DNA of 64,000 nt. Source: PVC group bacterium. Its GTDB lineage: Bacteria; Omnitrophota; Gorgyraeia; B26-G9. The notes beneath the pieces are model-generated. The model was not told the DNA's origin and did no database searches. It worked only from the letters and a program-made list of their open reading frames with translations. Shown here one piece after another: positions 1-64,000 of this stretch. Within the stretch, counting starts at the first letter, position 1, and each line of letters starts with the position of its first letter. A program made the position numbers and the translations under genes. The stretch is from NCBI GenBank assembly GCA_024231215.1, contig JAAEQR010000142.1, positions 292,593 through 356,592 of the forward strand. Reading direction: 5' to 3'.

Positions 1-131
1 TTAGCCATGGTTGACTTACCACAACCAGACTCTCCCACCAAACCTAACGTTTTACCTGCTTCTACAGATAAAGATACTCCGTCCACCGCCCGAATATACT
101 TTCGACCAGACGAAAAAACACCTTGCTGCAT
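1..131 (-). CDS. ABC transporter ATP-binding protein, OppF/DppF-like; N-terminal fragment, gene continues beyond window start
   Basis: Reverse-strand translation gives [43 protein letters not shown] with a Walker A motif (GESGCGKS). ATG at 129-131. Lies downstream of the OppD-like gene in the same operon. Confidence 0.7.
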
Positions 132-154
132 CTGGTAATCCTTGACAATATTAT

Positions 155-1129
155 CTACTTTGAGTAAAGCCAACAACGAACCTCCTGCCCAGATTCCATT
201 TTAAATATCGAAGGCATTTCCTTTTTACACTTCTCAAATACTTGGGAACATCTCGGATGAAAACGACACCCTTGAGGAAAATTATCTGCTTTCGGAACCT
301 CTCCGGCTATAGCATTTAATTTTCTATTCTGTCCTGACTGTCTTTCCGGCAAACAATCAAATAATCCTTTAGTATATGGATGCTGCGGCTGCTTAATCAG
401 TTTTTTTGCATCTGTAAACTCAACAATCTGCCCAGCATACATTACTGCAATATAATCTGCCAATTCCCCAATCACATTCAAATCATGACTGATAAAAAGT
501 ATGGACAGATTATATTCTGTTTTTAGCTCATTCAAAAGATCCAGTATTTGCGCCTGAATAGTAACATCCAACGCAGTTGTCGGCTCATCTGCCACAATTA
601 GTTTCGGCTTAGAAACCATCGCCATCGCAATCATCACCCGTTGTTTTTCTCCGCCGGAAAGCTGGTGCGGAAAAAAATTAATTTTTTCTTCCGCCAGCTT
701 AATCCCTACTTTCTGTAGCTGCTGAATAATAAATTCCTCTTCTTTGCTGTTCTCAATATCCTTTCGATGCAACCACACTATTTCAGATATTTGCTCTTTG
801 ATACTAAGTACCGGATTAAGCGAAGTTGACGGCTCTTGAAAAATATAAGCAATATCACGCCCTCGCAAATCCCTCAAGTCTTCCTCCCTCATATCCACTA
901 GATTACTGCCATTAAAGATTATCTCTCCTGAGACAATCTCACAATCACGCGTTGGCAAAAGCCTGGTAATAGAAAGTGCAGTCATTGTTTTCCCACAACC
1001 AGATTCTCCGACTAGACCAAGAACAGAATTTTTTTTAATAAAAATTGACACATCGTCCACCGCCGGAATTACCTTGTCTTCATATTGGAAATATGTCTTT
1101 AAATTTTTTATCTCCAGCAATTTATCCAT
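155..1129 (-). CDS. oligopeptide/dipeptide ABC transporter ATP-binding protein (OppD/DppD-like)
   Basis: Walker [12 protein letters not shown] signature LSGGEKQR, Walker [10 protein letters not shown], and the C-terminal oligopeptide-type extension with Cys residues. Confidence 0.9.
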
Positions 1130-1134
1130 TTTCT

Positions 1135-1947
1135 CTACTTCCTCGCCATCAATGTATCCCGAAGCCCCTCTCCCAGAAGGTTATAGCCTAATACTGTAAT
1201 AAATATAGCTACCCCGGGAAATACCGTCATCCACCAGGCTATCCCTAAAGTAAATTTTGCATCCATAAGGATATTACCCCAGCTGGCTGTCGGCGGCTGT
1301 ACTCCTAGTCCTAAAAAACTCAACCCCGACTCCAGTAAAATCGCAGCCGCCACACCTAGAGTTGCATTAACAATAATCGGACCTATGGCATTCGGAATAA
1401 GATGCCGCATGATTATTACCACATCTGATACCCCACAAGCCTTAGCCGCTAAAACAAAATCTCTTTGCTTTAAACTTAAAATTTCCGCACGTAAAAGCCG
1501 GGCAATACCCATCCAGCTTGTAACTCCGATTACAACCATAATAATATAAATACTCGGCTCAAACAAAGCAACTAAGGCCAGAATAAGAAACAGTTTTGGA
1601 AAGCACAGCATAATATCTACAAAACGCATAATCACCGCATCTGTTATTCCGCCATAATACCCGGCAATAGCCCCGAAAAACATCCCAATAATCACAGCTA
1701 GTCCTACTGAGATAAAGCCAACACTCAAAGAAATTCGTGCCCCATAAACCATACGGCTAAATAAATCTCTTCCTAGCTGATCTGTACCCAGCAGATGATC
1801 GGCTGAAGGAGGCAAAAGATATTGACCGATATCAATATCATCCGGACTATAGCGGCAGAAAAAAGGCGCAAGTATAGCCAGAATAACCATGGCTATAATA
1901 ATCACTGATCCGGAGACCGCAAGTTTATGTTTTAAAATTTTCTTCAT
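1135..1947 (-). CDS. ABC transporter permease (OppC/DppC-like)
   Basis: Polytopic membrane protein with an N-terminal TM helix and a binding-protein-dependent permease fold. Overlaps the next permease gene by 4 nt. Confidence 0.85.
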
Positions 1948-2933
1948 GACTCCTGCTTTTCATCTGAATACCGAATACGCGGATCAGCCGCGCAATAAGC
2001 TAAATCAGCCAATAAATTTCCCAATAAAGTTAAAAAAGCACCGATAACCAATACACCCATAATCACCGGATAATCACGAGACATTACCCCGTCATAAAAT
2101 AATTTACCCATCCCGGGAATCGCAAAAATCGATTCAAAAATCACACTACCTCCAATAAGCCCGGGAACAGATAATCCTAAAATAGTAATCACCGGTAACA
2201 ATGCATTTTTTAAGGCGTGTCGAAAATAAATACGGTTCTGATTCAACCCCTTTGCCTTTGCTGTACGAATATAGTCCTGACGTAAAACATGCAGCATATT
2301 GGTACGCATATAGCGTGATAATCCGGCAAGCCCGGTAAACGCGGAAATACAAACCGGCAAACATAAATGACGCGCATAATCAGCCAGTTTACCCCAGAAT
2401 GTATAATATTCAAACTGCAAAGACCTCATTCCGGAAACAGGCAGCCAATGCAAAGTTACCCCAAAAAATTTCATTAATAATAATGCCAGCCAAAAAGTAG
2501 GCATAGCAAATCCAACAAAAACAAATACTGTCATCGCACGATCATAAAAACTTCCCTCTTTTACCGCACTAAAAACTCCGATAGGTACAGCCATAAGAAA
2601 AATAAGCCCTAGCGAAAGGATGTTGATCGTAACCGTAATCGGAATTCTCTCCATAATTTTCTCTGTTACCGGCCGTTCATCGATAAAAGAGCGGCCGAAA
2701 TCAAACCTTGCCATACGTTTGAGCCACTCCCCGTATTGCACAAGCACCGGCTTATCCAGACCGTAAAGTTTTTCTAAACGTTCTCTGACTTCAAGACTTA
2801 CTTTTTGATTAAATTGGAATTGAACATCTGTAGGTTTACCCGGAGAAAGGTGGATGACAAGAAATGAAATCAGACTTATACCGATTAAAAGTGGTATAAG
2901 CATTATCAATCGTCTTGTAATATAGGTAAGCAT
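1944..2933 (-). CDS. ABC transporter permease (OppB/DppB-like)
   Basis: 329 aa, about 6 TM segments, typical OppB family layout. First gene of the ABC operon. Confidence 0.85.
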
Positions 2934-2942
2934 TTAACAAAT

Positions 2943-3914
2943 TTAGTTGTTGTCCTTTTTGCCCTGGCGAAATAAATCCAAGAATCTATCTTCGTAATCT
3001 TTGTAGATATTCCACTTATCAAGTTCTTTCTTTAAATCTTCAGCTTTGGAAAGATCCCCTTCTGCAACCTGGAACAACTTTTCTATTTTATTTTTTGCTG
3101 ATTCCGGCAAATGGGTAATCGCTGCAAGCGTCTTTTTAATATCTTCTACTTCTTCCTCACTAATCGGACCGGGAACAACTCCGGACTTAAAATAATCTAT
3201 CAATTTTTCTATCTCTTCTTCAACTATTTTTATCCGTTCATTTAAAGGCTTAAGATCAAGTTTTAACCCCATCATCCTGGAAAAAACCGATAAGCAGGCT
3301 TTTGTAGCCCGAGGATTTTCGATTTGAATAGCATAAAGCGGAATTTCAGCTAAAAAACAAGCACCTTGCATATCACGTTCCTTAGCCACACTCAAAAGCA
3401 GTCCATTTAACCCACTAATCTGTCCGACATGAAGCTTTTTTATATCTAATTTTGACAAATACTTTATCATCTCTTTACTTGTTGCAGTCATCCAGACTTT
3501 CGACTCCTGGGTATGATCAATCGGCATAGGCATTGAAGCAAATGTGAATATCTTATTCACTTTAAATGTAGCAGCCACATCTAAAACAAGTTGTGCGTAA
3601 TTATAACTTTTTTCCAAAGAAGGCTGAGCTTCACAAAGAAAAATAATCAAATCATTCTTCCCTGCTGTATTTTTCCAGTAATAGAACCTGCCGGTTGGCA
3701 ACCGAGGCTTCTCCACCTGACTGTTTACAATCCAAGCCTCATGCGGATGGAAAAATCCCTCCGGGCTCAAACGCGCAAACTCCTTAGGCTTAAGCTTTTC
3801 ACAAAGATATTCCACGGCTTTAGAAGCTACGTTTCCCATACCCGGCCAAGCGGCAATAAGATACGGCTTTTTTAATTTCGGACGGGAAATATATGATATA
3901 TGTTTGTTCTTCAT
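2943..3914 (-). CDS. PAC2-family protein (proteasome-assembly-chaperone-2-like fold)
   Basis: N-terminal motif LIAAWPGMGNVASKAVEYL matches the G-x-PG-x-G-x-V-[GA] signature of the PAC2/COG1938 family. About 320 aa, as is typical for the family. Confidence 0.55.
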   Translation of the reverse strand: MKNKHISYISRPKLKKPYLIAAWPGMGNVASKAVEYLCEKLKPKEFARLSPEGFFHPHEAWIVNSQVEKPRLPTGRFYYWKNTAGKNDLIIFLCEAQPSLEKSYNYAQLVLDVAATFKVNKIFTFASMPMPIDHTQESKVWMTATSKEMIKYLSKLDIKKLHVGQISGLNGLLLSVAKERDMQGACFLAEIPLYAIQIENPRATKACLSVFSRMMGLKLDLKPLNERIKIVEEEIEKLIDYFKSGVVPGPISEEEVEDIKKTLAAITHLPESAKNKIEKLFQVAEGDLSKAEDLKKELDKWNIYKDYEDRFLDLFRQGKKDNN

Positions 3915-4187
3915 AGTTATATAAAATACTACAAACCAACTCCTTCGTCAATTTTTATTTAAAAATAGACTCAGTCGTTCCGCTAGGGGGACTCGTCCCC
4001 CTTCGGCGCTCGTTTCTCTCGCTGAGCACCCCAAAAAACATGGGGGACTATCTCCCCCATTCCCCCTTAGACATTTGTCAATTTATAATATAGACAAATG
4101 TCTAGCTCTTCATCAATTTTTATTTGAAAATAGACTCAGTCGTTCCGCTAGGGGGACTATCTCCCATTAATTTTTATTTTTATGGGG

Positions 4188-4215
4188 TTTGAAAAAAAAT
4201 TAATTGTGGTATAAT
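4188..4215 (+). promoter_or_regulatory. sigma-70-type promoter for the helicase gene: TTTGAA/TTGAAA -35 and an extended -10 TGgTATAAT
   Basis: tgtggTATAAT at 4205-4215 is a perfect extended -10, with a TTGAAA-like -35 15-16 bp upstream and the ATG about 70 nt downstream. Confidence 0.5.
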
Positions 4216-4283
4216 ATTAAAAAATGATAATATTAACGATTGCAATTAGTGTCATAACCCGCTGAATTCATTGAAGTAAAAAC

Positions 4284-6428
4284 ATGGATACCCTGAAAGT
4301 TTTTAAGTCCCTGCCAGAAGAAATACAAGAAGTCCTGAAAGCAAGCGGCATTGATAATCTCTATCCGCCTCAGGCCGAAGCCGTAACCAACGGCTTACTT
4401 GAAGATAAAAACATAGTTCTCTCCATGCCTACAGCTGCAGGAAAAACTCTTCTGGCTGAACTAGTCATGCTAAAAACTCTTTTAGATAAAAAAGGTAACT
4501 GCCTATACATTGTTCCCTTAAGAGCTCTGGCTTCTGAAAAATTTGAGGATTTTAGAAAGAAATTTGCTTCTTTAGGAATAAAAGTAGGAATCGCTACCGG
4601 GGATTTTGATCGCGTAGATCCCTATCTAACCAAAAACGATATCCTGATCGCCACTGCAGAAAAAGTCGATTCTCTCTTGCGTCAAAAACCAGATTGGCTT
4701 TGTTCCCGCCTGGCTTGTGTGGTTATCGATGAAATCCATTATATCGGAGATCCTAAACGCGGACCAACCCTGGAAACCGTAATTACCAGGCTTCTAAATA
4801 TGAATCCTGATTTGAAACTTGTGGGGTTAAGTGCAACCATTGCCAATGCCAATGATATTTCCGGCTGGCTGAATGCTTCCCTGGTCTCCAGCATCTGGCG
4901 GCCGGTAAGCTTAAAAGAAGGTGTCTACTGCGAGGGAGAAATCACCTTTGCCGATGGCTCCAGAAAACAGATTGATTTCGAACATACCTCCGATGATGTC
5001 GCAGCTTTGGCTATTGATTGCATTAAAGATACAGGCCAAGTACTTGTCTTTGTTACTACCCGGAGATCAGCACAAGCTGAAGCACGCCGGATTTCCAAAG
5101 AAGTACAACATATCTTAACTACTAAAGAAAAAACAAAACTCAATGATCTGGCAAAAGAAATAGAAACATCAGCTGGAGAAACAACCAAAGTCAGTAAACA
5201 ACTCGGAGAATATCTGAAAAACGGTGTAGTCTTTCATCATGCGGGATTACATTACTCACACCGCAAAATTATCGAAGATTCATTCCGGCAAAATCTGATT
5301 AAGGTCATCTGTGCTACACCAACTTTAGCTGTAGGCGTAAATCTCCCTTCCCGACGTACAATAATTCGGGGACTTTACCGCTATGTATCAGGAGTAGGCA
5401 TGCGTCCGGTAAGGGTTATGGAATATAAACAAATGAGCGGAAGAGCCGGACGACCGGGATACGATAAATTCGGAGAGTCAGTCCTGTTTGCACGTAATAA
5501 ATCCGAACAACAGGACCTATTCAGTGATTTCATCTTTGCCGATTCTGAGCCGATACATTCACATTTGGGGAATGAAAGTGCTTTGCGCGTACACCTTTTA
5601 GCATCTATTGTCACCGGATTTATCACCAGTGAAGAAAGTGCTTTTGAATTTATAAAAAAAACATTCTTTTCTTATCAGGAAAAATACTATGATCTCTCTG
5701 ATATGATTCTAGAAATTCTTGAATTTCTAGAAAGCGAAGACATGATCCAGAAAAAAGCCAGCCAATTATTACCGACAGCTTTTGGCACCAGAATCAGTCG
5801 TTTATACATTGATCCGATAAGCGCGGTTATTTTAAGAGATTGCCTTAAAGATGCTCCTACGGCCCTACACCCGACAACGCTGCTCTATCTTATCTGTTCA
5901 ATTCCGGATATGTGTAAATTAGCTTTAAAAAAACAAGATATCGAAAAATTAGTGCCCTTTGCCGATAAACACGCAGACCTATTTGAACTCCCCCTGCCTC
6001 TGGATGACGATTACAGTTCTCAGCTGGCTAAAATCAAAACTGTCCTACTGCTCATGCAATGGATGGAAGAAGTCAAAGAAGATACCATCTGCACCTCATT
6101 TGGTATCGGGCCCGGCGATGTACATCGCTTTGTTGAAACAGCAGAATGGTTATTCTATGCAACCATAGAACTTTCAAAGCTATTTAAAACCCCAACCATT
6201 GAAAAATTGCATAATATACGCACCCAACTGCGCTACGGCATAAAATCAGAACTAATGGATCTGGTCAGATTAAAAGGAATTGGAAGAACACGTGCCCGCA
6301 ACTTATTCTCCGCAGGCTTTAAAAATATGCAAAAACTGCAAACAGCTCCTCTGCAAAAGCTACAGAAAGTACCAACTATCGGAAAAGAAATCGCCGCAAA
6401 CATCAAAAAACAGGCTGTTGCGCTTTAG
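4284..6428 (+). CDS. Hel308/Ski2-like superfamily-2 DExH helicase
   Basis: Motif I MPTAAGKT, motif II DEIH, motif VI QMSGRAGRPG, a long C-terminal winged-helix/ratchet region and a terminal helix-hairpin-helix (LVRLKGIGRTRARNLF). The 714-aa length matches archaeal Hel308. Confidence 0.8.
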   Translation: MDTLKVFKSLPEEIQEVLKASGIDNLYPPQAEAVTNGLLEDKNIVLSMPTAAGKTLLAELVMLKTLLDKKGNCLYIVPLRALASEKFEDFRKKFASLGIKVGIATGDFDRVDPYLTKNDILIATAEKVDSLLRQKPDWLCSRLACVVIDEIHYIGDPKRGPTLETVITRLLNMNPDLKLVGLSATIANANDISGWLNASLVSSIWRPVSLKEGVYCEGEITFADGSRKQIDFEHTSDDVAALAIDCIKDTGQVLVFVTTRRSAQAEARRISKEVQHILTTKEKTKLNDLAKEIETSAGETTKVSKQLGEYLKNGVVFHHAGLHYSHRKIIEDSFRQNLIKVICATPTLAVGVNLPSRRTIIRGLYRYVSGVGMRPVRVMEYKQMSGRAGRPGYDKFGESVLFARNKSEQQDLFSDFIFADSEPIHSHLGNESALRVHLLASIVTGFITSEESAFEFIKKTFFSYQEKYYDLSDMILEILEFLESEDMIQKKASQLLPTAFGTRISRLYIDPISAVILRDCLKDAPTALHPTTLLYLICSIPDMCKLALKKQDIEKLVPFADKHADLFELPLPLDDDYSSQLAKIKTVLLLMQWMEEVKEDTICTSFGIGPGDVHRFVETAEWLFYATIELSKLFKTPTIEKLHNIRTQLRYGIKSELMDLVRLKGIGRTRARNLFSAGFKNMQKLQTAPLQKLQKVPTIGKEIAANIKKQAVAL

Positions 6429-6455
6429 AATACATTATGTTATAGTGTTACTACC

Positions 6456-7295
6456 ATGGCAAAGAAAAAAGACAAAAATTCAGATTGGCTTGTAAAAGCA
6501 TATAACAACAGCGAATTCCTCAATAGTCCACCCGCGCGAATCATCAGGATTCTATCCGAAGTAATTGAGCCGGAAACCCGCTTTCGTAAACATAAAGTTA
6601 GAAACACAGTTGTGTTTTTCGGTTCTGCCCGGACTTTATCTAAATCAGATGCTTTAAAAAATCTTAAAAAAATACAAAAAGAAATAAAAACAAAAAAATC
6701 ACCTTCCCGATCTTTAAAACAAAAACTGGCACAGGCAGAACGGGATCTGAGCATGGCCCGTTATTATGAAGACGCCGCAATAATTTCAGAAAAACTAACC
6801 CGATGGTTTAAAAAAATAAAAAACGATAAAAAACAATTTATAATCTGCTCCGGCGGCGGCCCGGGAATAATGGAAGCTGCAAATCGGGGGGCTAAAAAAG
6901 CTAACGGTAAATCTGTAGGATTGAACATCAGCCTTCCAATGGAACAAAATCCTAACATATTTCAGGATAAAGAGTTAGCTTTTGAATTCCACTACTTCTT
7001 TATCCGTAAATTCTGGTTCTTTTACCTGGCAAAGTCTCTGGTGGTATTCCCCGGAGGATTCGGTACTATGGATGAATTTTTCGAACTGCTAACTCTCATC
7101 CAAACCGAAAAATCAAAAAAATATATGCCGGTAGTACTTTATGGCTCAGAATACTGGAATAAAGTTGTAAATTTCGACGAAATGGTTAAGTGGGGCATGA
7201 TTTCCAAGTCAGATTTAAAATTATTTAAAACCGTGGATGACCCGGAAAGCGCGTTCAAATACCTCAAAGCAAAGCTAACCAAACACTATCTATAA
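6456..7295 (+). CDS. LOG-family protein (TIGR00730-type Rossmann-fold nucleotide-binding protein; putative nucleotide 5'-monophosphate nucleosidase)
   Basis: Conserved GGGPGIMEA and PGGFGTMDEFFE motifs of the LOG / lysine-decarboxylase-like family. Lies 28 bp downstream of the helicase on the same strand. Confidence 0.85.
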   Translation: MAKKKDKNSDWLVKAYNNSEFLNSPPARIIRILSEVIEPETRFRKHKVRNTVVFFGSARTLSKSDALKNLKKIQKEIKTKKSPSRSLKQKLAQAERDLSMARYYEDAAIISEKLTRWFKKIKNDKKQFIICSGGGPGIMEAANRGAKKANGKSVGLNISLPMEQNPNIFQDKELAFEFHYFFIRKFWFFYLAKSLVVFPGGFGTMDEFFELLTLIQTEKSKKYMPVVLYGSEYWNKVVNFDEMVKWGMISKSDLKLFKTVDDPESAFKYLKAKLTKHYL

Positions 7296-7302
7296 TATCC
7301 CC

Positions 7303-7494
7303 TTACTTTTTGCTTTTAGCTATAACTGCCAGAATAATGAATCCAATAATAGCACCAGCTGGCAACCCCAGGATAGGACCGAATGTATTCCTAATCCCTA
7401 TTTTTGGAAATAAATACATACCGGCAATAGATAGCCCCACACCGAGTAGAACAGGAAAAATATGTGTCCACTTAGGTAAATCTTCCAGCTTCAT
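7303..7494 (-). CDS. small hypothetical membrane protein (2 TM)
   Basis: 63-aa hydrophobic ORF convergent with the LOG gene. No recognisable family. Confidence 0.3.
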   Translation of the reverse strand: MKLEDLPKWTHIFPVLLGVGLSIAGMYLFPKIGIRNTFGPILGLPAGAIIGFIILAVIAKSKK

Positions 7495-7604
7495 TCTATT
7501 CCCCCCTTACCTTCTTATTTTATTTATTTTCGGGACAATCTTCTCATCGTAATAATCTTCCCAGTATTTAAGAAAAACCTTAACACTTCCGGATATTAAT
7601 CTTT

Positions 7605-8669
7605 TTATCTTGTCTCTGCCAGCTCAAAATCCTGTAAAAAAGTATTTACAAACTTACCCAACTGTACAACAAATTTATTATTATCTTTAGTGAATTTATG
7701 ATCTTTTTCTTCTGTGCTCAGATTTAAAACCCCAAAAACCTTGTCTCCTCTTTTCAAAGGAACAATTAAAGAAGCTCTAAGTTTAGGCTGATGCAATCGG
7801 GAAGATAATCGATCCGAAACAGAATGATTATCAACAAACAAAACTTTATCTTTCTGGGCAGCCCAACCTGCAAGTCCTTGCCCTAAAATAAGTCTTGTGC
7901 TCTGAATAACATGATCCGGAATACCCGAGGAAATTCGAATGGATAGGGTATCCGTGCCTTCGTCACGCAGCATGATTGAAGCACGTTCTGCACCTAACTG
8001 CTTAGCTGTTGTATCAAAAAAAGCCTGCAATATTTTATTTGCATAAAAGGAAAATGTCTGTCCGTCTAAAGTTATCGGCTTAGACTGACTTGATCCAGCC
8101 ACATATTCTGTCTTTTGCGCCCCGGCTTGAACAAGATAATTTGCCACTTCCTGCATAAGAGAGATCGTAGACTGAATTGATTGAAAAGAAAATATCTTTA
8201 TCTGCTCTACAGCATCAATCACATTAGTAATATCAAGTATCAATTGTTGGGCCAAATTAAAATATTCAAAATATGTGCGCCGTCTTCCCAAAATCAACGG
8301 TCCAATCACAATATATGCACAGATATCTTTCGAGGATAACCGAATAGGAACAATAACCCGATGGGCAAAAAACGGACAGCAATCATAATAAACATTATTA
8401 GGGTTGTCTAAAAAGTTCTCTTTGGCAACTAGCAAAGGATCTTTAGAACATATTTCAGGAGAGAATAATAAGCATTGCTTACAAACATCTAAAGCGCAAG
8501 AAGAAGAGGAAATAACCTCAAAACAATATCGATGAGGCTGGCTTAAAGAGGTTAGCGGCGTACCCCGGGGATCCACCACCCGTATCGTCGCTCCAATAAC
8601 TCCAGCAAAATAATTTTGAATTACCTGCCATTTTTTAAGATCAATTAATTCCAGAAAAGTAGAATCCAT
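7605..8669 (-). CDS. regulatory protein with an N-terminal PocR-like sensory domain and a C-terminal GAF domain
   Basis: The N-terminal half resembles PocR ligand-binding domains. The C-terminal half has a GAF-like pattern (ERASIMLRDEGTDTL...LGQGLAGWAA...ASLIVPLKRGDKVFGVLNLS). The start abuts the stop of the response-regulator gene. Confidence 0.55.
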   Translation of the reverse strand: MDSTFLELIDLKKWQVIQNYFAGVIGATIRVVDPRGTPLTSLSQPHRYCFEVISSSSCALDVCKQCLLFSPEICSKDPLLVAKENFLDNPNNVYYDCCPFFAHRVIVPIRLSSKDICAYIVIGPLILGRRRTYFEYFNLAQQLILDITNVIDAVEQIKIFSFQSIQSTISLMQEVANYLVQAGAQKTEYVAGSSQSKPITLDGQTFSFYANKILQAFFDTTAKQLGAERASIMLRDEGTDTLSIRISSGIPDHVIQSTRLILGQGLAGWAAQKDKVLFVDNHSVSDRLSSRLHQPKLRASLIVPLKRGDKVFGVLNLSTEEKDHKFTKDNNKFVVQLGKFVNTFLQDFELAETR

Positions 8670-10111
8670 TACACCGTAATATCTTCTGATACAAGATTGA
8701 TGTTACCTACCCTTCCATTTCCCCGTTTAATACCATAAAGTCTCATTTTATTATACAATGTTGTCCGATTAATATCTAAATAAGCGGCTGCTTTAGTACA
8801 ATTCCAGTTAGAATATGTCAGGGCATTCAGAACAATATCTTTTTCCGGCATCCTTAACGCAGTTTTTAAAGAAAAGCCATGTATATCCGCCGAAAGAACC
8901 TCTGTTTTCTGAACAGCTTTACGTATGGAATCCGGCAGATCCCTTAAATTTAAAACACTGCCTTTAACCAAGATACAAGCGCGTTCAATCGTATTTTCCA
9001 ATTCCCGGATATTTCCCGGCCAGGAATATTCCATCATAGCCTGTAAAGCATCTTCATTAACTCTCTCAATTACCCGGCCGTTCTTTGTCTGTTTTCTACC
9101 CGTATTATATTTATCTAAGAAGTGATTAATAAGTAACGGTATATCTTCTGCGCGCTCGCGCAAAGGCGGAATTTCTATCTTTATAACATTCAGCCGCCAG
9201 TATAAGTCTTCACGAAAACTCTTTTTCTTAACCAAATCCTCTAGATTTTGATTAGTCGCCGCAATAATCCTCACATCCGCGGTACGTGTTTTCATGTCCC
9301 CCACGCGTTCATAATTACCCTCTTCTAATATCCGTAATAATTTTACCTGCAAACTAGGTGAACAGGTATCAATTTCATCTAAAAGAAAAGTCCCGCCATT
9401 AGCTAATTCAAATCTTCCGGCTCTATCCTTTATCGCTCCGGTAAAAGAGCCTTTGACATGTCCAAAAAGTTCGCTCTCAAGCAGAGTCTCAGGTAAAGCC
9501 CCACAACTAACTTCAATAAACGACTTCTCACAGCGATAATTATCAGCCTGACGAATTGCCTGGGCAATCATCCTCTTGCCTGTCCCGCTCTCTCCTGAAA
9601 TAAGTACTGTAGTCGGAGAATCGGAAATTGCCTCGATCATCGAATAGATCTTCTGCATACTTTCATTGCCGCCGATAATGTTATGGAATTTTTTTCTTCC
9701 TGCTGTAATCAGCGATTCCGCCTGTTCTGAACAGACTTCCGCGGTTTCCTGATGCTTAATAATTTTCTCTACCAAAGATTTAAGCTGATTATCTTCAATC
9801 GGCTTGGTCATGTAATCAAAAGCACCCATACGCATTGCTTTTACTGCTGTTTCAATATTGCCGTAAGCACTCATAAGCACTACATATGTTTGGGGATAAT
9901 TTTCTTTTATGGTTTTTAATAGCTCCTCACCTTCACAAGTAGAGCTGTCAATATCTGCAAAGATAATGTCTACGGAATACTTATCCATGAGTTGAAGTAT
10001 CTGCGCTCCATTTTCAGCCGTGGTAACATTATACCCCTTGTATCTTAAAATTTCTTGAAGAGATCTCCTCGTTAATGGTTCTTGATCAGCAACTAATATG
10101 TGTGTCCTCAT
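8669..10111 (-). CDS. sigma-54-dependent two-component response regulator (NtrC family; PrsR-like by context)
   Basis: REC domain (ILVADQEP...D), AAA+ sigma-54 activator domain (GESGTGK, GSFTGA variant of GAFTGA, ELFGH) and a C-terminal Fis-type HTH. Likely start is the ATG at 10109-10111, preceded by GGAGG; the longer ORF in the track begins with TTG. Confidence 0.9.
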   Translation of the reverse strand: MRTHILVADQEPLTRRSLQEILRYKGYNVTTAENGAQILQLMDKYSVDIIFADIDSSTCEGEELLKTIKENYPQTYVVLMSAYGNIETAVKAMRMGAFDYMTKPIEDNQLKSLVEKIIKHQETAEVCSEQAESLITAGRKKFHNIIGGNESMQKIYSMIEAISDSPTTVLISGESGTGKRMIAQAIRQADNYRCEKSFIEVSCGALPETLLESELFGHVKGSFTGAIKDRAGRFELANGGTFLLDEIDTCSPSLQVKLLRILEEGNYERVGDMKTRTADVRIIAATNQNLEDLVKKKSFREDLYWRLNVIKIEIPPLRERAEDIPLLINHFLDKYNTGRKQTKNGRVIERVNEDALQAMMEYSWPGNIRELENTIERACILVKGSVLNLRDLPDSIRKAVQKTEVLSADIHGFSLKTALRMPEKDIVLNALTYSNWNCTKAAAYLDINRTTLYNKMRLYGIKRGNGRVGNINLVSEDITV

Positions 10112-10113
10112 CT

Positions 10114-11250
10114 TTATCCTCCTATTGGTAGCCTTACCGTAAACCGAGCTCCTCCTTGAGACACACTTTCTCCTCTTACTTCTCCTTGATAACAATCAAT
10201 TATTTCTTTAACAATCGCTAAACCTAAACCTTGCCCTCTGGACTTTGTCGTAACGAAAGGCTCAAAGATCCTATCTTTAAACCGAGCATCAATCCCCTTG
10301 CCCGTATCCACAAAATCCACACAAAGATGGCCATTGTCCCGATAGCTTTTCACGTTTAGCTTACCTTTTTCATCTATAGCCTCAAATGCGTTTTTTACAA
10401 AATTAACAAAAATCTGCTGTAGACCACAATCCCTTATCAGCGGGAGGTCCCGAGTAAATTCCGTCTCGATATCTATTTGCTTACATATCGCCTGATGCTT
10501 ATAGAATGATATCGATTTGCTTAAAATATCATTTATATTTACCAGATCTCTTGATACTGGATTATGATTTCTATCTCCGGCAAAAGAAAACTCAAGCATA
10601 GAACGCAAAACATTTGCCATTCTCTTTAACCCTGCCTGAATTTCAGACAAATATTCCTTGATTATAGTTCCCTCTCCTGCCTGTTCCTTGCAAAGATTAA
10701 CGTAACGCATAATCCCATCTAACGGATTATTTAATTCTTGAGATATCCCGGCTGTAAACTTACAAACTGCCGTTGAATTCTTAAAACACTGCAGCTGCGC
10801 TTCCAGATGTTCTTTTGCAAATAAACTCTCTATTGTCTGTGCCGCAGAAGCAGCAATCGCACTAACAAAAGACAATTCCTTTATTGAAAACGGGGTTCCA
10901 TCATTCTTTTCTGTAACATTGAGAACCCCAAGCAAGCGATCTTCACGCATCAAAGGGACTGAAAGAAAAGAATGTGTTTGATAGTTTTCCTGACGACACT
11001 GAGTGCTAATCGACTCTTCCTGCCGCACATCTGCTACCAGCAATGGCTGTTTGCTTAAAGCCACCTGCCCGGAGATACCTTGTCCCAAACGCATACGCTC
11101 CCCAAGAATTGACTGTCTATTCTTACCACGCGCCACACGAACCACAATATCCTGCTTATTTTTATCCAAAAGCAGTATAGACCCGACTTCTGAATCTAAT
11201 ATATTCAGGCACTGATTAAGAATGGTCTCTAAAAATTTCTGCATATACAC
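10114..11250 (-). CDS. GAF-domain sensor histidine kinase (cytoplasmic)
   Basis: N-terminal GAF domain, HisKA region with the phospho-acceptor His (FTAGISQELNNPL), HATPase_c with N and G boxes (DTGKGI, GQGLGLAIV). Stop lies 2 nt from the response-regulator start. Confidence 0.85.
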   Translation of the reverse strand: MYMQKFLETILNQCLNILDSEVGSILLLDKNKQDIVVRVARGKNRQSILGERMRLGQGISGQVALSKQPLLVADVRQEESISTQCRQENYQTHSFLSVPLMREDRLLGVLNVTEKNDGTPFSIKELSFVSAIAASAAQTIESLFAKEHLEAQLQCFKNSTAVCKFTAGISQELNNPLDGIMRYVNLCKEQAGEGTIIKEYLSEIQAGLKRMANVLRSMLEFSFAGDRNHNPVSRDLVNINDILSKSISFYKHQAICKQIDIETEFTRDLPLIRDCGLQQIFVNFVKNAFEAIDEKGKLNVKSYRDNGHLCVDFVDTGKGIDARFKDRIFEPFVTTKSRGQGLGLAIVKEIIDCYQGEVRGESVSQGGARFTVRLPIGG

Positions 11251-11252
11251 CT

Positions 11253-12098
11253 TTAGTTTCCTAATTCGACAACTTTCTTCTTCAACATTTCCCCGGCCTT
11301 GTAATCCGGATATTCCTCTAAGATGCGTTTATATATCGACAAGGCCTTCTGCTTATCACTTAATTTATTTTCATATATATTTGCCAAGACCAAAAGCGTA
11401 TCCGAGCTCAGCGCATATTTAGAATCCAAACCTAAGATATAAGCCACTGCATTATCCCAGGCTTCCTGCTCCACATACGTACGCACAATCAGGTTTTCAG
11501 CCATTAAAGCACCCTTTGTATTAGGATACTTATCTGCTATAGCCTGATACTGATCTATCGCCGCCTGATATGCCTGTGCTGCTTCTGAGACTTTCTCATT
11601 TTCCAAATAATAATGGGCAATATACAGCGGCACGGAAAAACTCAATTGAGTCTTTTCGTATTTTGCTGAAATCTCCTTAAATAACTTTAGAGCCCAAGGC
11701 CAATTACCTTCCTTTTCATACGTCTGGCCTTTTTCGAATAAGGCGAGGGCATTTATTTCCTGCCGTCCTTGGTGGGATTCTATTATTATATCATATATAG
11801 CACGAGACTTGTCAAATTCTTTTTCCAGCGCATAGAGTTGGGCAATCTTAAACTGCGAATCCAAAGCATGGTTACTCTCGGGAGCCCGGGCGATTATCTT
11901 TTCATATAAAGCAATTACCGTCTTAAATTCATACGATGAAACAGAACCTTCATTAAGGAAAATCGGCTCTGCCGCTTTATTTGCCTGCCACACCATTCGT
12001 TCTATTTTGTACTGCTCACTGCATCCGGATAGGGTAACAACACTGCCCAGACATAAGATCATTACAATTATTAACTTAAAACTAGGCCTGTTCCTCAA
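11253..12098 (-). CDS. TPR-repeat lipoprotein (PrsT-like by context)
   Basis: Signal peptide with a lipobox (LSGC), followed by several TPR-like helical repeats. Confidence 0.55.
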   Translation of the reverse strand: MRNRPSFKLIIVMILCLGSVVTLSGCSEQYKIERMVWQANKAAEPIFLNEGSVSSYEFKTVIALYEKIIARAPESNHALDSQFKIAQLYALEKEFDKSRAIYDIIIESHQGRQEINALALFEKGQTYEKEGNWPWALKLFKEISAKYEKTQLSFSVPLYIAHYYLENEKVSEAAQAYQAAIDQYQAIADKYPNTKGALMAENLIVRTYVEQEAWDNAVAYILGLDSKYALSSDTLLVLANIYENKLSDKQKALSIYKRILEEYPDYKAGEMLKKKVVELGN

Positions 12099-12970
12099 TT
12101 CCCTTCCCCTCTTATCAGTAAGTATAGCTTTGTTGTAGAAACAGTTATAAAAACATTAACTAAAAAAGACATGCAAATCCCAGCAATCAAAACCAGGAAG
12201 ACAATTTCCGGAACAATGTTCTCCATCAAGGGGAAAAGCCTTGTTTTCAACAAAGCAACCGGCAAATATAATAATAAGGGCACAAGAACCAAAATAATCA
12301 CTGCTAAAAAATTTTTAAAAATATATCCTACATTACGAAACAATGCAACAATGAAGTTCTTCCCCTCTATAATAATTACAGGATGGGCAAAGATAAATAG
12401 GCTTTGCAGAAATCCCATGGTAATAATATTAATCGCCGTAAATATCAACATCCAGCCTTCCCTGCGTATATTCAGGAAGACCCGTCCCTTCATCATGATT
12501 TTAAGAAGCACTTTAGATTCAACCCAAAATGCGCCTTTAATTAAAAAAAACACTATTAAGGTAATCAAAAACAAGTGAATATATGAGACTAAAGATCGTT
12601 TTAGTGCCGCCTTCAAAGAAATCACCTTTGAACTGATTTTCTGCTGCACAAGATTAATCGTAACTCCGGCTATAAAAGTCCCCAGAATAATTGACAAAAC
12701 AACCTGAATATGAGAAAACCCCTTTGCCAGCAAAAGCAAATTATATGGATAATGAAAAAATTGTCTTCCGGCAAAACGCATGATTATTGGAGTAAAATAT
12801 TTCACCAACGGCGGCTGGATAGCAAAAAAAAGTATTATAATTGCACTTAGTTCTAAAAAGGCAAGCACCGCATACGGTAACATTATGCGATAATCACTTT
12901 TGATAATCGTCATAGCACTTAACCACGACTCGCGTATCAAACTCCATTGTGATTTTTTAATTTTGTCCAT
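12095..12970 (-). CDS. polytopic integral membrane protein of unknown function
   Basis: 291 aa with 6-8 predicted TM helices. First gene of the regulatory operon; overlaps the TPR gene by 4 nt. Confidence 0.5.
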   Translation of the reverse strand: MDKIKKSQWSLIRESWLSAMTIIKSDYRIMLPYAVLAFLELSAIIILFFAIQPPLVKYFTPIIMRFAGRQFFHYPYNLLLLAKGFSHIQVVLSIILGTFIAGVTINLVQQKISSKVISLKAALKRSLVSYIHLFLITLIVFFLIKGAFWVESKVLLKIMMKGRVFLNIRREGWMLIFTAINIITMGFLQSLFIFAHPVIIIEGKNFIVALFRNVGYIFKNFLAVIILVLVPLLLYLPVALLKTRLFPLMENIVPEIVFLVLIAGICMSFLVNVFITVSTTKLYLLIRGEGN

Positions 12971-13086
12971 AATTTTCTACAATCTTTTTTGTTATAACGG
13001 TGTGTATGAAGAATATTGTCAATCGATGAGCCCCCAGATTGGTAGTTACAATTCACGACTTACCCCCTAAGCCGCCTTAGATAATA

Positions 13087-13129
13087 GAAAACACCCAGAG
13101 AGAAAACTTCACATCCCTGAGTGTTTTCT
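13087..13129 (-). terminator. possible stem-loop downstream of the PEP-CTERM gene pair
   Basis: 12-bp inverted repeat gaaaacacccag / ctgagtgttttc with one mismatch. No strong U-tract. Confidence 0.3.
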
Positions 13130-13154
13130 GTTTATATCTAAGAATGAATACAAT

Positions 13155-13748
13155 TTAAGATTTTTTTCTTCTGTATCCAACTAATCCTAACAAAGCAGGC
13201 CCAAGCAATAACATAGTTGCAGGTTCCGGTACCGGTGTTGTAGCTGTAAGCTTCACTCCACGATTGTAATAATGACAATCAGGATCAAAACCTAAGCCAA
13301 CTATTCCATTTGAACCAAACTGCTGCAATGTATCAATCTGATCTGCTGTAAATGTATAGCTCCAATTGATGTAATAAGGATCGTTATCAACATATGTAGT
13401 AAGCAAATTTGTGCTTCCATTGTCTGCGAACTGATCTCCAGCAGTTGTATCCTGACCTACGAATACGCTCGGCACAATCCCTCCTGGAACTTTATCTAAC
13501 AGATGAATTGCCAACTGGTTGTCTGGATCTTCCCAGCCAGAATCATGAATCCCTCGGATAGATAATACCACGCTTTCTAAATTCCCAGGAACTTCGCTCC
13601 AATCCATACCCCATATATAATGATTCTCGTGTATCAGATCATGAAGATCTTTTGGATCCGGTTCAAAGATATATACAGCAGCATGAGCTGATGAAACAGC
13701 AGTTAATAGCATAGAACAAAAAATTACTACTCCAAGTATTTTTTTCAA
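13155..13748 (-). CDS. PEP-CTERM domain protein (exosortase substrate)
   Basis: N-terminal signal peptide. C-terminus VPEPATMLLLGPALLGLVGYRRKKS is the canonical PEP motif + TM helix + basic tail. Confidence 0.85.
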   Translation of the reverse strand: MKKILGVVIFCSMLLTAVSSAHAAVYIFEPDPKDLHDLIHENHYIWGMDWSEVPGNLESVVLSIRGIHDSGWEDPDNQLAIHLLDKVPGGIVPSVFVGQDTTAGDQFADNGSTNLLTTYVDNDPYYINWSYTFTADQIDTLQQFGSNGIVGLGFDPDCHYYNRGVKLTATTPVPEPATMLLLGPALLGLVGYRRKKS

Positions 13749-13792
13749 TTTTCCACCTCCTCTCCTCTATTGTAAATTTTTATTTTTTTATA

Positions 13793-14608
13793 TTATTTTC
13801 TTTTCCTATATCCGGCCAATCCTAATAAAGCCGGTCCAAGCAAAAGCATAGTTGCTGGTTCTGGTACTGCCGCTGGATCAACATCAGCGTTGAGATTAAG
13901 ATAATCATTTCCACACTGCATTGCCCAATGAATATTTACCTCTGTATTTTCTTTAGGATCAATCCCTAAAGATGCCAATGGAATACATGCCTCTAATACA
14001 CGATGTGAATACTGATTCCCGCTGTAAACAAAATCAATTCTACCTTTATTGTCTCCGGTCTTTGCCCTTATTGCCCACGGATCAGCTTCAGAATGCTGCG
14101 AATACGCTGAGTCGTTCCATAAAGCATCATGATACAATCTTGCTGTACTGTTTTTTCTCTTATATGAACTTACATCCACCGCATATTCATAATCATCCAG
14201 CGCCCCAATGCTAATACCAATATCTCCCGGTAAAAACCAAGGATTGCCTGGAGCCGTAGCACCTTTAAACGGTAACCCGGTTACAATCGCGATATACGCA
14301 TTATCCTGGTCATTATCAAAGTACATTGCTTCTACATCAAATGCATTGCCTGAATATCCTGGTCCACCATAAGTATATCCAGGACCAACCTTAAACCAAC
14401 CTTGGGTTTTCTTAGATGCATTATCTTCGGTTACACAATCAACATTTGGACTCGAAGTAGGAACATTAATGTCTAAATATCCTTGTTGACGAGCTCCCTG
14501 CCCCCAGGTTATTCCCCAATCTGAAAGATCACCATCAACCACATACGCTGCATTTGCAGAAGGGATTACCAAAAACACGCTCAATAATACAATACCAAAC
14601 CACTTCAC
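13793..14608 (-). CDS. PEP-CTERM domain protein (exosortase substrate)
   Basis: Signal peptide. C-terminus VPEPATMLLLGPALLGLAGYRKRK. Confidence 0.85.
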   Translation of the reverse strand: MKWFGIVLLSVFLVIPSANAAYVVDGDLSDWGITWGQGARQQGYLDINVPTSSPNVDCVTEDNASKKTQGWFKVGPGYTYGGPGYSGNAFDVEAMYFDNDQDNAYIAIVTGLPFKGATAPGNPWFLPGDIGISIGALDDYEYAVDVSSYKRKNSTARLYHDALWNDSAYSQHSEADPWAIRAKTGDNKGRIDFVYSGNQYSHRVLEACIPLASLGIDPKENTEVNIHWAMQCGNDYLNLNADVDPAAVPEPATMLLLGPALLGLAGYRKRK

Positions 14609-14644
14609 CGTACACCTCTCTTTCGCGTCGAAAACAAGCTTAGA

Positions 14645-15436
14645 CTAAATCGTCTTACCCTTCAAAACTACAATTGCTGTCTTTAAAAGTATATCCAATT
14701 CTACAAAAAAACACATTTTGCGGATATACAACAAATCCAGCTTTACTTTCTTCTTTACATCAGCTAAAGTCTTATCTGCACGATGATGAACTTGCGCTAA
14801 CCCGGTAATACCCGGCTTCACCTGCAGTCTTTTATCATACTGAGTAACCTTCGAATTAAGATCACTAATTATTTCCGGACGCTCCGGTCGGGGTCCCACA
14901 ACACTCATATCGCCTTGTAACACATTGAAAAACTGCGGTACTTCATCTATATGACTAATACGCAGGAAATGTCCGATAAACGGGATTACCCGAGGATCTC
15001 TGCCGTCATTGGTCGCCCACACTGCACCAGTACCTACTTCGGCGTCTGGACGCATACTGCGCAACTTATAGATTTTAAATATTTTACCGCCTTTGCCAAC
15101 TCTTACTTGAGAATAGAAAATTGGACCATTCGGAGAAAGAATCTTAATCAACGCTCCAAATATAAGGATTAACGGCATTGTCAGCATAACCCCAATACTC
15201 GCCACCGCAATATCAAAACTACGCTTCAGATAAACAAATTTACGTTGTGCATAACGAATAATCGCACTACCAATTCCAAAAAAGAAAGCTATTGCCCCAT
15301 AAGGCGTTAAAGCAACAACTTCTTCCATAGACATAGCCATTACTGCTGGAATTGCCAAAAAGCAAAATGCGATTAAGCTGATAAACAAAATTTTAATATG
15401 AACTTTTGCGACTCTATTCAACATGATGATTTTCAT
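14645..15436 (-). CDS. polyprenyl-phosphate sugar phosphotransferase (bacterial sugar transferase family, EpsB/WbaP C-terminal-domain type)
   Basis: Conserved C-terminal catalytic motifs of the Bac_transf family (YKLRSM, DEVPQFFNVLQGDMSVVGPRPERP, PGITGLAQV). Confidence 0.85.
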   Translation of the reverse strand: MKIIMLNRVAKVHIKILFISLIAFCFLAIPAVMAMSMEEVVALTPYGAIAFFFGIGSAIIRYAQRKFVYLKRSFDIAVASIGVMLTMPLILIFGALIKILSPNGPIFYSQVRVGKGGKIFKIYKLRSMRPDAEVGTGAVWATNDGRDPRVIPFIGHFLRISHIDEVPQFFNVLQGDMSVVGPRPERPEIISDLNSKVTQYDKRLQVKPGITGLAQVHHRADKTLADVKKKVKLDLLYIRKMCFFVELDILLKTAIVVLKGKTI

Positions 15437-15850
15437 TACCCTTCTACTGTTTCTTACTTTCTAAACAAATTTAGTTAGTATTAGTTAAGACTTCAAATCT
15501 ATAGCATTTATTATGCCAAGCAATCAATTTTTCTTTAAAAACAATTTCTTTTCTTTTATCTCTTTATAACTCTTTATTTTTTAGATGGTTAGGATACTGT
15601 TATTTATATCTTTTTTGATCTTCCCGCCGCTTTAACCTACCCCGTTCTTTTCCCTATTGCTTTTCTGTTGAAAAAAATCAACAGTTGTTGTTTTGTTTAT
15701 GCAACGTTGTACTTTCCTTTAACCGTGTAATAAGTTTCTGCAAATTTTAACAAGTGTACCATGAAAACCACATTTTGCAAGTGTTTTTTTAACTTTTTTT
15801 CAAAAAAACAAAATATCAGATTTCAAGCCATACTCAGGGGGAAATTTTAG

Positions 15851-15898
15851 ACAAATAAAAACCCTTTAAAGAACAGCATTTTCTGCTCTTAAAGGGCC
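15851..15898 (-). terminator. intrinsic terminator after the exosortase-epsI pair
   Basis: Hairpin ccctttaa...ttaaaggg followed on the minus strand by UUUUUAUUUGU. Confidence 0.45.
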
Positions 15899-15984
15899 TC
15901 ATTGCCTCCTGAAAACATCATTGTTTAAGAAATTTATAATATCATATCGCGCTATTTTGTCAAGGGATATTTGTAAATTTTTTA

Positions 15985-16635
15985 TTACCCGAGGAGTCTT
16001 AAAAGGGACGGCATGCAGGTGTTAATAAAAGTTTTTAATCTTTGGAGAGCTTCTTGTTCATTATTATTGACGATTGCCGTGGAAATCCGAATCTGGCCTC
16101 CGCTAAGCGGAGATCTCTTTAAATAGGCTGTGATCAGCTTAAGACGCTGTTTAACATAACTGTCTGCAAATTCATCTCCGGCAATAAACCAATACAAATA
16201 AACCTGTTTATCTTTGTCTTTTTCAACCACAAGCTTATTTGCGGCCAGATCAAAGCTCTGTTGTTCTATATCAATCGAAATAATTTCTTTTGCTTTATGC
16301 GTAATTGTTCTTCCCTCACCTCGCAAACAATTCTCCGGAGGATCAGATGTCTTATGTGTACGTGCAGAAAAAATCAAATAGAATAATATCGGCGGCTCGT
16401 CTTCTTTCATATAATACCGCATGATTATATTTTTTGTCTCTAGAGCCGCATATATACTTTCCTTAAGCTGTACATCCTCAGATTTATAAACACCTATTTC
16501 CTGAGGCAAGTTAAAAACACTGCTATCCGGCGGTAATTCTGTCTCTGTTAATTTGACCCAAAGCGTAGCCGCTGCACCACAAAGCAATAGTATTACCAGA
16601 ACTAAAAACCGTTTATCCTTCATTTTTATCCTCAA
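15985..16635 (-). CDS. EpsI-family protein (exosortase-associated)
   Basis: About 200 aa with an N-terminal TM anchor. Overlaps the exosortase gene, the usual EpsH-EpsI arrangement. Confidence 0.5.
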   Translation of the reverse strand: MRIKMKDKRFLVLVILLLCGAAATLWVKLTETELPPDSSVFNLPQEIGVYKSEDVQLKESIYAALETKNIIMRYYMKEDEPPILFYLIFSARTHKTSDPPENCLRGEGRTITHKAKEIISIDIEQQSFDLAANKLVVEKDKDKQVYLYWFIAGDEFADSYVKQRLKLITAYLKRSPLSGGQIRISTAIVNNNEQEALQRLKTFINTCMPSLLRLLG

Positions 16636-17461
16636 GAAGCGATTTTTGCGTGGTTAATAAACCATTCATCGCCAGCATACCCAATGCCGCTACAGCAAAC
16701 AGAAGAAATCCAGAAAAATCATGCACCCATCCCTGCGCTGCTTTCATGCCATACACGTCACTTACCCAGCCTAGCAAAACTATTCGCATGACATTAGCCG
16801 CAATAGCAATCGGCAAAGCAGATAAAAACAGCAGCCATTTTTTCCATAAACTATTATTTGTTAAATAGGCAAATGCCGCACCAAAAGCCATTAGAGCAAT
16901 CAACGACCTTAATCCACTACAAGGAGCTTCCACCTCTAAATAGGAATTAGCCATATTGATTATACTCCCGTCCCGAACTGCCTCTAGACCTATCTTATTT
17001 AAAGCACTAGTCGCTAATTCTGCAGCAAATAATTTCATTTTTAAAACAATATTTGAAACCAAAACCATGGGCAAGGGAATCATAAACAAGAGATAAACAA
17101 TCGGAAAAAGCACTTCTTTTAAAGCACTCAATCCAACCATAAGCATAACAACCCCCATAATAAGAATAATCATAGAACAGGCAGAAATAAAGTAAAGATT
17201 TATAAATGTTCCGCCAAGATGGAAAACCAACGCTAGCACAATAAGTACAATACCTATATAAGAAGGATTTGTTTTTATTTCAGATAATGTGCTGCGTTTA
17301 CTCCAGATAAAAAATAAGCAGGCAATAATAATAAGAGGGCCATGACTATAGTATGTATCTTCGCTGTTCCATCTTCCCCACATCCAGTTAAACGCAGGAT
17401 AATAAATAGCCCCTAGTAAGGCTGTTATCAATAAAGTCTTGATCCAGGTAATGGTTTTCAT
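16613..17461 (-). CDS. exosortase (EpsH/XrtA family)
   Basis: 8-TM protein with the conserved YSHG motif near the N-terminus, a Cys in EAPCSGLRSL and a conserved Arg region, the exosortase catalytic signatures. Confidence 0.8.
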   Translation of the reverse strand: MKTITWIKTLLITALLGAIYYPAFNWMWGRWNSEDTYYSHGPLIIIACLFFIWSKRSTLSEIKTNPSYIGIVLIVLALVFHLGGTFINLYFISACSMIILIMGVVMLMVGLSALKEVLFPIVYLLFMIPLPMVLVSNIVLKMKLFAAELATSALNKIGLEAVRDGSIINMANSYLEVEAPCSGLRSLIALMAFGAAFAYLTNNSLWKKWLLFLSALPIAIAANVMRIVLLGWVSDVYGMKAAQGWVHDFSGFLLFAVAALGMLAMNGLLTTQKSLLEDKNEG

Positions 17462-17487
17462 GACATTAGATAGAGTAACATAGATAT

Positions 17488-17527
17488 AGATATAAGTAAA
17501 GGCTTCGCCACCTTTTGTGGCGAAGCC
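17488..17527 (-). terminator. intrinsic terminator downstream of surface-protein gene 1
   Basis: Perfect 11-bp GC-rich stem ggcttcgccac / gtggcgaagcc (17501-17527) followed on the minus strand by UUUACUUAUAU. Confidence 0.6.
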
Positions 17528-17572
17528 AACATGTGTTATAGCTAAAAAAACCCCTACTTTCCCCGTCCTATA

Positions 17573-20062
17573 TTACCGGCATAAAATCCGGCTTAAAGTA
17601 ATCAAAGGTTTCAAGCTAATTCTGATAATTTTACGTACTGCTGGTTTCTGTGCAATGCGATCGGCGATCGGAGGACTGTATGTATAATACAGTTTCACGA
17701 ATTTTCTGCCTAATGGATTAGTCAATAAGTAATCATCTCTAAACTCGCACAGAACTCGTACTTCTTTAGCCATCTTTGTTCCAAACGCTGCTGTAGCAAT
17801 AAAACATCCACCGCCGCCACCGCCGCCGCCAGAAGAACCACTTGCTGCTGCAGGAGGAGTGCTATCGCTATCGCCATCACTATCATCGCTATCTCCATCA
17901 TCTCCGGTATCAGTACTACCATCTGTTGAGTTAACGCCACCTATCGCATACATAGAAAAGTGAGTTGTAGGAACAGATACTTTTTTAGCCGCAACATCTA
18001 CAGTTGCACCGGGAACTTTTTCCCAAGCTGAAGTCGTAAGATTGTAATAATAGATGTTCAACGAAGACTCTTCCTCAATTCCGGCACTACTTAATTGAGC
18101 ACTAGTATAAGGAATAGTTATCGTTGCCGGAATATCAAACTCTGTTCCTCCCGGCCCGAAATCAACCACATTACCAACAATAAGAGTACTGCCTGTAGCT
18201 TCAGGAGCTGCTACTACTTGCGCTACCGTAATTGTAGTTGGCGCATCTATGGCTTGAGCACCTATGGCTACGCTTGTTCCAACAATGTTTCCTGTCTCAA
18301 CTAGTACGCTACCGCCAATCTCGTTATCTACTTTTTCCGCTTTAATTTCATCAGTAGTTAAAAACGTATTCCGGCAAAATTCAATTTCTTGTCTTCCTGA
18401 AGAGGTATCTGACCATGATACATAGTAATGACATCCTTGCGTATTTATCGCCAGAGAAGGATTATACTGCGTAGCCGTAGTATCAAACTGAGAGTATTCC
18501 TGGAATATATAATCCTGATAAGATGCTCCAGCTAATCCCACGCTGTAATTACCAGAACTATATTGCTGCCAAACAACTAAAGCATTTCCTTTAGTATCTA
18601 TGGCTAAATCATATGCCCCCAGAGAATCCGTACTTAAAATCGTTGCCGTACTATCCAGATTGTATAAGCTCTGTGCCTGGCTATACAGGTAACTAGCAAA
18701 CATCAAATCTCCAGCTTCTTTCCAAACCAGATATACATTATTTCCGTCAGAACTTACATCTAAAGCCGGCCCTTTATCTCCGGCTGTTGCAGCATTTGCT
18801 TCTACATCCGTCCCAAAACTTTCTCCGCAGTCAATTATATTCTTACTTGCACTATCAAAATAAATGCTATATGTACTATCATTGTTAACGCCATTCCAAG
18901 CTATAAATATCTTACTATTAGCATCCACCTCTATAGCCGGAGCAGCAGCTTTCTGCGGCCAGCGATCTTCATCTACTCGTAACGCTGTTCCTACAAATAC
19001 CTGCCATGCATCGGTATAATCTGCTGTTGTTCTAGTGTAATTTAAACTCGCATTACCACCATTCTCATCCACCCAACAAACATAAACAGTTGCCGGCTCT
19101 ACAGTCTGATCATCACCATCACCGGTAAGTGCCGCACCAACTGTCATTGCCGGAAATACCTGATTGCTTGTTCCTGCATCATTATATATCAGATGATTTA
19201 CTCCAAAAGCAGAACCAACAGCTTCTTTCCTAGATACATATATATCCCAGTCTCCTAAAACACTCATTTGCTGCCAAGCTACATAGATATTATTCTGGCT
19301 ATCTACTGCAATCGAAGGATACCGATCTTCTATTCCAACCGCAGAACTGTTAACTTTTATTGAAGATTGAAAACTAACTCCAAAATCAACTGACTGAGAA
19401 AAGTATATGTCCCATTCACCTTCAGTAGAACGTTCTTCCCATACCATATATACATTCTTACCATCATCAGAAGTAACTATGTGTGCTTTATCTTTCAAAG
19501 GTTCTACCGCAAATGATTCCATCATACCGCTTATAGAAACTTTTTTCTCTTTTCCGTAGATAAAATTTTGCGTTCTAAAATCGTATGTGTAAGCATTCAT
19601 CTGATTGCCCTCTAAATCTAATGCATCAACTTGAATCTCCACATTCTGCTTATAGATAAAATAATCGGCAGGATCATACATTATTACATACTCATTATTA
19701 GAGTTAACAATGATCTCTACATCATAATCTACGATCGATCCCTGCGAATCCGTATAACTCTGAACAACTCCATCTTCAATTATACTGACTCCCTCTACGG
19801 CAAGATCAATACTACTGCTATCAACCCCAATAATATCATCTTTTATACAAAGCTGAATGTTAGAATGAACCGGGATGTTGTTATTATTGTCTTGTGGAAA
19901 ACATCCATCAACATAAGGAGCATCATTATCAGCCCGCGTAGTGAAAGAATAAGTATCCGCTGTCATCTGATTAGCACAATAAGCATTAGCTGCGATCAAG
20001 AGCACCATCAAGCAGCTTATTGCCATTGTTATGATTTTTTTATTTTGTTTTGCATGTGTCAT
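17573..20062 (-). CDS. secreted surface protein 1: signal peptide, ANQMTAD N-terminal module, BNR/Asp-box-like beta-propeller repeats, Gly/Ser/Asp linker, conserved 'CFIATAAFG' C-terminal domain
   Basis: Signal peptide. Repeated Y[VL]VW.E...DIY.S.S.D.G.SF-type units. Acidic poly-G/S/D linker, then [12 protein letters not shown] and an ~80-aa tail shared with gene 25575-29087. Likely start is the ATG at 20060-20062, preceded by GAGGTGG. Confidence 0.7.
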
Positions 20063-20400
20063 CGTCCACCTCAAAAAAAGAGCCTGTTCTTGAAAGTTTT
20101 AGAACAGGCGTTTTCTTGAGTGCGGAACGGTTAGTACATAGTTTTATTTTCGACAGCTACGAGTTCCATACTATCCGCTATCACGCTACTTACTACTACT
20201 TATCACCTTCGGCAACCCAGCTGCCTTACTAGTCAATGGTCAATGGTCAATGGTCAATAGTTTAAACTTACTATCAGCCATTAGCTATCAACTATCAGCT
20301 AATGTAGGCCTGTGGCTTTGCTTCTCCGCCGCACTTGGCGGAGAAAGGCATTCACCTGTCCCATTCTTTCAAATGGTTTGCTATTATCGTGGTACACATT
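20063..20400 (-). promoter_or_regulatory. conserved 5' leader (copy A) with a GNRA hairpin, a covarying GC stem, heptad repeat arrays and a terminator-like hairpin + U-tract just 5' of the RBS
   Basis: Blocks shared with the leaders at 21382-21732 and 24999-25365: cacgataatagcaaaccatt[ct]gaaagaatggg, ggcctgtggctttgct, ttcggcaacccagctgcc. Hairpin gcctgttct/agaacaggc at 20082-20109 followed by U8. Confidence 0.6.
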
Positions 20401-20607
20401 TCAAAGTACAATTTTCACTTCTTATGTATTAAAAGCAATTACTATTCCAACAGTATCATTTATTGCGCATTTTATTAAATTCATAACCTCTTTATTTTCA
20501 AAACCTTGCAGCTTTGCAGTCATTTTATTTTTCATTAGCATCTTGCTGCCTCATTAAAACCTTAGAAAAATTTTTCTAAATCAGGAAATCAATTTCCGTT
20601 TTTCACG

Positions 20608-20647
20608 TTGGTAAGCGGTTAACGGGGCGCTGTTAACCGCTTACCAA
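20608..20647 (-). other. perfect 16-bp inverted repeat (stem-loop) 11 nt downstream of the gene-2 stop
   Basis: ttggtaagcggttaac-ggggcgct-gttaaccgcttaccaa. No U-tract, so it is not a canonical intrinsic terminator. Confidence 0.4.
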
Positions 20648-20658
20648 TATCCGTTGCG

Positions 20659-21381
20659 TTATATGGCTAAATCGCTGGCTTCTACACTTATATTCACTAC
20701 TTCTTCATTATCAAAATCTGCAGGAGGTGCATATGTTAAGGTATAATCCGCTGATGTTCCGGTTATCGTTGGTGTTACAGTCGTTCCATTAACTTTCATA
20801 ATAATCGTGTTAATATCTACTCCAGCACCATCATCAAGTACATGCACAACAATATCTGTATCCCTGGCCACTCCCGTAGCATTTTTAGCCGGGCTATGTC
20901 CGGTTGTATACGGTGGAGTTGTATCAGGAACCGCTGAGGTAGTTACATTAGGAATGTTAGATATAGATGAAATGTTTGATTCTTCATCAGAAGTTTTAAT
21001 CGCAAAATAGTATGCTGTCTCTGCCAATAACCCATTGACCGTCATACTTTCGTTGGACCCAGCAATACTAGGAGTAGGCTCTCCGCTCACTTGCGTTGCA
21101 CTAGCCCAATTACCTTCATTGATCACAGAGGTAGAATATCTCAAATCATAACTTGTAGCTGTTCCTGTACTCCCGTCATCACCCGGAGCTGTCCAGGAAA
21201 GAGTTGCAGAATTATGAGTTGAATCTGAAATTGCTAAATCCGAGACTGCCAAAGGAGCAATCAAATCATCTACGATCGTAAATGAATATACATCTGCAGT
21301 CATCTGATTGGCACTATACACATTCCCGGCGATACATAGAACCATTAAACTTGTGATTATAAAACTACTTATCTGCCTCAT
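20659..21381 (-). CDS. secreted surface protein 2 (signal peptide, ANQMTAD module, FN3-like domain, Big-like C-terminal domain)
   Basis: N-terminus matches gene 1 (ANQMTADVYSFT). The C-terminal ~90 aa match the C-terminus of gene 3 (TTPPYTTGH...VEASDLA) at both protein and DNA level. Confidence 0.6.
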   Translation of the reverse strand: MRQISSFIITSLMVLCIAGNVYSANQMTADVYSFTIVDDLIAPLAVSDLAISDSTHNSATLSWTAPGDDGSTGTATSYDLRYSTSVINEGNWASATQVSGEPTPSIAGSNESMTVNGLLAETAYYFAIKTSDEESNISSISNIPNVTTSAVPDTTPPYTTGHSPAKNATGVARDTDIVVHVLDDGAGVDINTIIMKVNGTTVTPTITGTSADYTLTYAPPADFDNEEVVNISVEASDLAI

Positions 21382-21732
21382 AATCTTACCTCATCCTCCT
21401 TCTCCGAAAAAAAATCCTGTCCTCGAATTTATATAGAGAACAGGCGTTTTCATCGGTCAGCGCTCACCCGCCCAGTCTTCTGACGAATTTAACGTATCAG
21501 TCATCCTGTACGCTAAACGCTGTTTTTTTTACCTTCGGCAACCCAGCTGCCCTGTCCGCCATTGCGAACTTGGGGCCTGTGGCTTTGCTCCCCGCCTTAA
21601 TCTCAGCAGGAAGGGCCTCTTGACAGCCAATCCATCAAATTCATTTGTCATTTGTAACTCGACATTTGTAATTCAGGCTTTGCCTGTCGCCCGTCCCATT
21701 CTTTCGAATGGTTTGCTATTATCGTGTATAAC
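21382..21732 (-). promoter_or_regulatory. conserved 5' leader (copy C) with a terminator-like hairpin + U-tract 5' of the RBS
   Basis: Shared blocks at 21531-21551, 21574-21596 and 21688-21726. Hairpin cctgtcctc/gagaacagg at 21415-21445 with U8. Confidence 0.55.
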
Positions 21733-21752
21733 CCCTTTTAAAAGGGGTATTT

Positions 21753-24700
21753 TTAAGGAGCGAGGTCACTCGCTTCTACACTTACGCTTACCACCTCCCC
21801 ATTAGCAAATTGTGAACCCGGCGCATAAGTTAAAGTGTAATCAGCCGGAGTTCCGGTTATCGTTGGTGTTACAGTCGTTCCGTTAACTTTCATTACAATT
21901 GTATTAATATCAACTCCATCACCATCATCTTTTACATGAACTACAATATCTGTATCCCTGGCTATAGCAATAGCATTTTTAATCGGATCATGTCCGGTAG
22001 TGTATGGCGGAATTGTATCCGGCAAGATTATAGTTTCTTTGGCCTCGGCATTAGCACTATTGGAAAGACCGGAAGTATTCGGAACCTCATCCTGTGTTTT
22101 CATCGCAAAGTAGTATGTTGTACCCGGAGTAAGGCTGCTTACAGTCATTGATTCAGATGTACCGGCAACACTAGGTGTAGGCTCTCCGCTAACATCACTT
22201 GCCGCATTAAATAAAGTATCATTAGTTATGTCTGACGTTGAATACTTAATTATATATACAGAAGCCGTTCCGCTTGTCCCGTCATCTCCGGGAGCTGTCC
22301 AAGTCAAATCAATTTCTCCGTCAGCTGAACCAGTCACCGCACTTAAGTTACTCACTGCTGCTGGTGCAGTAGAATCACCCCCAGCTGCTACCTTTTCATA
22401 AGCACCAATATCATATATCCCGTTTTGCGGCCGCGAAACTTCCAAAAGATCATCATCTACATATGCGCTTAAATTTGCACCCTGATTCACTGCCGGACCT
22501 CCAGCCTTTAATTGATAATTATCCGCACCCGGATTTTCAAAAACTTCAGAAGAGGTCGCGACAACAGAGTTATCGTCCTGATTATAATTGTTCTGCCAAC
22601 TAGTTAAACTTACTAAACTTCCGGTAGGATCCTCTATATTTGTAACAATATTGTAATCACTGTCTAAACCCGACATACTTTCAGGATCTACGGCAAGACT
22701 ATCCTGCCCTCCTTCATGTATCAATATATTGTTCTTGACTTCATTACCCGTACTTCCGTTACGCAATGAAAAAGCATGCGCTCCGCCGGAAGGAACAATT
22801 ACCGTATTGTTAAAATATTTATTATCCTTACTGCCGTAAGCATCTCCTACTCCATCATCCCAACTTGCGATACCATGCTGTTGATTACCATAAACCAAAT
22901 TATTTATAATCACTGAATTGCGAATAGACGCAAAATTTAATCCGCTTGTTCCGTTGTTATAAACAATATTACTATCTACTATCGCGTTTGTAATAATCCC
23001 GTCACCTTCTTCAGCCGGGTCTGCGTTTATTTGGATTCCACCCCGGTAATTATCATAACTCGTATTACCTCTGACTATCGGATTGTCACCGCTATTCGCT
23101 ACATAAATTCCATGTGTATTTCCTGATCCCCACACTTCGTTATTTTCAATCAAGGCATCAACTGCGAACGAAGTAGAAATTCCTACAGATCCCATATTTG
23201 ATATTCGACAGTTTTTTATCTCTATTCCCAGGATATCATCTCCCGAATCCTTAGATATTCTTACCCCACGATCACTGCTTCCAGACTCTCCAATCATCCG
23301 AAATCCATCTATAGTTACATAATTTCCAGTGACATGAATTACTGCAGACCTTGCTTCGTATGCAACATTGCTGTTTAATATAACATTGCTGTTTGCAGCT
23401 CGAAAAGTTATCCTGTCTGTAGCCGTTCCCGCAGTACTAATCACAAATCCATCGTAAGTACCTGTCTGTACAATTACAGTATCTCCGCCAACTACAGTAT
23501 CTGCTGCATGCTGAATGGTTTCCCAGGGATTCCCCAGAGATCCATCATCACCGTTATCTCCACTCTCAGCCACATAATAAGTATCTCCATCATACGGATT
23601 TTCATTACCTAAATAATTCCATATATAATCGGTAAATGTCTCACTATCCGCACAGAATCCTCTCTCATGATCAGTTGTGGCTGGAGAATCTCCATAATAG
23701 GCATATGACTCTCTCATTTCATTATACATACGATCTTGATACGGCCAAGACCATAAATCATCAGCCGTCAAGACCCCATCTACATACCTTTTGATAACAT
23801 TTGCCCCTCGATCAACATCCCCTTGACCTGTCCCATCACAAGCAGAGCTATCTTCAATTCTAAGGGGATACAATATTCCCGAATCTCCAGTTAAAGCATT
23901 AGTTCCATAAGTTGCCCCGGAATTATCAAAATAGCAATAACTATCCGCTTTATCTGCCCTACTACAATTTTTAAATAAACAATTAGTAACATTTATACCT
24001 GAGCTCGAAGTAGTGTCTATTACGTCTCCAGATGATCCAATAAAAGTACATCTATCAATACTGAATGACGGATTAACTCTACAATTAACAAAAACACTTT
24101 CAGATGTTCCCACTCCCACACAATCAAGTAATCCATAAGTCATATCAGAATCTAAATTAAACGGTCTAAAATTTCCCGTATTAATTGCAATACAACCATA
24201 AATTTTATTATTACTTGAACCGCTTCTGTGCCTAAATGCAGCCCCTGCAGACCCGCTATCCGCAAAATCAATCGCAATACAATTCTCAAAAATTGAATTC
24301 TCTGCGCCATAAAAAGTAAATCCATTCTCGCCTTGGGAATCATCCTGAACTCCATCAAAACGCACCACAACACGCCTTATAGTTATGTTTGCTGTATGTG
24401 GACCGTCAGGATATTTACCATATAAACTAACTCCCGACCGACAAACCCCCCAAAACCAACAATCCTCAACTAAGCAATACTCAGCATAGTTCCCTACTTC
24501 TAATAAAGCATCCGTAGCACCTCCTGCATTTCTCCCACTACAACGCTGTATTATAATATTATTCACTCTGTTCGCATCATCAGCCCCTGAAATAACAATA
24601 ACCCCATCATTCGATTCTCTGCCATAAATCCCTTGAACAGTAATATACGAATGAGAACCAGTTATATTTATAGGAATCCGTGAACCTCCGCCATCTATAA

Positions 24701-24998
24701 TTACGCCTCCATCTGTCTCCGCTAAAATATATGTAGGCGCCCCATCTGAACCGCTTACAGGATCAACAATATTACTACCGCTGTAATCATATATGCCATT
24801 TTTATAAATCAAAGTATCTCCACCGCTCATTACCGAATTTGCATGGCTAAAAGTTCTCCAGGCATTATTATAACTGCCGTCGCCACTACCATCATTCCCA
24901 CTCGGAGAAAGATAATACGTAGCAGCAAAAAGTGAATCCGCCTGAACAATAGCTACGATACTACAGATTATTAGAATAAATATTATTTTTATTTTCAT
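21753..24998 (-). CDS. secreted surface protein 3 (signal peptide; parallel beta-helix domains X and Y; FN3; Big-like C-terminal domain)
   Basis: Right-handed beta-helix (pectate-lyase/NosD-like) repeat patterns (NNIVYNNGTSGLNF, NNLVYGNQQHGIA, GNTSYDNYRGGIQIN), FN3-like LTWTAPGDDG...YYFAMKT, and a Big-like terminal domain. The same domains occur in swapped order in gene 4. Confidence 0.75.
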   Translation of the reverse strand: MKIKIIFILIICSIVAIVQADSLFAATYYLSPSGNDGSGDGSYNNAWRTFSHANSVMSGGDTLIYKNGIYDYSGSNIVDPVSGSDGAPTYILAETDGGVIIDGGGSRIPINITGSHSYITVQGIYGRESNDGVIVISGADDANRVNNIIIQRCSGRNAGGATDALLEVGNYAEYCLVEDCWFWGVCRSGVSLYGKYPDGPHTANITIRRVVVRFDGVQDDSQGENGFTFYGAENSIFENCIAIDFADSGSAGAAFRHRSGSSNNKIYGCIAINTGNFRPFNLDSDMTYGLLDCVGVGTSESVFVNCRVNPSFSIDRCTFIGSSGDVIDTTSSSGINVTNCLFKNCSRADKADSYCYFDNSGATYGTNALTGDSGILYPLRIEDSSACDGTGQGDVDRGANVIKRYVDGVLTADDLWSWPYQDRMYNEMRESYAYYGDSPATTDHERGFCADSETFTDYIWNYLGNENPYDGDTYYVAESGDNGDDGSLGNPWETIQHAADTVVGGDTVIVQTGTYDGFVISTAGTATDRITFRAANSNVILNSNVAYEARSAVIHVTGNYVTIDGFRMIGESGSSDRGVRISKDSGDDILGIEIKNCRISNMGSVGISTSFAVDALIENNEVWGSGNTHGIYVANSGDNPIVRGNTSYDNYRGGIQINADPAEEGDGIITNAIVDSNIVYNNGTSGLNFASIRNSVIINNLVYGNQQHGIASWDDGVGDAYGSKDNKYFNNTVIVPSGGAHAFSLRNGSTGNEVKNNILIHEGGQDSLAVDPESMSGLDSDYNIVTNIEDPTGSLVSLTSWQNNYNQDDNSVVATSSEVFENPGADNYQLKAGGPAVNQGANLSAYVDDDLLEVSRPQNGIYDIGAYEKVAAGGDSTAPAAVSNLSAVTGSADGEIDLTWTAPGDDGTSGTASVYIIKYSTSDITNDTLFNAASDVSGEPTPSVAGTSESMTVSSLTPGTTYYFAMKTQDEVPNTSGLSNSANAEAKETIILPDTIPPYTTGHDPIKNAIAIARDTDIVVHVKDDGDGVDINTIVMKVNGTTVTPTITGTPADYTLTYAPGSQFANGEVVSVSVEASDLAP

Positions 24999-25365
24999 AT
25001 TTCCCCCTTAAAAAAAATACCTGTCTTCAGAAGTTAGAGAACAGGCGTAGTTCTAGTATATATAGAGTAATAGATATTATTCTCCTATACACTATTTTCC
25101 ATTCGGCAACCCAGCTGCCTTATCAGTCAATGGTCAATAGTCAATGGTTAATAGTTTTAATTCATATCAGCCATTAGCTACCAACTATCAGCTAATGTAG
25201 GCCTGTGGCTTTGCTCCTCCCGCCGTATTTTGGCGGGGAGAGGGCGTCCGCCCGTCCCATTTTTTCAACCCCGAATGAAGCAACCCTTCCAGGATACTCT
25301 TCGGGGTGCCGATGCGTTTCTCCCTAAGAGAACTACATTCGGCAATGGTTTGCTATTATCGTGGT
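24999..25365 (-). promoter_or_regulatory. conserved 5' leader (copy B) with an ~75-nt insertion inside the GNRA-hairpin stem and a terminator-like hairpin + U-tract 5' of the RBS
   Basis: Shared blocks at 25102-25120, 25127-25216 and 25243-25363. Covarying stem ctcccgcc/ggcgggag. Hairpin plus A8 (U8 on the minus strand) at 25010-25048. Confidence 0.6.
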
Positions 25366-25574
25366 TCTAATTTCTTTCAAAAAACAATGCTTCTTTTTCT
25401 ATACCGTATAACAAGAAGCAATTTTTATACCACTAATACAACAAATTTATTATAATGCTCTCACGCCTTTAACTCTATATTTGCAAACAAATTAAGAATA
25501 AAAAATATACTAAAATTACTTTTCAGCAAAATGTAAAAAAACAAATTTCCAGAAAATATTTTCCATTGAAGAAA

Positions 25575-28500
25575 TTATTTTCCATTTAGCATACTTCTGG
25601 CTACGCTAATTAAAGGATGCAAAACACTTCTTACAACTGCTTTGATTTCTTCTTTTTCCTTTATATACTCAGCTACATCAGGACTACACTTATAATATAC
25701 CCCGACAAAAAGTTTTCCGCAAGTATTACTCAGTAAATACTTATCTCTGAATCGACATAAAGTAACAACTTCATCAGCCAACGAAGTTCCAAAAGCTGCC
25801 GTAGCTATAAAACAAAGCCCGCCATCATCGCTGCTGCTGCCACCACCACCTGCCGCAGCAACATCGCCTTCGCCATCACCACCCCCATCACTACTTTCTG
25901 GGGTAATCGCACTGGCTGGATTTGAATATCCAGAACAAGCATGGTCATTATACGAACGTATTCGATAATTATATTTTGTTCCCAAACTGCGCCCTGTATC
26001 TATGTAGATATTAGTGTCAGGATCAGTAATATCAATTTCTGTATTACCTGCAATAAATTCAACACTTCTCTCTATTTTAAAACCATCGATACCAACCGAA
26101 TTATCTTCCCACGCAAGAGCAATACAATTATCGTTTATTAATTGAGCTGTAAGATTAGATGGTGTGGCTAACGTATATCCTGTTGTAGCATAAGCTTCAT
26201 TAGAATACGCTGTTTTCTCTGTAGAGTCATAGACTGCTCTGACTTGATAATAGTATGTAGTATTTCCAGCTAAGCTTCTATCGTCATAAGCTATTACATT
26301 TTGCCCCACAGTAGCTATCCGAACATATGTTCCTCCCACACCTTTTTTTCTTTCTATTTCAAATCCATCTTCCCCTTGAGCATTGTCCTTCCAATCTAAT
26401 CTTATCTCACTTAATGATACAGATCGAGCCGTTAGTTCTGAAGGGGGATATACCGGAGGAGGAGGATTGCTTAAGTACCCCCATACATAGGAAGTCAGAG
26501 TTTGCGTATCCGCACAAAATCCTCTTTGTGCATCTACAGTTGGAGGAGTACTCCCTGCTGGCGGTGTTATAGACTCCCTCATTTCCAACTTTATTCTATT
26601 TTCATTCGGCCAGGGCCATAAACTAGTTTGAGTCAATGTCCCGTTAACATATCGATTTAACACATTTGCTCCTCGATCAACACCACCTTGACCTGTCCCA
26701 TCACAAGCAGAGCCATCCTCAATTTTAATGGAGTAAAGCAACCCTGAATCACCACTTGAAGCATTAGTTCCATAATCCGAGCCAGAATTATCATAATGAC
26801 AATAACTATCCGCTTCATCTCCACTACCACAATTTTTAAACAGACAATTAGTAACATTTACACCTGAACTTGAAGTAGTATCTAAAACATCACCCGATGA
26901 TCCGATAAAAGTACACCTATCAATATTAAATTCTGGATTAATTCTACAATTAACAAAAACACTTTTAGTTGTTCCCACGCCCACACAATCAAGTAATCCA
27001 TAAGTCATATCAGAATCTAAATTAAACGGTCTAAAATTCCCCGTATTAATTGCAATACAACCATAATATTTATTATCACTTGACCCGTCTCTATGTCTAA
27101 AGCCAGCTCCAGCATTAGCCCCATTTGCAAAATCAATAGCAATACAGTTTTCCAAAATAGAATCATCGGCTCCGTAAAATGAGAATCCATTCTCTCCCTG
27201 AGAACCATCTTGAACCGCATCAAACCTGACTACTACTCTGCGCACTATAATATTATTTGTATGAGGACCTGCGGGATACTTACCATATAAGAGCACACCT
27301 GTTCGGCAAACTCCCCAAAACCAACAATCTTCTATTAAACAATACTGTGCATAATTACCAATACTACAAATAGCATCTGTAGCACCCCCGGCATTTTTAG
27401 CTCCAACACGTCTTATTTCTATATATTCGGCTCTATGATTATCGTCTACTCCGCTTACATCAATGACCTCATCGCTGGAATTATAACAATAAAATCCTTC
27501 AATCCTAATATATCTGGGAATATATGAACCTTCTCCAGTAATATCAATCGGAATACGGCTACCGATACCATTAATTTTCGCTTGCCCGTCATGTTCAGCT
27601 TTAATTGTAGTATATGCAACAGCACTTCCACTTACAGGATCAACAATATTACTCCCGGGATAATCATAAATACCATCTTTATAAATAAGAGTATCCCCAC
27701 CACTCATCTGAGAGCTAGCTTGGGTAAATGTCCTCCAGGGATTATTATAGCTGCCGTCACCGCTGGAATCACTTCCAATCGGTGAAATATAATAAGCTCC
27801 GCTTAATGTGTTTTCATATGTACCTATATCATACACAAAAGCCTGCGGCCGAACAACTCCCAATAAGTCAAAATTAACATCACCGCTTAAATTTGCTCCC
27901 TGATCTATCGCCGGACTCCCAGCTTTTAATTTATAATTATCTGACCCAGGATTTTCAAACACGGAAGAAGCCGTTGCAACAATAGAATTATTATCCTGAT
28001 TATAATTATTCTGCCAACTAGTTAAACTTACTAAACTTCCTGTTGGATCTTCAATATTAGTAACTATATTATAATCGCTGTCTAAACCAGCCATACTTTC
28101 TGTATCTACGGCAATACTGTCCTGGCCGCCTTCATGTATCAATATATTGTTCTTTACGACATTACCCGTACTTCCGTTACGCAATGAAAAAGCATGCGCT
28201 CCCCCGGAAGGAGCCACCACTGTATTATTTAAATATTTATTGTCTTTGCTCCCATAACTATCTCCTGCTTCATCATCCCAACTTGCAATACCATGCTGTT
28301 GATTATCATAAACCAGATTGTTCCTGATCAATGAGTTACGGATAGACGCAAAATTTAATCCACTTGTCCCGTTGTTATAAACGATATTATTTTCTACCAA
28401 AGCATTGGTAATTATCCCATCACCTGCCTCCAGCGGATCTGCGTTTATCTGGATTCCGCCTCTATCATTATTATAGCTCGCATTACCTCTGACTATCGGA

Positions 28501-29087
28501 TTGTCACCGCTATTAGCTACATAGACTCCATGCGTATTTCCTGAACCCCACACCTCGTTATTTTCAATCAAAATATCAACTGCAAACGAAGTAGATATCC
28601 CCACAGATCCCATATTTGATACTCGACAGTTTTTTATCTCTATTCCCAGGATATCATCTCCTGAATCCTTAGATATCCTTATCCCGCGATCATTGCTTCC
28701 AGATTCTCCAATCATCCGAAATCCATCAATAGTTACATAATTTCCAGTGACATGAATTACGGCAGATCTTGCTTCGTAGGCAACATTAGTATTTAAGACA
28801 ACACTGCTGTTTGCAGCTCGGAAGGTTATTCTGTCTGTAGCAGTACCTGCGGTGCTGATCACAAATCCATCGTAAGTACCCGTCTGTACAATTACAGTAT
28901 CTCCGCCAACTACAGTATCTGCTGCATGTTGGATGGTTTCCCAGGGATTACCCAGAGATCCGTCATCGCTGTCAGATCCGCCCTCTGAAACATAATAGTC
29001 CGCAGCAAAGGAAAATGGAGTAAAGAGGACAGAAAGCGCAAGAATACACAGATTGGCTAGTAAAAAGATTTTTAAATTTTTACTCAT
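25575..29087 (-). CDS. secreted surface protein 4 (signal peptide; beta-helix domain Y then X; two FN3 domains; G/S/D linker; 'CFIATAAFG' C-terminal domain)
   Basis: Domain Y (aa ~30-440) is nearly identical to gene 3 aa ~470-900; domain X likewise. Two FN3-like units (WKDNAQGEDGFEIERK; WEDNSVGIDGFKIERS). C-terminal [14 protein letters not shown]... tail shared with gene 1. Confidence 0.75.
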   Translation of the reverse strand: MSKNLKIFLLANLCILALSVLFTPFSFAADYYVSEGGSDSDDGSLGNPWETIQHAADTVVGGDTVIVQTGTYDGFVISTAGTATDRITFRAANSSVVLNTNVAYEARSAVIHVTGNYVTIDGFRMIGESGSNDRGIRISKDSGDDILGIEIKNCRVSNMGSVGISTSFAVDILIENNEVWGSGNTHGVYVANSGDNPIVRGNASYNNDRGGIQINADPLEAGDGIITNALVENNIVYNNGTSGLNFASIRNSLIRNNLVYDNQQHGIASWDDEAGDSYGSKDNKYLNNTVVAPSGGAHAFSLRNGSTGNVVKNNILIHEGGQDSIAVDTESMAGLDSDYNIVTNIEDPTGSLVSLTSWQNNYNQDNNSIVATASSVFENPGSDNYKLKAGSPAIDQGANLSGDVNFDLLGVVRPQAFVYDIGTYENTLSGAYYISPIGSDSSGDGSYNNPWRTFTQASSQMSGGDTLIYKDGIYDYPGSNIVDPVSGSAVAYTTIKAEHDGQAKINGIGSRIPIDITGEGSYIPRYIRIEGFYCYNSSDEVIDVSGVDDNHRAEYIEIRRVGAKNAGGATDAICSIGNYAQYCLIEDCWFWGVCRTGVLLYGKYPAGPHTNNIIVRRVVVRFDAVQDGSQGENGFSFYGADDSILENCIAIDFANGANAGAGFRHRDGSSDNKYYGCIAINTGNFRPFNLDSDMTYGLLDCVGVGTTKSVFVNCRINPEFNIDRCTFIGSSGDVLDTTSSSGVNVTNCLFKNCGSGDEADSYCHYDNSGSDYGTNASSGDSGLLYSIKIEDGSACDGTGQGGVDRGANVLNRYVNGTLTQTSLWPWPNENRIKLEMRESITPPAGSTPPTVDAQRGFCADTQTLTSYVWGYLSNPPPPVYPPSELTARSVSLSEIRLDWKDNAQGEDGFEIERKKGVGGTYVRIATVGQNVIAYDDRSLAGNTTYYYQVRAVYDSTEKTAYSNEAYATTGYTLATPSNLTAQLINDNCIALAWEDNSVGIDGFKIERSVEFIAGNTEIDITDPDTNIYIDTGRSLGTKYNYRIRSYNDHACSGYSNPASAITPESSDGGGDGEGDVAAAGGGGSSSDDGGLCFIATAAFGTSLADEVVTLCRFRDKYLLSNTCGKLFVGVYYKCSPDVAEYIKEKEEIKAVVRSVLHPLISVARSMLNGK

Positions 29088-29188
29088 AACAACTATCTTC
29101 TATATAAAAACACCATTTAAATAAAATAATGATGGCAATTTTCCCATTATTTTATCAGATCAATAAAAACACAAATTTTGATTCCGCA

Positions 29189-30352
29189 CTATTTTTGCAT
29201 ATATTGCCCTAATAAATCAAGGAATTTTATAATAATATTTTTCCAAGTATATTCCTTCATCGTGATCTTATATCCTCGCTGGGCATATTCCTGAGCCAGG
29301 GTATTATTAGCTAGAACCATGTTTATACTTTGGACCATTTCCTCCGGGGTATCAGCAAAAAATATAAAATCCTGGTTAATCTTCTCTACCTCGATAAGAC
29401 GATTGCTAATTACCGGCTTTTTCATGATCAAATATTCAAACAGCTTTAAGGGGCAGGCATTATGCGATACCGGGATAAGTTTAAACACATTAAGACAGAT
29501 ATCCATCTCCTTAATATAATAGCCAATTTTAGAATGCGGCACCGCACCAGTAAAAATCATGTTTTTTAACTGCCGTTTTTCAGCCTCCGCTTTTACCATT
29601 GAAAAATCCCGACCGCTGCCAACCATTAAAAAAGTCACCTCGGGCATCTTTTGGGCAGTATTAATAATTAAGTCAAAATCAATAAAATACTCAAAAGAAC
29701 CAACAAATCCAATCACAGGCTTAGAACAATCAATCTGAGGAGCTTCGGCCTCATTCAGCCTAAAATCATCTTCCTCTGCCCCATTCGGCACAACTTCCAC
29801 TGCCGCTGTCTCATGCCGAATTAAATCAGCCAAAGCATGGGAGACAGATAAAGTAAGATCTACTTTTGAAATCATGCTATGAATAAAAAAATCCGCAATA
29901 TCCAGAGTTAAACGATTACTGAAACGTCCTAACTCATGTTTAAGCATTTCCCGATAATCATCTGCATAATCGAAAATCTTAAAACATTTGCAAAGATTCA
30001 ACAATGGATATTGCGGAATATTATACAAAAACAATACATCTATTTCATGCTCTGCTACTATTTTTTTAACTGCCCGACGACAGCAAAAACTGTAGTAACC
30101 TTTTTTAAATAACTTATTAAAAGGTACAGTCCTACGCCAAAGAGCCTGATTAACATCAACATCAATAAGATGCAGCTTTTCAGGAAGATCTACTTCTATC
30201 TCCTGAAAGTTTGTCTCCCGGACATCTGTAGATGCAGGCGGCTGCAAAACATAGACATCATGACCCATTCTAGCTAATCGGGTAAACAGCTGATGATAAC
30301 GAGTCCAGTTGACCGCTTTCCAGCGAGCCATATAAGGAAAAAGGAATTTCAT
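29189..30352 (-). CDS. glycosyltransferase family 4 (GT-B, group 1)
   Basis: C-terminal Glycos_transf_1-like region (GSFEYFIDFDLIINTA...LNVF...CPLKLFEYL). Confidence 0.75.
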   Translation of the reverse strand: MKFLFPYMARWKAVNWTRYHQLFTRLARMGHDVYVLQPPASTDVRETNFQEIEVDLPEKLHLIDVDVNQALWRRTVPFNKLFKKGYYSFCCRRAVKKIVAEHEIDVLFLYNIPQYPLLNLCKCFKIFDYADDYREMLKHELGRFSNRLTLDIADFFIHSMISKVDLTLSVSHALADLIRHETAAVEVVPNGAEEDDFRLNEAEAPQIDCSKPVIGFVGSFEYFIDFDLIINTAQKMPEVTFLMVGSGRDFSMVKAEAEKRQLKNMIFTGAVPHSKIGYYIKEMDICLNVFKLIPVSHNACPLKLFEYLIMKKPVISNRLIEVEKINQDFIFFADTPEEMVQSINMVLANNTLAQEYAQRGYKITMKEYTWKNIIIKFLDLLGQYMQK

Positions 30353-31185
30353 CTATTCACACCTCTCCTTGAACCATTCCCACGTTTAAGCTTACGAATA
30401 ACCTCATATAGTCCAGGATATTTCTGCAAAACCTGTCTCATTTTACGTAACGGCATCCAAAGATAATATCTCACACGACTAAGCAAAGACAGTCGCCAGC
30501 CCATCCCTTCCTGAACAGCACAGATACATGGATTACAAATGCCGCAAGCGCTACCATTAGCGCGCGGACGATGGCAAAACCAAGTAAGTTGCATAAATTC
30601 ACGAAACCCTTCTTTTCTCGAAATAGTATCCATATCAACTTTCGTAAGATTAAAAATCGGAAACCGAAAATTCTTAAATACCTCAAATACGTCAACATCT
30701 TTATATTTTCGATCAATTTCAAAGCAAGCGTCTTCACCAGCCCCAGAACAAAGCATGCCTGGTTTCAATACACTAAAAACTCTACCATCCTTATCGGCTA
30801 CAGACATCTCCAAATCTTCAAGCCCCTCTTCATTCGCAAATCTAGCCAACCAATCATACTGAGATCCAATACCCTTTCTATCCCTAATTAATTCAAAGCT
30901 CTGTGTAATCTTCAGGTTTGGCAAGATATCATTCATTTCCTTGTAGCGAGTCGGCCGCAAAAGATCTTTTATTTGAGGATGCTTAGAAAATAAACGTTGT
31001 TTTATATCTTTCATCGCACGCAGTTCCAAACCGGTCGAACAGCGATCTGAATCAATTATATAATACGGCTGAACAACCTTCTCCTTTACCAGCAGCAGAT
31101 CAAGCAATCTAAACGTTGAATCCCATCCACCAGTCCATAACAAATTGACTATTTGCCGTTGCACAATTTCATTAGAATTCATCAC
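30349..31185 (-). CDS. QueC/ExsB-like PP-loop ATP pyrophosphatase family protein
   Basis: N-terminal LLWTGGWDSTF (a variant of the SGGxDS PP-loop) and a C-terminal Cys cluster (CGICNPCICAV), like the QueC zinc site. Similarity is modest. Confidence 0.45.
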   Translation of the reverse strand: MMNSNEIVQRQIVNLLWTGGWDSTFRLLDLLLVKEKVVQPYYIIDSDRCSTGLELRAMKDIKQRLFSKHPQIKDLLRPTRYKEMNDILPNLKITQSFELIRDRKGIGSQYDWLARFANEEGLEDLEMSVADKDGRVFSVLKPGMLCSGAGEDACFEIDRKYKDVDVFEVFKNFRFPIFNLTKVDMDTISRKEGFREFMQLTWFCHRPRANGSACGICNPCICAVQEGMGWRLSLLSRVRYYLWMPLRKMRQVLQKYPGLYEVIRKLKRGNGSRRGVNR

Positions 31186-32378
31186 GTATCCCCCTCATCA
31201 TTAAAATCTAATTTGCCTAGATTTTTTAAAAAAACTATCATTGAAGCAGCATGTTTTGTCCAAGTATATTTATTAATAACTTTCTCACGTGCATTTTTCC
31301 CCATACAAGTACGCATTTTATCATCTTTCAAAAGTAATATTAATGAATCCATGATTTCTTTTTTATTCATCGGCTCAAATAATAGCCCATTATTTTCATG
31401 GGCAATAGCATCCTCTACCGGACCAAGTTTAGGCCCGATTACGGGTTTAGCCATTGCCATATATTCAAATATTTTCATGGGGGAGCCATAGTTGTTAGTA
31501 TGAGGCAGTATTGCAATATCAAACGACGCTATATAATTCGGCAGTTTTTCATGGGGGATATTACCGGCAAACAAAACTTTACCGGTCAAATCCATACTCG
31601 CTATCCTTGTTTCTAAGTGTCCTCTAAGCTGTCCGTCTCCAATAAGTAAAAATCGGCAGTCGGGCTCTTTTACCAGTATCTGCGGAACAATGTCTAAAAG
31701 AAAATCCAAACCACGCACATGATTTAGGCCGCCGACAAAACCTACTATTTTTTTTCCCTGCAACCCATATTCATTCCGGACAGTATTCCCGGGAACTTCC
31801 GGAGAAAAAACTACAGGATCAGCTGCATTTGTTAGGAAAATAATTTTTTTATCTGAAATGCCAAGCTCAACTAAATGCTTTTTTAAATATGTTGAAACAA
31901 CTATTAAGGCATCTGCATCTTTAAACATTCTTACGTCAATTTTATTCGCTAAGCCCCTCAGCAACTTACTTCTTTTACGTAAAATTGGTGTGAATGATGT
32001 ATAGCTTAGCTCTAAAATAATTGGGGTGTTATTTTTTTTAGCAAATTTTACCCCGGCCCAACTAAAGATTGCATACCGCTCATAAATAAAGTCATATTTA
32101 TTCCTCTTCGCTAGTTTATTCAAGCGCTTTGTGGTTAAAAAGTTATAAGCTATTTCTAGCAATTCAAAACAAATCTCTGGAATGCATTTACTTAAATATT
32201 TAAAAAACTGGCTAATAATACCATCTCTTTGTTGCCCTCCATTCCCATCAATATTGATTTCTGCTGGGCCAATTAAATCTACAGAATGTCCCATTTTCAT
32301 AAACGCCTTTATAACTTCACGTATATGAACCCCTTCAACACCTTTACCTTGAGTTCTATGTAAATATAATATTTTCAT
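31182..32378 (-). CDS. glycosyltransferase family 4
   Basis: GT-B fold with a C-terminal GT1 motif region (GFVGGLNHVRGLDFLLD...E.FEY). Confidence 0.8.
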   Translation of the reverse strand: MKILYLHRTQGKGVEGVHIREVIKAFMKMGHSVDLIGPAEINIDGNGGQQRDGIISQFFKYLSKCIPEICFELLEIAYNFLTTKRLNKLAKRNKYDFIYERYAIFSWAGVKFAKKNNTPIILELSYTSFTPILRKRSKLLRGLANKIDVRMFKDADALIVVSTYLKKHLVELGISDKKIIFLTNAADPVVFSPEVPGNTVRNEYGLQGKKIVGFVGGLNHVRGLDFLLDIVPQILVKEPDCRFLLIGDGQLRGHLETRIASMDLTGKVLFAGNIPHEKLPNYIASFDIAILPHTNNYGSPMKIFEYMAMAKPVIGPKLGPVEDAIAHENNGLLFEPMNKKEIMDSLILLLKDDKMRTCMGKNAREKVINKYTWTKHAASMIVFLKNLGKLDFNDEGDT

Positions 32379-32392
32379 CTTTAATCGTTCCT

Positions 32393-33739
32393 CTAAGTTC
32401 TTTTCCCCGCTATCTCAGAAATTATAAATCTTCTCTTCCCAGATTCAGGCAGATCTATTTTGGCAACATAACGGACTTTTAATTCTACTTTTTCTCCAGT
32501 TAGTTCTTTAAAATTACCTATAAAAATACGTTCACTCTCCTGATTGAATTTTTCATTTTTAACAATCCTTATTTCGATAAGTTCCCGAGATTTCTGAATG
32601 ATCTGAAACTGTTCTATTCCCTCAAAATCTCTCAAATTTGTAAAACTTGTAAAAGTTAATAAGCGATCAGGCAAAACAATCATATCTGAAATACGCCCCT
32701 CCACTTTCTGCAATTTAGGTAAAGTTACTCCACATAAACAGTTTTGCTCCTCAGCCAAAACTCCCACATCACCAATTTCATATCTTATAAACGGAAATAC
32801 GTTATTAAATAAGTTGGTTATTAAAATTCGTCCGCGTTTGCCCGGCCCAACCGGCTTATTATCAGTATCAACAACCTCCAGCAAACCATATTCGCTATGA
32901 AGATGATATCCATTATGCTGTTTACACTCTGATGCCATATACATTTCTCTGCTGCCATATTGGTCAAATACTTTATTGGCGCCAAAAACCTGATTCATCT
33001 TCAACCGTTGATAATCATGCATTGTTTCCGAACTGGTAAAAAGCGCTTTTAAAAAATCCAACTTTGCATTTGGATAATTCTTCTCTATAAATAAAGCAAA
33101 ATTATAAATACCCCCGGAATACCCCCAAATCACCGTAGGTTTATGCTTATTTAGCAAAGCAAAATGCTGTTCATAAACTCCATCGCTCATATAAGCAGTG
33201 GGTAAATTAATATAATTAAGCATTAAAAACTGTAGTTTCCAATAGAGCTTTTGACGCCGGTCATATTCAAAATGCGAACCGCTCATTTGAGCCCAACATT
33301 CACCTAGATTCAAACCAGCCCATTCTGCCGCTCGATATACACTAGCTCGATTCCAGTCAAGTCCTCGCTTATCAAGAAAATAATGTGTCGGTTCGCCAGT
33401 AGATCCGCCGGTTCTTGCCGAAACAAAAAATTTCTGTTGCTCATCCACGCATTTAATCTTTTCCATATTGCTGCGAATATCTTGTTTTGTAAGTATCGGT
33501 ACTTTTTGCAATTCCGATATATCTTTAAGTGGTAACACCACACTACTTAAACGATCCTTATAGAAAGAAGAACTAGTTTTTGCCTTTAAGAGAAGCCTGT
33601 TCAACCTTTCCAACTGCCAGACAGCCAGTTTTTCTTTCGGCCAATACTGTGACTTTCTCAAGAAATCAAGCCGCTTTATCGTTTTCCTGCCGCGTAAAAC
33701 ATCGCAAAACTTGAAGAACACTCTTTCATACAAATTCAT
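32393..33739 (-). CDS. adenylate-forming enzyme of the phenylacetate-CoA ligase / F390-synthetase-like (CapK-type) family
   Basis: ARTGGSTGEPTHYF adenylation motif region; about 450 aa. Confidence 0.65.
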   Translation of the reverse strand: MNLYERVFFKFCDVLRGRKTIKRLDFLRKSQYWPKEKLAVWQLERLNRLLLKAKTSSSFYKDRLSSVVLPLKDISELQKVPILTKQDIRSNMEKIKCVDEQQKFFVSARTGGSTGEPTHYFLDKRGLDWNRASVYRAAEWAGLNLGECWAQMSGSHFEYDRRQKLYWKLQFLMLNYINLPTAYMSDGVYEQHFALLNKHKPTVIWGYSGGIYNFALFIEKNYPNAKLDFLKALFTSSETMHDYQRLKMNQVFGANKVFDQYGSREMYMASECKQHNGYHLHSEYGLLEVVDTDNKPVGPGKRGRILITNLFNNVFPFIRYEIGDVGVLAEEQNCLCGVTLPKLQKVEGRISDMIVLPDRLLTFTSFTNLRDFEGIEQFQIIQKSRELIEIRIVKNEKFNQESERIFIGNFKELTGEKVELKVRYVAKIDLPESGKRRFIISEIAGKRT

Positions 33740-35874
33740 TGTTTATAAACCTCCAAAAGGCTCCTTTTTACATTTTCCCACTTATAGTCAACTGTTTTTG
33801 CCCGAGCATTTTCAATGATTTGATAAAATAATTCCCGGTCTTCAAGCAGCCGGTATATTTTTTCAGCCATCTGTTCGTGATTATTCAGCTCGACTAAAAA
33901 TCCGGTTTTACCATCTTCTACAAGATAAGGAATACCTCCAGCAGCAGTAGTAACAACTGCTGTTCCGCTAGCAAATGCCTCGATAATCGCTACAGGCATA
34001 TTATCTACACGCGAAGCATTTAAAAAAATGTCCGCCTTTTCATGCAACTTAGCAATTTCTCTATTATTTAAACATCCACAAAAAACCACCGAATCAACTA
34101 AATTTAGCTTTTTAACTAAATCCTCCAAATTTTGTCTCTGAGTGCCATCACCAGCGATATTGAGTATTGCTTGGGTATATTTTTTCTTAACAATAGCAAA
34201 AGCTCTTATAATACATTCCACATCATACCATACCTCTAAATGCCTTGCAGTAAGAAAAGTTGGACTACAACCTTTCTCCTGCTCATATCGAAATATCCCC
34301 AGGTCTAAAATATTTGTAATCACCTGTGATTTTATATCGAATTCCGCAAAGATATCTCTTAAATATCCCGAAGGAACCACTATCCCATTCGCCATCTCAA
34401 GGGTTAATTTCGCCCAATACAATTGTTTGTTCAAAAAATCGCGCGCGCAACCTCCGTGATAATTAATTATAACCTGCTTCTTGAAAAGCTTTCCCAGAAC
34501 TACAGCCGGAGTAGTATACAAAAAAAATCCAGCATATGAATTGCTAAAAATATGGATGACCTCTATTGTCGGCACTATTGCCACCAGTTTAAATAAAAAC
34601 ACTATAAAACGAATAATTGATTTAATAACTTTTATTTTATCAAGCCAAGCAAAAGTCTTAATAAATGAAATATTAGTTTTTATCACACTTACATTAAATC
34701 CGTCTTTCCTTAAGTTATCAATAAGCAGCTCTGCCTGCACACCAATCCCACCAACTGGCGGCGGCAATTCACTAATTATAAGTATTTTTTGCGGATTCGC
34801 TCTATCATAAATTTTTTCATATTCCCGAACCATCTTACGCATGGAAAACCTCTTCTCTACCTGCTCTCTTGCTGTCCGACCTAACTTCGCAGCTAGCTCA
34901 CTATCAGACAAAACGTTATTTATTGCATCAGCTAATGCTTCCGGGTTCTGAGACGGAACCAAAATACCACTTTTATCATCCTGGATGACTTCCTGAATAC
35001 CTCCCACATTAGTTGCCACAATAGGCAACCCTGTAGCCATAGCCTCAAGCAAAGTAATCGGCATCCCTTCATCTACAGAACTCAGCACAAAAATATCAAG
35101 CTGACTCATCAATGCCGCAATATCTCTTCTCTGTCCGGTAAAAATAACATTCTCTGCTATTCCTAATTCCCTACTATGTTCAATAAGTTGATTTTTTAAA
35201 CTACCATCCCCAATAACATATAATTTTAAACTATTATTTTTTGCGGTTAATATCTTAAATGCATCAAGTAATGTTTTATGATCTTTTACCGGCTCTAACC
35301 TGGCAACAATCCCAATATGTTTTCCTTTTTTGCTCTTATTAACTTCCCCAGACTTAAAAGAATCCGTATCAATCCCGTTATAAACAACTTTTATCTTTTT
35401 AGCATCTATATTCTGTTCCTTTTGCATAAATTCAGCCACATCACCCGCTACAGCAATAATCGAATTGCTTCTTTTTGCCAGCATAGTCTCAGCACGAAGC
35501 AACCCTTTGCGTCTTAAACCTATGTTTGAATGTTTTGTATGCACAAGCTTAACCTTAGGCACCAGCATACTAGCCAATCCCGCATAAAGCCATGGCGTTG
35601 CATTATGCGTATGGATAATATTAATACCCTGCTTTTTAATAAGTTTGCGCAATTTAAATGGCAGCAACCAATCCAAACCTTCTTTTTTCTTAACCACATA
35701 AACCGGAATATTGATTTTTTTAAATTCCGGCTCCAAACTTCCATTTTCACAGAAAACACAAATAGAAGGATCGTACTTATCGCGATCTAAACGTTTTAAA
35801 AAATTAAGCAGTAACACCTCTAGCCCACCGACATCTAAATAAGAACTGATATATAAAATTTTGGTCCTCTTCAT
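33736..35874 (-). CDS. tandem (fused) family-4 glycosyltransferase, two GT-B modules
   Basis: Two successive GT1-type halves: aa 1-360 (E.M..G.P) and aa 360-712 (NASRVDNMPVAIIEAFASGTAVV). Confidence 0.8.
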   Translation of the reverse strand: MKRTKILYISSYLDVGGLEVLLLNFLKRLDRDKYDPSICVFCENGSLEPEFKKINIPVYVVKKKEGLDWLLPFKLRKLIKKQGINIIHTHNATPWLYAGLASMLVPKVKLVHTKHSNIGLRRKGLLRAETMLAKRSNSIIAVAGDVAEFMQKEQNIDAKKIKVVYNGIDTDSFKSGEVNKSKKGKHIGIVARLEPVKDHKTLLDAFKILTAKNNSLKLYVIGDGSLKNQLIEHSRELGIAENVIFTGQRRDIAALMSQLDIFVLSSVDEGMPITLLEAMATGLPIVATNVGGIQEVIQDDKSGILVPSQNPEALADAINNVLSDSELAAKLGRTAREQVEKRFSMRKMVREYEKIYDRANPQKILIISELPPPVGGIGVQAELLIDNLRKDGFNVSVIKTNISFIKTFAWLDKIKVIKSIIRFIVFLFKLVAIVPTIEVIHIFSNSYAGFFLYTTPAVVLGKLFKKQVIINYHGGCARDFLNKQLYWAKLTLEMANGIVVPSGYLRDIFAEFDIKSQVITNILDLGIFRYEQEKGCSPTFLTARHLEVWYDVECIIRAFAIVKKKYTQAILNIAGDGTQRQNLEDLVKKLNLVDSVVFCGCLNNREIAKLHEKADIFLNASRVDNMPVAIIEAFASGTAVVTTAAGGIPYLVEDGKTGFLVELNNHEQMAEKIYRLLEDRELFYQIIENARAKTVDYKWENVKRSLLEVYKQ

Positions 35875-37170
35875 CTAAAATAATCTTTCCTTTAACGCTA
35901 AGAGCCGGGTACTGATAAGTACCCTTATCCTGCCCCAAACTAGCCCCGCTCCCTCAAACTTAGACGGCGTAGTATCTTTTATCACTAATTTTCGCTGAGC
36001 ACTACATAATACCATAGACTCTCCGCCGGCCAAATCACCAATAATAATTTCACCTTCTTCATTAGCAAGTATCTTATCTCCGGCAGAATTATAGAATACC
36101 TGCCCCGGATCCGCAATAATTGTCAATCCTTCTATCTCTTCTTTATTTTTATTCTCAACAACAAGCGCATTATCTATTTTAGACAAATAAACTTTTTTCA
36201 ATAATAGCAATCTGTCTAAAAAATCTGATACCGTCGGAAACCAGCCATCTTTTTGCTGAGACAGCTTAATCAACTGATTCTTAATATCTTTTTTCACATA
36301 ATAATTACCCGAATCGTCTTTTCGGCAAAAATTAGACCCTAAATGAGTATAAACGATACATGCACCACGTTCTTTTACCAGCTTGTGAATATTCCGGTCA
36401 CTCAAAAGCTCTTTAAATACCTTGCCTGTCTGCGCGTTAGAAAAAGAAAACCAATAGTTTACATAGGGCTTATTCGGATCATGGTAAGGCATACTTGGAT
36501 TAAATTTTAATGTATTAGTATCCGGAGTTCCCCACATCCGCACATATTTAGTCTTCTCTTTACATACATCTCCCCAAAAATAGGGACTCTTCGGGTCTTC
36601 ACCGAAAAACTCCCGTTTATCATAGAAACTAACTAATTTTTGCAAAAAAGGATTTGTGAATACTTTTTTACCCCAGTATATATTTTCTCTATTCTTTGAA
36701 TGCATAATTTCGATTTTGGGATAATCTCCGAAAAACTCTTTAAAGTTTTCATATCCTTTGATTATCTCCTGCCGAAAATCATGTCCACCGGAAACTCCAT
36801 GCAAGGCAATCTCAAATCCCTTACTCTGCAGATCCTGAACAAATTTAAGATATTCCGGAGATTCACAGGTCTGGCCTTTATAGAGGAAGAGCCCATCCTG
36901 AAACATTCCGGCGACATGCTCAGCTTCTTTGACCCATACCGCAACTGTGGTACGAAACCCTAGCTCATACAACAAATCATATATCGGTTTAACTCTGGCA
37001 ACCAAAGTACTATCCGGATCATCTGTAATCGTAAAAACAAAATTCTGCGCCTCAGGATATGGCGACAAATAAATCCCCCTAGTCGCTGACTGTCTCCAGA
37101 TAAATATCCCACAGAGCAGAAAAAAAGCAACAATCCCGGCAACAATACCTTTTTTATTAATTTTTTTCAT
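35875..37170 (-). CDS. membrane-anchored hypothetical protein, possibly polysaccharide-deacetylase-like
   Basis: N-terminal TM helix. FTITDDPD...ALHG pattern is loosely reminiscent of NodB-type deacetylases; the assignment is weak. Confidence 0.35.
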   Translation of the reverse strand: MKKINKKGIVAGIVAFFLLCGIFIWRQSATRGIYLSPYPEAQNFVFTITDDPDSTLVARVKPIYDLLYELGFRTTVAVWVKEAEHVAGMFQDGLFLYKGQTCESPEYLKFVQDLQSKGFEIALHGVSGGHDFRQEIIKGYENFKEFFGDYPKIEIMHSKNRENIYWGKKVFTNPFLQKLVSFYDKREFFGEDPKSPYFWGDVCKEKTKYVRMWGTPDTNTLKFNPSMPYHDPNKPYVNYWFSFSNAQTGKVFKELLSDRNIHKLVKERGACIVYTHLGSNFCRKDDSGNYYVKKDIKNQLIKLSQQKDGWFPTVSDFLDRLLLLKKVYLSKIDNALVVENKNKEEIEGLTIIADPGQVFYNSAGDKILANEEGEIIIGDLAGGESMVLCSAQRKLVIKDTTPSKFEGAGLVWGRIRVLISTRLLALKERLF

Positions 37171-37172
37171 AC

Positions 37173-38456
37173 CTAAATTATCCTCACATATGCAATTATA
37201 TAAATCACGACAATTACCCCCACCATTCCTAAAAGAATATTCTTTACATCGTGTTTAGTAAAATCTATCTTTAATCCCTGTATATTCTTTGCCGCGACAT
37301 TAGCAAAAGCTGTACAAAGACCAAACCAGACAAACAAAATAGCGCTTTCAATCGTTAGGAACATTGCACATACCTTAAACGCAATAAAACTACAAAATAA
37401 TGCCCGGGCCTCGGAAATAAATCTTTCATTCGACGGCTCCTGCTTTAAATTCATCACTTGCAATAGTACTTTTAAACAATAATAAATCATTCCTATCCAG
37501 AAAAAGAAACCAATCAATCCAGTCTCGGCAAATGTCTGAACAAAACTGTTATGCGCTCTCAACCCCCGATAAGAATACCTTTCAAAAAAACCTTTACCTA
37601 CACCAAAAAGCGGATTTTTTGTGAGCATTACAACGCCCTGCTTCCAGACCCAAGTACGATGATATGCCGAGGCTTCAGTAGTATTTAACTGTGCCATCCG
37701 GGAAGGCGCAAATTTTATGGCCATAAGCATGATAATCAGAACAAACGGAATAATAATTGCCTTTCGCTTAAACTTCACAAAGAAATATACACACAATGTT
37801 GCCATTAATGCCAGATATCCTCCTCGGGAATTAGTCAGATATACTGTATAGACAATAACTCCAAAAAAAACAAAATTTAATAATTTAATTAAAAGCTGCT
37901 TCTTGCTAAAAATATATTCCAGGGTGAAAGGAATCGCGATCAATAGAATAAATGAATAAATATTTGCGCCATCCCATTGCCCTACCCAAGTTATCCGGTG
38001 AAATCCCTGACGAACCCAATTCGAATACCAAGACTGTCCGGCCCATCCAATCCCGCTGTGTAAAGATTGATAAACACCCTGATAAGCTAAAGCCACGCTA
38101 AGTACTAAAATACACTTCAAGGTCCAAGACATTTGCCGGGGCGAAATAATAATCAACGGAAACATCGAAAAAATAATTAAATATTTTAAAAACCCCATAG
38201 TCTGAAAGATGCCTGTGCTTACATGACCATGGGCCAGGTTGGACACAAAAATCATTAAAACAAAAGCACTCACAAAATAGTAATGTGGTAGTTTTACAGT
38301 TAAATAGTCTTTGAGCACCATCCGCCGTAACAATGCGAAAAATAAAGTTGCGGAAATAACAATATAGTCAACCGGCAATCCCCTCAGTGCTGGCATCCAG
38401 TCCTGAGGACGAACATAAAGATTAAATAGATATGTAAACAATCCTAATAATGCCAT
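37173..38456 (-). CDS. O-antigen ligase / Wzy-like polymerase family membrane protein (PEP-CTERM-locus O-antigen-ligase-like)
   Basis: About 10-12 TM helices and an NSRGGYLAL motif typical of the Wzy_C/O-antigen ligase domain. Confidence 0.7.
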   Translation of the reverse strand: MALLGLFTYLFNLYVRPQDWMPALRGLPVDYIVISATLFFALLRRMVLKDYLTVKLPHYYFVSAFVLMIFVSNLAHGHVSTGIFQTMGFLKYLIIFSMFPLIIISPRQMSWTLKCILVLSVALAYQGVYQSLHSGIGWAGQSWYSNWVRQGFHRITWVGQWDGANIYSFILLIAIPFTLEYIFSKKQLLIKLLNFVFFGVIVYTVYLTNSRGGYLALMATLCVYFFVKFKRKAIIIPFVLIIMLMAIKFAPSRMAQLNTTEASAYHRTWVWKQGVVMLTKNPLFGVGKGFFERYSYRGLRAHNSFVQTFAETGLIGFFFWIGMIYYCLKVLLQVMNLKQEPSNERFISEARALFCSFIAFKVCAMFLTIESAILFVWFGLCTAFANVAAKNIQGLKIDFTKHDVKNILLGMVGVIVVIYIIAYVRII

Positions 38457-38459
38457 AAG

Positions 38460-39035
38460 CTACCTTCCTTTTTCCGCTACTATGTAAAAAGATTTTTCAA
38501 AAAAAGCCATTAAATATTTCATTTTAAATGTATCGGAAAAAAATTTAATAATTTTTTTAAATTTATTCTGCGAATGATATTTCCGATAAAATTCATTCAA
38601 TGCTGGTTTATCTAGGCTATAAATAGCCTGTGGTGAAACATAATTCGGATACACTAAAAATACATTTATGTTTTCATAGCCGGCATTTTTAAGCAGTTTT
38701 TTATATCCACAGTAATTATAATCAGCTTTTCCCCAGTTATTTAAACACCATTTATTTTTTACAGCCAAGGCAACTTTACCTCCCGAGGTCAAAGCATCTT
38801 TTACCTTTTTCAAATCCCCCATCTTATCGAAAACATCAACTAGACTTCCGTTAAACACAACTAAATCAATGCTGCAATCTTTTAGATCAAGCTTATCATG
38901 ACTAACTATATCTACCTGTTTATATTCCTCTTTTAATCCAGATAAAATATCCGCACTTCCAGACCCTATAATTACTGCAGTATTACGCCTTGGCACTTGA
39001 ACTAATTTATAAAATTTTTCCTGTTGAGATCTCAT
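38460..39035 (-). CDS. putative class I SAM-dependent methyltransferase-like protein
   Basis: Rossmann-like GSGSADIL...DLVVFNGSL pattern. Weak. Confidence 0.35.
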   Translation of the reverse strand: MRSQQEKFYKLVQVPRRNTAVIIGSGSADILSGLKEEYKQVDIVSHDKLDLKDCSIDLVVFNGSLVDVFDKMGDLKKVKDALTSGGKVALAVKNKWCLNNWGKADYNYCGYKKLLKNAGYENINVFLVYPNYVSPQAIYSLDKPALNEFYRKYHSQNKFKKIIKFFSDTFKMKYLMAFFEKSFYIVAEKGR

Positions 39036-39036
39036 C

Positions 39037-39957
39037 TCAGTTTAGCCCCTTCCGGATAAATCGCTGCCAATCAGCAGACTTAAAAAGATACTCTATCATT
39101 CCGGTTATCCTATCAATAATTGTATCTGCATAATTAAGTCTCTTTTTCAAAAACATAAATCCCGTTAAATAAAAGGGGAATAAAAATGCAAATGTACGGC
39201 TATCCAAATCAAGCCCCTTATATACTCCCGACCCAAACTTTCGTTCAGTCATTCTTATAAAGCTGTCCACCGACCCAACCGCAGAATTATAAGTATTACT
39301 ATGATGCAAAAAACTAGCTAAAAAAGTTGCAAAGTCAAATCCCGGCCATCTAATTCGGCCATAGTCCTCCCAGTCAAACACAAACAACATGCCATTATCT
39401 CTGACTCCTAAATTAGTAAATGTAAAATCGCCGTGCTGAGGAACTTCTAATAAACGCTGTAAAACTACCGGAACAGCACTATTAAAATAATCCTTATAAT
39501 CCACAGATAGACCCAATGATTTTTCTACACAAGGCATCAACTCAGCAAAATTTATCTGCTCACAAAATAATTTTATTTCTCTTGCATCTTTAACCCTATG
39601 TAAACAGATTAGTACATCTACAACCTGCTTTGCAATACTCGGCGATGCCATATCCGCCACATTCAACTCTCTTTGCGCAACATAAGGCACAACGCTAAGT
39701 GTATTCTGCTCATCCTGGAAAAACCCATCCGGCTTTACCGTATACTCTTTCAAATAATCCGCCAAAAAACTTAAAGTTTCATATTCATAATATCCCTTTT
39801 TATTAGAGTATATCTTGAGCAACCGGGAGCCTGAGTTATTTGAAAAATAAATTATTTTCATAGCCCGGTCACTCATGTGCGTAACAACAATCGAATTGTT
39901 TTGGGCATCAACTAACCCACTTTTATATACTTGACTTAAGAGACTTCCTATTTTCAT
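39037..39957 (-). CDS. aminoglycoside-phosphotransferase-fold kinase (APH/choline-kinase-like)
   Basis: Brenner motif HGDFTFTN and the downstream DWEDYG (DFG-equivalent). Confidence 0.55.
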   Translation of the reverse strand: MKIGSLLSQVYKSGLVDAQNNSIVVTHMSDRAMKIIYFSNNSGSRLLKIYSNKKGYYEYETLSFLADYLKEYTVKPDGFFQDEQNTLSVVPYVAQRELNVADMASPSIAKQVVDVLICLHRVKDAREIKLFCEQINFAELMPCVEKSLGLSVDYKDYFNSAVPVVLQRLLEVPQHGDFTFTNLGVRDNGMLFVFDWEDYGRIRWPGFDFATFLASFLHHSNTYNSAVGSVDSFIRMTERKFGSGVYKGLDLDSRTFAFLFPFYLTGFMFLKKRLNYADTIIDRITGMIEYLFKSADWQRFIRKGLN

Positions 39958-41441
39958 TATTTTATTCTCAAAACTTTCTGCTTAATCACGTTAAAAATCT
40001 TTCCTTTATATTCCTGATACGTCTTCTTTTCCCCCGGTTTATAAAAACCACTCAGGTTCAATAATACAGGAAAACTGGATAATAGAATCAGCTTTATTCC
40101 TATAGTAAGACCTAAAGACATTCCTACAAATAATAAAGACGCAGTATAAATTAAAATAGTAATCGCCAAGATCTTAAATAATCGGTCAAATTCATAGTCC
40201 ACAGGATAAAATTTATGCGATATATACCAGGTAGCAGCACAATAAAATAAACTTGTTAATGCTACAGCGATTGCTGCTCCATAAAGCCCAAACATCGGGA
40301 TCAATACCCAGGCTGCACAAAAGATAATCGCTGCAGCTATTATCTTAATATATAGAATATACATTGTTTTCTTCTTAATCAACACTCCGGTTTGGAATAT
40401 ATACTGAAGCCCCCGAAAAATAACATGCAGCATAATAAACGGAACAACCTTATAAGCACTGCGATATTCCTCCGCGGACATAACCATCAATAACTCCCGG
40501 GAAAAAAGTGTAGCCGCTAAAGAGAAAAATATCAGTACATACGCAAAATAAGTCATTGTCCGTGCATATATCTGCTTAGAATTTTCCTCTTTCATTACCG
40601 CAAACCGGGAAGCCCCAAAGTTAGTATTAAATGGTTCAATTATTAGATACCTCACTGCAAGCCCAAATCTCCTACTTAACGCATACAATCCCAATGCGCT
40701 CAGCCCTGCATAGCGGCTTAATAAGACCCTGTCTGAATTCTGGATAACAATACCAAACAACGCAGATACTACTATCGGAAAACTATAATGCAATAATGCT
40801 TTTAACTTAGGCCAATGAAAATTAAAACCACACCATTTAAACGTAATTGTCGACAATACCAGCCAGACCACGGCAATACTGATCATATTACCGATCAAGA
40901 TTCCTTTGATCCCCATACGCAGTTTTAAAACCATAAACAGATTTAACCCTAACTGGAGAAACAACTGCAAAACCGCAATACTAATATAAAGCAATGACTT
41001 TTCTTTAGCACGTAAAAAGGCAAAACTGATCTCTTTAGATAATTCCATAACAACAATACAAAAAACAATATAAAATAATCCGGCAAATTTTTGAGTTCCA
41101 AAAACCAAATGGGACAACTGGTTCGTAAACCGGCCAAGACAAGCTAAAACAAGCGCGCAAGCTACAAAAGAGAAAATCATTGCCGTACTAATAACCCGTT
41201 TTCGCTCAATCTCTTCCTTATATTCAAAATAAAAACGCAAGGTAGCATGCGCAATCATCATGCCCAACAAGGCCCTTAATATTGCTGTAGTTACATGGAA
41301 CATCTCTAATGTTCCATATTCTGCCGGCATCAAAGCCCTGGTATATAGCGGCAGCAATATAAAAGACGCAACCCGGGTCAAGATATTACCGATTCCATAT
41401 AACGCTGAATGTTTTAGAAATTGTTTAAAATAATTAAACAT
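39957..41441 (-). CDS. polysaccharide biosynthesis flippase (Wzx; MOP superfamily)
   Basis: 494 aa with about 12-14 TM segments and a Polysacc_synt-type N-terminus. Confidence 0.75.
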   Translation of the reverse strand: MFNYFKQFLKHSALYGIGNILTRVASFILLPLYTRALMPAEYGTLEMFHVTTAILRALLGMMIAHATLRFYFEYKEEIERKRVISTAMIFSFVACALVLACLGRFTNQLSHLVFGTQKFAGLFYIVFCIVVMELSKEISFAFLRAKEKSLLYISIAVLQLFLQLGLNLFMVLKLRMGIKGILIGNMISIAVVWLVLSTITFKWCGFNFHWPKLKALLHYSFPIVVSALFGIVIQNSDRVLLSRYAGLSALGLYALSRRFGLAVRYLIIEPFNTNFGASRFAVMKEENSKQIYARTMTYFAYVLIFFSLAATLFSRELLMVMSAEEYRSAYKVVPFIMLHVIFRGLQYIFQTGVLIKKKTMYILYIKIIAAAIIFCAAWVLIPMFGLYGAAIAVALTSLFYCAATWYISHKFYPVDYEFDRLFKILAITILIYTASLLFVGMSLGLTIGIKLILLSSFPVLLNLSGFYKPGEKKTYQEYKGKIFNVIKQKVLRIK

Positions 41442-41447
41442 ATATTT

Positions 41448-42809
41448 TTATCCTATAGCTTCCAAGATTGCATCTATACAACTATAAACTTCCTGCTTAA
41501 GCCAGTGCTCTTTATGGGGCGGATTATCAGTAAACGTCTGCCCGTAACGCTGTACTACATGCTGCAGGAAAAACATTATCTGCAAAGGCAACATCATCTC
41601 TTTATCTAGTTCCAAACGCTGCATATAATTTTCAATTATTTCCTTTCCCCCTACTGTAAAATCCCCGGAAACAAATCTGTCTCTTAATATCATTAAGACA
41701 CTTCTATGTTTTAAAAAACTTTCGTTATAAATCAAAAGATAAAAAATATCCAATAACGGCAGTCCCTGCTGCCGGGACAAATCCCAATCTATAATTCCTT
41801 CAATTTTTGCATTCCGGGCATTAAAAAGAATATTTTCTATTTTATAGTCACCATGGAACCAAACACTCTTTATCTGCTTGCCCATCAAACGTTCCTCAAG
41901 CATCTTTCCAATTCGACTAAGCTTTTCTTTGTATAGATCATCAACATGTCTGATCAATCGTTCTAATTCACGCAAAAAGAAACGTTTTATACCCCCCTGA
42001 TTTAGAGTTATATCTTTTGCCGTTGTTAATTGAAATTCAGTTATAAAATCTATTGCGGCAAATACCCTGTTTTTTATATCTTTATGGCTGGGATCAATAC
42101 TCACCCCGGGAACCAGCCCTTCACAAAAAAACTGTTTTCCCTGAAACTCTATATTCTGCAAAAACCCAGGCGTAAAAGAAGAAATGCTTGTTTTCTTAAG
42201 CTGTGTCAACACTCGTTTATTCTGACGGCAGCGCAATATGCTTAGCCTATCTAAGGGCACCCGTACAACCATCTTCTTTGCAACAACAATCAAAGCATGC
42301 GGTTTTCCCAGTATAAAACGATGATCACATTCAATGTTATTGTCCCGCATAACCATCTCTAAACAACTTTCCAACTGTTCCGAAGCCTTTGCTGCAACAA
42401 TCAAGTATGCCGGCTGAAAATAAAAAAATAAGGAACTATTTATTAATTTTGCCTTGAGCAACCTTTTACCGCTTATACCTGATTCCGATAGAACATTTGT
42501 TCCCTTTTCACTAATCGAAACAATGTTTTCCAGACTATGGTTAATAACATATGTTTTAAAATGATTAAATCCTGATTGCGATAACATTTTCAGGACTCTA
42601 CTCAAAGAAAAAACACCGTCCTTAGACAGTCCCTTCCCCTTGAACAGTCTCCGGTATCCATATTTATTATTGAAAATAACACATAGTTGTTTTTCTTTAT
42701 CCAGATCAGCTATCTGATTTATGTCTTCTCCGACCAATACCTTAGTATCATTACCGGGAGAAAACAACCTGAACAATTCATTATTTACCGTGTTTTTTTT
42801 AGCACACAT
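41448..42809 (-). CDS. aminoglycoside-phosphotransferase-fold kinase (second copy)
   Basis: HGDYKIENILFN ... IIDWDLS motifs. Confidence 0.55.
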   Translation of the reverse strand: MCAKKNTVNNELFRLFSPGNDTKVLVGEDINQIADLDKEKQLCVIFNNKYGYRRLFKGKGLSKDGVFSLSRVLKMLSQSGFNHFKTYVINHSLENIVSISEKGTNVLSESGISGKRLLKAKLINSSLFFYFQPAYLIVAAKASEQLESCLEMVMRDNNIECDHRFILGKPHALIVVAKKMVVRVPLDRLSILRCRQNKRVLTQLKKTSISSFTPGFLQNIEFQGKQFFCEGLVPGVSIDPSHKDIKNRVFAAIDFITEFQLTTAKDITLNQGGIKRFFLRELERLIRHVDDLYKEKLSRIGKMLEERLMGKQIKSVWFHGDYKIENILFNARNAKIEGIIDWDLSRQQGLPLLDIFYLLIYNESFLKHRSVLMILRDRFVSGDFTVGGKEIIENYMQRLELDKEMMLPLQIMFFLQHVVQRYGQTFTDNPPHKEHWLKQEVYSCIDAILEAIG

Positions 42810-44910
42810 AACGATAATTCCGTAATTTCTTTATATCTTCCATCTGGCAGTCGTCTTCCACAGCTTTTATTATATTCACCATTTCCCGAGCACTCACATA
42901 ATGTGTTTTATATTTTATTCCGTCATTATAATTTTCCTGAAAAAAAGAATACAACTTATCCAGGCCTTCATCTAATAAATAATTCATATTTTTTTCCTGG
43001 CAACCATGTGTATATAGCTTGATAAATACGTATTCCGGCTTATTCTTAATATGCACATTTGCCGCTATCCATAAACGCATTCTTTCCGGAGTAATAAAAT
43101 CACCCCTGCCAATAGATCCGTTTTCAATCCGCGGCATAACCCCCATTTTTCTATTTTTCCAGTTAAGCATTAATGGCCCCTGAACCATCAATAATCCAGG
43201 ACAGCTTCTCCTGCCTTTTTTTGCATCTCTTCCTGAATTATGTGATTTGGGCTCATCCGGATTATCTACTGCATAATAAATACTATTTATTTTAAACGTC
43301 TGGGTCGGATCCGGAGCCGAAGGCATAGTAAAATCAGCATAACAACCAGTCTCCTGTAAAATAGAAATCTCATTGTTTATACCACACCATCTTCCGTCCG
43401 GCCTTGAATTATCCAAACACCAATTACCATGAATAAATCCATATTTTATTTCTCCGGTCTGTTTGTCTTTTGACAACAATCCGTATTTATCTCTCAAAGT
43501 ATCTCTAAACCCATTTATTGTTTTACGCAGATTATCTGCGGTATCATTATTATGATGTAAATGTATTTCAACTTCTCCATATTTTTTTCTACAGATATCT
43601 GTCAGCATCTCCATATATTCATGCCGGTATTCTTCTTCCGGATAAAAGAAAGAATATTTCGGACTACATCCATCTGCATCTTTGTATTTTTCAGCAATGC
43701 GAGGATATTTTTCACGCCAATTCTTCATCCTATCTAAACCGGTTCTTGCATCAGCCGCGCCCCATAAAGGCTCAAAATGATCGCACACCGACAAAAACAC
43801 ATGTTTTGTTTTTGATACATCAGGACGTTTACTTCTTTTAATAATCCCAAATGCATAATTAATAAGCCACGGTTGCATTTTTTCCGTTTGCTTATATATT
43901 TTTTTATATAGATCAGTAATCCCGGCTATCTTGACAGTAAAAACCCGAAAGTCTTCAAAAGTAAATCCTTTTCTGTTTAAAGCATAAATCTTTGTGCTGT
44001 TATTCTGCTCTTCGTAATTAACCGTGCAAGCCGATTCATATCCGGAATCCCTGACGATATGTGTCAATTCCGCATTATAGTCTCCGTTAGGATAAGCAAA
44101 ATGCCTTACCTCTGTCCCAAGCTTTTCCTCCAGAATCTGCTTTGACTTTACAATCTCCTCTTTTGCCTGTTCAGAAGATATCTTTGTCAGAATCGGATGA
44201 GTAATACTATGGGCCCCAATCTCAACTAATCCGGATTGCTGCATCTGCTTAATCTCTTCCCAATTAAGCATCAATCTCTTTTCAAGTAGCTTATCTTTAT
44301 CCACTTCCAGCATGGACAATATTTTATCCAGCATAATTATTTTTTCTTTGTTGTCCATGGCTTTAAGCCTGCTACACATATCCACATACACTTTTTTACG
44401 TTCACCAACAGAACTCAGCAAATATTTATTGCCCCATAACTCCAATTCTGTTTTTTTAGTTTTTGCTACAGCATAATTAAGCTGGTCATACCATAAAATA
44501 TTCTTATCATTAATTGAATCAGTTGTCACAAAGACAGTCGCCGGCACACGATATTTCTTTAAAATCGGTAATACCCGTTCATAATTACATCTATACCCAT
44601 CGTCAAAAGTAAGAACTATACAATCCTCAGGAATTTTACCTGACTTTATATACCCCAACGCCTGCGATAAAGAAATAAATTGATATTGTTTACTCAAATA
44701 CTTTATCCTTTGCTCAAATTCTTCCACATTAAAATGCTCAAGCATTTTTAATAAAGGATATATTTCATCTTCGGAGCAGACAATTCTATGAGTAAACAAT
44801 ATTACAATCTGATTACCTAATATCTTTTGTCTCAGCCGGCGCAAGATGAAAATTATCCCCGTAGCGGTTACAAACAAGTAAAATATTGATTTGATAATTT
44901 TTTTAAACAT
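42799..44910 (-). CDS. polysaccharide deacetylase (CE4/NodB domain) with a large C-terminal domain of unknown function
   Basis: N-terminal TM helix, then a NodB motif region (VLTFDDGYRCNYERVLPILKKYRVPATVFV ... HSITHP). The C-terminal ~350 aa are uncharacterised. Confidence 0.75.
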   Translation of the reverse strand: MFKKIIKSIFYLFVTATGIIFILRRLRQKILGNQIVILFTHRIVCSEDEIYPLLKMLEHFNVEEFEQRIKYLSKQYQFISLSQALGYIKSGKIPEDCIVLTFDDGYRCNYERVLPILKKYRVPATVFVTTDSINDKNILWYDQLNYAVAKTKKTELELWGNKYLLSSVGERKKVYVDMCSRLKAMDNKEKIIMLDKILSMLEVDKDKLLEKRLMLNWEEIKQMQQSGLVEIGAHSITHPILTKISSEQAKEEIVKSKQILEEKLGTEVRHFAYPNGDYNAELTHIVRDSGYESACTVNYEEQNNSTKIYALNRKGFTFEDFRVFTVKIAGITDLYKKIYKQTEKMQPWLINYAFGIIKRSKRPDVSKTKHVFLSVCDHFEPLWGAADARTGLDRMKNWREKYPRIAEKYKDADGCSPKYSFFYPEEEYRHEYMEMLTDICRKKYGEVEIHLHHNNDTADNLRKTINGFRDTLRDKYGLLSKDKQTGEIKYGFIHGNWCLDNSRPDGRWCGINNEISILQETGCYADFTMPSAPDPTQTFKINSIYYAVDNPDEPKSHNSGRDAKKGRRSCPGLLMVQGPLMLNWKNRKMGVMPRIENGSIGRGDFITPERMRLWIAANVHIKNKPEYVFIKLYTHGCQEKNMNYLLDEGLDKLYSFFQENYNDGIKYKTHYVSAREMVNIIKAVEDDCQMEDIKKLRNYRYVC

Positions 44911-44919
44911 ACCTTTTAA

Positions 44920-46218
44920 CTAACCTTGTTTATTAAAATCAAACTTTTTCACATTCATCTTTGCCTCATCCAGAGTTCCAATCCCTTGAGCATGGCACAA
45001 CTCCAAATACTTACGAAATGGACCATTTCTATCATCAGGATCATTTAAATGAGATACTCGACCGCCCAAAGGATATAAAATATTCTTTGCCCCGTAATAA
45101 TCAAGAGCAACAGGGTCTGTACTGGCAATAATTGCCTTGGGCTTTGCCGCAAGATCAGTATCTGTTCTCGATCCAAACCCAACCCATTCTGCGGTAACAA
45201 TATTTAAATCTGCTTTTCTAATTGTATTCATAAAAGTCCCAACCGCTCCGCCTAAACCAGGAATCCCAATATAATGAAAATTATGATAGCCTTGGGGCTC
45301 TACGCCCTGATAGCCACAAGTCATATCTACAACACCCAGATAATTTTTCACCGAACTGGTAACTCCGGCAAAATCACTATGGTGATTTAATACCGCAAAA
45401 TTAATAAATTTAACCGGCTGTCCGGTATATTTTCCATTCTTCCAAGCACCGTTTTTAAAATCTATGCGGACACCGCTATAAGCAGATGTAAATATCGGAT
45501 AAGACATTTTTGTCTTTTTCCCAGCATAAGTAAATTCTATATCCGTCCATACATATCCATCGCCTTCTCGCGGATGAGAAATAGTTTTTCTTTCACGGTA
45601 CCCTTTAATTTTTTTAACCAGCTCTTTTATCGGTCGCAAAACTTTAGCTTTCAAAGTATCATCCAAACCAAAAGGACCGCCGTTAATCCAATGATATTTT
45701 GTTACATTAGCATGACCTTTATCCTGGAAATAATCAATTAGTTCATTATAGTTATAATCTCCATTTCTCATCTGGGTATTCCAGCCCCTAATATTGCAGG
45801 TGTTTTTAGGACCATAACAATGATGATTTTCAGCGATAATCACTTCGCCTTTAAACCCAGGAATAGCCAAAACCAATTCAATAAACATCTTCATGGAGTT
45901 AGTATTTGTCATTCCCTGATTCCACCACTGAGCATTTGGTTTTATGACCACAATATCCTCCTTGCCAATACTGCGCTCAATTCCACCCATCATCTCTATA
46001 ACCTTAGCTGTATTCTGCTCAGGAGTCCCATTCTGTGCGTGATATATGTCCGATCTATCCTCATCTTGCATTGGAACGGAATCTTTTATTTTTTCAGGAG
46101 AATCCATAACGATATCCTTCCCTTTAACTATCTTGGCTAAAAAGGCAATACCTAAAAAAGCGGTGAGTGTAACACTCACCTTCTTTATAAATTCTCTTCT
46201 TGTAATTCGATTAAACAT
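44920..46218 (-). CDS. hypothetical protein with a Tat-like signal (RREFIKK)
   Basis: Twin-arginine-like N-terminus when started at MFNRITRREF; that start avoids overlap with the upstream gene's stop. No confident family. Confidence 0.4.
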   Translation of the reverse strand: MFNRITRREFIKKVSVTLTAFLGIAFLAKIVKGKDIVMDSPEKIKDSVPMQDEDRSDIYHAQNGTPEQNTAKVIEMMGGIERSIGKEDIVVIKPNAQWWNQGMTNTNSMKMFIELVLAIPGFKGEVIIAENHHCYGPKNTCNIRGWNTQMRNGDYNYNELIDYFQDKGHANVTKYHWINGGPFGLDDTLKAKVLRPIKELVKKIKGYRERKTISHPREGDGYVWTDIEFTYAGKKTKMSYPIFTSAYSGVRIDFKNGAWKNGKYTGQPVKFINFAVLNHHSDFAGVTSSVKNYLGVVDMTCGYQGVEPQGYHNFHYIGIPGLGGAVGTFMNTIRKADLNIVTAEWVGFGSRTDTDLAAKPKAIIASTDPVALDYYGAKNILYPLGGRVSHLNDPDDRNGPFRKYLELCHAQGIGTLDEAKMNVKKFDFNKQG

Positions 46219-47260
46219 CATTATCCCCCATAAAAAAATACCAGTTTTCTTCGTTAGACACCAAAGATTTAAATGAATCGTCAAGACAATACATTAATAT
46301 ACTCATACCAGCCTCATCTCTTTTGACAAAAGAAAATGATTTCAGCTTTTCCTTTATCCGGGGACTCCCAAAACAACTGACTGAAACCGCATCACCTTTT
46401 TCTTTTCTAACAAAAGATATAAACTCAGCTAACAATTTCTTCACTGACACATCATAGTCTAAAGCGAACATATCAAAGATATGAAAAACATTGTTTTCAA
46501 TCAAAAAAACTACATACCCTATTTTTTTGTTATCCTTATTACTTAAAGAAAATATTTTATACTTTCCAGCTGCAGGCTGGTACCTCCAGTTTAAAAACTG
46601 AGAGGATCTTCTTTCCACTAATTTAAATGGATATTCCGCATTCTGCCACAACTCATCAAAGCCAGCATCAAAAGAACTGATCAATTCAGCTTTAAGCCCT
46701 GATTTATTTATAAATGCTCTTTCTTTACTAAAAATAGCTATGAAAAAATCTAATACCGCAGCAGCAATCTTCCTAAGCACCGTGATTTTAATAATTTTCT
46801 TTAATTTATATTCAGTTCTAAGCAATTTTACAAAACGCCCCATTGTACCAATCTTCTGATATCCCACTCTTAACATCAACGCTTCCGCAGCTTTATTCGG
46901 CAAACAGATAACAAAATTCACCCCATTGTTCTTGGCATCTTCTAGAACTGTTTTTTCTAATTTTAAAGCCGGGCCAAAAGCCCGGTGCGCTTTATCTACA
47001 GCAATATCACCAGCAATCGCAACTTTAATGTCCTTGCCTTCGTGCCTCATGAATCGAGGAAATAACGATACCGTTCCCACAGCCGTACTACCTTTACTTT
47101 CATCTCTGGCAATAAAACAACTCTTATGATCACCTAAACACTGTGTATACTTCCATTCATACCAATCCTGAGAATGTTCACCCAGATTCCGATCAATAAC
47201 TCCCTTTATATCGTTCTTATCATTATCAATATCTGCTTTAACTATCGTGTATTTAGACAT
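46211..47260 (-). CDS. FemAB-related / GNAT-fold protein (PEP-CTERM-system-associated FemAB-like)
   Basis: Two GNAT-like halves, about 350 aa. The PEP-CTERM locus context suggests the FemAB-related family. Confidence 0.5.
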   Translation of the reverse strand: MSKYTIVKADIDNDKNDIKGVIDRNLGEHSQDWYEWKYTQCLGDHKSCFIARDESKGSTAVGTVSLFPRFMRHEGKDIKVAIAGDIAVDKAHRAFGPALKLEKTVLEDAKNNGVNFVICLPNKAAEALMLRVGYQKIGTMGRFVKLLRTEYKLKKIIKITVLRKIAAAVLDFFIAIFSKERAFINKSGLKAELISSFDAGFDELWQNAEYPFKLVERRSSQFLNWRYQPAAGKYKIFSLSNKDNKKIGYVVFLIENNVFHIFDMFALDYDVSVKKLLAEFISFVRKEKGDAVSVSCFGSPRIKEKLKSFSFVKRDEAGMSILMYCLDDSFKSLVSNEENWYFFMGDNDV

Positions 47261-47267
47261 AATATTT

Positions 47268-48269
47268 TTACTCTAGGCTCGCCGGCATATGCCGCAGGTG
47301 TTTAGTTGTATTATACTTAGAAGTAAAATCCCGAAACGCTCTTTTGACCTGAACCTCTGTTAACCCCATAACTTCACAAACTTTTGACATATCAACTTTA
47401 TTTTCCCATGCATACAGCAACGGATCTAATTTATCAAAATCCATGCGGAAATAAAATTCCTGATCACTTACAGGCAAACTAAAGGTATCCGGACTTGGCG
47501 CACGCTCTATTATCTCTCTTATTATCCCCAGATATTCAGCAAGCTGATAACCCTGACTTTTATAAGAATGTGCCAAAGGTTCAATATCTACACCCCCGTC
47601 ACCATATTTAACAAAATCACCTTCTAAAGTTTCCGTTTTATTTGTTGTGCCACACACTATATAATTCTTCTTTTCCGCATAATAATAAAGCGTTAGCATT
47701 CTAGTTCTATGCTTCATATTCGTAGCAGCAACAATACCATTTAAAGATTCTTTTTTAAGCCGCGCTGTTTTTACATTACCCGATCCGTCATCCATATTAA
47801 GTGTAAAAAAATTAAATGCGTCTTTTTCCAGAAGATCCGGCGGCAATGTAATTTTAGTACGACACTGTTCATTATATTCAGGAAATATAGATCTTATTAC
47901 TTCATCCCTTTTTTCGTATGCACCTATCTGTTCTAACGCCCGGGTAATATCAACTGTCTCTGTCTCTATTCCCAGTTCTTTGGCGTGTTTTTCAGCGTAT
48001 TCAGCACTGATCGGATTAGACTCCCGTTCCGGCAAGATCAATCCAAATACCCGCTCTTTACCTAATGATCTTACAGATAATGCAGCAGCTAAAGCAGAAT
48101 CAATCCCGCCGCTTAATCCGACAATTACCCCTTCTTTTTTCCTCTCCCGCACCTGTTCTAAAATAAAGTTACTAATACGATCCGCTTCTTTTTCACAATT
48201 AATCTTCAAAATATCTTTATTAAAATCCATTGGTCGCTTCGCTCCTTCCGATGTGTTAATCATTTTCAA
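47268..48269 (-). CDS. NAD+ synthetase-like PP-loop amidotransferase (NadE family)
   Basis: GLSGGIDSALAAAL PP-loop. TTNKTE, KYGDGG and L.K motifs characteristic of NadE. Confidence 0.75.
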   Translation of the reverse strand: MKMINTSEGAKRPMDFNKDILKINCEKEADRISNFILEQVRERKKEGVIVGLSGGIDSALAAALSVRSLGKERVFGLILPERESNPISAEYAEKHAKELGIETETVDITRALEQIGAYEKRDEVIRSIFPEYNEQCRTKITLPPDLLEKDAFNFFTLNMDDGSGNVKTARLKKESLNGIVAATNMKHRTRMLTLYYYAEKKNYIVCGTTNKTETLEGDFVKYGDGGVDIEPLAHSYKSQGYQLAEYLGIIREIIERAPSPDTFSLPVSDQEFYFRMDFDKLDPLLYAWENKVDMSKVCEVMGLTEVQVKRAFRDFTSKYNTTKHLRHMPASLE

Positions 48270-49261
48270 GTTATTTCCAATTTTTTCTTCGCGTATTCCA
48301 CGGTAGCGTTAATACCCGGCTCGTTAATTTTTTCCAACCCAAGCTCACGGCTCATAACCCCGCTTCTAACCATCTCTGCAATCTCAAACGCATACGGATG
48401 AAAACCATACTTATCAATATGCACATGATTCGCAAATGAATTCAAAAGACAGTTAGTGGAGTTTTTATCCACATCTTTCGGAGACCTCCAACCTAATTCT
48501 CTGATCTTTGCCACAATTTTATGCTCATCATATTCCATGAACGCAAGAGGACTTACGTTATAAGGAAACGCTTCTTTATTTTTAAAATGATCCTCACTTA
48601 AAAAGTAACGGTTTATTTCCTCACCAGCTATATCCGCCATCGGCTTCCTCAATACTTCTTGAGTTGTTTTAAATAATGCTGCATTAATCTTCATTATTGA
48701 AGATCTGATTGGTGCCTGCCCCGGAGACCATCCCCAGGCCATAAGCGGAATTTTTTTCTCGATAGCTACTTTTAAAAATATAAATTTCACTAACCCGATA
48801 CAGGAAGTACACATAGTACTAGCCCGCTCCAGAGTTTTAGGTGAATACATCGGATTTTCTACTGAATGCCGGAATATTTTCTTAAGCAAACTAAAATCCG
48901 GTTTAAAAATAAGACTATCCACCCCGATAGTTTCTGTAACCGTACGAATATTAGCAAAAGACTGTTCTGAAATAAAACCATTGTCCAAGACTAATGCCAA
49001 TACTTTTAATTTAAAAATCTCTTTAAGCACATAAAGCGTATATGTGCTGTCTTTACCTCCTGAATAAGAAACCGTACAATCATACTCGCCTTTACCCTTT
49101 ACCTGCTCTAGTAATTCTTTAAATTTATTAAAATAAGTTTCTTTTTCTTCTTTAAGTTTCTCATTTCCTTTAAATTTTAAACAGTAATTGCAAACTCCAT
49201 TCTCATTAAATTTTATTCCCGGGAAAGTTTCCGGCAAAACACAGTTAGTACAGCGTCGCAT
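48266..49261 (-). CDS. N-acetyl sugar amidotransferase (WbuX/PseA-like, LPS biosynthesis)
   Basis: N-terminal zinc-ribbon Cys pairs (CTNCVLPETFPGIKFNENGVCNYC) followed by the SYSGGKDSTY PP-loop. Confidence 0.8.
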   Translation of the reverse strand: MRRCTNCVLPETFPGIKFNENGVCNYCLKFKGNEKLKEEKETYFNKFKELLEQVKGKGEYDCTVSYSGGKDSTYTLYVLKEIFKLKVLALVLDNGFISEQSFANIRTVTETIGVDSLIFKPDFSLLKKIFRHSVENPMYSPKTLERASTMCTSCIGLVKFIFLKVAIEKKIPLMAWGWSPGQAPIRSSIMKINAALFKTTQEVLRKPMADIAGEEINRYFLSEDHFKNKEAFPYNVSPLAFMEYDEHKIVAKIRELGWRSPKDVDKNSTNCLLNSFANHVHIDKYGFHPYAFEIAEMVRSGVMSRELGLEKINEPGINATVEYAKKKLEIT

Positions 49262-49277
49262 AATTCGCTCCTTGTAC

Positions 49278-49323
49278 AGCTAATAGCTCATGGCTGATAG
49301 CTTATGGTTAATGGCCTATAGTT
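49278..49323. repeat. heptanucleotide (AGCTNAT-type) tandem repeat array, 3' flank of the four-helix-bundle gene
   Basis: agctaat agctcat ggctgat agcttat ggttaat ggcctat, about 6.5 units. Confidence 0.7.
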
Positions 49324-49329
49324 AAAAAA

Positions 49330-49686
49330 CTATCGTTTTAAAGTATTTCTAAAAGCATGTAGCATTTTAGAAATGCCTTCACATCTGTTATACAAATTAT
49401 CAAATTCCATTTTGCTAATATATTTTTGCTCTAACGTTATATAGAGTAACGTTACCACCTCATTTAAAGAGCCTATTGCAATTTGAATAAACCTTGAAAA
49501 ATCATTATTTGAACGTCTGCCTTCTCCTTCAGCAATATTCAAGCTTATTGAAACTGCCGCCCGATTTAATTGACTAGTTAATCCAAACTGTTCAGCTTTA
49601 GGGAATTTTCTTGTCACCTCATAAATCTCTTTTGCAAATTTAACTGCCTCTTCCCATACTTTCAATTTTTCAAACTTAAATGCCAT
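49330..49686 (-). CDS. four-helix-bundle protein (TIGR02436 family; '23S rRNA intervening-sequence protein' family)
   Basis: 118-aa helical protein with the family hallmarks (KFE.L.VW..A......Y..T..FP..E...L.SQL.RAA.SI..NIAEG; FIQIAIGSL.E). Confidence 0.85.
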   Translation of the reverse strand: MAFKFEKLKVWEEAVKFAKEIYEVTRKFPKAEQFGLTSQLNRAAVSISLNIAEGEGRRSNNDFSRFIQIAIGSLNEVVTLLYITLEQKYISKMEFDNLYNRCEGISKMLHAFRNTLKR

Positions 49687-49707
49687 AATATTATATTTTT
49701 CTGTCGA

Positions 49708-49737
49708 CCATCAGCTATTAACTATTAGCCATTAGCT
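49708..49737. repeat. heptanucleotide tandem repeat array, 5' flank of the four-helix-bundle gene; overlaps the last 3 codons of the ligase gene
   Basis: ccatcag ctattaa ctattag ccattag ct. Confidence 0.7.
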
Positions 49738-51212
49738 TTTTTCAACTCTTCCCGTTTAATCTTTCCACTTGCGGTCTTAGGCAGCTCAGGTAATATTTCA
49801 ATTTTCTTCGGGAATTTATAAAAAGCAAGATTCTGTTTGCAAAACACAGCGACTTCTCTTTCGGTAATATTCTCATCCTGCACAACCACACAAAGTTTAA
49901 TTACTTCCCCTAAAATATCATCTGGAATACCAACTGCAGCACATTCCATAATTCCCGACATCTGGCAAAGAATATCCTCTATTTCAAAAGGACTTATCCG
50001 GTTAGCCCCGCTTTTTATCATATCCTTCTTGCGACTAATAATATAGATAAATCCATCTTCATCAATACGCGCCAGATCTCCTGTAAATAATCCCTCCGTG
50101 CGTAATACTCCCGCGGTTTGCTCCGGATCATTCCAATATCCCTGCATTATATTCTCACCCCGGGCAACAATCTCTCCTTGCTCACCTACTGAAACCTTCT
50201 TTCCCTGATCATTTAAAACATCCAACTCTACCCCGGGAATAGCTTTGCCTACAGATCCCATTTTGTTTAACAACCGGTCCGGCTCTAAATAACTTAAACG
50301 CGCTGAAGCTTCTGTTTGTCCATACATAACACAAAAATTTATATCTGGAATAATATCTAAAAATTCCTTTATCATTGCCGGAGGCATTCCTCCTCCAGCC
50401 TGTGTAACATAACGTAATTTAGAAAGATCGTACTTACGAATCGCTGATTTTTTAATAAGAATAGCAAAATGAGAAGGAACTCCGGCAAACCCAGTAACTT
50501 CCTGCTTAGCCATAGTATCCAGTATTACATTTGGATACACAAAACGATTATCAAGAACCAATGTGCCCCCGACTTTGATATGAGTCGTTAATAAAGAGTT
50601 TCCGTAAGAATAATAAAACGGTAAGACAATCATTATCTTATCATCTGAGGTCAATTTTAAGTATTCGATAATAGAATCCGCATTAGCTGATAAATTACCA
50701 TGCGAAAGCATAACCCCTTTTGGCTTGCCCGTTGTTCCAGAAGTATAAATGATCATCGCCAGGTCGCTGTCGCTTAGCTGATAGCTAATAGCTAATGGCT
50801 TATGGTGATAATTAAAAGCTTCTTTTTCAATAAGCAAAATTTCGATTTGCTGTTCAGATAATTTCACAGCTTCAGCCGCTGTTTTATAATGCTTATTATC
50901 GGTAACTATTACATTCGGAGTACAATCATCTAAAGGCAGGCAAAGTTCTCTAGCTACTAATTGACTATTTAAGGCAACGACAACACCACCGCTCTTAAGT
51001 ATCCCAAAATAGGTAACCAGATATTCTATCCCGTTATCTAAAAAAATAGCAACCCGATCCCCTCTTTCCACTCCTTTAGCCAGAAGGCTCAAGGCAAATG
51101 TATCAGACCAGGCATCAAGCTGGGAAAAAGTATACTCTGATTTCTGATGAATTACCGCTGGTTTATCAGGAAACCTTTTTGCACTATTGCGTAAAAAATC
51201 GTGTATTAACAT
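49725..51212 (-). CDS. AMP-dependent acyl-CoA / acyl-ACP ligase (class I adenylate-forming; exosortase-system-associated type)
   Basis: YTSGTTGKPKGV AMP-binding motif, GEI/GE.L motifs. 495 aa. Confidence 0.85.
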   Translation of the reverse strand: MLIHDFLRNSAKRFPDKPAVIHQKSEYTFSQLDAWSDTFALSLLAKGVERGDRVAIFLDNGIEYLVTYFGILKSGGVVVALNSQLVARELCLPLDDCTPNVIVTDNKHYKTAAEAVKLSEQQIEILLIEKEAFNYHHKPLAISYQLSDSDLAMIIYTSGTTGKPKGVMLSHGNLSANADSIIEYLKLTSDDKIMIVLPFYYSYGNSLLTTHIKVGGTLVLDNRFVYPNVILDTMAKQEVTGFAGVPSHFAILIKKSAIRKYDLSKLRYVTQAGGGMPPAMIKEFLDIIPDINFCVMYGQTEASARLSYLEPDRLLNKMGSVGKAIPGVELDVLNDQGKKVSVGEQGEIVARGENIMQGYWNDPEQTAGVLRTEGLFTGDLARIDEDGFIYIISRKKDMIKSGANRISPFEIEDILCQMSGIMECAAVGIPDDILGEVIKLCVVVQDENITEREVAVFCKQNLAFYKFPKKIEILPELPKTASGKIKREELKKANG

Positions 51213-51226
51213 ATGAGAATACCAAG

Positions 51227-51478
51227 TTACGCGTTAGACAATTTAGTTTTTATAAACGCCTCTAAGTTATTAAGCGAATCGAGATTATCCGGGGTCAACT
51301 CCTCATCCTCGACCTTGATGCTAAATGTTTCCTGAACATAATCCACCAGTTCTAAAATTCCGGTAGAATCAATAACTCCCTGCTCAAGAAACGAATGATC
51401 ATCGTTCAGGGCCTGAGTTTCGGCACCCATCAAAAAATTAGTGATAATAAACTGTTTAACTTTATCTTTTATATCCAT
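51227..51478 (-). CDS. acyl carrier protein-like
   Basis: 83-aa acidic protein with a GVIDSTGILELV phosphopantetheine-attachment-like motif. Sits adjacent to the acyl ligase. Confidence 0.55.
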   Translation of the reverse strand: MDIKDKVKQFIITNFLMGAETQALNDDHSFLEQGVIDSTGILELVDYVQETFSIKVEDEELTPDNLDSLNNLEAFIKTKLSNA

Positions 51479-51496
51479 TTCTCTGCCCTTTCGTAC

Positions 51497-51991
51497 CTAT
51501 TCTATCTTAAACTGTGAATCAACATCATTCTCATGACGAATCTCATCAACCTCTTCTTTTTTTCCCTCTCCGGCAAAAAGCTGGTTGGGATAATTGATGA
51601 CTAGACCTTCATTTTTCCCGATATTTACATATGCGTGCACAACTCCCGGAGGAACTATAACGTTAATCGGTTTATTCTTTTCACAAACAAGAACCAGTTT
51701 CATACCATATCCGGGGGTATCTTTACGGTTATCCCAAAGATACACTTTAAACTCCGATGTTCCCAAGAAACAAAAGTAATCTGTTTGCTTAAGATGTTCA
51801 TGCGGCCCTCTAACTATTCCGGGGTGTGTCATTGACACATAAGACATGACCGGATATATTTCTTCATCTATCGAGTCCCGGCGAAAAGCTTCAGTCAACC
51901 AACCCCGTTCATCTGAAAACCGCTTTAGCTCTGTAACAATAACTCCATCAATATCTTTCACTTCATTTCCAATCTTCATTTCGACCTCCAT
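51497..51991 (-). CDS. cupin-fold sugar-nucleotide 3,5-epimerase-like protein (RmlC/WxcM-like)
   Basis: F.DERGWLTE motif and a conserved His/Lys pattern of RmlC-like cupins. Confidence 0.55.
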   Translation of the reverse strand: MEVEMKIGNEVKDIDGVIVTELKRFSDERGWLTEAFRRDSIDEEIYPVMSYVSMTHPGIVRGPHEHLKQTDYFCFLGTSEFKVYLWDNRKDTPGYGMKLVLVCEKNKPINVIVPPGVVHAYVNIGKNEGLVINYPNQLFAGEGKKEEVDEIRHENDVDSQFKIE

Positions 51992-52001
51992 ATCTGGATC
52001 C

Positions 52002-53006
52002 TCAATAATACAATTTCAGCAAATCATTGCGCAACCGATCAACCTGAAAATAATCATGCCGCTGTCCGGAAGAAACGCCCACGCCAGGAACCATTGATAA
52101 CATCATGACTCCCAGCAACCCCGGAGAAACACTATATTTGTTCAGACAATCCATTGCTCTTTTTCGAGCTTCAAATTTTTCTTTATTTTTCAGTAAATAC
52201 TTAGCCCAAAACACATAATTTATCTGTATCTGATCTCTAACATCGTTCTCATATTTTTTCTGCTTCGGGTCCAAAGAAGCCAATAAATGTTCGTATGATA
52301 CTATCCGATCGTGCATATTCTGGTTAAGATGATAATACACTTTATATAGATCAAAAAACCGGCTAACTAAAACTTTATTTATACAGCCAAGCTTAGACTG
52401 TTTTGCCATCTTAAATAAAAGATCCGCAAACTCAAATCCAGGTACATTCTCTACAAACGGGCCATAAAAAGAAAAATCTTTATTCCTGATCAGTAATGTT
52501 GAAAAAAACTTAAAACTACTGGCAATAAGATAATGCATTCTGTCTTTGATAACAAATAAACTACCGGGTGTTTCTTTCTGAAAAAACCGCCTCATTTTAA
52601 AGAAAGAAGTATTTACTATGCCATTTTTATCTATAATATCAAAATCACAACATACTCCAAAGTTATCCTCATTTTTTTCCAAAAACGCTACTTTTGCTTC
52701 TAAGGCATCCGGCGCCCAGATATCCCCAGCAGCAAGTACCGAAAAATACTTCCCCTCTGCCAACTTAAGAGTATTATTCAATACCTTACCTTTGGAAACA
52801 CCTTTCTGCTGAATAACAAGTTTTAGATTATTACGATAAGGAGTTATCGCCTTCTGCCACTTTTCCGTCATATTAGGAATGATAAGAAAAATTTCAGTAT
52901 TTTTATATATCTGAAACAATATACTCCGCAAGGTACACAAAAACTTTTCATCCTCCCCGCGAGCTATAATTACAATACTAACTTTTTGATTCTGATAAAG
53001 TTTCAT
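52002..53006 (-). CDS. glycosyltransferase family 2-like
   Basis: N-terminal VSIVII...NTEIFLI GT-A region, D.D-like and DxD-like motifs. Confidence 0.55.
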   Translation of the reverse strand: MKLYQNQKVSIVIIARGEDEKFLCTLRSILFQIYKNTEIFLIIPNMTEKWQKAITPYRNNLKLVIQQKGVSKGKVLNNTLKLAEGKYFSVLAAGDIWAPDALEAKVAFLEKNEDNFGVCCDFDIIDKNGIVNTSFFKMRRFFQKETPGSLFVIKDRMHYLIASSFKFFSTLLIRNKDFSFYGPFVENVPGFEFADLLFKMAKQSKLGCINKVLVSRFFDLYKVYYHLNQNMHDRIVSYEHLLASLDPKQKKYENDVRDQIQINYVFWAKYLLKNKEKFEARKRAMDCLNKYSVSPGLLGVMMLSMVPGVGVSSGQRHDYFQVDRLRNDLLKLYY

Positions 53007-53956
53007 GAATTCCTCTTAAACCAATCAAATGTGATTTTCAAGCCTTCGGAAAAACTCACATCCGGAGTATAATTCAACAAAGAATTTGCCTTTGCAATAT
53101 CCGAATGGCTTTTAAAAATATCTCCGACACGTATTGGCAAAAGCTCCGGTTTGACAGATTTTCCAGCGATCTGATTTACAATATCAACAATACTTAAAAC
53201 CGTATTACTTTCTCCACAAGCAATATTAAATACTTCTTTAGATACCCCTGGAACTGTCGCTGCCAGGATGTTAGCTTTTACAATATTTTTCACAAAAGTA
53301 AAATCGCGTGATTGTTCCCCGTTGCCGAATATCGGCGGCTGTTCATCATTTAAAATACAGGTGATAAACTTAGGGATAACCACTGCATATTCGTCATCTA
53401 ATGCCTGCCTCGGGCCAAATACATTAAAATAACGCAAGCAAACTGTTTCTACTCCGAAATTCTCACTGAAAATACGACAATAATATTCACCCGCTAATTT
53501 CGTTAACGCATACGGAGAGATTAATAAAGGATAATGTGTTTCAGTTTGAGGAAACTGATCAGTATCACCATACACAGAGCTAGATGAAGCAAACACAAGT
53601 CTTTTTACACCACACTCCTGAGCCGCTTTTAACATATTAAGCGTACCGTTAATATTAACTTCATTATATTCATATGGGTCGGTCATAGATTTCGGAACAC
53701 TTCGTAAAGCTGCCTGATGCAAAACATAGTCAACCCCAGTACAAGCCTTAACACAAGCTTCATAATCACAGATATCGCCGCGAATCAGCTGATAGCTTAT
53801 AGCTGATGGCTCATAGTCAGAAATAAAAGATAAGTTTGATTCTTTTCCACTAAAGAAATTATCTAGAATAACTACTGATTCGCCTTGTTTTAACAAGTCT
53901 TCTACTATATGAGAACCAATAAACCCGGCTCCTCCGGTTACAAGATACTTTGCCAT
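53003..53956 (-). CDS. NAD-dependent nucleotide-sugar epimerase/dehydratase (UDP-sugar 4-epimerase-like, short-chain dehydrogenase family)
   Basis: TGGAGFIGSH Rossmann motif and the catalytic YALTK (YxxxK). Confidence 0.85.
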   Translation of the reverse strand: MAKYLVTGGAGFIGSHIVEDLLKQGESVVILDNFFSGKESNLSFISDYEPSAISYQLIRGDICDYEACVKACTGVDYVLHQAALRSVPKSMTDPYEYNEVNINGTLNMLKAAQECGVKRLVFASSSSVYGDTDQFPQTETHYPLLISPYALTKLAGEYYCRIFSENFGVETVCLRYFNVFGPRQALDDEYAVVIPKFITCILNDEQPPIFGNGEQSRDFTFVKNIVKANILAATVPGVSKEVFNIACGESNTVLSIVDIVNQIAGKSVKPELLPIRVGDIFKSHSDIAKANSLLNYTPDVSFSEGLKITFDWFKRNS

Positions 53957-53984
53957 TTTATTATACCTCCGTAGAAATTAAATC

Positions 53985-55289
53985 TTATAAACAAACTATT
54001 TTTTTTCTATTTTTACCCTTGATGTTTTTTGTCGCATTACGCGTATCTATAATAAGCTTTGCATTCTCAACCACAAACTTATAATCATAACTAGAATGAT
54101 TTGTTATGATCAAAATACAATCATACCCGGATAAATTTTTCTTGGTCAGTTTTGTACTATTCACCTTCCGACCTCTATATCTAATACTTTCTATAAACGG
54201 ATCATTATATGATAATTTTGCACCTTTTTTTGATAACATATCAAATATTTCCAAAGCCGGAGATTCTCGCGCATCAGCAACATCTTTTTTATAAGCAACA
54301 CCCATCATAAGGATTTTAGAATCCGCCACACTTTTTTTCTTCTCATTTAAAGCTCCTGCCAGTATATGCAAAATATGTTCAGGCATTTGGGAATTAACCT
54401 GTGATGCAAGCTCAATAAATCGCGCCTCGAAACCGTACAAACGCGCCTTCCAGGATAGATAAAGAGGATCAATCGGAATACAATGTCCACCTAGTCCAGG
54501 TCCCGGATAAAAAGGCATAAATCCAAACGGTTTAGTCGATGCCGCATCTATAACTTCCCAAACATTTATATCCATTTTGCTGCACATTAAAGCCATCTCG
54601 TTTACCAATCCGATATTCACACTCCTAAATGTGTTCTCCAGAAGTTTCACCGTCTCTGCAACACGCGGGGAAGAAACAGGAACTACGGTATCCATAGTAT
54701 TTGAATATAAGGCAACTGCGGCTTTCGTACAGTTACTAGTAACCCCACCCATAACTTTAGGAATATTCTTTGTTCTATAACTGCTGTTTGAAGGGTCTAC
54801 GCGTTCCGGAGAAAAAACAAGATAAAAATCCTTACCTACTTTCAAACCGGTACTTTCCAATATAGGCAGCATCATTTCCTCTGTTGTCCCCGGATAAGTA
54901 GTACTCTCGAGAATAACCAACTGCCCTTTTCTTAAGTAATTACTTATATGTCCGCAAGCATCTACAATATAGGAAATATCCGGATCTCTGGTTTTGCGTA
55001 ATGGAGTAGGTACGCAAATATTAATCGTATCAACTTTTTTTAAAATTTCATAACCACTGGTAGCACGCAACCTTCCTGAAGCCACCATTTCTTTAACATC
55101 ACTTTCCTTCACATCTTCGATATAAGATTTCTTTTTATTTATTGCTTTGACTTTTTTCTCATCTAAGTCTATGCCGATCACTTCATACCCTGCTTTGGCA
55201 AATTCAACCGCCAGGGGCAATCCTACATACCCCAGCCCAATGACCGCGCATTTTATTTTTTTATTTTTAATCCTTTCAATGATTTTCAT
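53985..55289 (-). CDS. nucleotide-sugar dehydrogenase (UDP-glucose/GDP-mannose dehydrogenase family; UDP-N-acetyl-D-hexosamine dehydrogenase-like)
   Basis: N-terminal NAD fold AVIGLGYVGLP, catalytic Cys region (GGHCIP). Likely start is the ATG at 55287-55289, which has a GAGAGGA RBS. Confidence 0.85.
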   Translation of the reverse strand: MKIIERIKNKKIKCAVIGLGYVGLPLAVEFAKAGYEVIGIDLDEKKVKAINKKKSYIEDVKESDVKEMVASGRLRATSGYEILKKVDTINICVPTPLRKTRDPDISYIVDACGHISNYLRKGQLVILESTTYPGTTEEMMLPILESTGLKVGKDFYLVFSPERVDPSNSSYRTKNIPKVMGGVTSNCTKAAVALYSNTMDTVVPVSSPRVAETVKLLENTFRSVNIGLVNEMALMCSKMDINVWEVIDAASTKPFGFMPFYPGPGLGGHCIPIDPLYLSWKARLYGFEARFIELASQVNSQMPEHILHILAGALNEKKKSVADSKILMMGVAYKKDVADARESPALEIFDMLSKKGAKLSYNDPFIESIRYRGRKVNSTKLTKKNLSGYDCILIITNHSSYDYKFVVENAKLIIDTRNATKNIKGKNRKKIVCL

Positions 55290-55383
55290 CTTGATCCTCT
55301 CTTTTTCCCACATCTATATTTTTTTATAGCTGCACTTCCCCAAGAAATATTCGTTATTACTTTGATAGTAGGCCTCTTCTGGC

Positions 55384-56160
55384 TCAGACATATCTATAAA
55401 GATACTCCGGAATATGATATTCGACATTAGTCAGAATATAGCCTAAAAGGTTAGAATGCGACTGAAGCAAAAGTTCCGTTGCATGTTTCACAATACCTCG
55501 CTGTGTCCCCCCGGCACGCACAGCCATAATTACGCCATCAGCTACCGAACAAACAATCCCGGCATCTGCGACCGGAACCAGTGGCGGGCTATCTAGAATA
55601 ATAAAATCAAATTTCTCTTTTAGCTTCTTCATCAAATCTTTCATTTTTGCCGATGCAAGTAATTCTACCGGATTATCGGCAATCTTTCCTCTGGGAATAA
55701 TTGTAAGTTTATCTATTTTTGTTTTATACAATATATTGTCAACATCCGCGCCAAGCATCAGATATTCCGAAAGACCGGCCTTTGAATGAAGATCTAAACG
55801 AGGTGCAACTTGACCACGCCGCAAGTCACAATCAACTAACAATACCTTACGACAATCAACATCTTTAGTCATAGCAATAGCAAGGTTAAGAGCAGTTATA
55901 GTCTTGCCCTCTTCGGCCACAGAACTCGTAACCGCTACTGTCTTCAAATCACCGCTCTTATTAAGATTTTTTATGCTTTCCCGCAACCTAAGATACTGTT
56001 CGGAAATTGGTGATTTCGGATAAAAATGAGTAACAATATGCGGATCAATGTTTGAGTCATGTACACTTTTCAACACAAATTCTTTGGGTAACGATGGGAT
56101 CGTCAGTGAACTCAACTTTGAGTCATGCACCCCTTTTAATACGTTTAAGAAATTCTTCAT
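55384..56160 (-). CDS. polysaccharide co-polymerase tyrosine autokinase ATPase (Wzc C-terminal domain / CpsD-EpsG type)
   Basis: Walker A SSVAEEGKT, A' VLLVDCDLRRG, Walker B ILDSPP. Confidence 0.8.
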   Translation of the reverse strand: MKNFLNVLKGVHDSKLSSLTIPSLPKEFVLKSVHDSNIDPHIVTHFYPKSPISEQYLRLRESIKNLNKSGDLKTVAVTSSVAEEGKTITALNLAIAMTKDVDCRKVLLVDCDLRRGQVAPRLDLHSKAGLSEYLMLGADVDNILYKTKIDKLTIIPRGKIADNPVELLASAKMKDLMKKLKEKFDFIILDSPPLVPVADAGIVCSVADGVIMAVRAGGTQRGIVKHATELLLQSHSNLLGYILTNVEYHIPEYLYRYV

Positions 56161-56180
56161 TTTTCTCTCCTTTTAGATAT

Positions 56181-57479
56181 TTAACGAATAAATGAAAACG
56201 CTAACACAATGCCCACCATTAGAAAAAAGACTATTGCCATTAACGAATATGTAAATGTAGCCGTCTGTTTTTTCTTTTGCAATTCTTCGTCAGTAATAAT
56301 TAATGATATAGCCCCTAATACAGGATACTTTAAGTCTGCTTTAGCATCATTAATATCTTTAAAAGATTTATCTACCATTTCAATTAAATATATACATACA
56401 TAACCAACCGCAGCACCTAATACAATACCCATTATTAAAAATTTTATTTTATTCGGCTTTGTCGGTTTCAGAGGAAGTCTGGGAGGGTCAATAACCGTAA
56501 ACCTGGTCCCTTCTTTAAAACTTTCCAGCTGCTGGGTAATTCTTGCTGTCTCAAGACGCTGCAGCAACGCCGCATAAATATCCTGATTAACTTCCACATC
56601 TAAAGGTAATCCTTCCAATCTTTCCTCTGCTCTGGGCATATCCGATTCATTCTGAATATCTTTAAGCAATTCCGGACTCAAAACATTGTCTCCGCCAACT
56701 TCCCCGTCTTTAAGTTCTTTTAATAACAGATATGAAAGCAATTGCTTGTCTTTAGTAGAAGGCGACCTTTTAGGGATAACTGATTCTGAATCAGTACCTT
56801 TATCTAAGCTCTCTTTTAATTTGGAAATCTGGGTTTTAAGATTCTTAACTAAGGGGTGATCTTCTGTAGAATCTACCAGAAGATGGTCTAATTGCTCCTG
56901 CAAAGTCTTGATATCATTTTCTCTTATTTTACGACGATAGAGTTTAAGCTGATCTTCAAGAAAACGCACTGCAATTTCTGTTTCCTGAGTTTTCGCCTTG
57001 ATATTCTGCTGAATAAAAATATCCATTAGCGTACTAACAATATGCTTTACCTGTGCCGGCTCTCTCCCTGCATAACTAATCGCTACTAATTGAGGACTTT
57101 CCAGCTGTACTATGATACTTTCACGCAAATCTTGAATCAAGTTTTCATAGTCAAGCGCTGATTTAACTTCACTATCAAGCTTTAACCGTTTCACAAGTTC
57201 CGTAAGACTGTTCCAACTTAAAATCTGCTCCCGCAATATACGCAGACGGTCCGCAACTGACGTAGAGACAGCCAATCCACTGATAAGCGGATTTATTACT
57301 TCTTCTTCCTGAACCAGGATAAGGGCCTTTGATTCGTAAGTTTTAGGCATGGCAAAACTTAATACTACCATTATAAATACTACGATCAAAAATGGGTAGA
57401 AAAACACCTGTTTTCTTCTTGATAATATTTTTAAATATTCCATCATGTTGGTCTGCATATTAAACTCCTTAATTTTCAC
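56181..57479 (-). CDS. polysaccharide chain-length determinant (Wzz/GumC/EpsF-type PCP) protein
   Basis: N- and C-terminal TM helices flanking a long coiled-coil periplasmic domain. Confidence 0.7.
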   Translation of the reverse strand: MKIKEFNMQTNMMEYLKILSRRKQVFFYPFLIVVFIMVVLSFAMPKTYESKALILVQEEEVINPLISGLAVSTSVADRLRILREQILSWNSLTELVKRLKLDSEVKSALDYENLIQDLRESIIVQLESPQLVAISYAGREPAQVKHIVSTLMDIFIQQNIKAKTQETEIAVRFLEDQLKLYRRKIRENDIKTLQEQLDHLLVDSTEDHPLVKNLKTQISKLKESLDKGTDSESVIPKRSPSTKDKQLLSYLLLKELKDGEVGGDNVLSPELLKDIQNESDMPRAEERLEGLPLDVEVNQDIYAALLQRLETARITQQLESFKEGTRFTVIDPPRLPLKPTKPNKIKFLIMGIVLGAAVGYVCIYLIEMVDKSFKDINDAKADLKYPVLGAISLIITDEELQKKKQTATFTYSLMAIVFFLMVGIVLAFSFIR

Positions 57480-57487
57480 CCAGAAGA

Positions 57488-58300
57488 TTATCTTCTGGGC
57501 TCATTATCCCTGTATAACACGTCTTCCTCCCATATATTATAAGCTCCGGAACTTCTAGTAAACGGAGAAACTATCTGCTCTAAAATTGTACTAACTTTAT
57601 ATAATGCTGTGGATGGTACATATACAATATCTTCTGACCTCAAATCATAATTTAATTTCAAATTACCGTCATATAAAAGACTAAGAAGATTTACTTTTTT
57701 CACTATCGGTTTTTCACCTTCTACAGGACGAATGATTATTGCTCTTCTTAAAGAAGCTATATGTTCCCTTGGCAAACCTGCAGCTAAAATTGCTTCTCTG
57801 ACCGGCATGAATTCAGATCTCATCTTATATTTACCGGGATATCCCACTAAGCCTACTACATATACAACTTTGCTGTTATATTCAACTATCGTTATATCTA
57901 CTTCCGGGGTAGCTACAAATTTTGCCAAAATACCGGTTATTTTCTTTGTAGCTTGATTTTTATTCAAACCTGCCAGGTCGACATCTCCCACAAACGGATA
58001 CTGGATTTTTCCATTCGGCCCCACCGGGAAACGACCGGAAAATTCCGTATGCCGACGTACTGTAATATTAATAACATCATCTTTACCTAAAGTATATTCC
58101 CCATGTTTCTCTTTTTTTATAAGATCCGGATTCAATTTCTTTTTCTGCACGCGCTTTTGCTTTGCTTCGGCGGAAAAATTAGTTTTTGCACTAGATGATT
58201 TTGCTCCTTGCGCTAATACAACAGAATTCCCGACGAGCAAAAAAGAACCTATAACCACATAACATATAAAACAATATAACTTAAAATACTTAGACTTCAT
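57488..58300 (-). CDS. polysaccharide export protein (Wza/EpsE-like; Poly_export + SLBB)
   Basis: Signal peptide, then the Poly_export motif EYTLGKDDVINITV and an SLBB-like C-terminus. Confidence 0.8.
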   Translation of the reverse strand: MKSKYFKLYCFICYVVIGSFLLVGNSVVLAQGAKSSSAKTNFSAEAKQKRVQKKKLNPDLIKKEKHGEYTLGKDDVINITVRRHTEFSGRFPVGPNGKIQYPFVGDVDLAGLNKNQATKKITGILAKFVATPEVDITIVEYNSKVVYVVGLVGYPGKYKMRSEFMPVREAILAAGLPREHIASLRRAIIIRPVEGEKPIVKKVNLLSLLYDGNLKLNYDLRSEDIVYVPSTALYKVSTILEQIVSPFTRSSGAYNIWEEDVLYRDNEPRR

Positions 58301-58301
58301 T

Positions 58302-58511
58302 TTACTTCCCCCTTATGTCTGTTTCATAAAAAACAGCTTCTTTAAAGTTTTTCAAATCTTCCAGATCTTCAATTGTGTAAAACCGCCAACCCCGCCAATC
58401 ACGCTTCGCCTTCTTGACTTTGCCTGATTTCTCCCAACGCATGATCGTTTTCGACGTAACTCCAATCTGGTTAGCTGCTTCAGTAATACTCATCCTACCA
58501 TTCATCATCAC
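58302..58511 (-). CDS. small helix-turn-helix DNA-binding protein (MerR/excisionase-type HTH)
   Basis: MSITEAANQIGVTSKTIMRWEKSGKV HTH region. 69 aa. Confidence 0.6.
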   Translation of the reverse strand: MMMNGRMSITEAANQIGVTSKTIMRWEKSGKVKKAKRDWRGWRFYTIEDLEDLKNFKEAVFYETDIRGK

Positions 58512-58772
58512 TTACTCCTTTTTGATATTGCTTAACATATTATAATAACATTTTTTCAGGAACATGTCTAACTCTGTATACCTATATCTAACATTAGACA
58601 AATAGGTATATTACTCTGATTATTATTTATGCCAAAATTTTATATTTTGTTAAACTACTCCCAAAACAGGCATAAATACTTGTATTTAAATGTGTTACAT
58701 GTTCTATTTTCATCATTTTTTCCATCTAAATACTTTGTTTTTAATAAATTACCAAAATAAATTTTAAAATAT

Positions 58773-58821
58773 GGACAGTCTTGGACAGACTCAACTTGTC
58801 CTACATAGAAATAGTCTGTCC
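58773..58821. promoter_or_regulatory. cluster of GGACAG(A/T)C / GTCTGTCC direct and inverted repeats upstream of the HTH gene and the export operon
   Basis: ggacagtc, ggacagac, cttgtcc, gtctgtcc within 49 bp. Confidence 0.4.
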
Positions 58822-58922
58822 TTGAAATCTGTAAGTAATAAAGTATACCTAAAAAAATGAAAATTGCAAGGGGGGTGAGCTATTTTTTTTTAATTATATG
58901 AATTGAAAGAACTTAATGTCTT

Positions 58923-59489
58923 TTATAAGCCATTAATATCTGCCTGATGCTCCCGAAGTATTTGCTTCAATTCTATTTTAAACCATGGAGTATATGTAGA
59001 CGAATTTTCCCGGACATCCCTACTAAGCTTTTCAATATTTACATACTTCCACTCTGCTATCTCACTAGGATTCGCTTTAACAGATTGCTCAGTTTTTCCC
59101 AGATAAACAGAACATAACTCATTCTCAGATCCCATATCTTTGAATTGCGCTTGGTATTTAAATTTAAACAAAAACTTTAATAAAGTAGCTTTTAGTCCAA
59201 GTTCTTCCTGCAATCGTCTCTGCACAGCTTCCTCGCAGCTTTCTCCCTCACGGGGATGACTGCACACGCTATTTGACCAAAAAAGCGGCCATAATAGTTT
59301 CTCTGCACTTCTTTTTTGCAACAACAACTGTTTTTTTTCGTCAAAAATAAATATAGAAAAGGCTCGATGTAAAATCCCGTTACCCTTATGGCTCTTTTCC
59401 TTAGTCTCATATCCGATAATATTATCTTTATCATCAACAAGTATTAATTTTTCATCTAGAAATGAAACTTTATTACCATCAACTTCCAT
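58923..59489 (-). CDS. idi: isopentenyl-diphosphate delta-isomerase, type 1 (Nudix)
   Basis: HRAFSIFIF...LLQKRS..K..WP..WSNSVCSHP..GE and the Nudix-like E..RR..EELG. Confidence 0.85.
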   Translation of the reverse strand: MEVDGNKVSFLDEKLILVDDKDNIIGYETKEKSHKGNGILHRAFSIFIFDEKKQLLLQKRSAEKLLWPLFWSNSVCSHPREGESCEEAVQRRLQEELGLKATLLKFLFKFKYQAQFKDMGSENELCSVYLGKTEQSVKANPSEIAEWKYVNIEKLSRDVRENSSTYTPWFKIELKQILREHQADINGL

Positions 59490-59510
59490 TTATCTTACCC
59501 TTCTTCTCTA

Positions 59511-61382
59511 TTACCCGACAAGCTTTCTAGCAACATCAACTATGTTTTCATAATCCAACCCGCAATCCTTGCGCAGCTGATTTTGATCACCGTGTTCTAT
59601 GAATTTATCAGGAATCGCTATAAGCCTGATATCAGCCTTGATATTTTTAACCTGACACAATTCCAAGACAGAACTACCAAATCCGCCCTTTACTGAATTT
59701 TCTTCAATACTTATGGCTTTTCCTGATTTCCGAATAGATTGAGCAATTTCTTCATCCAGAGGCTTGGCAAATCTCGCATTAATAAGTGTAGCCTTAATCC
59801 CTTCCTGATCTAAAATCTCCCAAGCCTTTAGGGCCTCTTTAAAAACTGTCCCGATTGAAACAATTGTTAAATGCTCGCCATTTTTAACAAACTCACTTTT
59901 ACCCACATCAAGCTGTTTAACAGCTCTTTCCTCAATGTTTTCTCCATAACCACGGGGATAGCGGATTGCTATTGGCATACCGACCTGCGTAGCAGTAAAC
60001 AACATGTCCCGCAGCTCAGAAGCATCTTTAGGAGCCATGATAACCATATTCGGCACATGCCTCAGGTAAGAAATATCAAAACAACCATGATGAGTAGCCC
60101 CATCACTACCAACAAGCCCAGCACGATCAATAGCAAAAATTACCGGAAGCTCCTGCAAACAAACATCATGAATAATTGCATCATAAGCACGCTGCAGAAA
60201 TGACGAGTAAATAGCACAAACCGGCTTTAACCCCTGTTTTGCCATACCCGCAGCAAAGACTACTGCGTGTTGCTCAGCAATTCCGACATCAAAAAACCGG
60301 TCTGGAAACCGCTCTTTAAAAAGAGATAATCCTGTTCCTTCAGGCATAGCTGCAGTTATTCCGACAATCTTATGATCACTTTCTGCCATTTCGACTAATG
60401 ATTTCGCAAAAATTTCTGTAAAAGAAAGCGCCTCATGACAATGCAAATGCTCTCCACTTTCCACGTCAAAAGGATTAATTCCATGAAATTTTATTTTATT
60501 TTCCTCTGCATAAGCATACCCTTTACCTTTAACTGTTTTTAAGTGTATTATGGACGCACCTTGAGTGTTCCTAGCCTTTTCAAAAGCAACAAGCATAGCA
60601 TTAATATCATGTCCGTCAACTGAACCAATATAGTTAAACCCCAGTTTTTCGAAAAGCAGTCCCGGAGATCCCACTTCTTTTAAATGCATTTTTAGTTCTA
60701 ACAACTTATCTTTTAATCCGTCACCATGTTCGATTAAATCACCCAATGTTTTTTTAAGACGCTTATATATATCTGTATGCTCTATACGATGAGCATATTT
60801 TGAAAGAGCTCCTACATTTTTTGAAATTGACATCCTGTTATCATTAAGGATCACAATGACCTTAGTATTTAAATATCCTGCCTGATTAATTGCCTCTAAA
60901 GCATTCCCCCCGGTCATCGCCCCGTCCCCAATTACGGCTATAACTTCAAAATCTTTATTCTGCAAATCTCTTGCCTTGGCAATCCCCAAAGCAGCCGATA
61001 TAGAAGTCGATGCATGTCCTGCTCCAAAACTATCGTGCTCACTTTCACTTGGCTTCGGAAATCCGCATAACCCCTTATATTGACGCAAGGTATGGAAACG
61101 GTCTCTTCTACCTGTAAGAATTTTATGAGCATAGCACTGATGCCCGACGTCCCAGATAATCTTATCCCGAGGACTATCAAATAAATAATGCAACGCCACT
61201 GTTAATTCTACTACACCTAAAGAGGCTCCCAAATGCCCCCCGGTCTTAGAAATATTCTCAATAATAAAATTTCGAACTTCTTCAGCTAATAGCGGAATAT
61301 CTTCTTTTTTTATTTTTTTAAGCTCTTCAAGATTAGTAACTTTTTCCAATAGTTTAAATTTATTTTTTTCTTTCATCTTCAT
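59511..61382 (-). CDS. dxs: 1-deoxy-D-xylulose-5-phosphate synthase
   Basis: GGHLGASLG, WDVGHQ.Y.HK.LTGR, thiamine-diphosphate-binding GDGA..G, transketolase-like C-terminal domains. 623 aa. Confidence 0.95.
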   Translation of the reverse strand: MKMKEKNKFKLLEKVTNLEELKKIKKEDIPLLAEEVRNFIIENISKTGGHLGASLGVVELTVALHYLFDSPRDKIIWDVGHQCYAHKILTGRRDRFHTLRQYKGLCGFPKPSESEHDSFGAGHASTSISAALGIAKARDLQNKDFEVIAVIGDGAMTGGNALEAINQAGYLNTKVIVILNDNRMSISKNVGALSKYAHRIEHTDIYKRLKKTLGDLIEHGDGLKDKLLELKMHLKEVGSPGLLFEKLGFNYIGSVDGHDINAMLVAFEKARNTQGASIIHLKTVKGKGYAYAEENKIKFHGINPFDVESGEHLHCHEALSFTEIFAKSLVEMAESDHKIVGITAAMPEGTGLSLFKERFPDRFFDVGIAEQHAVVFAAGMAKQGLKPVCAIYSSFLQRAYDAIIHDVCLQELPVIFAIDRAGLVGSDGATHHGCFDISYLRHVPNMVIMAPKDASELRDMLFTATQVGMPIAIRYPRGYGENIEERAVKQLDVGKSEFVKNGEHLTIVSIGTVFKEALKAWEILDQEGIKATLINARFAKPLDEEIAQSIRKSGKAISIEENSVKGGFGSSVLELCQVKNIKADIRLIAIPDKFIEHGDQNQLRKDCGLDYENIVDVARKLVG

Positions 61383-61397
61383 ATACCTTTCGAAAAA

Positions 61398-62714
61398 TTA
61401 TCTCAAGTAAAAAAAATCCTCAATTAAGCTTAATGCTTCTTTAGCTTGAGCATATTGGCTGATTTTATTTTTTAATACTTCAGCATTCTTTTTGTACTTT
61501 TCTTCAATAAGAATTTTTTGCACAGAGACCGACAGCTCTGAAGCATTCAGATCATATCGATTTTGCACTGAAAAAGCATATTCCCCATAAGTCCATTTGC
61601 AATCAATCTTTTTAAATTCTTCTTTGCTTAACTTTAAAACAACAGCACAGCCAAGCTGTTCTAACCGCCGCCCGTTACCTTCTTGTTCTGAATGAAACGG
61701 AACAACAATCATTGGTTTGCCGCATGAAACTGTTTCCATCATTGTACCGTATCCCCCGTGAAAAATCACTAAATCTGCTTTAGAAATAATTTCTTGTGCT
61801 GGCACCCAATCAAAAAATTTTATATTATCCGGGATATCCGGTAACTCCGAAACAATGAATTTACCAGCGGTGGAAACAATCACATTTACATCTAGATTGC
61901 GTAGTGCTTCAATTACCGTGAGAAAAAAATTTCTACTACCGACTAAACCAGCACCGCCACCGATTGTAATATAAATCAGATGTCTTTTTCTTTCAGCAAA
62001 TGATAAACAATCCTTGTTTTTTTCCGCTTCTCTTTTGAAAATTAATGACCCAACATATTTCAGATTTTTTTTATCCATAATTGGTTCAATCTCCGGAATG
62101 CTGGGGACAATATATAAATCTCCCTTTAGCAATTCTTCAGCTTTGCTAATTTGCGACATATTTAATTTAGTAAGCAAGGGATTAAATAGAGCGGCAGTCT
62201 TCGGAGCAATACATTCAGGGTATGGAGTCTTCCACCAGATAATACCTTTTGTTTCCGGGTGTGAAGCATACCGCACAATCTGCACCACCGGTAAGTCTAA
62301 TTTTTTACCGACAAGGCCGGCAAGCATATGGGTATCCGCGATTAAAATATCCGGTTTAATTTTTTTGATAATTGTCTCATATTGCTTTAAACGGTTATTT
62401 ATAATTTTCAGACTACATAGCCCATCGCGTAAAACCTGGTAATCAAGACCACTGAACTCAGTAAACAAAGGTGTTGAAGGATTGCTAATCTTTCGATTTT
62501 TCTGAAGAAATTTTTCTTTAATGGTTTGAACTAGTAGCTTCTGATTTATCAAAAAAGTCGTGAATTGAGATTTAAGCTTAGAATAAAACTTTGCATCACT
62601 TAAAATAAAAACAGCCTCATGTCCTTTTTGTTTAGCCTCTTGCGCTAAACAAATACAGCGACTAATATGTCCGAACCCACCACCACTATCACTGGGGAAA
62701 AACACAATCTTCAT
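61398..62714 (-). CDS. GT1-family (UDP-glycosyltransferase / MGT-like) glycosyltransferase
   Basis: C-terminal UDP-sugar-binding signature HGGYGTMMETVSCGKPMIVVPFHSEQEGNG. Confidence 0.7.
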   Translation of the reverse strand: MKIVFFPSDSGGGFGHISRCICLAQEAKQKGHEAVFILSDAKFYSKLKSQFTTFLINQKLLVQTIKEKFLQKNRKISNPSTPLFTEFSGLDYQVLRDGLCSLKIINNRLKQYETIIKKIKPDILIADTHMLAGLVGKKLDLPVVQIVRYASHPETKGIIWWKTPYPECIAPKTAALFNPLLTKLNMSQISKAEELLKGDLYIVPSIPEIEPIMDKKNLKYVGSLIFKREAEKNKDCLSFAERKRHLIYITIGGGAGLVGSRNFFLTVIEALRNLDVNVIVSTAGKFIVSELPDIPDNIKFFDWVPAQEIISKADLVIFHGGYGTMMETVSCGKPMIVVPFHSEQEGNGRRLEQLGCAVVLKLSKEEFKKIDCKWTYGEYAFSVQNRYDLNASELSVSVQKILIEEKYKKNAEVLKNKISQYAQAKEALSLIEDFFYLR

Positions 62715-62779
62715 TTCTGTTTATCCTTTTTATTTTTAACAAAAGATTTGCGGAACCTATTCTCGTGATTTATCATTCC

Positions 62780-64000
62780 CTATATTTTTTTCCAATACCA
62801 CCTAAATATAAACGAATCAAAAAACATGAAAACTGGTTTTAATAATAATACTTTCAATATCCATTTCGGATATCCGCTGGTAAACAATTTTAACCACATT
62901 CTAACAAAAGTCGGAGAAATATCCGTAAACTCCTCCATATAAATATTTTTTTCCTTTTTTATAAATCCGTCTTTTATTGCTTTATTATAAATTGCCGAAC
63001 CAGGATACATTATCAAATGAAAGCAAGTAATACTGGTTCTGACCGGTAAGCGCAAAATAAATTTCAAGGTTACTATTATATCATCAGTATTTTCGTAAGG
63101 GTTATCAAATATAAACTGATAATTTATTAATGACGGAATATGTTTTTCATAAAATAAATTCCGGTATTTCTCAACAATAGATATTGCCGCAAACGTCTGT
63201 TCCGGAGTTTCTCGACGGTTATAAATTTTCAAAATCCGTTTGCTTGCCGACTCCACGCCGATACCAAATTTATATAGTAAGCCAGTTTTCGCTAAAAGCG
63301 CAAATTTTTCATCCTTAATTGTCGAAGGGCTCCCACTTGTGCCAAAAGGAAGCCCTACTTCTTTTTTCCACCGGTCACAAAATTCCTTTAATATCGGCAA
63401 AGGCATGGCAGTAATATTATCATCTGCCAGAAAAACCGCACCAATAACTTTTATATTTTCAATTGCCAACTTGATTTCTTTAAATAAATGATCTAAAGAC
63501 CTAAATCTAAAATATCTTTGCCCTTCATATATCCGTTTTAAATATGAATTATTACAATAACTACAACTGTTCGGACAACCACGGCTTAATGCAGTAAGAT
63601 AAATTATTTTATCCGGCACCGGACGTTTATAAATCCGGTCAATATCCACTATTAATTCTGGAGTTAATATTTGCAGTTTCCCTTCTAAAAAAACTTTTTG
63701 CTGATAAATTTTTGTATCTAAAACCGGTAGAGAATTTAAATCCTCGATTAAAGGACGCATTGGATTTAAAACACATTTACCTTCCTTAAGATAAGCCAGG
63801 TTCGGAATATTATAAACATCTTCGCCTCTGGCTAATTTCTGCGCTAATTCCACTGCGGTTTTATCCCCTTCTCCAACACAGACAAAATCCGTAAAATTAA
63901 CCGAATCCTCAAAAGAAGCAGTCGGATGAGGCCCCCCCCAAATAACCGGAATATCTAGTTTTTCTTTCAGGGCCTTCGTAAAATCACTAGCCGCGCAAAA
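62780..64000 (-). CDS. B12-binding-domain radical SAM protein (class B); partial, N-terminus beyond window end
   Basis: The reading frame is open to position 64000. Cobalamin-domain motif VIWGGPHPT upstream of the radical SAM CxxxCxxC (GCPNSCSYC). Confidence 0.75.
   Translation of the reverse strand, partial: FCAASDFTKALKEKLDIPVIWGGPHPTASFEDSVNFTDFVCVGEGDKTAVELAQKLARGEDVYNIPNLAYLKEGKCVLNPMRPLIEDLNSLPVLDTKIYQQKVFLEGKLQILTPELIVDIDRIYKRPVPDKIIYLTALSRGCPNSCSYCNNSYLKRIYEGQRYFRFRSLDHLFKEIKLAIENIKVIGAVFLADDNITAMPLPILKEFCDRWKKEVGLPFGTSGSPSTIKDEKFALLAKTGLLYKFGIGVESASKRILKIYNRRETPEQTFAAISIVEKYRNLFYEKHIPSLINYQFIFDNPYENTDDIIVTLKFILRLPVRTSITCFHLIMYPGSAIYNKAIKDGFIKKEKNIYMEEFTDISPTFVRMWLKLFTSGYPKWILKVLLLKPVFMFFDSFIFRWYWKKI

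Follow-up and report, generated by a model that had tools for sequence, protein, structure and literature searches.

A split tandem Big_5 array in an Omnitrophota exopolysaccharide locus as a candidate donor-strand-complemented surface fibre

Four genes of an Omnitrophota (PVC group) genome, designated g1 to g4 and located within the 64-kb window (the whole stretch of 64,000 nucleotides analysed here), constitute a conserved cassette of a Wzx/Wzy and exosortase exopolysaccharide locus. The explanation that we favour, and hold to be somewhat probable as a whole, is that the cassette products are parts of a modular cell-surface structure in which g3, g2, and g1 would form a donor-strand-complemented fibre, and that the modules shared among the genes have two sources: functional complementarity (donor and acceptor, anchor) and heads evolving in concert. 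The order g4-like, g3-like, g2-like, and g1-like, followed by EpsH and EpsI, recurs in eight or more further MAGs of Omnitrophota type, and the cassette genes have distinct orthologues in other MAGs. The polysaccharide genes of the locus encode a UDP-glucose/GDP-mannose dehydrogenase-family enzyme, Wza, a Wzc-like protein, Wzy, and a flippase. The PEP-CTERM motif of exosortase substrates (PF07589), a C-terminal motif with a transmembrane segment and basic tail, was matched in the neighbouring ORFs 13155–13748 and 13793–14608 and had no Pfam match in g1–g4.

The four minus-strand ORFs lie where the initial annotation had placed them (Table 1), and its domain orders for g3 (X-Y-FN3-Big_5) and g4 (Y-X-FN3-FN3-C-terminal domain) were recovered with blastp and with Pfam and NCBIfam profile searches; the extents that it gave for the X and Y segments were also correct. 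At 240–1170 aa, the proteins are not the 'giant' ones that it described. The C-terminal domain of g4, which it left unnamed, is CFI-box-CTERM (NCBIfam NF041770; a 69-aa C-terminal domain with a curated cut-off of 40 bits), which g4 has in common with g1. The matches in both proteins span the full profile, g2 and g3 lack the domain, and no obvious transmembrane helix was seen in it. The middle of g1 consists of a repeat region of ~420 aa, with a weak ZU5-like match, and a Gly-rich linker; translation of g1 likely starts at the ATG at 20062 rather than at the TTG at 20074 chosen by the ORF finder. As noted earlier, g2 combines a g1-type signal peptide and ANQMTAD N-terminus with a g3-like FN3 and Big_5 (63 per cent amino-acid and 70 per cent nucleotide identity).

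Table 1. Coordinates of the cassette, its leaders, and the adjacent exosortase genes in the 64-kb window.
Feature	Position	Strand	Remarks
EpsI/DUF3485	15985–16635	minus	within the 15985–17461 block after g1; neighbour kept in related loci
Exosortase EpsH	16613–17461	minus	directly 3' of g1; neighbour kept in related loci
g1 (proposed base subunit)	17573–20062	minus	signal peptide, donor, Big_5, repeat region, linker, CFI-box-CTERM
g1 CFI-box-CTERM	17600–17806	minus	NF041770, 99.4 bits
g1 complete Big_5	19571–19930	minus	
g1 donor peptide	19937–19975	minus	13 residues
g1 leader	20075–20392	minus	GEMM-I aptamer 20208–20392 with inserted hairpin; terminator 20075–20109
g2 (proposed adaptor/shaft subunit)	20659–21381	minus	signal peptide, donor, FN3, incomplete Big_5; ends ..ASDLAI, stop
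g2 Big_5 without last strand	20662–20925	minus	
g2 FN3	20983–21249	minus	
g2 donor peptide	21274–21312	minus	ANQMTADVYSFTI
g2 leader	21382–21727	minus	GEMM-I aptamer 21534–21727 with inserted hairpin; terminator 21407–21444
g3 (proposed tip subunit)	21753–24998	minus	signal peptide, X, Y, FN3, incomplete Big_5; ends ..ASDLAP, stop
g3 Big_5 without last strand	21756–22019	minus	
g3 FN3	22089–22358	minus	
g3 Y	22392–23579	minus	aa 474–869
g3 X	23595–24938	minus	aa 21–468
Candidate recent gene-conversion tract in g3 X	24090–24209	minus	dS 0.08, 95 per cent same-codon use; partner g4 26955–27074
g3 leader	24999–25363	minus	GEMM-I-like aptamer 25102–25363; hairpin/U-run terminator 25010–25046
g4	25575–29087	minus	signal peptide, Y, X, FN3, FN3, Gly-rich linker, CFI-box-CTERM
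g4 CFI-box-CTERM	25608–25814	minus	NF041770, 88.5 bits
g4 two FN3	25863–26447	minus	
g4 X beta-helix	26448–27809	minus	aa 427–880
g4 Y beta-helix	27810–28997	minus	aa 31–426

The ends of g2 and g3 (..VEASDLAI and ..VEASDLAP, each followed by the stop) had been read as falling immediately after a Big domain. The domain is indeed terminal, but both genes stop inside it, just ahead of its last (G) strand, so that Pfam profile positions 1–89/90 of 105 are covered. The mature N-termini of g2 and g1 (ANQMTADxYSFT) are homologous to this missing strand: when either peptide was appended to the incomplete domains, coverage rose to 104–105 of 105 positions and the score by 4.9 to 7.5 bits, a gain that is modest in absolute terms, whereas scrambled peptides added 0.7 to 1.2 bits. 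In tandem Big_5 arrays of other organisms (25 boundaries listed from P0241–P0243 out of 341 regex matches, with the composition taken position by position), one repeat ends in ..VDASDLA and the next begins with GNAMxTxSYSFTTxPDTTPPY.., which places the break of g2 and g3 exactly ahead of strand G. Signal-peptidase cleavage between ..AFA and AN.M.. restores this array boundary at the donor N-termini. The same junction occurs in a natural in-frame fusion of a g2-like and a g1-like protein in one MAG (L014, 2–2863), where ..VNVSIAASDESGNVMSAEEWTFSVATDLTAPV.. is colinear with ..VNISVEASDLAI and its stop plus a stretch of 22 residues.

Both halves of the split domain are conserved. In an alignment of 19 g2-family proteins (54–71 per cent identity), A-x-D-L-A is invariant in all 19 and is followed by one or two residues and the stop. 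The donor peptide is kept in 15 of the 15 members whose N-terminus is present and aligned, a count that leaves out P0196, P0202, and P0203 (region absent) and P0206 (different N-terminus). All seven g1-like orthologues have a signal peptide and donor, and all seven g3-like orthologues, like g3 itself, lack the donor and end in DL(A/G)x and a stop. A minimal subunit of 127 aa (L006) consists of a signal peptide, donor, and incomplete Big_5. The structure predicted for the mature g2 monomer shows the donor peptide as a coil without pairing (pLDDT ~64) and Big_5 at lower confidence than FN3, as would fit a strand that serves another subunit.

A relic of gene fission could look alike. An ancestral long protein (head, FN3, Big_5, FN3, Big_5, Big_5, ..., CFI) would have broken, leaving the truncated ends and strand-like N-termini as leftovers, and each protein would now act alone, without re-association, as an adhesin or a polysaccharide-active enzyme, either secreted or in the matrix. 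Fission would at first leave an identical sequence pattern, and fused forms do exist: the L014 fusion and a 1568-aa protein (L004) with X, FN3, Big_5, repeat region, and CFI. Moreover, the truncated domain folds without the strand in AF2 (pLDDT 71–89), and neither assembly machinery nor a dedicated outer-membrane export gene was found among the scanned ORFs of the window. Useless leftovers should decay, however, yet the stop position and A-x-D-L-A are invariant in 19 of 19 proteins, and the 13-residue N-terminal peptide occurs in every orthologue with an available N-terminus at an overall identity of 45–70 per cent. The minimal subunit, moreover, is just donor and incomplete domain, and loss of the G strand leaves the core of an Ig fold exposed, as is known from pilins. 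Because donor and acceptor features have been conserved over the long term, we disfavour the relic and regard it as unlikely.

If the favoured explanation holds, the pieces would be exported by Sec and then join by donor-strand complementation, a step that we infer from sequence. The N-terminal strand of g2 would complete the Big_5 of g3, and possibly also that of another g2, and the N-terminal strand of g1 would complete the Big_5 of g2. The result would be a beads-on-a-string array with g3 as the enzyme-bearing tip, g2 as the adaptor or extendable shaft, and g1 as the CFI-box-anchored base; g4, in which the same heads are joined straight to FN3-FN3-CFI, would be the version made in one piece. 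Somewhat more tentatively, we propose that this is a previously undescribed, chaperone/usher-independent fibre of Omnitrophota, and possibly of other PVC bacteria, that combines a tandem Big_5 array split into subunits with separate secretion and separate riboswitch control, an exchangeable lyase-like tip, an extendable adaptor, and a CFI-box base, and whose length and composition are tuned by cyclic dinucleotides.

The closest parallel is with chaperone-usher pili (Fim/Pap and archaic CupE; PMC10104325), in which an Ig-like subunit without the C-terminal G strand receives it from the N-terminal extension of the next subunit. As in these pili, there would be three subunit classes: a tip (acceptor only), a shaft (donor and acceptor), and a terminator (donor only). 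The cassette domain is Big_5 rather than a pilin fold, however, and extra FN3 domains occur in the subunits; the proposed tip bears large, enzyme-like beta-helix heads and the proposed base a CFI-box, and the locus is of the exosortase/EPS type. A Pfam scan that covered 44 of the window's 51 ORFs with a length of 120 aa or more detected no PapD-like chaperone or usher domain; the cassette is therefore no chaperone-usher system, but its mode of action may be similar. Polymerisation through an N-terminal strand without a dedicated chaperone is described for TasA of Bacillus subtilis (PMC9674648) and for archaeal cannulae (bioRxiv 10.1101/2024.12.30.630787). Like these secreted, biofilm- or matrix-associated proteins, the cassette would use a chaperone-free donor strand, but they are homopolymers of unrelated folds, whereas the proposed assembly is heteromeric, derives from a broken tandem Ig array, and belongs to a diderm candidate phylum. 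Tandem Big_5 (PF13205) surface proteins share the domain and the boundary (..ASDLA GNAM..YSFTT PDTTPPY..), and the cassette is colinear with an array of this kind; their array is a single polypeptide, whereas that of the cassette is broken at two F/G boundaries, each time by a stop, a riboswitch leader, and another signal peptide.

These riboswitch leaders precede g1, g2, and g3, each with a hairpin and U-run after the aptamer; g4 has none, and the gap to its upstream GT4 gene is ~100 nt. The g1 and g2 leaders (37.7 and 38.2 bits) pass the RF01051 gathering threshold of 35 bits, which the g3 leader (32.8 bits), with large insertions in P2 and P3, narrowly misses. The terminator hairpins of g1 (−14.1 kcal/mol, z −3.25) and g2 (−13.1 kcal/mol, z −2.75) are accompanied by a weak one in g3 (−10.9 kcal/mol, z −0.93; 33 of 200 shuffles fold equally well), which stands directly ahead of the start codon. 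Minimum-energy folds of the leaders hold aptamer and terminator together. Across other MAGs, Rfam gave one match above the gathering score (L002 4811–4909, 39.3 bits, before a g1-like gene) and two below it, and a conserved 5' motif, GATAATAGCAAACC, lies ahead of g2-like and g1-like genes in several loci. The leaders resemble GEMM-I (RF01051) and GEMM-Ib (PMC6140456, PMC5888326) in aptamer consensus, A47 and C92 equivalents, a downstream intrinsic terminator, and a P2 GAAA tetraloop (g1 and g2). Unlike GEMM-I, they contain long P3 insertions (in g1, 66 nt holding (ACCAUUG)x4) and an additional hairpin that separates P2 from the GCAAAGCC junction, and in all three the G of position G20 is replaced by A, a signature of GEMM-Ib (cGAMP-sensing) or bispecific members (PMC6140456). 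The cyclic-dinucleotide level would set the amount of each subunit.

The heads of g3 and g4 consist of the same two pectate-lyase-fold beta-helix domains, X and Y. The best match of the AF2 model of X (pTM 0.83) is Pel9A of family PL9 (1ru4; E 2.7e-6, TM 0.52/0.58), followed by a PL9 rhamnogalacturonan lyase and PL6 lyases; sequence identity to the solved lyases is 9–15 per cent, and the PL9/PL6 likeness is one of predicted fold. Y matches Beta_helix/NosD and AlgG. Lyase- or epimerase-fold beta-helix genes inside a uronate-polymer locus recall alginate-type EPS loci with their periplasmic AlgG epimerase and AlgL lyase, although FN3/Ig stalks that end in a CFI-box or a split Ig carry the cassette heads, in two delivery formats. 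The heads probably cut or modify a uronate-containing polysaccharide made by the locus.

The X and Y copies, earlier called nearly identical in DNA sequence, are 74.4 per cent (X, over 1232 nt) and 84.8 per cent (Y, over 1187 ungapped nt) identical, with longest exact runs of 59 and 47 nt, respectively. All shared modules are under purifying selection (dN/dS 0.12–0.27). Between the X copies, dS is a mosaic typical of gene conversion: it is saturated over the N-terminal half, lies at 0.3–0.8 over the C-terminal half, and is as low as 0.08 in a single tract of 120 nt. In five genomes, g3-like and g4-like heads are 55–81 per cent identical within a genome versus 27–40 per cent between genomes, except between the closely related MAGs L008 and L010 (51–64 per cent), where the g4-like head of L008 is nearer to the L010 heads (63–64 per cent) than to its own g3-like head (55 per cent). 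Gene conversion homogenises the heads within genomes. The N-terminal Y of g4 is a lineage-specific copy of g3 Y, since dS is 0.63 for Y versus 1.18 for X and the g4-like orthologues, of architecture X-FN3-CFI, lack Y.

The Y-X order occurs in g4 alone among the 99 homologues scored, and the source is a short-read MAG (a contig of 497,756 bp), so the duplication or the order might come from a chimeric or collapsed assembly. We consider this very improbable: the copies differ at 15–26 per cent of positions, each is intact and in frame under purifying selection, the junctions fall exactly at domain boundaries, and the g4-g3-g2-g1 order recurs in independent assemblies. Repeats at 74–85 per cent identity do not make the region assembly-prone, as had been feared. 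The unique Y-X order would also fit a variable surface-protein family with ongoing cassette shuffling, as in antigenic or phase variation, and so would the dS mosaic with its 0.08 tract, heads that are alike within genomes and very divergent between them, and segments of the g1 and g3 leaders that are 92–96 per cent identical. Recombination, which the initial annotation invoked, is upheld on the evolutionary scale by the mosaic and the homogenised heads, but shuffling of this kind is improbable given the low identities, exact runs of at most 59 nt, purifying selection, and gene order and architecture conserved across MAGs. A six-frame motif count of the window gave two donors (g1 and g2), two acceptor ends (g2 and g3), and two CFI boxes (g1 and g4), with no silent cassettes; no inverted repeats were found, and no recombinase domain was present among the ORFs scanned with Pfam. 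The exchange proceeds on an evolutionary, not a physiological, time scale.

Chaperone-usher pili, type V pili, TasA, and a few archaeal filaments are known to use donor-strand complementation. The bacteria of the uncultivated phylum Omnitrophota are very small, and almost nothing is known of their surface biology. In the cassette, the donor-strand logic apparently arose when an ordinary adhesin of tandem Ig repeats was broken up, and the apparent domain shuffling would mostly reflect functional modularity rather than hypervariation. If the favoured explanation is correct, the cassette would give the CFI-box-CTERM domain its first functional context, place a new gene class under GEMM-I riboswitch control, and exemplify enzyme heads kept alike in two delivery formats via gene conversion. 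It would also supply a rule for searching metagenomes: a ..DLAx stop inside Big_5, together with a partner that starts with AN.M..D.YSFT after its signal peptide.

The best explanation for the region is a conserved cassette under riboswitch control that encodes a modular surface structure, assembled via a split Ig domain. All four genes named in the initial annotation (g1-g4) are present on the minus strand, and the domain orders proposed there for g3 and g4, with the two beta-helix head domains X and Y in opposite succession, are borne out by Pfam, NCBIfam and all-against-all blastp. Likewise, g2 is indeed a composite of a g1-like signal peptide and ANQMTAD N-terminus with a g3-like FN3-Big_5 region (63 per cent amino-acid identity). 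The C-terminal domain of g4 is NCBIfam CFI-box-CTERM (88.5 bits), and the same domain terminates g1 (99.4 bits). The anatomy is real, but the level of identity was overstated and the central feature, the split Ig domain, was missed. Specifically, the proteins described as giant are 240-1170 amino acids long, and the DNA said to be near-identical is 84.8 per cent identical between the Y copies of g3 and g4 (across 1187 ungapped nt), 74.4 per cent between their X copies (across 1232 nt) and 70 per cent between g2 and g3, with longest exact runs of 47, 59 and 32 nt, respectively. An assembly artifact is an unlikely source of such segments, and assembly collapse was considered for the region and rejected. 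Given dN/dS ratios of 0.12 (Y), 0.19 (X) and 0.27 (FN3-Big_5), the copies are old paralogs under purifying selection.

Positions and domain orders of the four cassette genes in the window (aa, amino-acid positions)
Gene	Coordinates	Strand	Order of parts
g1	17573-20074 by ORF finder, likelier ATG start at 20062	minus	
g2	20659-21381	minus	
g3	21753-24998	minus	signal peptide, X beta-helix (aa 21-468), Y beta-helix (aa 474-869), FN3, Big_5
g4	25575-29087	minus	signal peptide, Y (aa 31-426), X (aa 427-880), FN3, FN3, Gly-rich linker, CFI-box-CTERM

The TTG start that the ORF finder assigned to g1 (20062-20074 region) sits in the U-run of the leader terminator, and the ATG, preceded by GAGGTGG, likely begins a protein of 829 amino acids. 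Its central part (amino acids 170-600; window 18300-19560) contains repeated ..VY(V/M)(A/V)W..(D)WDIY(F/V)S.. motifs and Asp-box-like S-x-D-x-G-x-S-F, which suggests a sialidase-like beta-propeller; this region has no match in Pfam or to PDB sequences, and the g1 sequence as a whole has none in PDB.

According to the initial annotation, g2 and g3 end after their Big domain. Instead, both stop within Big_5, 89-90 positions into its 105-position profile. The peptides that begin mature g2 (ANQMTADVYSFTI) and mature g1 (13 residues), here called donors, resemble the end of the complete Big_5 of g1; when either is joined to the C-terminal domain of g2 or of g3 (the acceptor), the Big_5 match extends to 104-105 of 105 positions. 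The score rises from 23.2 to 28.1/29.8 for g2 (23.9 with a scrambled peptide) and from 17.1 to 22.6/24.6 for g3 (18.3 with a scrambled peptide). When the truncated domain was used as query in a full HMMER search, many tandem Big_5 arrays were recovered. Relative to the boundaries in the arrays inspected (..V.V.VDASDLA/GNAMxTxSYSFTTxPDTTPPY.., with the slash at the boundary), the break in the cassette genes falls precisely at the junction of strands F and G, and signal-peptidase cleavage at the predicted sites (..VYS/ANQM and ..AFA/ANAM) recreates this boundary. In six frames of the window, the donor motif, the acceptor end and CFI occur exactly twice each, in the expected genes.

On a contig from another metagenome-assembled genome (MAG), a g2-like FN3-Big_5 is naturally fused in frame to a g1-like protein (JAGYOO010000097.1, 2-2863). 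The Big_5 of this ORF is complete, with the strand that the window genes have split off still in place, and the junction (..VNVSIAASDESGNVMSAEEWTFSVATDLTAPV..) is colinear with the split g2/g1 pair. The split ends are also conserved: A, D, L and A ahead of the stop are invariant in 19 aligned g2-family proteins (54-71 per cent identity), AN.M..D.YSFTI is kept in all 15 g2-family proteins in which the N-terminus is present and aligned, all seven g1-like orthologs have a signal peptide and donor, and all seven g3-like orthologs lack a donor and end in DL(A/G)x*. In contig L006, labelled Planctomycetia (CAYTGV010000017.1, 11365-11748), a minimal subunit of 127 amino acids is made up of signal peptide, donor and truncated Big_5 and nothing else, a pilin-like architecture.

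Overall, g3 carries an acceptor only, g2 a donor and an acceptor, and g1 a donor only, plus an anchor-like domain. We infer that the exported proteins may re-join by donor-strand complementation into g3-(g2)n-g1, and g4 would be a covalent, one-piece format bearing the same heads. The pattern matches the tip, shaft and terminator subunits of chaperone-usher pili (PMC10104325), and the chaperone-free donor-strand fibers of TasA (PMC9674648) and cannulae (bioRxiv 10.1101/2024.12.30.630787) follow the same logic. Neither a pilus chaperone nor an usher was found among the 44/51 window ORFs (at least 120 amino acids) scanned, and no assembly or outer-membrane export machinery for g1-g4 was identified in them. 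We also asked, with an AF2 run on mature g2, whether its N-terminal strand folds into its own Big_5. FN3 was modeled confidently and Big_5 less so, and since the donor was left as an unpaired coil at low confidence (pLDDT about 64), fold-back is not predicted, an outcome compatible with trans-complementation but no proof of it. A Foldseek search with this model retrieved generic FN3/Ig tandems only. On the sequence evidence, we lean toward trans-complementation between the cassette proteins as somewhat probable; the main rival, in which the broken genes are a relic of fission and their products do not re-associate, we regard as rather doubtful.

To place the cassette in a wider context, contigs bearing g2 homologs were scanned for motifs and domains. 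The order g4-like, g3-like, g2-like, g1-like, then EpsH/EpsI recurs, complete on contigs L005, L006 and L010 and partial on the shorter L003, L004, L008, L009 and L015. In these other MAGs, g4-like proteins consist of head, FN3 and CFI; g3-like of head(s), FN3 and truncated Big_5; g2-like of donor, 0-2 FN3 and truncated Big_5; and g1-like of donor, Big_5, repeat region and CFI. Because gene order and architectures recur, every window gene has its own orthologs, and the region is not the shuffled family that was initially proposed. Hypervariation is unlikely for so conserved a cassette, and phase-variation cassettes were considered and rejected. Among 99 g4 homologs with classifiable beta-helix regions, 11 proteins (g3 among them) have X before Y, and g4 alone has Y before X. 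Y is absent from g4-like orthologs, the g3-like proteins of L008 and L010 read X-Y-FN3-Big_5, and dS between the g3 and g4 copies is 0.63 for Y versus 1.18 for X. These sequence comparisons indicate that the N-terminal Y of g4 is a copy of that of g3, acquired in this lineage. Elsewhere, the g4-like gene of L005 (JACQZH010000035.1) is broken into two overlapping ORFs (4472-4909 and 4875-6842), which may reflect a frameshift, a pseudogene or a sequencing error. At the g4-like position of L004 (JBDRJV010000037.1, 2-4708), an all-in-one protein of 1568 amino acids combines an X head, FN3, complete Big_5, g1-like repeat region and CFI-box, and is a covalent head-plus-base version.

The heads diverge fast between genomes and keep their similarity within them. 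X domains of g3-like and g4-like proteins are 55-81 per cent identical in the same genome (five genomes) and 27-40 per cent between genomes, except for the closely related L008 and L010 (51-64 per cent). The L008 g4-like head is 63-64 per cent identical to the L010 heads versus 55 per cent to its own g3-like head, and the L010 g3 head is nearer to the L008 g4 head than to the L008 g3 head. In L006, both proteins carry a different, non-X head, with an N-terminal stretch that is identical in the two. Between the window X copies, dS is saturated in the N-terminal half and 0.3-0.8 in the C-terminal half, with a tract of 0.08 (24090-24209 in g3 versus 26955-27074 in g4), a mosaic that we read as gene conversion on evolutionary time scales; to this extent, the recombination initially proposed stands, and the rest of that interpretation does not. 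The AF2 model of X (pTM 0.83; confident over the N-terminal 250 residues) is structurally closest to the PL9 pectate lyase Pel9A (TM 0.52/0.58), followed by PL9 rhamnogalacturonan lyase and PL6 alginate and chondroitin lyases; its sequence has only a marginal PDB match. Y matches Beta_helix/NosD and, weakly, AlgG C5-epimerase.

The cassette is embedded in a large exopolysaccharide (EPS) locus, and the nearest relatives of the window proteins are all in Candidatus Omnitrophota MAGs; g4 (GY853_08540), g3 (GY853_08535) and g2 are identical to PVC group bacterium MAG proteins. Located 5' of g4 are GT4 glycosyltransferases, a Wzy-like polymerase, a flippase, a deacetylase, a Wzc-like pair, Wza and a UDP-glucose/GDP-mannose dehydrogenase-family enzyme. 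Since the latter could supply a uronic-acid sugar, it is plausible that the heads act on uronate-containing EPS. A prophage tailspike was rejected, as the surrounding genes form an EPS locus. Located 3' of g1 are exosortase EpsH, EpsI, a sugar transferase and two PEP-CTERM proteins (g1-g4 as PEP-CTERM substrates were considered and rejected), and beyond these a TPR protein, a GAF histidine kinase and a sigma-54 response regulator. Together with a PocR/GAF protein, the last three are encoded at 7605-12098, a set that we take to resemble the PrsK/PrsR/PrsT regulators usually found at PEP-CTERM/exosortase loci, so that control of the locus may operate at two levels, a two-component system and riboswitches. 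The EPS-locus ORFs 12095-12970, 30349-31185, 35875-37170, 38460-39957 and 48266-49261 have no Pfam match.

With respect to the riboswitches, Rfam identifies c-di-GMP-I (GEMM-I) aptamers in the leaders of g2 (38.2 bits) and g1 (37.7 bits), and one below the gathering score of 35 in that of g3 (32.8 bits); g4 has no leader. Each aptamer is followed by a hairpin and U-run directly ahead of the ribosome-binding site. We folded these terminators separately, as their loops exceed the 8-nt limit of the consensus terminator scan, which missed all three; the energies are -14.1 (g1), -13.1 (g2) and -10.9 kcal/mol (g3), the last no better than shuffled sequence (z -0.93). Aptamer and terminator coexist in the minimum-energy folds of the full leaders, which are compatible with ON and OFF control alike. 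The aptamers have an extra hairpin between P2 and the GCAAAGCC junction and long insertions in P3. In all three (5' ends 20392, 21727 and 25363; motif GATAATAGCAAACC), the position of the ligand-contacting G20 of the Vc2 reference is A, a signature of cGAMP-sensing or bispecific GEMM-Ib members (PMC6140456, PMC5888326), and 3'3'-cGAMP, c-di-GMP or both are candidate ligands. The same 5' motif precedes g2-like and g1-like genes in other MAGs; most orthologous leaders have A at this position (loci L003, L006, L009, L010, L013), and three g1-like leaders (L005, L006, L015) have G. Among the other MAGs, one aptamer exceeds the gathering score (leader of the L002 g1-like gene, 39.3 bits) and two further matches fall below it. 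The g1 and g3 leaders (20208-20327 versus 25102-25220, minus strand) share about 120 nt at 92-96 per cent identity, more than any coding segment, though the downstream genes are unrelated. The shared segment is inserted into the P3 arm and, on the RNA strand, contains (ACCAUUG)x4, a copy of the sequence on the 5' side of P2 that might therefore compete for base pairing.

In the searchable literature, no description of such a split-Ig system was found: nothing pertinent came up for CFI-box-CTERM, for Big_5 together with donor strand or for Omnitrophota together with exosortase, and the sole result for donor strand plus exosortase was a review on archaeal cell surfaces. If confirmed, the cassette would add a further form to the known donor-strand fibers and would be of considerable interest.

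Follow-up and report, generated by a model that had tools for sequence, protein, structure and literature searches.

Why do two large proteins, encoded 8 kb apart and close to an exosortase gene, share a similar short ending when their other domains differ, and what might that ending do for them? The window, i.e., the whole stretch of 64,000 nucleotides that was analysed, contains both genes (A and D), and GenBank assigns gene A to the MAG of a PVC group bacterium. Both genes lie on the minus strand, a detail missing from the original prediction. Coordinates are collected in Table 1.

The locus

Protein A consists of a signal peptide, a Big_5-like domain, a BNR/beta-propeller-like region, a ZU5-like domain ending in HFS, a linker and the shared tail. 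Protein D has a signal peptide, two right-handed beta-helix modules, two Fn3 domains, a linker and the tail. An exosortase and EpsI (15985..17461) are encoded directly downstream of gene A, and two PEP-CTERM proteins belong to the same locus. The PEP-CTERM model TIGR02595 matches one of these small neighbouring proteins (ORF 13155-13748, 21.8 bits with a cut-off of 16) and has no match in A or D at E <= 1. Orthologues of gene A occur at 40-50% identity in the relative loci L001-L004; the exosortase adjoins the orthologue in L002 and L003, as it does gene A in the window, but not in L004. Two distinct proteins with the tail are encoded both in the window and in L002. This analysis gave no sign of exosortase or EpsI acting on the tail.

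Table 1. Features of genes A and D and of their locus, in window coordinates
Feature	Coordinates	Strand	Details
Gene A	17573..20062	-	NCBI start 20062; 829 aa; MCP4650104.1; GenBank 'hypothetical protein'
Gene A, ORF	17573-20074	-	
CFI-box-CTERM domain of A	17576..17806	-	Residues 757-833, CFIATAAFG...RILCR; NF041770, 99.4 bits
NF041770 core in A	17600-17806	-	Within the CFI-box of A
Acidic Gly/Ser/Asp low-complexity linker of A	17807..17935	-	Residues 714-756; 13 G, 10 D, 9 S of 43
Gene D	25575..29087	-	1170 aa; MCP4650107.1; GenBank 'hypothetical protein'
CFI-box-CTERM domain of D	25578..25814	-	Residues 1092-1170, CFIATAAFG...SMLNGK; NF041770, 88.5 bits
Acidic Gly/Ser/Asp linker of D	25815..25898	-	Residues 1064-1091; 11 G, 5 D, 5 S of 28
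Exosortase	16613-17461	-	TIGR02602, 193 bits; context only
EpsI	15985-16635	-	TIGR02914, 56 bits; context only
PEP-CTERM protein	13155-13748		Same locus
PEP-CTERM protein	13793-14608		Same locus

The shared tail

Comparing A with D by BLASTP gives a single significant segment (38 of 75 residues identical, 51%, E 2e-22), all else having E > 0.5, and the common region is the final ~77 residues of each protein. A degenerate DNA pattern for CFIATAA finds exactly these two sites in the window, where 0.01 would be expected by chance. The linkers before the tail have the acidic Gly/Ser/Asp composition given in Table 1, and from our reading of the sequence, that of A closes with a run of eight Gly immediately N-terminal to the Cys. 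Linker length differs between five gene A orthologues.

The highest Kyte-Doolittle mean over 19 residues is 0.88 in the tail of A and 1.36 in that of D, below the ~2.3 of family members with a transmembrane (TM) helix, so FIATAAFG is indeed too short for such a helix. For the tail of A (net charge +10, hydrophobic moment 0.59), AF2 predicts a compact, all-alpha fold of four helices in 77 residues (pLDDT 82.7; helices at tail residues 9-14, 19-32, 38-60 and 62-83). Much of the original prediction is thereby borne out: a conserved, discrete module on two proteins that differ in all other domains, an acidic linker before it, a terminus distinct from PEP-CTERM despite the exosortase and two PEP-CTERM substrates in the locus, and no TM helix in the hydrophobic stretch. 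What did not stand was its view of the domain as unrecognised.

Family membership

Judged by sequence, the two tails almost certainly belong to CFI-box-CTERM, a curated NCBIfam family (NF041770). Each matches the model over its full length (positions 1-69 of 69), at more than twice the curated cut-off of 40 bits. A "CFI-box" in this context is a domain of about 70-77 residues with four predicted helices; it opens at a conserved Cys, in the signature CFIATAA[FY]G. The CFIATAA-led domain lies at the C-terminal end of both proteins (Cys757 of 833 in A, Cys1092 of 1170 in D), the core of the model stopping 8-10 residues short of the stop codon. Homologues already carry the NCBI name "CFI-box-CTERM domain-containing protein". 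A and D resemble other members in their extreme C-terminal placement, the CFIATAA[FY]G start and the Gly-rich low-complexity linker before it, but they belong to a shorter subclass, with 77-79 residues from the Cys and neither TM helix nor Arg cluster behind the core, while most sampled members have both.

Other resources were blank for the tail: there was no Pfam match at E <= 1, nothing from a PDB sequence-profile search, nothing with E < 5 from Foldseek against PDB using models with and without the TM helix, and no paper from a literature search with the family name and motif. The best BFVD fold match, a phage "intramolecular chaperone auto-processing" protein, was not significant (E 1.5, probability 0.38). 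The C-terminal domain of type IX secretion, a beta-sandwich, was considered and rejected: no NCBIfam/TIGRFAM T9SS model matches, and the predicted fold is all-alpha.

The gain for the window itself is small. The claim of a novel tail falls with NF041770, a domain that already has a name, and the two "hypothetical" proteins can be given the CFI-box-CTERM annotation. The family survey is the more useful part.

Spread and conservation

A profile search found 31,132 representatives at E <= 1e-3 (~31,000 clusters at 50% identity) in bacteria of many phyla, archaea and phages, and in almost all of the 150 matches listed, the CFI-box is at or near the C-terminus. A genome scan likewise found at least 593 genome stretches encoding relatives, in many bacterial phyla (including Chloroflexi) and in archaea. 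The motif is thus not confined to the duplication in this locus, a point on which the original prediction had called for a survey. Genomes can hold several CFI-box paralogues with unrelated passengers: across 102 members, 108 Pfam families were counted, most of them secreted modules (e.g., Fn3, PKD, GDSL lipase, Ig-like domains and beta-helix).

About 25 residues (C, FIATAA, R..RD, YY..SPPIA, R, P) are invariant or nearly so across bacteria, archaea and phages. The Cys is invariant in 46/46 and 102/102 aligned members, a sampling biased towards the motif. The residue before it is Gly in 133 of the 141 top representatives, usually making the junction GG|CF, although among genome matches it is often S, P, N, K, E, L or W. 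The alignment has no conserved His or Ser-Lys pair. A second Cys (in "LC.FRD") had been proposed as part of the shared pattern, but most members have Arg there. A query lacking the motif, meant to probe the invariance of the Cys, gave nothing beyond short pieces of ORFs that begin at an internal "MEPHV".

No recurrent gene turned up beside the family. Among 123 flanking genes, no Pfam family was present in more than two, and all-against-all BLAST clustering of the ORFs of 80 loci gave no shared neighbour cluster beyond generic families. The CFI-box presents ~31,000 clusters with a conserved Cys, no similar structure found and no recurrent neighbour gene.

Forms with and without a transmembrane helix

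A TM helix and basic cluster follow the CFI-box in 51 of 84 genome-contig tails and 123 of the 141 top representatives, the helix lying ~75 residues past the Cys. Some genes are tandem fusions, in which the order is CFI-box, TM helix, basic loop, signal-like TM helix and then a second module, which puts the CFI-box on the external side of the membrane.

The TM helix is absent from A and D and from all seven Omnitrophota loci among the matches listed; these proteins end after a cationic amphipathic fourth helix. In TM-less tails, this helix is more amphipathic (mean hydrophobic moment 0.49 vs 0.22) and cationic (charge +3.5). Recent truncation of the TM form was ruled out because the same ending is kept in five orthologues.

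Some CFI-box proteins have no signal peptide. On phage contigs, these include HNH (HNH_3), GYF_2 and zinc-ribbon/TPR fusions, and 107-aa SAR86 proteins are a further case; they too finish in a Lys/Arg-rich amphipathic helix. For the SAR86 mini-protein, a close-relative query against viral contigs returned nothing, and its neighbour genes were uninformative. Together, the cationic TM-less subclass and the cytoplasmic-type phage carriers argue against a signal of purely Sec-side, sortase type.

Possible roles

An anchoring or sorting role for the tail is plausible. The reading we prefer, tentatively and at a little under even confidence, is that the CFI-box is a self-contained module that keeps its protein on the surface of a membrane. 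In most sampled members it would sit just outside the cytoplasmic membrane, followed by the TM helix and Arg/Lys cluster, while in the PVC/Omnitrophota form the strongly cationic amphipathic fourth helix would end the protein in place of a TM helix. A and D would first be exported by Sec, after which the fourth helix and the short hydrophobic CFIATAAFG may hold them at a membrane face, and the flexible acidic linker could let their enzyme-like passengers reach into the exopolysaccharide layer built by the locus.

Cationic amphipathic membrane-targeting sequences of the MinD/FtsA type consist of one helix of 10-20 residues, poorly conserved in sequence. The CFI-box resembles them in its C-terminal Lys/Arg-rich amphipathic helix (moment about 0.5-0.6), in that a TM segment is dispensable and in that the cytoplasmic side is possible. 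It differs in having four helices and a conserved sequence, the Cys included, and in being used mostly outside the cell. The anchor model assigns the Cys no role, and conservation of ~25 residues exceeds what a simple amphipathic anchor needs, which hints that a particular ligand, partner or chemistry is involved. The compact AF2 fold would be just as compatible with a soluble bundle or with a unit for oligomerisation.

We consider it unlikely, though worth weighing first among the alternatives, that the CFI-box is a Cys-directed sorting signal. An enzyme encoded elsewhere (CPBP/myxosortase-like), or the adjacent exosortase, would then cleave at or after the Cys and attach the passenger to a lipid or envelope component, as with MYXO-, CGP-, PEP- and PGF-CTERM. 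The Cys stands exactly at the border between variable linker and conserved tail, as it does in Cys-type signals, whose cleavage depends on it (PMC11980579). Like MYXO-CTERM (myxosortase MrtX), CGP-, JDVT- and Synerg-CTERM, the CFI-box is a C-terminal tag on many unrelated surface proteins, with multiple paralogues per genome, and like the Cys-type tripartite signals, it opens with an invariant Cys and in its majority form closes with a TM helix and Arg cluster. However, Cys-type signals have ~30 residues with the Cys right before the TM helix, whereas the CFI-box puts a 69-residue helical domain between the two, and the tails of A and D have neither helix nor Arg cluster. Carriers lacking a signal peptide would also be beyond the reach of an extracytoplasmic sorting enzyme, and because the CFI-box ends such proteins, Cys cleavage or acylation is weakened as a general explanation.

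There was no CPBP or rhomboid protein among the window ORFs scanned (a set without ORFs 1135-1947 and 1944-2933), and neither CPBP nor any recurrent neighbour beside the 80 loci. As for the exosortase, its adjacency to gene A or its orthologue in three genomes would suit such a signal. It shares the locus with EpsI and two PEP-CTERM proteins, but A and D lack the PEP motif as well as the TM helix and Arg cluster. The CFI-box also reaches Chloroflexi and archaea, neither of which is known to have exosortases. Separately, ORFs 1135-1947 and 1944-2933 are ABC-transporter-like by BLAST.

Oligomerisation or docking is a somewhat poorer candidate. CFI helices would bundle together or attach to some conserved component of the envelope or the exopolysaccharide, so that a partner, not the bilayer, retains A and D. 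The compact four-helix prediction suits this, conserved polar residues (R, D, YY, S) could make an interface, the occurrence in both cytoplasmic and exported contexts recalls generic oligomerisation domains, and two different CFI proteins share a locus in the window and in L002. On the other side, no TM-bearing CFI partner occurs in any Omnitrophota/PVC locus among the matches listed, and in cytoplasmic members a lone Cys cannot provide a conserved disulfide. "Stand-alone" CFI+TM mini-proteins were discarded as evidence of docking partners: P0031, the one examined, proved to be part of a larger gene that a frameshift has split.

Comparably doubtful is a broader proposal, in which the CFI-box would be the recognition or reaction module of an undescribed chemistry at the Cys, whether lipidation, transfer or self-cleavage of the Gly-Cys junction, in bacteria, archaea and phages, with the passenger of the TM-less PVC/Omnitrophota variant handed to the adjacent exopolysaccharide/exosortase machinery.

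Self-processing in the narrower sense seems improbable. It would involve an N-to-S acyl shift at Gly-Cys (like the "G|CF" of Hedgehog/inteins) or a cleavable chaperone like phage tailspike S74, with the tail released or exchanged. The Gly-Cys-Phe junction that opens the module, the retention of the Cys even in cytoplasmic members, the nature of the best BFVD match and the placement of the domain behind beta-helix passengers, as in D, are what one would look for. But the BFVD match is non-significant, the -1 residue is often not Gly among genome matches, and at 69 residues the all-alpha CFI-box is about half the size of Hint or Peptidase_S74 and lacks their catalytic residues. Both were rejected: the Hint autoprocessing domain (beta-rich, about 130-150 residues, Thr-x-x-His) by the absence of a Pfam match and of a conserved His and by the four-helix model, and Peptidase_S74 (PF13884, Ser-Lys dyad), which has no Pfam match at E <= 1, with the BFVD match as its only link.

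Finally, the idea that the likeness is due to chance, or to a duplication restricted to the locus, has nothing in its favour beyond two copies 8 kb apart. It can be dismissed given copies whose protein sequences are no more than 51% identical, the low chance expectation of the motif in the window and the ~31,000 cluster representatives elsewhere.

Genes A and D share a known C-terminal domain

The minus-strand genes A and D are both labelled "hypothetical protein" in GenBank, on a 497,756-bp contig of the PVC group bacterium MAG, and the two regions singled out in the original prediction are their 3' ends. Read from sequence, both products have a signal-peptide-like N-terminus. Their bodies are unrelated: by Pfam and NCBIfam, A has a weak Big_5 match, BNR/beta-propeller-like repeats and a weak ZU5-like match, and D contains a pair of right-handed beta-helix modules plus two Fn3 domains. 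The predicted shared C-terminal region is confirmed by BLASTP of A against D, which finds one significant segment only (the last 75 residues, 51% identity, E 2e-22), by a back-translated CFIATAA pattern with exactly two sites in the 64-kb window (chance expectation 0.01), and by the linkers preceding the Cys. Neither tail (the C-terminal region from that Cys onwards) has a TM segment, with top Kyte-Doolittle 19-residue means of 0.88 (A) and 1.36 (D).

Features of the window, with nucleotide positions
Feature	Position	Strand	Remarks
Gene A ORF	17573-20074	minus	deposited as MCP4650104.1, start 20062, 829 aa
Gene D	25575-29087	minus	deposited as MCP4650107.1, 1170 aa
Tail of A	from 17806	minus	starts at Cys757, after 43-residue acidic Gly/Ser/Asp linker
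Tail of D	from 25814	minus	starts at Cys1092, after 28-residue acidic Gly/Ser/Asp linker
Genes B, C, D	20659-29087	minus	C and D permuted paralogues
ZU5-like region of A	~17936-18283	minus	weak Pfam ZU5 match, E 0.0022, under cut-off
HFS tripeptide of A	17954-17962	minus	residues 705-707
Exosortase and EpsI domain	15985-17461	minus	separate ORFs, 23-nt overlap
ORF	1135-1947		ABC-transporter-like (BLAST)
ORF	1944-2933		ABC-transporter-like (BLAST)
PAC2-family protein	2943-3914	minus	upstream of locus
Helicase with archaeal-type domain 4 (Hel308-like)	4284-6428	plus	upstream of locus
23S-rRNA-intervening-sequence-type four-helix protein	49330-49686	minus	inside polysaccharide cluster

The NCBIfam model NF041770 (CFI_box_CTERM; curated cut-off 40 bits) covers both tails over positions 1-69 of 69, scoring 99.4 bits for A and 88.5 bits for D, and no Pfam model matches either. 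The original prediction was thus partly right: the shared tail stands, but its status as an unrecognised domain does not, given these confident matches. A and D are new members of a known, curated family, and for several homologues NCBI already uses the name "CFI-box-CTERM domain-containing protein". A second Cys in the proposed motif (LC.FRD) is not conserved among the aligned tails. A full-text literature search by family name and motif strings returned no papers, and the family has apparently never been the subject of a publication. TM-less members and cytoplasmic phage members narrow what the CFI-box may do.

Family size, conservation and passengers

A profile built from an alignment of 46 tails matched 31,132 proteins at E <= 1e-3 (23,803 at E <= 1e-10) among 1.84 billion cluster representatives, and among the 150 matches listed the domain is nearly always at, or close to, the C-terminus. 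A scan of one genome per species found at least 593 stretches encoding relatives, several of the loci coming from single MAGs in some cases. Hosts among the 80 loci kept include Omnitrophota, Planctomycetia, Chloroflexi/Dehalococcoidia, Desulfobacterota, Nitrospirota, Gammaproteobacteria, Spirochaetes, Armatimonadetes and the archaeon Ethanoperedens, and the protein search gave a Hadarchaeum protein. In aligned members the C, F, I and A of the box and then L, R, Y, S, P and A are invariant, while T, A, A, G, D, LL, G, Y, P, I, I, R and P are at least 90% conserved. Upstream of the tail, 102 members carry 108 Pfam families, most commonly Fn3 (15), PKD (12), GDSL lipase (7), Ig-like domains, DUF11, beta-propellers and beta-helices, as expected of a generic end-tag carried by secreted proteins.

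Architecture and predicted fold

Tails fall into three classes by length after the Cys. In the majority class (100-115 residues) the core is followed by a TM helix and this by an Arg/Lys cluster; the class accounts for 51 of the 84 tails from genome contigs and for 123 of the 141 top representatives, the latter set being biased because the search profile included the TM region. An intermediate class of about 85-89 residues, with an acidic hydrophilic end, occurs in Gammaproteobacteria and Nitrospirota. The short class (73-81 residues, no TM helix) includes both window proteins, the seven Omnitrophota loci without exception, two from Planctomycetia and the archaeon Ethanoperedens.

AF2 models the tail of A as four helices (pLDDT 82.7) and a TM-bearing member as the same four plus a fifth, the TM helix (pLDDT 76.9). 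Searches of the PDB gave no fold match to either model and no sequence match to the CFI profile. The predicted fourth helix is more cationic in TM-less tails (charge about +3.5) than in TM-bearing ones, and more amphipathic (mean hydrophobic moment 0.49 versus 0.22); A's tail carries a net charge of +10, with a moment of 0.59.

Four very long proteins (P0062-P0065) carry two full passenger-CFI-TM units head to tail, joined by a basic loop and a signal-like or lipobox-like segment. Their order (CFI, TM, basic loop, signal-like TM, second passenger, second CFI) puts the CFI core on the outer face of the cytoplasmic membrane.

In a Thermodesulfobacteriota MAG (L066:7622-11152) and a Nitrospirota MAG (L075:548-2149), a CFI-box protein (CFI, TM and basic loop) continues in frame into a second signal-like segment and a ~270-aa domain resembling the outer-membrane exchange protein TraB (NF033763, E 4.5e-12, far under cut-off). 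In Myxococcus, TraB is the partner of TraA, a Cys-tagged MYXO-CTERM receptor. Short "stand-alone" CFI+TM database entries should be treated with caution: the 111-aa P0031 (L088:1-814), annotated by NCBI as a CFI-box-CTERM domain-containing protein, comes from a larger surface-protein gene that a frameshift in the MAG has split, and represents its 3' fragment.

CFI-boxes on non-exported proteins

The domain is used in both cell compartments. In phage genomes, tblastn found a 351-aa protein of Clostridioides phage pCD1602_4 that lacks a signal peptide, has a zinc ribbon at its N-terminus and ends in a CYIATAVYGS... tail scoring 85 bits on NF041770. Eight IMG/VR loci encode the domain: six on proteins without a signal peptide (cytoplasmic-type partners HNH_3, GYF_2 and TPR, one with a zinc ribbon) and two in the usual order of signal peptide, passenger, CFI and TM. 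Marine SAR86-type contigs encode 107-108-aa proteins made of an acidic 30-residue N-terminus (MDEEEMMMW...) and the CFI domain, with stop codons immediately upstream of the 107-aa proteins. All these signal-peptide-less proteins end in a Lys/Arg-rich amphipathic helix.

The cytoplasmic-type proteins at viral and phage loci L082:4173-5225, L089, L090, L092 and L094-L096 end in a CFI-box with neither Gly linker nor signal peptide, and their partners are a zinc ribbon with a TPR-like region, HNH_3 and GYF_2. The stand-alone SAR86-type protein (L081:98-421; L083-L087) has no signal peptide or TM helix and is abundant, one cluster holding 135 member sequences; its gene neighbours are SbcCD-like or lack a family match.

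Possible partners and function

A conserved neighbouring gene is absent. Besides CFI proteins, BLAST clusters across the 80 loci gave only generic recurrent families (ABC ATPases, histidine kinases, response regulators), and in a Pfam census of 123 immediately flanking genes no family occurred in more than two. No CPBP or rhomboid gene was found among the window ORFs scanned, the two ABC-transporter-like ORFs being compared by BLAST only.

We tentatively favour a self-contained module sitting at the membrane surface. The majority form would be permanently anchored by its TM helix, and the PVC/Omnitrophota form would attach peripherally through its fourth helix, which is cationic and amphipathic, and through the hydrophobic CFIATAAFG segment. 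The acidic linker would tether the enzyme-like passengers of A and D flexibly inside the polysaccharide layer.

This membrane-surface model does not account for the level of conservation or the conserved Cys, and three alternatives stay alive for that reason. A Cys-directed sorting or lipidation signal is unlikely but the strongest of them; an outer-face enzyme could not reach the signal-peptide-less members, so a sortase-type mechanism acting purely on the Sec side leaves part of the family unexplained. An oligomerisation or docking module seems a little less probable still. A self-processing junction is very improbable.

Locus context

The window is a large exopolysaccharide locus. Export proteins (Wza-, Wzc- and kinase-like) are encoded together with enzymes for sugar nucleotides, numerous glycosyltransferases, a flippase, an O-antigen-ligase-like protein and a deacetylase. 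After these come D, C, B and A, and next the exosortase and EpsI genes. A gene for a priming sugar transferase is next, followed by those for two PEP-CTERM proteins, for a BamD-like protein and for a sensor kinase and sigma-54 response regulator. From D through to the regulators, an Omnitrophota MAG (L002) shows synteny, its proteins being 40-68% identical. In L003, too, the orthologue of gene A adjoins the exosortase, though not in L004; the link is suggestive but confined to the lineage. The window exosortase scores under cut-off for all subtypes; the closest named types, XrtW and XrtD, are exosortase/EpsI fusions.

Among genes A-D, only A and D carry the tail; B and C end directly after a Big_5-like domain, followed by gaps of 370-580 nt. 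Residues 474-879 of C align with 31-436 of D at 85% identity, and 21-465 of C with 425-874 of D at 69%. B aligns at 63% with C's final 206 residues, and its N-terminal residues 2-43 align with 8-49 of A at 57%. The HFS tripeptide of A, at the end of the last folded domain and just before the linker, is invariant in five of five orthologues. HFS is the autoproteolytic site of ZU5 domains and Nup98, so the passenger of A may be cut from its linker and CFI tail.

Follow-up and report, generated by a model that had tools for sequence, protein, structure and literature searches.

Probable GEMM-I-class riboswitches bearing two additional hairpins and an altered ligand-contact base in the leaders of three secreted-protein genes of a PVC group bacterium

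Main

Three neighbouring genes in a 64-kb window (the whole stretch of DNA analysed here) share a structured 5′ leader that, judged from its sequence, is very probably a cyclic-dinucleotide riboswitch of the GEMM-I class (RF01051) followed by a Rho-independent terminator. This is the best explanation of the leaders, and the ligand and the OFF logic predicted below form part of it. GEMM-I (c-di-GMP-I) riboswitches sense bacterial cyclic-dinucleotide signals.

The leaders lie on the minus strand, as do all features described here, at 20063-20394 (leader A), 21382-21728 (leader B) and 24999-25364 (leader C, the ‘copy B’ of a first-pass annotation of this DNA). The blocks that they share are CACGATAATAGCAAACC, with three exact occurrences (20375-20391, 21710-21726 and 25347-25363; 0.16 expected by chance), GCAAAGCCACAGGCC, with exactly three (one per leader copy), and GGCAGCTGGGTTGCCGAA, also with exactly three (0.04 expected). 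None of these blocks is present upstream of the gene at 25575-29087; the first-pass annotation was thus right that the leader is repeated before three minus-strand genes and missing from the fourth. Leader B starts ~25 nt past the stop codon of gene C (21753). The three-leader arrangement is also kept in a related metagenomic contig. The host has a GC content of 38%, and its close relatives were found only in a metagenome.

All three gene products are secreted. Gene A (17573-20062) encodes 829 residues with an Ig-like (Big_5) N terminus, Asp-box-like repeats and a CFI-box-CTERM domain (NF041770, 99.4 bits); gene B (20659-21381) encodes 240 residues with FN3 and Big_5 domains and without a C-terminal anchor domain; and gene C (21753-24998) encodes 1,081 residues comprising two right-handed β-helix (pectate-lyase-like) regions, a choice-of-anchor Q region, FN3 and an Ig-like end. 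The genes sit in an exosortase/Wzx–Wzy polysaccharide (EPS) locus.

The leaders match the GEMM-I family

In an Rfam cmscan, all three leaders match RF01051: leader A with 37.7 bits (20208-20392) and leader B with 38.2 bits (21534-21606, with a partial match of 26.7 bits at 21619-21727), both above the gathering score of 35, and leader C with 32.8 bits, just under it. These scores are depressed because the model is forced to skip insertions. No family besides c-di-GMP-I matches the leaders at E-values up to 1. The first-pass annotation had assigned the leaders to no known RNA family and had named an Rfam hit as evidence to the contrary; that hit is found in three of three copies.

In the consensus alignment, GC-AAA-CC..GG-GAC, GC-AAA-GCC, the AG bulge and GCCGAA are all in register. 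Residues were numbered on the base-pair map of Vc2, the Vibrio cholerae prototype of the family, in which G21–C46 and C22–G45 form a 2-bp stem (PMC11705072). The family parts are present: P1a, the 2-bp stem, the AAA/GAC internal loop, P1b, the AAA linker between P1 and P2 (within GC-AAA-GCC, found in every copy) and P2 with its bulged AG. Shared with Vc2 are C13 G14 and their spacing to G21 C22, A18, the G21 C22/G45 C46 stem, the AAA/GAC loop, the GAAA-capped P1b, A47, the AAA linker, the P2 AG bulge (equivalent to G83), the receptor-like CCUAC/GUAAGG and C92-C93-G94. The stems, loop and GAAA cap are all seen in A and B, but in every copy the fold is interrupted by two inserted hairpins, and C has an insertion where a simple cap would be; the receptor-like CCUACA and G(U/A)UAAGG occur in P2 of A and C, whereas the P2 of B is short and shows no obvious receptor. 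The outer helix P1a varies in sequence and keeps its pairing (ACC/GGU, UAC/GUA and CCA/UGG across copies). Of the pocket nucleotides examined, A47, C92, C44 and the bulged AG are kept, and G20 alone is changed, to A in all three copies.

The aptamer of leader A (20203-20394; Rfam match, unconstrained fold and Vc2 map) has its P1a 5′ strand at ~20388-20394, A20 at 20382, G21 C22 at 20381-20380, the P1b hairpin CCAUUU-GAAA-GAAUGG at 20361-20376, GAC at 20358-20360 (C44 at 20358), two extra hairpins, Py (20346-20357) and Px (20322-20345), G45 C46 at 20321-20320, A47 at 20319, a long-extended P2 at 20214-20318 and C92 at 20212. Folded alone without constraints, it gives a minimum free energy (MFE) structure with P1a, P1b, Py, Px and P2 (z = −3.6). 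Its distal P2 extension (20232-20301) consists of 7-nt tandem repeats on both strands (Tandem Repeats Finder (TRF) and folds), four CUGAUAG-like units pairing with four CAUUGAC units; the counterpart in leader C is at ~25125-25195.

In the aptamer of leader B (21529-21728; Rfam match and insert fold), A20 is at 21717, P1b (CCAUUC-GAAA-GAAUGG) at 21696-21711, GAC at 21693-21695, Py at 21613-21692 and Px at 21589-21612, followed by GCAAAGCC from 21588, the short P2 and C92 at 21538. Here Py is a GGGC/GCCC base around a ~70-nt insertion with 7-nt repeats (TRF repeat 21641-21673). The aptamer of leader C (25097-25364; the 32.8-bit match) has A20 at 25354, the P1b stem CCAUU (25344-25348)/AAUGG (25257-25261), GAC at 25254-25256, Py at 25242-25253, Px at 25215-25241, P2 with a long extension from 25212 and C92 at 25106. 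Its P1b carries a 75-nt two-hairpin insertion (25269-25343) 5′ of GAAA, which replaces the simple GNRA cap; this insertion occurs once in the window and is absent from the orthologous leader in the related locus L168.

These assignments bear on several earlier readings. A structured RNA under selection, rather than a DNA site, remains the right description. The CCATT-GAAA-AATGG hairpin is intact in leaders A and B, and in leader C its loop holds the 75-nt insertion. Its C-to-U change, called compensatory, is a one-sided replacement of C–G by U·G and so not strictly compensatory. The second covarying stem is real, with one base mis-copied (ctccccgcc with a bulged C, not ctcccgcc). The ‘GATAAT box’, taken as a marker of promoter and transcription start, is the J1/2 junction of the aptamer: GAUAAUA aligns with A15-U16-A17-A18-U19-A20 of the Vc2 map, between G14 and G21, and, as it contains a ligand-contact position, it must be transcribed. 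The short distance of ~25 nt between leader B and the end of the preceding gene C is a further point against that reading.

Two extra hairpins characterize a GEMM-I subclass

In all three copies, Py and Px lie between C44 and G45, flanked by GAC on one side and by the second strand (3′) of the 2-bp stem on the other. The same two-hairpin architecture was found, with strong covariation, in 33 diverse sequences, mostly from Omnitrophota and Planctomycetia metagenome-assembled genomes (MAGs); we found no description of it in the literature. Of the distinct inserts taken from unrelated MAGs and metagenomes, 35 of 35 form exactly two abutting hairpins when folded (mean z −4.3), and nine of nine tested Py/Px pairs have changed on both sides. 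Paired cells amount to 100% for Py and 96% for Px, figures that are inflated because the alignment was anchored on hairpin boundaries predicted by RNAfold. The covariation score is 1.06, compared with 0.22 for shuffles (0 of 500 reach 1.06) and 0.07-0.27 for slid controls. Other subclass members have different expression platforms; in L011, L034, L061 and L124, for instance, a classic terminator that overlaps P2 implies ON switching. Switching is therefore not a general role of the Py/Px insertion.

Position 20 and the predicted ligand

Both cmscan and the Vc2 map place A, not G, at position 20 in all three copies (20382, 21717 and 25354), cmscan aligning it to the unpaired consensus G immediately 5′ of the 2-bp stem. 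Two related organisms have A20 in six of six leaders, whereas G20 is found in L179, a more distant ortholog. G20 recognizes Gα, and cGAMP riboswitches have A at this position (PMC6140456). The Vc2 G20A mutant binds both ligands (120 nM for cGAMP, 53 nM for c-di-GMP; PMC6140456), A20G flips the selectivity of Gmet_0970 (PMC6456294) and, among homologous Desulfobacca acetoxidans aptamers, a difference at this base goes with a difference in c-AMP-GMP binding (PMC9481103). The GEMM-Ib sequence signature, A20 with C92 retained, is present in all copies. Since A20 is the hallmark of cGAMP-sensing or bispecific GEMM-Ib RNAs, we somewhat favour 3′,3′-cGAMP, or cGAMP and c-di-GMP both, as the predicted ligand rather than c-di-GMP alone. 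Position 20 is the one pocket site known to vary within the family, so the change argues against strict c-di-GMP specificity and not against the fold.

A20 is necessary, not sufficient, for cGAMP selectivity, and it is quite conceivable, if less probable, that the leaders are ordinary c-di-GMP sensors in which A20 has no effect on the physiological ligand. RNAs with A20 retain tight binding of c-di-GMP by way of a protonated adenine, and bispecific RNAs are widespread (PMC6140456). The G20 of L179 points the same way, as does the lack of a cGAMP synthase (Hypr GGDEF or DncV/CD-NTase) in the scanned part of the window. A Pfam scan of 27 proteins from the 64-kb window, which holds ~20 further ORFs, gave no GGDEF domain. 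Against this stand the fixation of A20 in the six leaders and the tested systems, in which the base at position 20 decides or strongly shifts G-versus-A recognition (PMC6140456, PMC6456294 and PMC9481103).

Terminators and switching logic

Each leader ends in a hairpin and U-tract shortly ahead of the ribosome-binding site (RBS), as the first-pass annotation had noticed: a 9-bp stem with a loop of 8-11 nt (tool fold) and then 7-8 U. Terminator A (20073-20109; −13.9 kcal/mol, z −5.4) consists of a 5′ half, GCCUGUUCU (20101-20109), a loop (20091-20100), a 3′ half (20082-20090) and a U-tract (20073-20081), and is followed by the Shine–Dalgarno sequence GAGGUGG and the ATG of gene A (20062). Terminator B (21407-21445; −13.1 kcal/mol, z −4.2) has its 5′ and 3′ halves at 21437-21445 and 21416-21424, U8 at 21407-21414 and the ATG at 21381; terminator C (25010-25046; −10.9 kcal/mol, z −3.4) has them at 25038-25046 and 25019-25026, with U8 at 25010-25017 and the ATG at 24998. 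U-tract and ATG are 10 nt (A), 25 nt (B) and 11 nt (C) apart. A simple terminator scan missed all three only because it limited loops to at most 8 nt. The terminators lie 55-100 nt downstream of the aptamers and do not overlap them. A GC-rich hairpin and U-tract thus stand between aptamer and RBS, with a predicted, mutually exclusive pairing to the aptamer, an arrangement that bears out the proposal of a riboswitch-type transcription attenuator.

The 5′ half of the terminator (GCCUGUUCU; ACGCCUGUUCU in the window) may pair over 8-10 bp with UGGGAC and the 5′ strand of Py, a segment of the aptamer core that includes C44. The candidate partner in leader A (UGGGACAGGUG, 20353-20363) pairs with ACGCCUGUUCU at 20101-20111; it is the best site (−15.2 kcal/mol; pair probabilities 0.87-1.0), the resulting state lies 0.3 kcal/mol above the MFE and 2 of 200 shuffles are as good. 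In leaders B (21688-21698, −16.4 kcal/mol) and C (25249-25259, −16.9 kcal/mol), the candidate partner is UGGGACGGGCG. In folds of transcripts ending right after the terminator 5′ half, that half pairs with the GGGAC/Py site in three of three copies (probability 0.7-1.0). In each of the six leaders from the window and L168, it is this site that gives the best predicted duplex (−12 to −17 kcal/mol, compared with −10 to −21 kcal/mol for the terminator hairpins), and the pairing is better than that of 92-99% of shuffled 5′ halves; the antiterminator and terminator states are 0-8 kcal/mol apart.

GCCUGUUCU is invariant across the six leaders and GCCUGUUC is retained in L179, in contrast to the loops, 3′ halves and linkers, which diverge. 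The candidate antiterminator helix, with CGCCUGUU and GACAGGUG as its two partners, is supported by conservation and energetics and not by covariation, its predicted partners being nearly invariant; the two differences between A and B/C at the site are transitions that also preserve Py. The helix would span ~200-250 nt and would have to invade P1b and Py. Pairing with another candidate, ACAGGC in the P2 5′ strand (~−10 kcal/mol), would leave the OFF logic unchanged.

Because the terminator 5′ half is complementary to the aptamer core, UGGGAC and the first extra hairpin, the switches are probably OFF switches, in which ligand would promote termination. Without ligand, the long-range helix would act as antiterminator and allow read-through; with ligand, the core would be locked (C44–G83, P1b and Py), leaving the 5′ half free to form the terminator and stop transcription. 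Such a mechanism needs no link to the sigma-54 regulator invoked by the first-pass annotation. A point against OFF logic is that a biofilm-type signal less usually turns surface or adhesin-like genes off.

Discussion

An ON switch of the same riboswitch class, in which ligand would keep the terminator from forming and so induce the surface-protein genes, is a less likely alternative to OFF switching, although it has precedent: most described GEMM-I and GEMM-Ib switches are ON (Weinberg 2007; Geobacter work, PMC6456294), cyclic dinucleotides usually induce adhesin and matrix genes, and several subclass members have P2-overlapping, ON-type terminators. Here, however, the terminator lies well downstream rather than over the 3′ strand of the aptamer, its 5′ half finds a strong, conserved complement only within the aptamer, which gives OFF, and orthologous leaders show no conservation in the linkers through which an anti-antiterminator relay would have to run. 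Copy B or copy C may be impaired, and we consider it improbable that either or both are decayed relics that have left constitutive terminators without ligand sensing. The sub-threshold score of C, the loss of its GNRA cap despite a receptor-like motif in P2, the lack of its insertion in the ortholog and the ~70-nt insertion in Py of B would fit decay, but pocket nucleotides, Py, Px, P1a and terminator and antiterminator blocks are all intact in both copies, and the insertions themselves form well-folded hairpins at the tips of helices, positions at which variation is tolerated in GEMM-I.

The geometry of hairpin and U-tract alone would also be compatible with a new RNA class dependent on protein or processive antitermination (EAR-, LoaP- or RfaH-like, as first proposed), or with a riboswitch for an unknown ligand. 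Nothing requires such antitermination, and both versions are extremely improbable given the Rfam assignment and the conserved GEMM-I pocket nucleotides, which are those for a cyclic dinucleotide, and tertiary-contact nucleotides. EAR, LoaP and RfaH elements were considered and set aside: up to an E-value of 1 Rfam returned only c-di-GMP-I, and there is no NusG-like gene among the scanned neighbour genes.

Among known systems, RF01051 riboswitches likewise precede extracellular-protein genes and use intrinsic terminators. The window leaders differ from them in A20, in the two hairpins within C44/G45 (30-45 nt; ~100 nt in B), which turn P1 into a multi-helix junction, and in P2, with 65-nt repeat-made extensions and a remote, not P2-overlapping, terminator. 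With GEMM-Ib RNAs (Geobacter Gs1761, in which A20 is A14, and Gm0970; the D. acetoxidans cluster-3 aptamer) they share A at the Gα/Aα recognition position, C92 and a link to extracellular or surface functions; the described GEMM-Ib RNAs are ON switches without the two-hairpin insertion. So far as can be judged, the host of the window leaders is no relative of Geobacter, and its scanned proteins include no cGAMP synthase. The variants c-di-GMP-I-GGC and c-di-GMP-I-UAU (Rfam clan CL00126) share the fold and have altered pocket nucleotides; the window copies score best with RF01051 and are changed at position 20 only, and the related locus L026 matches c-di-GMP-I-GGC with 60.4 bits. OFF-type c-di-GMP-I riboswitches reportedly include Cd1 of Clostridioides difficile, upstream of flgB, and Bc1 of Bacillus thuringiensis, with its long expression platform (PMC11218506). 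Ligand-promoted intrinsic termination and a long platform between aptamer and terminator would be common to these and to our proposal, with the difference that the candidate antiterminator partner here is the internal P1b-3′/GAC/Py segment and not the aptamer 3′ end.

Their two added hairpins and altered ligand-contact base make the leaders an unusual structural version of GEMM-I. In the proposed mechanism, the three switches would gate genes C, then B, then A in succession.

Identity of the three leaders

Reading of the sequence at 19800-25700 places a 5' leader directly upstream of each of three minus-strand genes: leader A (20063-20394) precedes gene A (17573-20062), leader B (21382-21728) precedes gene B (20659-21381) and leader C (24999-25364) precedes gene C (21753-24998). 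Each leader contains one copy of CACGATAATAGCAAACC, GCAAAGCCACAGGCC and GGCAGCTGGGTTGCCGAA, none of which occurs elsewhere in the 64-kb window; the alignment of the leaders consists of divergent stretches between invariant blocks. No leader copy stands in front of the gene at 25575-29087. At their 3' ends, the leaders carry a 9-bp hairpin followed by 7-8 U, with the start codon 10-25 nt further on; these terminator hairpins have energies of -13.9, -13.1 and -10.9 kcal/mol in A, B and C, respectively (z -5.4, -4.2 and -3.4). The first-pass annotation had described these repeated leaders accurately save for small slips: a C-to-U change that it read as compensatory is present but one-sided, and one stem base was mis-copied. 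What it labelled copy B is leader C here.

When the whole window was searched against Rfam with cmscan at gathering thresholds, only two matches were returned, both to the c-di-GMP-I (GEMM-I) riboswitch family RF01051 (leader A, 37.7 bits; leader B, 38.2 bits). At E-value thresholds, leader C also matched RF01051 (32.8 bits), the 5' half of leader B gave a second, partial match, and no other Rfam family appeared. The first-pass annotation had not recognised the leaders as a known RNA family and had named an Rfam hit to a known element as a refuting result, which these matches supply; its broader view of the leaders as riboswitch-type attenuators holds. As first defined, GEMM-I combines a GNRA-capped P1, in which a 3-nt internal loop separates stems of 2 bp and 6 bp, with an AAA linker and a P2 that carries a tetraloop receptor; a terminator is often present (PMC1950547). 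The GC-AAA-CC...GG-GAC, GC-AAA-GCC, bulged AG and GCCGAA elements of the leaders align in register with the RF01051 consensus. The leaders are cyclic-dinucleotide riboswitches of a known class, but they form a distinct structural variant, which also differs at the specificity base and for which an unusual switching geometry is predicted.

Aptamer anatomy

In Vc2, the prototype GEMM-I RNA from Vibrio cholerae, the numbering of which is used here, NMR has established the pairs G21-C46, C22-G45, G14-C93 and C13-G94 and the long-range pair C44-G83 (PMC11705072). The segment CACGAUAAUAGCAAACC of the window corresponds to C13 G14 A15 U16 A17 A18 U19 A20 G21 C22 A23-25 C26 C27, with spacing as in Vc2. 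Because of this register, the GATAAT bases, previously taken for a promoter element, are the J1/2 junction of the aptamer; their spacing to TTGAAA-like hexamers is also inconsistent (~10 versus 14 nt), which counts against a -10 box. A simple promoter scan yielded fewer promoter-like sites than shuffles did, and no leader had a convincing sigma-70 promoter in front of it; we rejected this promoter/terminator scan as a test, as its loop-length limit made it overlook the leader terminators. The element TGTACTTTG at 20402-20410, 10-13 nt upstream of the aptamer start, is conserved in leader A and its ortholog on metagenome contig SDBU01000061.1 (L168; reverse strand ~6415-6423) and may be part of the promoter.

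The outer helix P1a stays paired despite sequence differences (ACC/GGU, UAC/GUA and CCA/UGG in the three copies). Leader A is the cleanest copy: folded without constraints, 20203-20394 yields P1a, P1b, two further hairpins and a long P2 (z -3.6). Leaders A and C have a ~65-nt distal P2 extension made of 7-nt tandem repeats on both strands (20232-20301 and 25125-25195), and leader B has a short P2 and a ~70-nt insertion with 7-nt repeats inside the hairpin Py described below (21641-21673). The repeat units at these tips, 7-8 nt on both strands, include GTCAATG/CTATCAG and TCATTTG. Related leaders of other organisms carry different repeats (AAAGTTnA, AACGTT, GAGCTA) in the same places, as in L168 (reverse strand ~5255-5300), L049 (~7960-8000) and L179 (~140-240), which looks like recurrent slippage-type growth or a binding array. 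In the P1b loop of leader C, a 75-nt two-hairpin insertion (25269-25343) 5' of GAAA pushes the GNRA cap out of place, and this leader may be impaired. The insertion has no second copy in the window, which speaks against a repeated mobile element, and is absent from the orthologous L168 leader.

A two-hairpin insertion between C44 and G45

GAC runs straight into GC-AAA in canonical GEMM-I, whereas 36 (A), 104 (B) and 39 (C) nt intervene in the window copies. These nucleotides form two abutting hairpins, Py and Px. Px is the second stem for which the first-pass annotation had proposed covariation.

The pattern GCAAACC-N8-24-GGGAC-N15-45-GCAAAGCC-NNN-GG matched 73 loci in 185,579 species genomes and 119 loci in metagenomes, most of them chance matches, as expected from the pattern. 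Among them are ~33 distinct true aptamers with the same insertion, nine of them from Candidatus Omnitrophota MAGs, four from Planctomycetia MAGs and the others from metagenomes, save for single cases labelled Actinomycetota, Dehalococcoidales and Clostridia. Under the Rfam model, members of this subclass reach 37.7-50 bits, which puts them at the threshold or slightly over it.

The 35 distinct inserts, those of the window and L168 among them, all fold into exactly two hairpins (mean z -4.3 versus shuffles), which start directly after GGGAC and end directly before GCAAAGCC. In a hairpin-anchored alignment, both partners vary in each of the four Py and five Px pairs at the base of the stems, and every one of these pairs occurs as four to five pair types. 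Paired cells amount to 100% (Py) and 96% (Px), percentages inflated by taking the hairpin boundaries from RNAfold, which does not inflate pair-type diversity. The Py/Px covariation score is 1.06, compared with 0.22 for shuffles (0 of 500 reach 1.06) and 0.07-0.27 for slid partners. The alignment used was N-padded; a MAFFT alignment of full aptamers misaligned the variable hairpins, and no covariance model was built from it. The insertion lies in the backbone between G45 and C44, which swings out to pair with G83, and at this point it would be sterically plausible. We found no description of a two-hairpin GEMM-I architecture in the literature searched, the coverage of which was incomplete, so that this is absence of evidence.

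Several further features accompany these RNAs. Py is often GUCC...GGAC directly after GGGAC (L011, L053, L072, L147, L149 and L181, among others), so that its 5' strand could pair with the GGGAC before it and its 3' strand repeats that motif, a hint that Py arose by duplication or that strands may swap. An Omnitrophota MAG has two subclass aptamers in tandem in one leader (L053, 2706-3000). The loci L026 (5505-5624), L001 (6361-6446) and L048 (1917-2001) hold, respectively, a c-di-GMP-I-GGC variant (60.4 bits), a canonical c-di-GMP-I RNA near a subclass member (62.7 bits) and an Elusimicrobia c-di-GMP-I RNA (58 bits) with a branched P1b, in front of the gene for an FN3 protein that is related to those of genes B and C.

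Ligand specificity

G20's Watson-Crick edge recognises the ligand's G-alpha, and C92 pairs with G-beta; cGAMP riboswitches (GEMM-Ib) have A in place of G20 (PMC6140456). The A20G change turns the cGAMP-selective Gmet_0970 riboswitch into a c-di-GMP-selective one (PMC6456294), and homologous aptamers of one Desulfobacca acetoxidans locus that differ at base 20 differ as predicted in c-AMP-GMP binding (PMC9481103). As G21 and C22 form the 2-bp stem (PMC11705072), position 20 corresponds to the unpaired base that immediately precedes GC-AAA. It is A in all three window copies (20382, 21717 and 25354) and in all three L168 leaders; A47 and C92 are kept in the window copies. A20 is no guarantee of selectivity, because Vc2 G20A binds both ligands (PMC6140456). 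From these bases, we therefore predict that the leaders probably respond to cGAMP or to both cGAMP and c-di-GMP.

In the more distant ortholog L179, position 20 is G. This leader (~60-380, reverse strand) lies upstream of a homologous beta-helix protein and has the same Py/Px insertion; its terminator 5' half is GCCUGUUC, and the leader also has a duplicated GCCUGU motif. Orthologous leaders with G20 (L179) versus A20 (window and L168) would offer a natural case of ligand-specificity change.

Expression platform and switching direction

In the classic ON arrangement, in which ligand suppresses the terminator, the terminator overlaps, with its 5' side, the 3' side of P2 (PMC1950547). The window terminators lie 55-100 nt beyond the aptamer. 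Within them, ACGCCUGUUCU does not vary among A, B and C, the six leaders of the window and L168 all share GCCUGUUCU unchanged, and L179 retains GCCUGUUC, whereas loops, terminator 3' halves and linkers diverge. In transcripts folded to just past the terminator 5' half, this half pairs with G-GAC and the Py 5' strand with a probability of 0.7-1.0. The partner site is GACAGGUG in A and GACGGGCG in B and C; in leader A, the 5'-half segment CGCCUGUU at 20102-20109 would pair with GACAGGUG at 20353-20360, both on the minus strand. A duplex scan ranked the G-GAC/Py site as the best upstream partner in six of six leaders (-12 to -17 kcal/mol, compared with -10 to -21 kcal/mol for the terminator hairpins), and the duplex is stronger than 92-99% of those formed by shuffled 5' halves. 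When the long-range helix is imposed on the full leader, the energy rises only 0-8 kcal/mol above that of the terminator-containing MFE.

This helix would consume C44, Py and part of P1b and is thus incompatible with the ligand-bound fold. Ligand-free RNA would then form the long-range antiterminator and allow read-through, and in ligand-bound RNA the terminator 5' half would be free and the terminator would form. The simplest reading of these folding results is an OFF switch, in which ligand promotes termination, a direction that is less common for adhesin-like genes. Its weaknesses are the long span of the antiterminator and its lack of covariation, the latter because both partners are conserved. 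The P2 5' strand ACAGGC as antiterminator partner would give the same OFF logic, but at ~-10 kcal/mol it is weaker in the duplex scan and not preferred. As for the other subclass members, their platforms vary and some are clearly ON-type (L011, L034, L061 and L124), so the insertion is not generally a switching device.

The regulated locus

Genes A, B and C encode signal-peptide proteins with pectate-lyase-like beta-helix, choice-of-anchor Q, FN3 and Big_5 domains. Protein A and the 1170-aa product of the leaderless upstream gene have a CFI-box-CTERM domain, which proteins B and C lack; these two end right after ...VEASDLA(I/P), apparently in the middle of an Ig-like (Big_5) domain (gene 3' ends at 20659-20680 and 21753-21775). 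L168 keeps these ends (VEAQDLAN; reverse strand, 5099 and 6210), so they are not assembly artefacts. Leader, signal peptide and ANQMTAD..YSFT N-terminus together look like a duplicated cassette. L168 is the closest relative, with orthologues of genes A and B at 52-70% protein identity and the same gene order and three leaders; the arrangement is thus conserved and did not arise by recent accident.

Leader B starts ~25 nt after the gene C stop codon and must therefore be transcribed from upstream, which suggests three switches in series within one transcription unit. Two hairpins lie in the intergenic stretches, a perfect palindrome (ACCCCTTTTAAAAGGGGT, 21731-21748) between the gene C stop codon and aptamer B and a 16-bp hairpin (TTGGTAAGCGGTTAAC...GTTAACCGCTTACCAA, ~20603-20650) after gene B; both lack a minus-strand U-tract.

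The locus also holds exosortase EpsH, an EpsI-like protein, PEP-CTERM proteins, a sigma-54 response regulator with its kinase, glycosyltransferases, a Wzy-like polymerase and a flippase. The stretch at 7605-11250, on the downstream side of the exosortase genes, encodes a PocR+GAF sensor protein, the sigma-54 regulator (PEP-CTERM-box regulator-like, below the cut-off of that model) and the histidine kinase; these genes are a putative second, protein-based control layer of the locus.

Implications

Taken together, the data allow a tentative and rather improbable overall proposal: an undescribed GEMM-I subclass, mainly of Omnitrophota and Planctomycetia, in which the C44/G45 insertion makes P1 a multi-helix junction; A20 in the window lineage, extending cGAMP sensing outside the Geobacter group; a ligand-gated toehold inside the aptamer, made up of the inserted hairpin and C44, to which a long-range antiterminator pairs; and serial OFF switches in one operon of exosortase-linked surface proteins. 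The predicted mechanism would place the antiterminator partner in an internal aptamer segment rather than in its 3' strand, with three such switches in series in a gene cluster. A two-hairpin insertion at the very point where C44 exits toward G83 is tolerated by the GEMM-I fold and has been conserved in some phyla, which bears on how the pocket is constructed and, since the Rfam model scores these RNAs marginally, on the tuning of homology models. The main value lies in the correct annotation, which would place secreted beta-helix/FN3 proteins of an exosortase/EPS locus under second-messenger control in an uncultured lineage.

Follow-up and report, generated by a model that had tools for sequence, protein, structure and literature searches.

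Heptamer-repeat arrays in an Omnitrophota bacterium as probable arms of IVS-like elements outside rRNA

A stretch of 64,000 nucleotides from the genome of a PVC group bacterium (referred to here as the window) harbours tandem heptanucleotide arrays at six sites. These arrays are probably, though by no means certainly, 28-nt four-heptad arm modules of IVS-like selfish elements that occur with and without an ORF. Full-length members would comprise a 5' arm, an S23p/four-helix-bundle gene of ~120 codons and a 3' arm, and would lodge between the genes of operons. Members devoid of an ORF would be arm–loop–arm hairpins, two of which appear to stand in for the apical loop in the second helix of a c-di-GMP-I aptamer, and single sense-oriented arms seem to persist at surface-loop positions of a ligase and an epimerase, presumably held there by constraint at the nucleotide level. 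Heptamer repeats and IVS are both known kinds of element, and those of the window are a variant located outside rRNA. The host is a PVC-group/Omnitrophota MAG: the window's proteins match those of a PVC-group MAG at 100% identity and have their nearest relatives in Omnitrophota. The non-cyanobacterial background assumed in a preliminary description of this DNA is therefore correct, and a cyanobacterial origin was also rejected on the ground that HIP1 (GCGATCGC) has 0 occurrences.

The heptad periodicity claimed for the six sites in that description is real at every one of them and lies far beyond chance in the window, as indicated by Tandem Repeats Finder (Table 1), a period scan and shuffled sequences. 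When periods 4 to 12 were compared at a threshold of at least 16 self-matches in 21, period 7 gave eight runs, all at sites noted earlier, and every other period gave 0–2; a first-order Markov shuffle produced ~0.2 runs. Arrays of at least three YYATNRR units number seven in the window versus 0 in 30 shuffles. The six sites belong to one family, whose sense-strand form is (YYATNRR)n and which also includes the complement of this pattern. Two sets of heptads had been proposed: the arrays exist, but the division does not hold, as (AGCTNAT) and (ATNAGCT) are a single family read from opposite strands and (TCAATGG)n is its imperfect (5/7) complement. The units found in the window are TAGCTGA/AGCYATN and CCATTGA, arranged head-to-tail and over-represented with respect to both other periods and chance. 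The suggested likeness to STRR-type heptamer repeats is sound; the unit itself differs from the described families STRR1–3, TAACTGA and GGGAATC. YYNATRR, the complement of YYATNRR, contains stop codons in all three frames. The window shows no further long inverted repeats of the heptad-arm kind, and neither tRNAs nor Rfam families beyond c-di-GMP-I were found in it.

Table 1. Positions of arrays, aptamers, cassette components and coding-sequence arrays in the window
Feature	Position	Strand	Remarks
Period-7 array	20232-20258		3.9 copies, 100% matches; Tandem Repeats Finder
Period-7 array	20271-20301		Tandem Repeats Finder
Period-7 array	25126-25152		Tandem Repeats Finder
Array called as period 14	49279-49312		Tandem Repeats Finder
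Period-7 array	49708-49736		Tandem Repeats Finder
Period-7 array	50775-50805		Tandem Repeats Finder
Period-7 array	53787-53816		Tandem Repeats Finder
Predicted c-di-GMP-I aptamer A	20208-20392	-	RF01051 37.7 bits; gathering score 35
Hairpin A 5' arm, Y type, 4 heptads	20271-20298	-	UAGCUGA UAGUUGA UAGCUAA UGGCUGA
Hairpin A loop, 10 nt	20261-20270		
Hairpin A 3' arm, X type, 4 heptads	20233-20260	-	CUAUUGA CCAUUGA CCAUUGA CCAUUGA
Predicted c-di-GMP-I aptamer C	21534-21606	-	Rfam 38.2 bits; second-helix apex without heptad hairpin
Predicted c-di-GMP-I aptamer B	25102-25234	-	Rfam 32.8 bits, below gathering score 35
Cassette 3' arm, X type, 6 heptads	49280-49321	-	Degenerate pattern; inverted repeats I9 and I20
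S23p/four-helix-bundle gene, 118 aa	49330-49686	-	PF05635, Pfam E=2e-41
Cassette 5' arm, Y type	49708-49735	-	GCUAAUG GCUAAUA GUUAAUA GCUGAUG
Solo X-type array, 4 heptads	50778-50805	-	Acyl-CoA/AMP ligase CDS 49725-51212, codons ~136-145
Solo X-type array, 4 heptads	53789-53816	-	WbpP-like epimerase CDS 53003-53956, codons 47-57

Length and polarity are both restricted. Exactly four heptads (28 nt) make up the array in 31 of 54 strict runs, and inverted pairs always present the Y-type array before the X-type one (10 versus 0), separated by 10–96 nt when no ORF intervenes and by 377–419 nt when the spacer carries S23p. These features bear on the view that the arrays are ordinary long SSRs generated by slippage, neutral or mildly tolerated, which accumulate wherever the setting is permissive (in spacers between genes, at the tips of hairpins or in surface loops), their adjacency to S23p being coincidental. 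Heptamers are indeed an over-represented class of long SSR in many genomes (Mrazek 2007, as cited in PMC4679880 and PMC4692102), period 7 is prominent in every data set analysed here and comes in many sequence flavours, and the copy number of heptamers varies among strains of Coxiella (PMC4990558). Slippage would nonetheless be expected to yield a geometric distribution of copy number rather than a sharp peak at four, and the fixed order of inverted pairs also speaks against it; taken with the evidence from cassettes and coding sequences given below, this origin appears improbable.

The arrays of the two leaders lie in regulatory RNA: RF01051 matches sit exactly around them. Aptamer A is the leader of an 833-aa ORF at 17573–20074 and aptamer B that of a 1081-aa beta-helix/fn3 ORF. 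The RF01051 match of A accommodates an insertion of 66 nt in the second-helix loop, and B bears a paralogous 65-nt heptad hairpin with arms at 25127–25154 and ~25165–25197, as delineated by alignment with A and by folding. Judged from sequence, heptad hairpins replace the apex of the second helix in both predicted aptamers, and predicted aptamer C is a paralogous empty site within the window. Empty sites are also present at orthologous positions. The syntenic locus L223 of a related Omnitrophota genome has three c-di-GMP-I riboswitches before the three orthologous genes: the syntenic orthologue of A (10321–10407, 54.8 bits) lacks any insertion and retains an intact short apex, the apex of the orthologue of B (5689–5815, 45.4 bits) is likewise intact, and the third riboswitch (40.8 bits) displays a different four-heptad array at the apex of the second helix. 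A four-heptad array at 9110–9137 of L223 constitutes an unpaired riboswitch loop without a complementary partner. No target-site duplication is evident in alignments of the riboswitch junctions. The preliminary description had recognised neither the leaders as c-di-GMP-I riboswitches nor the location of the hairpin at the second-helix apex.

Folding bears out the proposal that the two arrays of each leader are complementary and form a hairpin. The pairing is modest: on the transcribed strand hairpin A reaches -18.5 kcal/mol (z -1.6 versus shuffles) and hairpin B has a z of -2.6 versus shuffles, the arms being only about 5/7 complementary, and the non-transcribed strand of hairpin A folds better than the transcribed one (-25.9 vs -18.5 kcal/mol). 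The weak pairing of the riboswitch hairpins counts against a hairpin or IVS reading of the arrays, as do those arrays that have no partner, namely the L223 loop and the solo arrays within coding sequences.

The arrays on either side of the four-helix-bundle gene are inverted arms, as their flanking position had suggested; that they belong to a cassette bearing an S23p gene had escaped notice. The assignment to S23p exceeds the Pfam cut-off (140.9 versus 33.8 bits), and the closest solved structure is 2GSC, Xanthomonas XCC0516 (E=5e-21). The cassette sits between the ligase and the next gene of a polysaccharide operon, and its 5' arm shares sequence with the end of the ligase CDS, final codons and stop included. 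The arms form a duplex of -34.5 kcal/mol, versus -17.9 ± 3.9 for shuffles. The window cassette combines a PF05635 ORF with pairing terminal inverted repeats, as IVS do, and lies outside 23S rRNA. Complementary arms are a feature of most cassettes: S23p ORFs of relatives (25 matches) have paired flanks in ~17 of ~23 scorable cases, with z values of about -3.5 to -8, and ~14 of the ~17 paired flanks possess period-7 structure in several sequence flavours. Such complementarity around S23p ORFs is not anticipated by slippage.

One cassette type occurs at different intergenic sites. S23p proteins at least 60% identical have a common arm flavour and differ in position, one type being found between the ligase and a 331-aa neighbour or between UDPG-DH and epimerase, another between epimerase and GT2, between GlmS and UDPG-DH, or upstream of the epimerase. 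Cassettes adjoin the epimerase in L121, L123, L206 and L209 and are absent from this place in the window, and two S23p copies are decaying, one through an in-frame stop and one through a frameshift. Neither target-site duplications at cassette junctions nor a transposase or other mobility mechanism linked to the elements was found. Strand-specific pairing through G–U wobble was considered and rejected: sense and antisense arms show no consistent difference in duplex energy, and hairpin A is more stable on the non-transcribed strand. The expected better pairing of the transcribed strand is thus not borne out and, as pairing lacks strand asymmetry, it may operate at the RNA or at the DNA level.

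If the arms pair in the transcript, they would form an imperfect stem of ~28 bp, which by analogy with rRNA IVSs would most likely be cut by RNase III. Cleavage would set the S23p message free or make it less stable, divide the polycistronic RNA, or leave the riboswitch helix with an extension or nick that is tolerated, and might thereby entail a benefit or a cost for the host. Replacement of a riboswitch tip would parallel the classical replacement of 23S rRNA helix tips by IVS. According to Warrier et al. (2016, PMC4990558), the IVS of Coxiella burnetii has a 28-bp terminal stem, is excised by RNase III and carries the heptamer GACAGAT 3–4 times in tandem ahead of the start of S23p. The rRNA IVS encoding S23p, such as that of Coxiella, and the S23p genes of Leptospira, Brucella and Xanthomonas share with the elements described here the PF05635 cargo, terminal inverted repeats with a stem of ~28 bp, heptamers just upstream of the ORF, replacement of a helix tip in a structured RNA, the existence of shorter forms devoid of an ORF, decaying ORFs and the behaviour of a selfish element. 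The rRNA IVS differ in residing in helix 9, 25 or 45 of 23S rRNA, whereas the window elements are located in riboswitch aptamers, between polysaccharide-operon genes and, as single arms, in coding sequences; both arms of the window elements are wholly heptads, and excision by RNase III would here be analogous.

The arrays inside the ligase and the epimerase are in frame, as had been reported, and encode K-P-L-A-I-S-Y-Q-L and E-P-S-A-I-S-Y-Q-L, respectively. The preliminary description proposed that repeat-driven in-frame insertions shape proteins. According to this explanation, recombination or insertion left the arrays behind as footprints, and AISYQL was added recently to unrelated enzymes by the coding copies. 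The same 24-nt string does appear in two unrelated enzymes, the flavour at the epimerase site varies by lineage (CGCTATN in L130, ACGCTAC in L149, different again in L131), which betrays turnover at that spot, and cassettes come and go at neighbouring junctions. However, neither enzyme shows an indel at its array against orthologues or PDB homologues, and length does not differ at either site between orthologues with and without the array. In the ligase orthologues of L121 and L124 the array lies at the same place. The epimerase is within two residues of the shortest group of orthologues and shorter than WbpP; its array is common to eight orthologues that are 67–79% identical in DNA and is thus ancestral to a clade of at least eight sampled genomes. 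Furthermore, a 28-nt unit is not divisible by 3 and cannot insert in frame, and no close orthologue lacking exactly the array-encoded residues was encountered among 30 aligned proteins and ~45 DNA loci. As the orthologues show no indel, clean in-frame insertion is rejected and the coding arrays are not simple insertions; an origin of the arrays in such footprints is very unlikely.

Constraint on the coding arrays operates on nucleotides. All 12 heptads of the ligase arrays keep YYATNRR while the amino acids differ; in the epimerase, array codons are invariant at 4 of 5 positions where the amino acid is invariant, versus 10 of 176 such positions in the remainder of the gene (p=1.1e-4). Synonymous sites are frozen, or the heptad pattern is kept despite amino-acid change, so the element dictates the protein loop. 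Regarding the expectation that an ancestral peptide would disprove a repeat origin, the peptide is indeed ancestral in a clade, yet it is dictated by an element acting at the nucleotide level. The array of the L121 ligase has been homogenised to CGA units, which suggests concerted evolution and favours slippage; on the other hand, synonymous sites frozen across the eight epimerase orthologues argue against slippage, and whole-heptad additions to an in-frame 28-nt array would cause frameshifts unless units were added in threes. Pairing of the in-CDS arrays with the arm of an adjacent cassette was also considered and rejected, as their flavours do not co-vary (L206, L209, L121).

Within the clade of the window, the YYATNRR family reaches a density of 7–11 arrays per 15–64 kb. 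Other epimerase loci (~850 kb of metagenomes, many other Omnitrophota) contain only two arrays of this family, and both (L133, L150) adjoin an S23p gene. Of ten S23p genes located on replicons of cyanobacteria, Gemmatirosa and Azospirillum, 8–9 have period-7 arrays no more than 80 nt away, and one is a true 23S rRNA IVS. Across 869 kb of metagenome loci, 14 of 38 period-7 arrays are situated at most 150 nt from an S23p ORF, and the zone so defined accounts for 1.3% of the sequence; this enrichment is 28-fold (locus-level Fisher test, p=2e-4) and is difficult to reconcile with slippage and a coincidental adjacency. Over 120 genomes, from a dozen phyla, contain AGCYATN arrays, and few of these arrays in other phyla form inverted pairs. 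The notion that AGCYATN arrays mark S23p genes everywhere was rejected, as, within the 8 kb examined, only one of 120 such loci in other phyla contains an S23p gene. The scarcity of S23p genes near arrays in other phyla is an observation against a link with S23p.

Alternatively, the arrays may be sites at which a factor acting in trans recognises about four heptads of RNA or DNA in single-stranded form, with arm pairing secondary. The obvious candidate would be the S23p homopentameric toroid (Lin 2006, as cited in PMC4990558), acting in a TRAP-like manner; binding would act on neighbouring genes through their translation or stability, or would mobilise the arrays as RAYT transposases serve REPINs. 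A fixed-size ligand is suggested by the sharp four-heptad (28-nt) mode, which recurs in the Xanthomonas table (PMC4692102), and the unpaired array of the L223 riboswitch loop, the partnerless solo arrays under nucleotide-level constraint and the tracking of S23p subfamily by arm flavour fit the same picture. In addition, a post-transcriptional regulator was proposed by MacGregor for TAACTGA repeats just upstream of start codons (PMC4679880). Nevertheless, the correspondence of flavour and ORF would follow just as well from their being inherited together in a cassette, the flavour of in-CDS arrays differs from that of the neighbouring cassette, and arrays vastly outnumber S23p genes, 119 of the 120 loci in other phyla having none nearby. 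The Coxiella work even suggests that S23p is not made in vivo (PMC4990558). This alternative is unlikely on balance, and arms of IVS-like elements remain the preferred explanation.

The arrays can be set beside several families of bacterial repeats. STRR, attributed to Mazel et al. in 1990, are reportedly tandem intergenic heptamers of cyanobacteria with units CCCCAGT, TTGGTCA and CAACAGT, and differ from the present arrays in sequence and phylum. Small dispersed repeats, an account of which is ascribed to Elhai et al. in 2008, are said to lodge in the hairpin tips of structured RNAs without destroying them, as here, but reportedly have defined units of 21–27 nt, unlike heptad arrays. The GGGAATC/GGGGA(C/T)T repeats of Xanthomonas and Nostoc (Rehm et al. 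2015, PMC4692102) are likewise mostly 28 nt and four units long, many in inverted pairs 21–67 nt apart, and lie within a few nucleotides of the ends of genes, in operons between neighbours of like orientation, and occasionally in genes. The window arrays follow this pattern of 28-nt four-unit modules that often form inverted pairs between the genes of operons. In sequence the two kinds are unrelated: the Xanthomonas and Nostoc repeats are G-rich and were read as G-quadruplex formers, whereas the AT-rich YYATNRR cannot form G4. The same study records a 28-nt, four-unit GGGAATC array at the start of the XCC0516 gene (PDB 2GSC; supplement of PMC4692102), and makes no link to S23p or IVS.

The TAACTGA repeats of Beggiatoaceae, Cyanobacteria and Bacteroidetes (MacGregor 2015, PMC4679880) are one base removed from TAGCTGA. 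In forward orientation they have stops in all frames and are positioned upstream of starts or over the stop of the preceding gene, in reverse orientation they are tolerated in ORFs, and Table 3 of that paper predicts SAISYQL for TAGCTGA. In contrast to the situation here, TAGCTGA is never repeated in the Maribeggiatoa genome, copy number declines from 2 to 6 instead of peaking at 4, a single indirect (inverted) repeat was reported, and no S23p link was drawn. REPIN-RAYT systems (Bertels and Rainey 2011, PMC3116915) also comprise many short hairpin inverted-repeat elements dispersed between genes and few copies of a small-protein gene flanked by the repeats. They differ in that S23p, for which no catalytic activity is known, is no transposase, that the arms here consist of heptad arrays in place of a fixed palindrome, and that excision or insertion of the present elements is putative.

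A broader proposal, which is possible but doubtful, is that the 4 × 7-nt arrays of many phyla, covering STRR, TAACTGA, GGGAATC/GGGGAYT and AGCYATN arrays, belong as cis-elements to a single system in which the S23p four-helix-bundle toroid acts as protein partner. Heptad-flanked S23p genes would then be master copies and dispersed arrays and hairpins non-autonomous derivatives, resembling RAYT and REPIN, and the elements could colonise any tolerant RNA helix, whether rRNA or riboswitch, or protein loop. If true, this would account for the long-noted over-representation of heptamer repeats and would also explain what a large orphan protein family does.

Independently of that proposal, S23p cassettes occur outside rRNA and are built like the Coxiella IVS, with 28-nt heptad arms around the ORF. 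This architecture, common to Omnitrophota, cyanobacteria, Xanthomonas and Coxiella, joins two orphan puzzles, namely the bacterial heptamer-repeat excess and the role of PF05635. In two enzymes, a nucleic-acid element within coding sequence dictates a protein loop. An IVS-type element in a riboswitch apex, together with empty orthologous sites, would represent a natural experiment on the structural tolerance of the c-di-GMP-I aptamer; if RNase III cuts the stem, a fragmented riboswitch would result.

All six sites at which the preliminary description had placed heptanucleotide tandem repeats are listed as period-7 arrays by Tandem Repeats Finder. A separate period scan of the window (at least 16 of 21 self-matches) returned eight period-7 runs, all at these sites, against ∼0.2 expected from first-order shuffles; each of the other periods from 4 to 12 gave 0-2 runs. 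The arrays constitute a single family on the minus (gene) strand: the sense form X reads (YYATNRR)n, as in CCATTAG, CTATCAG and CCATTGA, and its complement, the Y form, reads YYNATRR (e.g. TAGCTGA, GCTAATG) and carries stops in all three frames. The strict heptad pattern is found at least three times in tandem at seven places in the window versus none in 30 shuffles, and 31 of 54 strict arrays consist of four heptads. Inverted pairs invariably run Y then X (10 pairs, none reversed), with spacers that either lack an ORF and span 10-96 nt or contain a gene for S23p, the four-helix-bundle protein of rRNA intervening sequences (IVSs), and span 377-419 nt. Plain slippage as the source of the arrays fits this arrangement poorly. 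Short repeats with periods other than 7 occur at 17808-17902, inside an 833-aa ORF: (GCTATC)4, whose hexamer is similar to the heptad core, two copies of CCACCGCCG, and units of 12 and 15 nt.

The non-cyanobacterial background supposed for the repeats is borne out: the HIP1 octamer is absent from the window, and the encoded epimerase, 100% identical to a 'PVC group bacterium' MAG protein encoded on a 497,756-bp contig, has close relatives exclusively among Candidatus Omnitrophota. A minus-strand operon for polysaccharide synthesis makes up the right part of the window, and its genes include those for UDP-glucose dehydrogenase (UDPG-DH), a WbpP-like epimerase, a GT2 glycosyltransferase and an AMP ligase; large beta-helix/fn3 surface proteins are encoded in the 17-29 kb region. 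The 118-aa gene at 49330-49686 specifies a PF05635 '23S rRNA-intervening-sequence protein' (E=2e-41); among solved structures, Xanthomonas XCC0516 (PDB 2GSC) is the nearest to it. The arrays noticed on both sides of this gene prove to be the complementary arms of a cassette: the duplex energy of the flanks is -34.5 kcal/mol, compared with -17.9 ± 3.9 for shuffles.

Cassette arms and c-di-GMP-I riboswitch aptamers in the window
Feature	Position	Strand	Remarks
Upstream Y arm	49708-49735	minus	provides the last codons and stop of the ligase gene
Downstream X arm	49280-49321	minus	lies ahead of the next gene's ribosome-binding site and start
Aptamer A	20208-20392	minus	Rfam 37.7 bits; contains flagged arrays
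Aptamer B	25102-25234	minus	Rfam 32.8 bits (below gathering 35); paralogous arrays
Aptamer C	21534-21606	minus	Rfam 38.2 bits; helix-2 apex without heptad hairpin
Aptamer D	21619-21727	minus	Rfam 26.7 bits, weak match

Orthologous loci gathered via relatives of the epimerase (L121-L125, L128, L206-L209) accommodate up to four S23p genes per 18 kb between biosynthetic genes. Complementary flanks enclose ∼17 of the ∼23 scorable S23p ORFs (z ∼ -3.5 to -8) and are heptad-periodic in ∼14 of those ∼17; the arms come in several flavours, or particular heptad sequences, including AGCYATN, CGCTAAN, TTAYGAA and GTCACAA. S23p proteins at least 60% identical have an arm flavour in common and different junctions. 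One cassette type thus occupies different sites: the window type lies between the ligase and 331-aa genes and between the UDPG-DH and epimerase genes, both positions being filled in the single genome of L121, and the CGCTAAN type is found at the epimerase/GT2 and GlmS/UDPG-DH junctions and upstream of the epimerase. At places where relatives have cassettes, the junctions in the window are tight or overlapping. The cassettes behave like discrete modules that are gained and lost. Two S23p copies (L123, 9583-9939; L124, 15313-15662) are decaying, one interrupted at codon 11 by an in-frame stop, the other frameshifted. Both retain their heptad arms, and a parallel is provided by the S23p ORF of Coxiella, for which reductive evolution has been reported. 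Arrays of the window family are lineage-specific: ∼850 kb of other metagenome epimerase loci, many of them from Omnitrophota (60-76% protein identity), contain only two (L133, L150), each adjoined by an S23p gene. In L121 (10429-11888), an AbiEii-family toxin gene with its upstream partner and a PDDEXK_3 gene are interspersed with S23p cassettes among polysaccharide genes; the orthologous polysaccharide clusters accumulate selfish or defence genes.

Array pairs devoid of an ORF reside in c-di-GMP-I riboswitches, called with Rfam (gathering score 35). The Rfam model is broken exactly at the terminal loop of helix 2, by 66 nt in A and 65 nt in B. Each insert is an array pair made of a 28-nt Y arm, a ∼10-nt loop and a 28-nt X arm, and the suspected base-pairing between the two arrays of each leader is recovered in the predicted fold, a hairpin with one mismatch per heptad. 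Gene content and order are conserved on the related Omnitrophota contig L223, where all three genes (983, 242 and 837 aa) have a c-di-GMP-I riboswitch in front of them. There the orthologues of A and B (54.8 and 45.4 bits) display a short, intact apex (CCCCCGAAACAGGGGG), and in the third riboswitch a single, unpaired array of four heptads, TTCAAAG TTAAAAG TTGAAAG TTCAAAG (9110-9137), forms the helix-2 apical loop and has no complementary partner. The site is identical to that of the window hairpins, although paralogue and sequence differ; the window orthologue of this array-bearing riboswitch is C, which has no array at its apex. Colonisation of the helix-2 apex has therefore occurred on more than one occasion, and there are also sites without an insert.

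Further features of the leaders were noted at 20322-20357, 25235-25345 and 21607-21689 of the window (minus strand). All three riboswitch leaders have in common the canonical first hairpin ACGAUAAUAGCAAACCAUUYGAAAGAAUGGGAC. Between it and the GCAAAGCC junction lies an extra structured insert of 36-100 nt, with a similar 41-nt insert in the L223 orthologue at 5689-5815; leader B also has a ∼80-nt hairpin inserted in the first-helix apex. A single aptamer split by a 100-nt insert may underlie Rfam matches C and D, each match being one half of it. A weak period-7 stretch inside the D/C insert (21641-21673; (CAAATGA)-like on the minus strand, 65% matches) may represent a degraded array.

The arrays within the ligase and epimerase genes are indeed in frame, translating to KPLAISYQL and EPSAISYQL in the two enzymes. 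The further suggestion that the peptide was inserted in frame is not supported, as neither enzyme has an indel at the array in orthologue alignments: none was found against PDB homologues and 29 orthologues, which are of equal or greater length there, and three orthologues align gap-free over the ligase array. A simple in-frame insertion hence fits poorly. The epimerase array is present in the DNA of eight orthologues whose genes are 67-79% identical; four of its five amino-acid-invariant codons are also codon-invariant (TAT, CCA, TCA, TAT), versus 10 of 176 outside the array (one-sided Fisher p=1.1e-4). Three ligase orthologues keep YYATNRR in 12 of 12 heptads and vary in peptide (HKPLAISYQ, HRPSTIDHG, HQPLAINHE), with three units homogenised to CGA in L121. 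Distant epimerase orthologues bear other heptad flavours at the same spot (CGCTATN in L130, ACGCTAC in L149, also L131). From this nucleotide-level conservation, the changing peptides and the other flavours, it follows that the peptide is a by-product: the coding array is a nucleic-acid element that is either preserved or constantly regenerated within a surface segment tolerant of it. The flavour of the coding array does not track that of the neighbouring cassette arms.

Heptamers of this kind are widespread. A scan for AGCYATN × 3.4, with one genome per species, revealed arrays at at least 120 loci, the chance estimate being ∼2 matches. The matches listed span Cyanobacteria, Acidobacteriota, Gemmatimonadota, Chloroflexota, Bacteroidota, Planctomycetota, Desulfobacterota and others; among the 120, only one locus has an S23p gene and few arrays form inverted pairs. 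The converse association, from S23p genes to heptamer arrays, is strong. Among ten S23p genes from replicons of cyanobacteria, Gemmatirosa and Azospirillum, 8-9 have period-7 arrays no more than 80 nt away, and one of these cases is a genuine 23S rRNA IVS; several flanks are perfect inverted sets, e.g. (GTAGGGA)n versus (TCCCTAC)n at -81 kcal/mol. Three 50-kb control stretches contain 6, 3 and 9 period-7 arrays versus 0-1 for periods 5, 6, 8 and 9, and in two of them (L221, L222) most arrays adjoin an S23p gene. Across 869 kb of metagenome loci, periods 5 to 9 yield 0, 2, 38, 5 and 7 arrays, respectively; 14 of the 38 period-7 arrays are no more than 150 nt from an S23p ORF, and the stretches this close to such an ORF make up 1.3% of the sequence (locus-level Fisher test, p=2e-4).

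On cyanobacterial plasmids (L213, L215/L222, L212/L220, L214), S23p/four-helix-bundle genes sit inside operons, at cas10/cmr3, cas6/cas4 and RNR beta/alpha subunits, and beside an integrase, most of them flanked by heptamer arrays. In Pseudanabaena, eight of nine period-7 arrays in 50 kb are located within 2.5 kb of an S23p gene, at cas gene boundaries. The S23p ORF of Azospirillum lipoferum plasmid AZO_p2 (L218, 14001-15130) has 23S rRNA sequence directly upstream (GCGTAATAGCTCACTGGTC...) and represents an rRNA IVS of the classical kind; downstream of the ORF lies the period-7 stretch CCGTCCT CTGTCTT CTGTCAT CCGTCTT.

Published systems offer several points of contact. TAACTGA repeats, one base away from the TAGCTGA of the window, place stop codons in every frame when read in the forward orientation; MacGregor, who described them, proposed a post-transcriptional regulator (PMC4679880). 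The GGGAATC and GGGGAYT arrays that Rehm et al. reported from Xanthomonas and Nostoc mostly comprise four units (28 nt) and often lie between genes of an operon as inverted pairs spaced 21-67 nt apart. The array in row 15 of their table adjoins XCC0516, the S23p of PDB 2GSC; the authors discuss G-quadruplexes and make no mention of S23p (PMC4692102). The Coxiella IVS, a selfish element, occupies helix 45 of 23S rRNA. Its terminal stem measures 28 bp, RNase III excises it, and GACAGAT heptamers, three or four in tandem, precede its S23p ORF; S23p itself is a homopentameric toroid (PMC4990558). The limited literature collection searched contained neither a general link between heptamer arrays and S23p nor an IVS-type insert in a riboswitch.

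In the main rival explanation the arrays would be binding sites for a factor, perhaps the S23p toroid, that gauges a length of four heptads. The repeats of the preliminary description are real and richer than was proposed: they are arm modules of IVS-like elements, some of which are S23p cassettes and others hairpins lacking an ORF, and two genes additionally contain conserved solo arms. By analogy with Coxiella, RNase III would process these elements, which may possess a means of spread and may exert a regulatory effect on the riboswitch-controlled genes.
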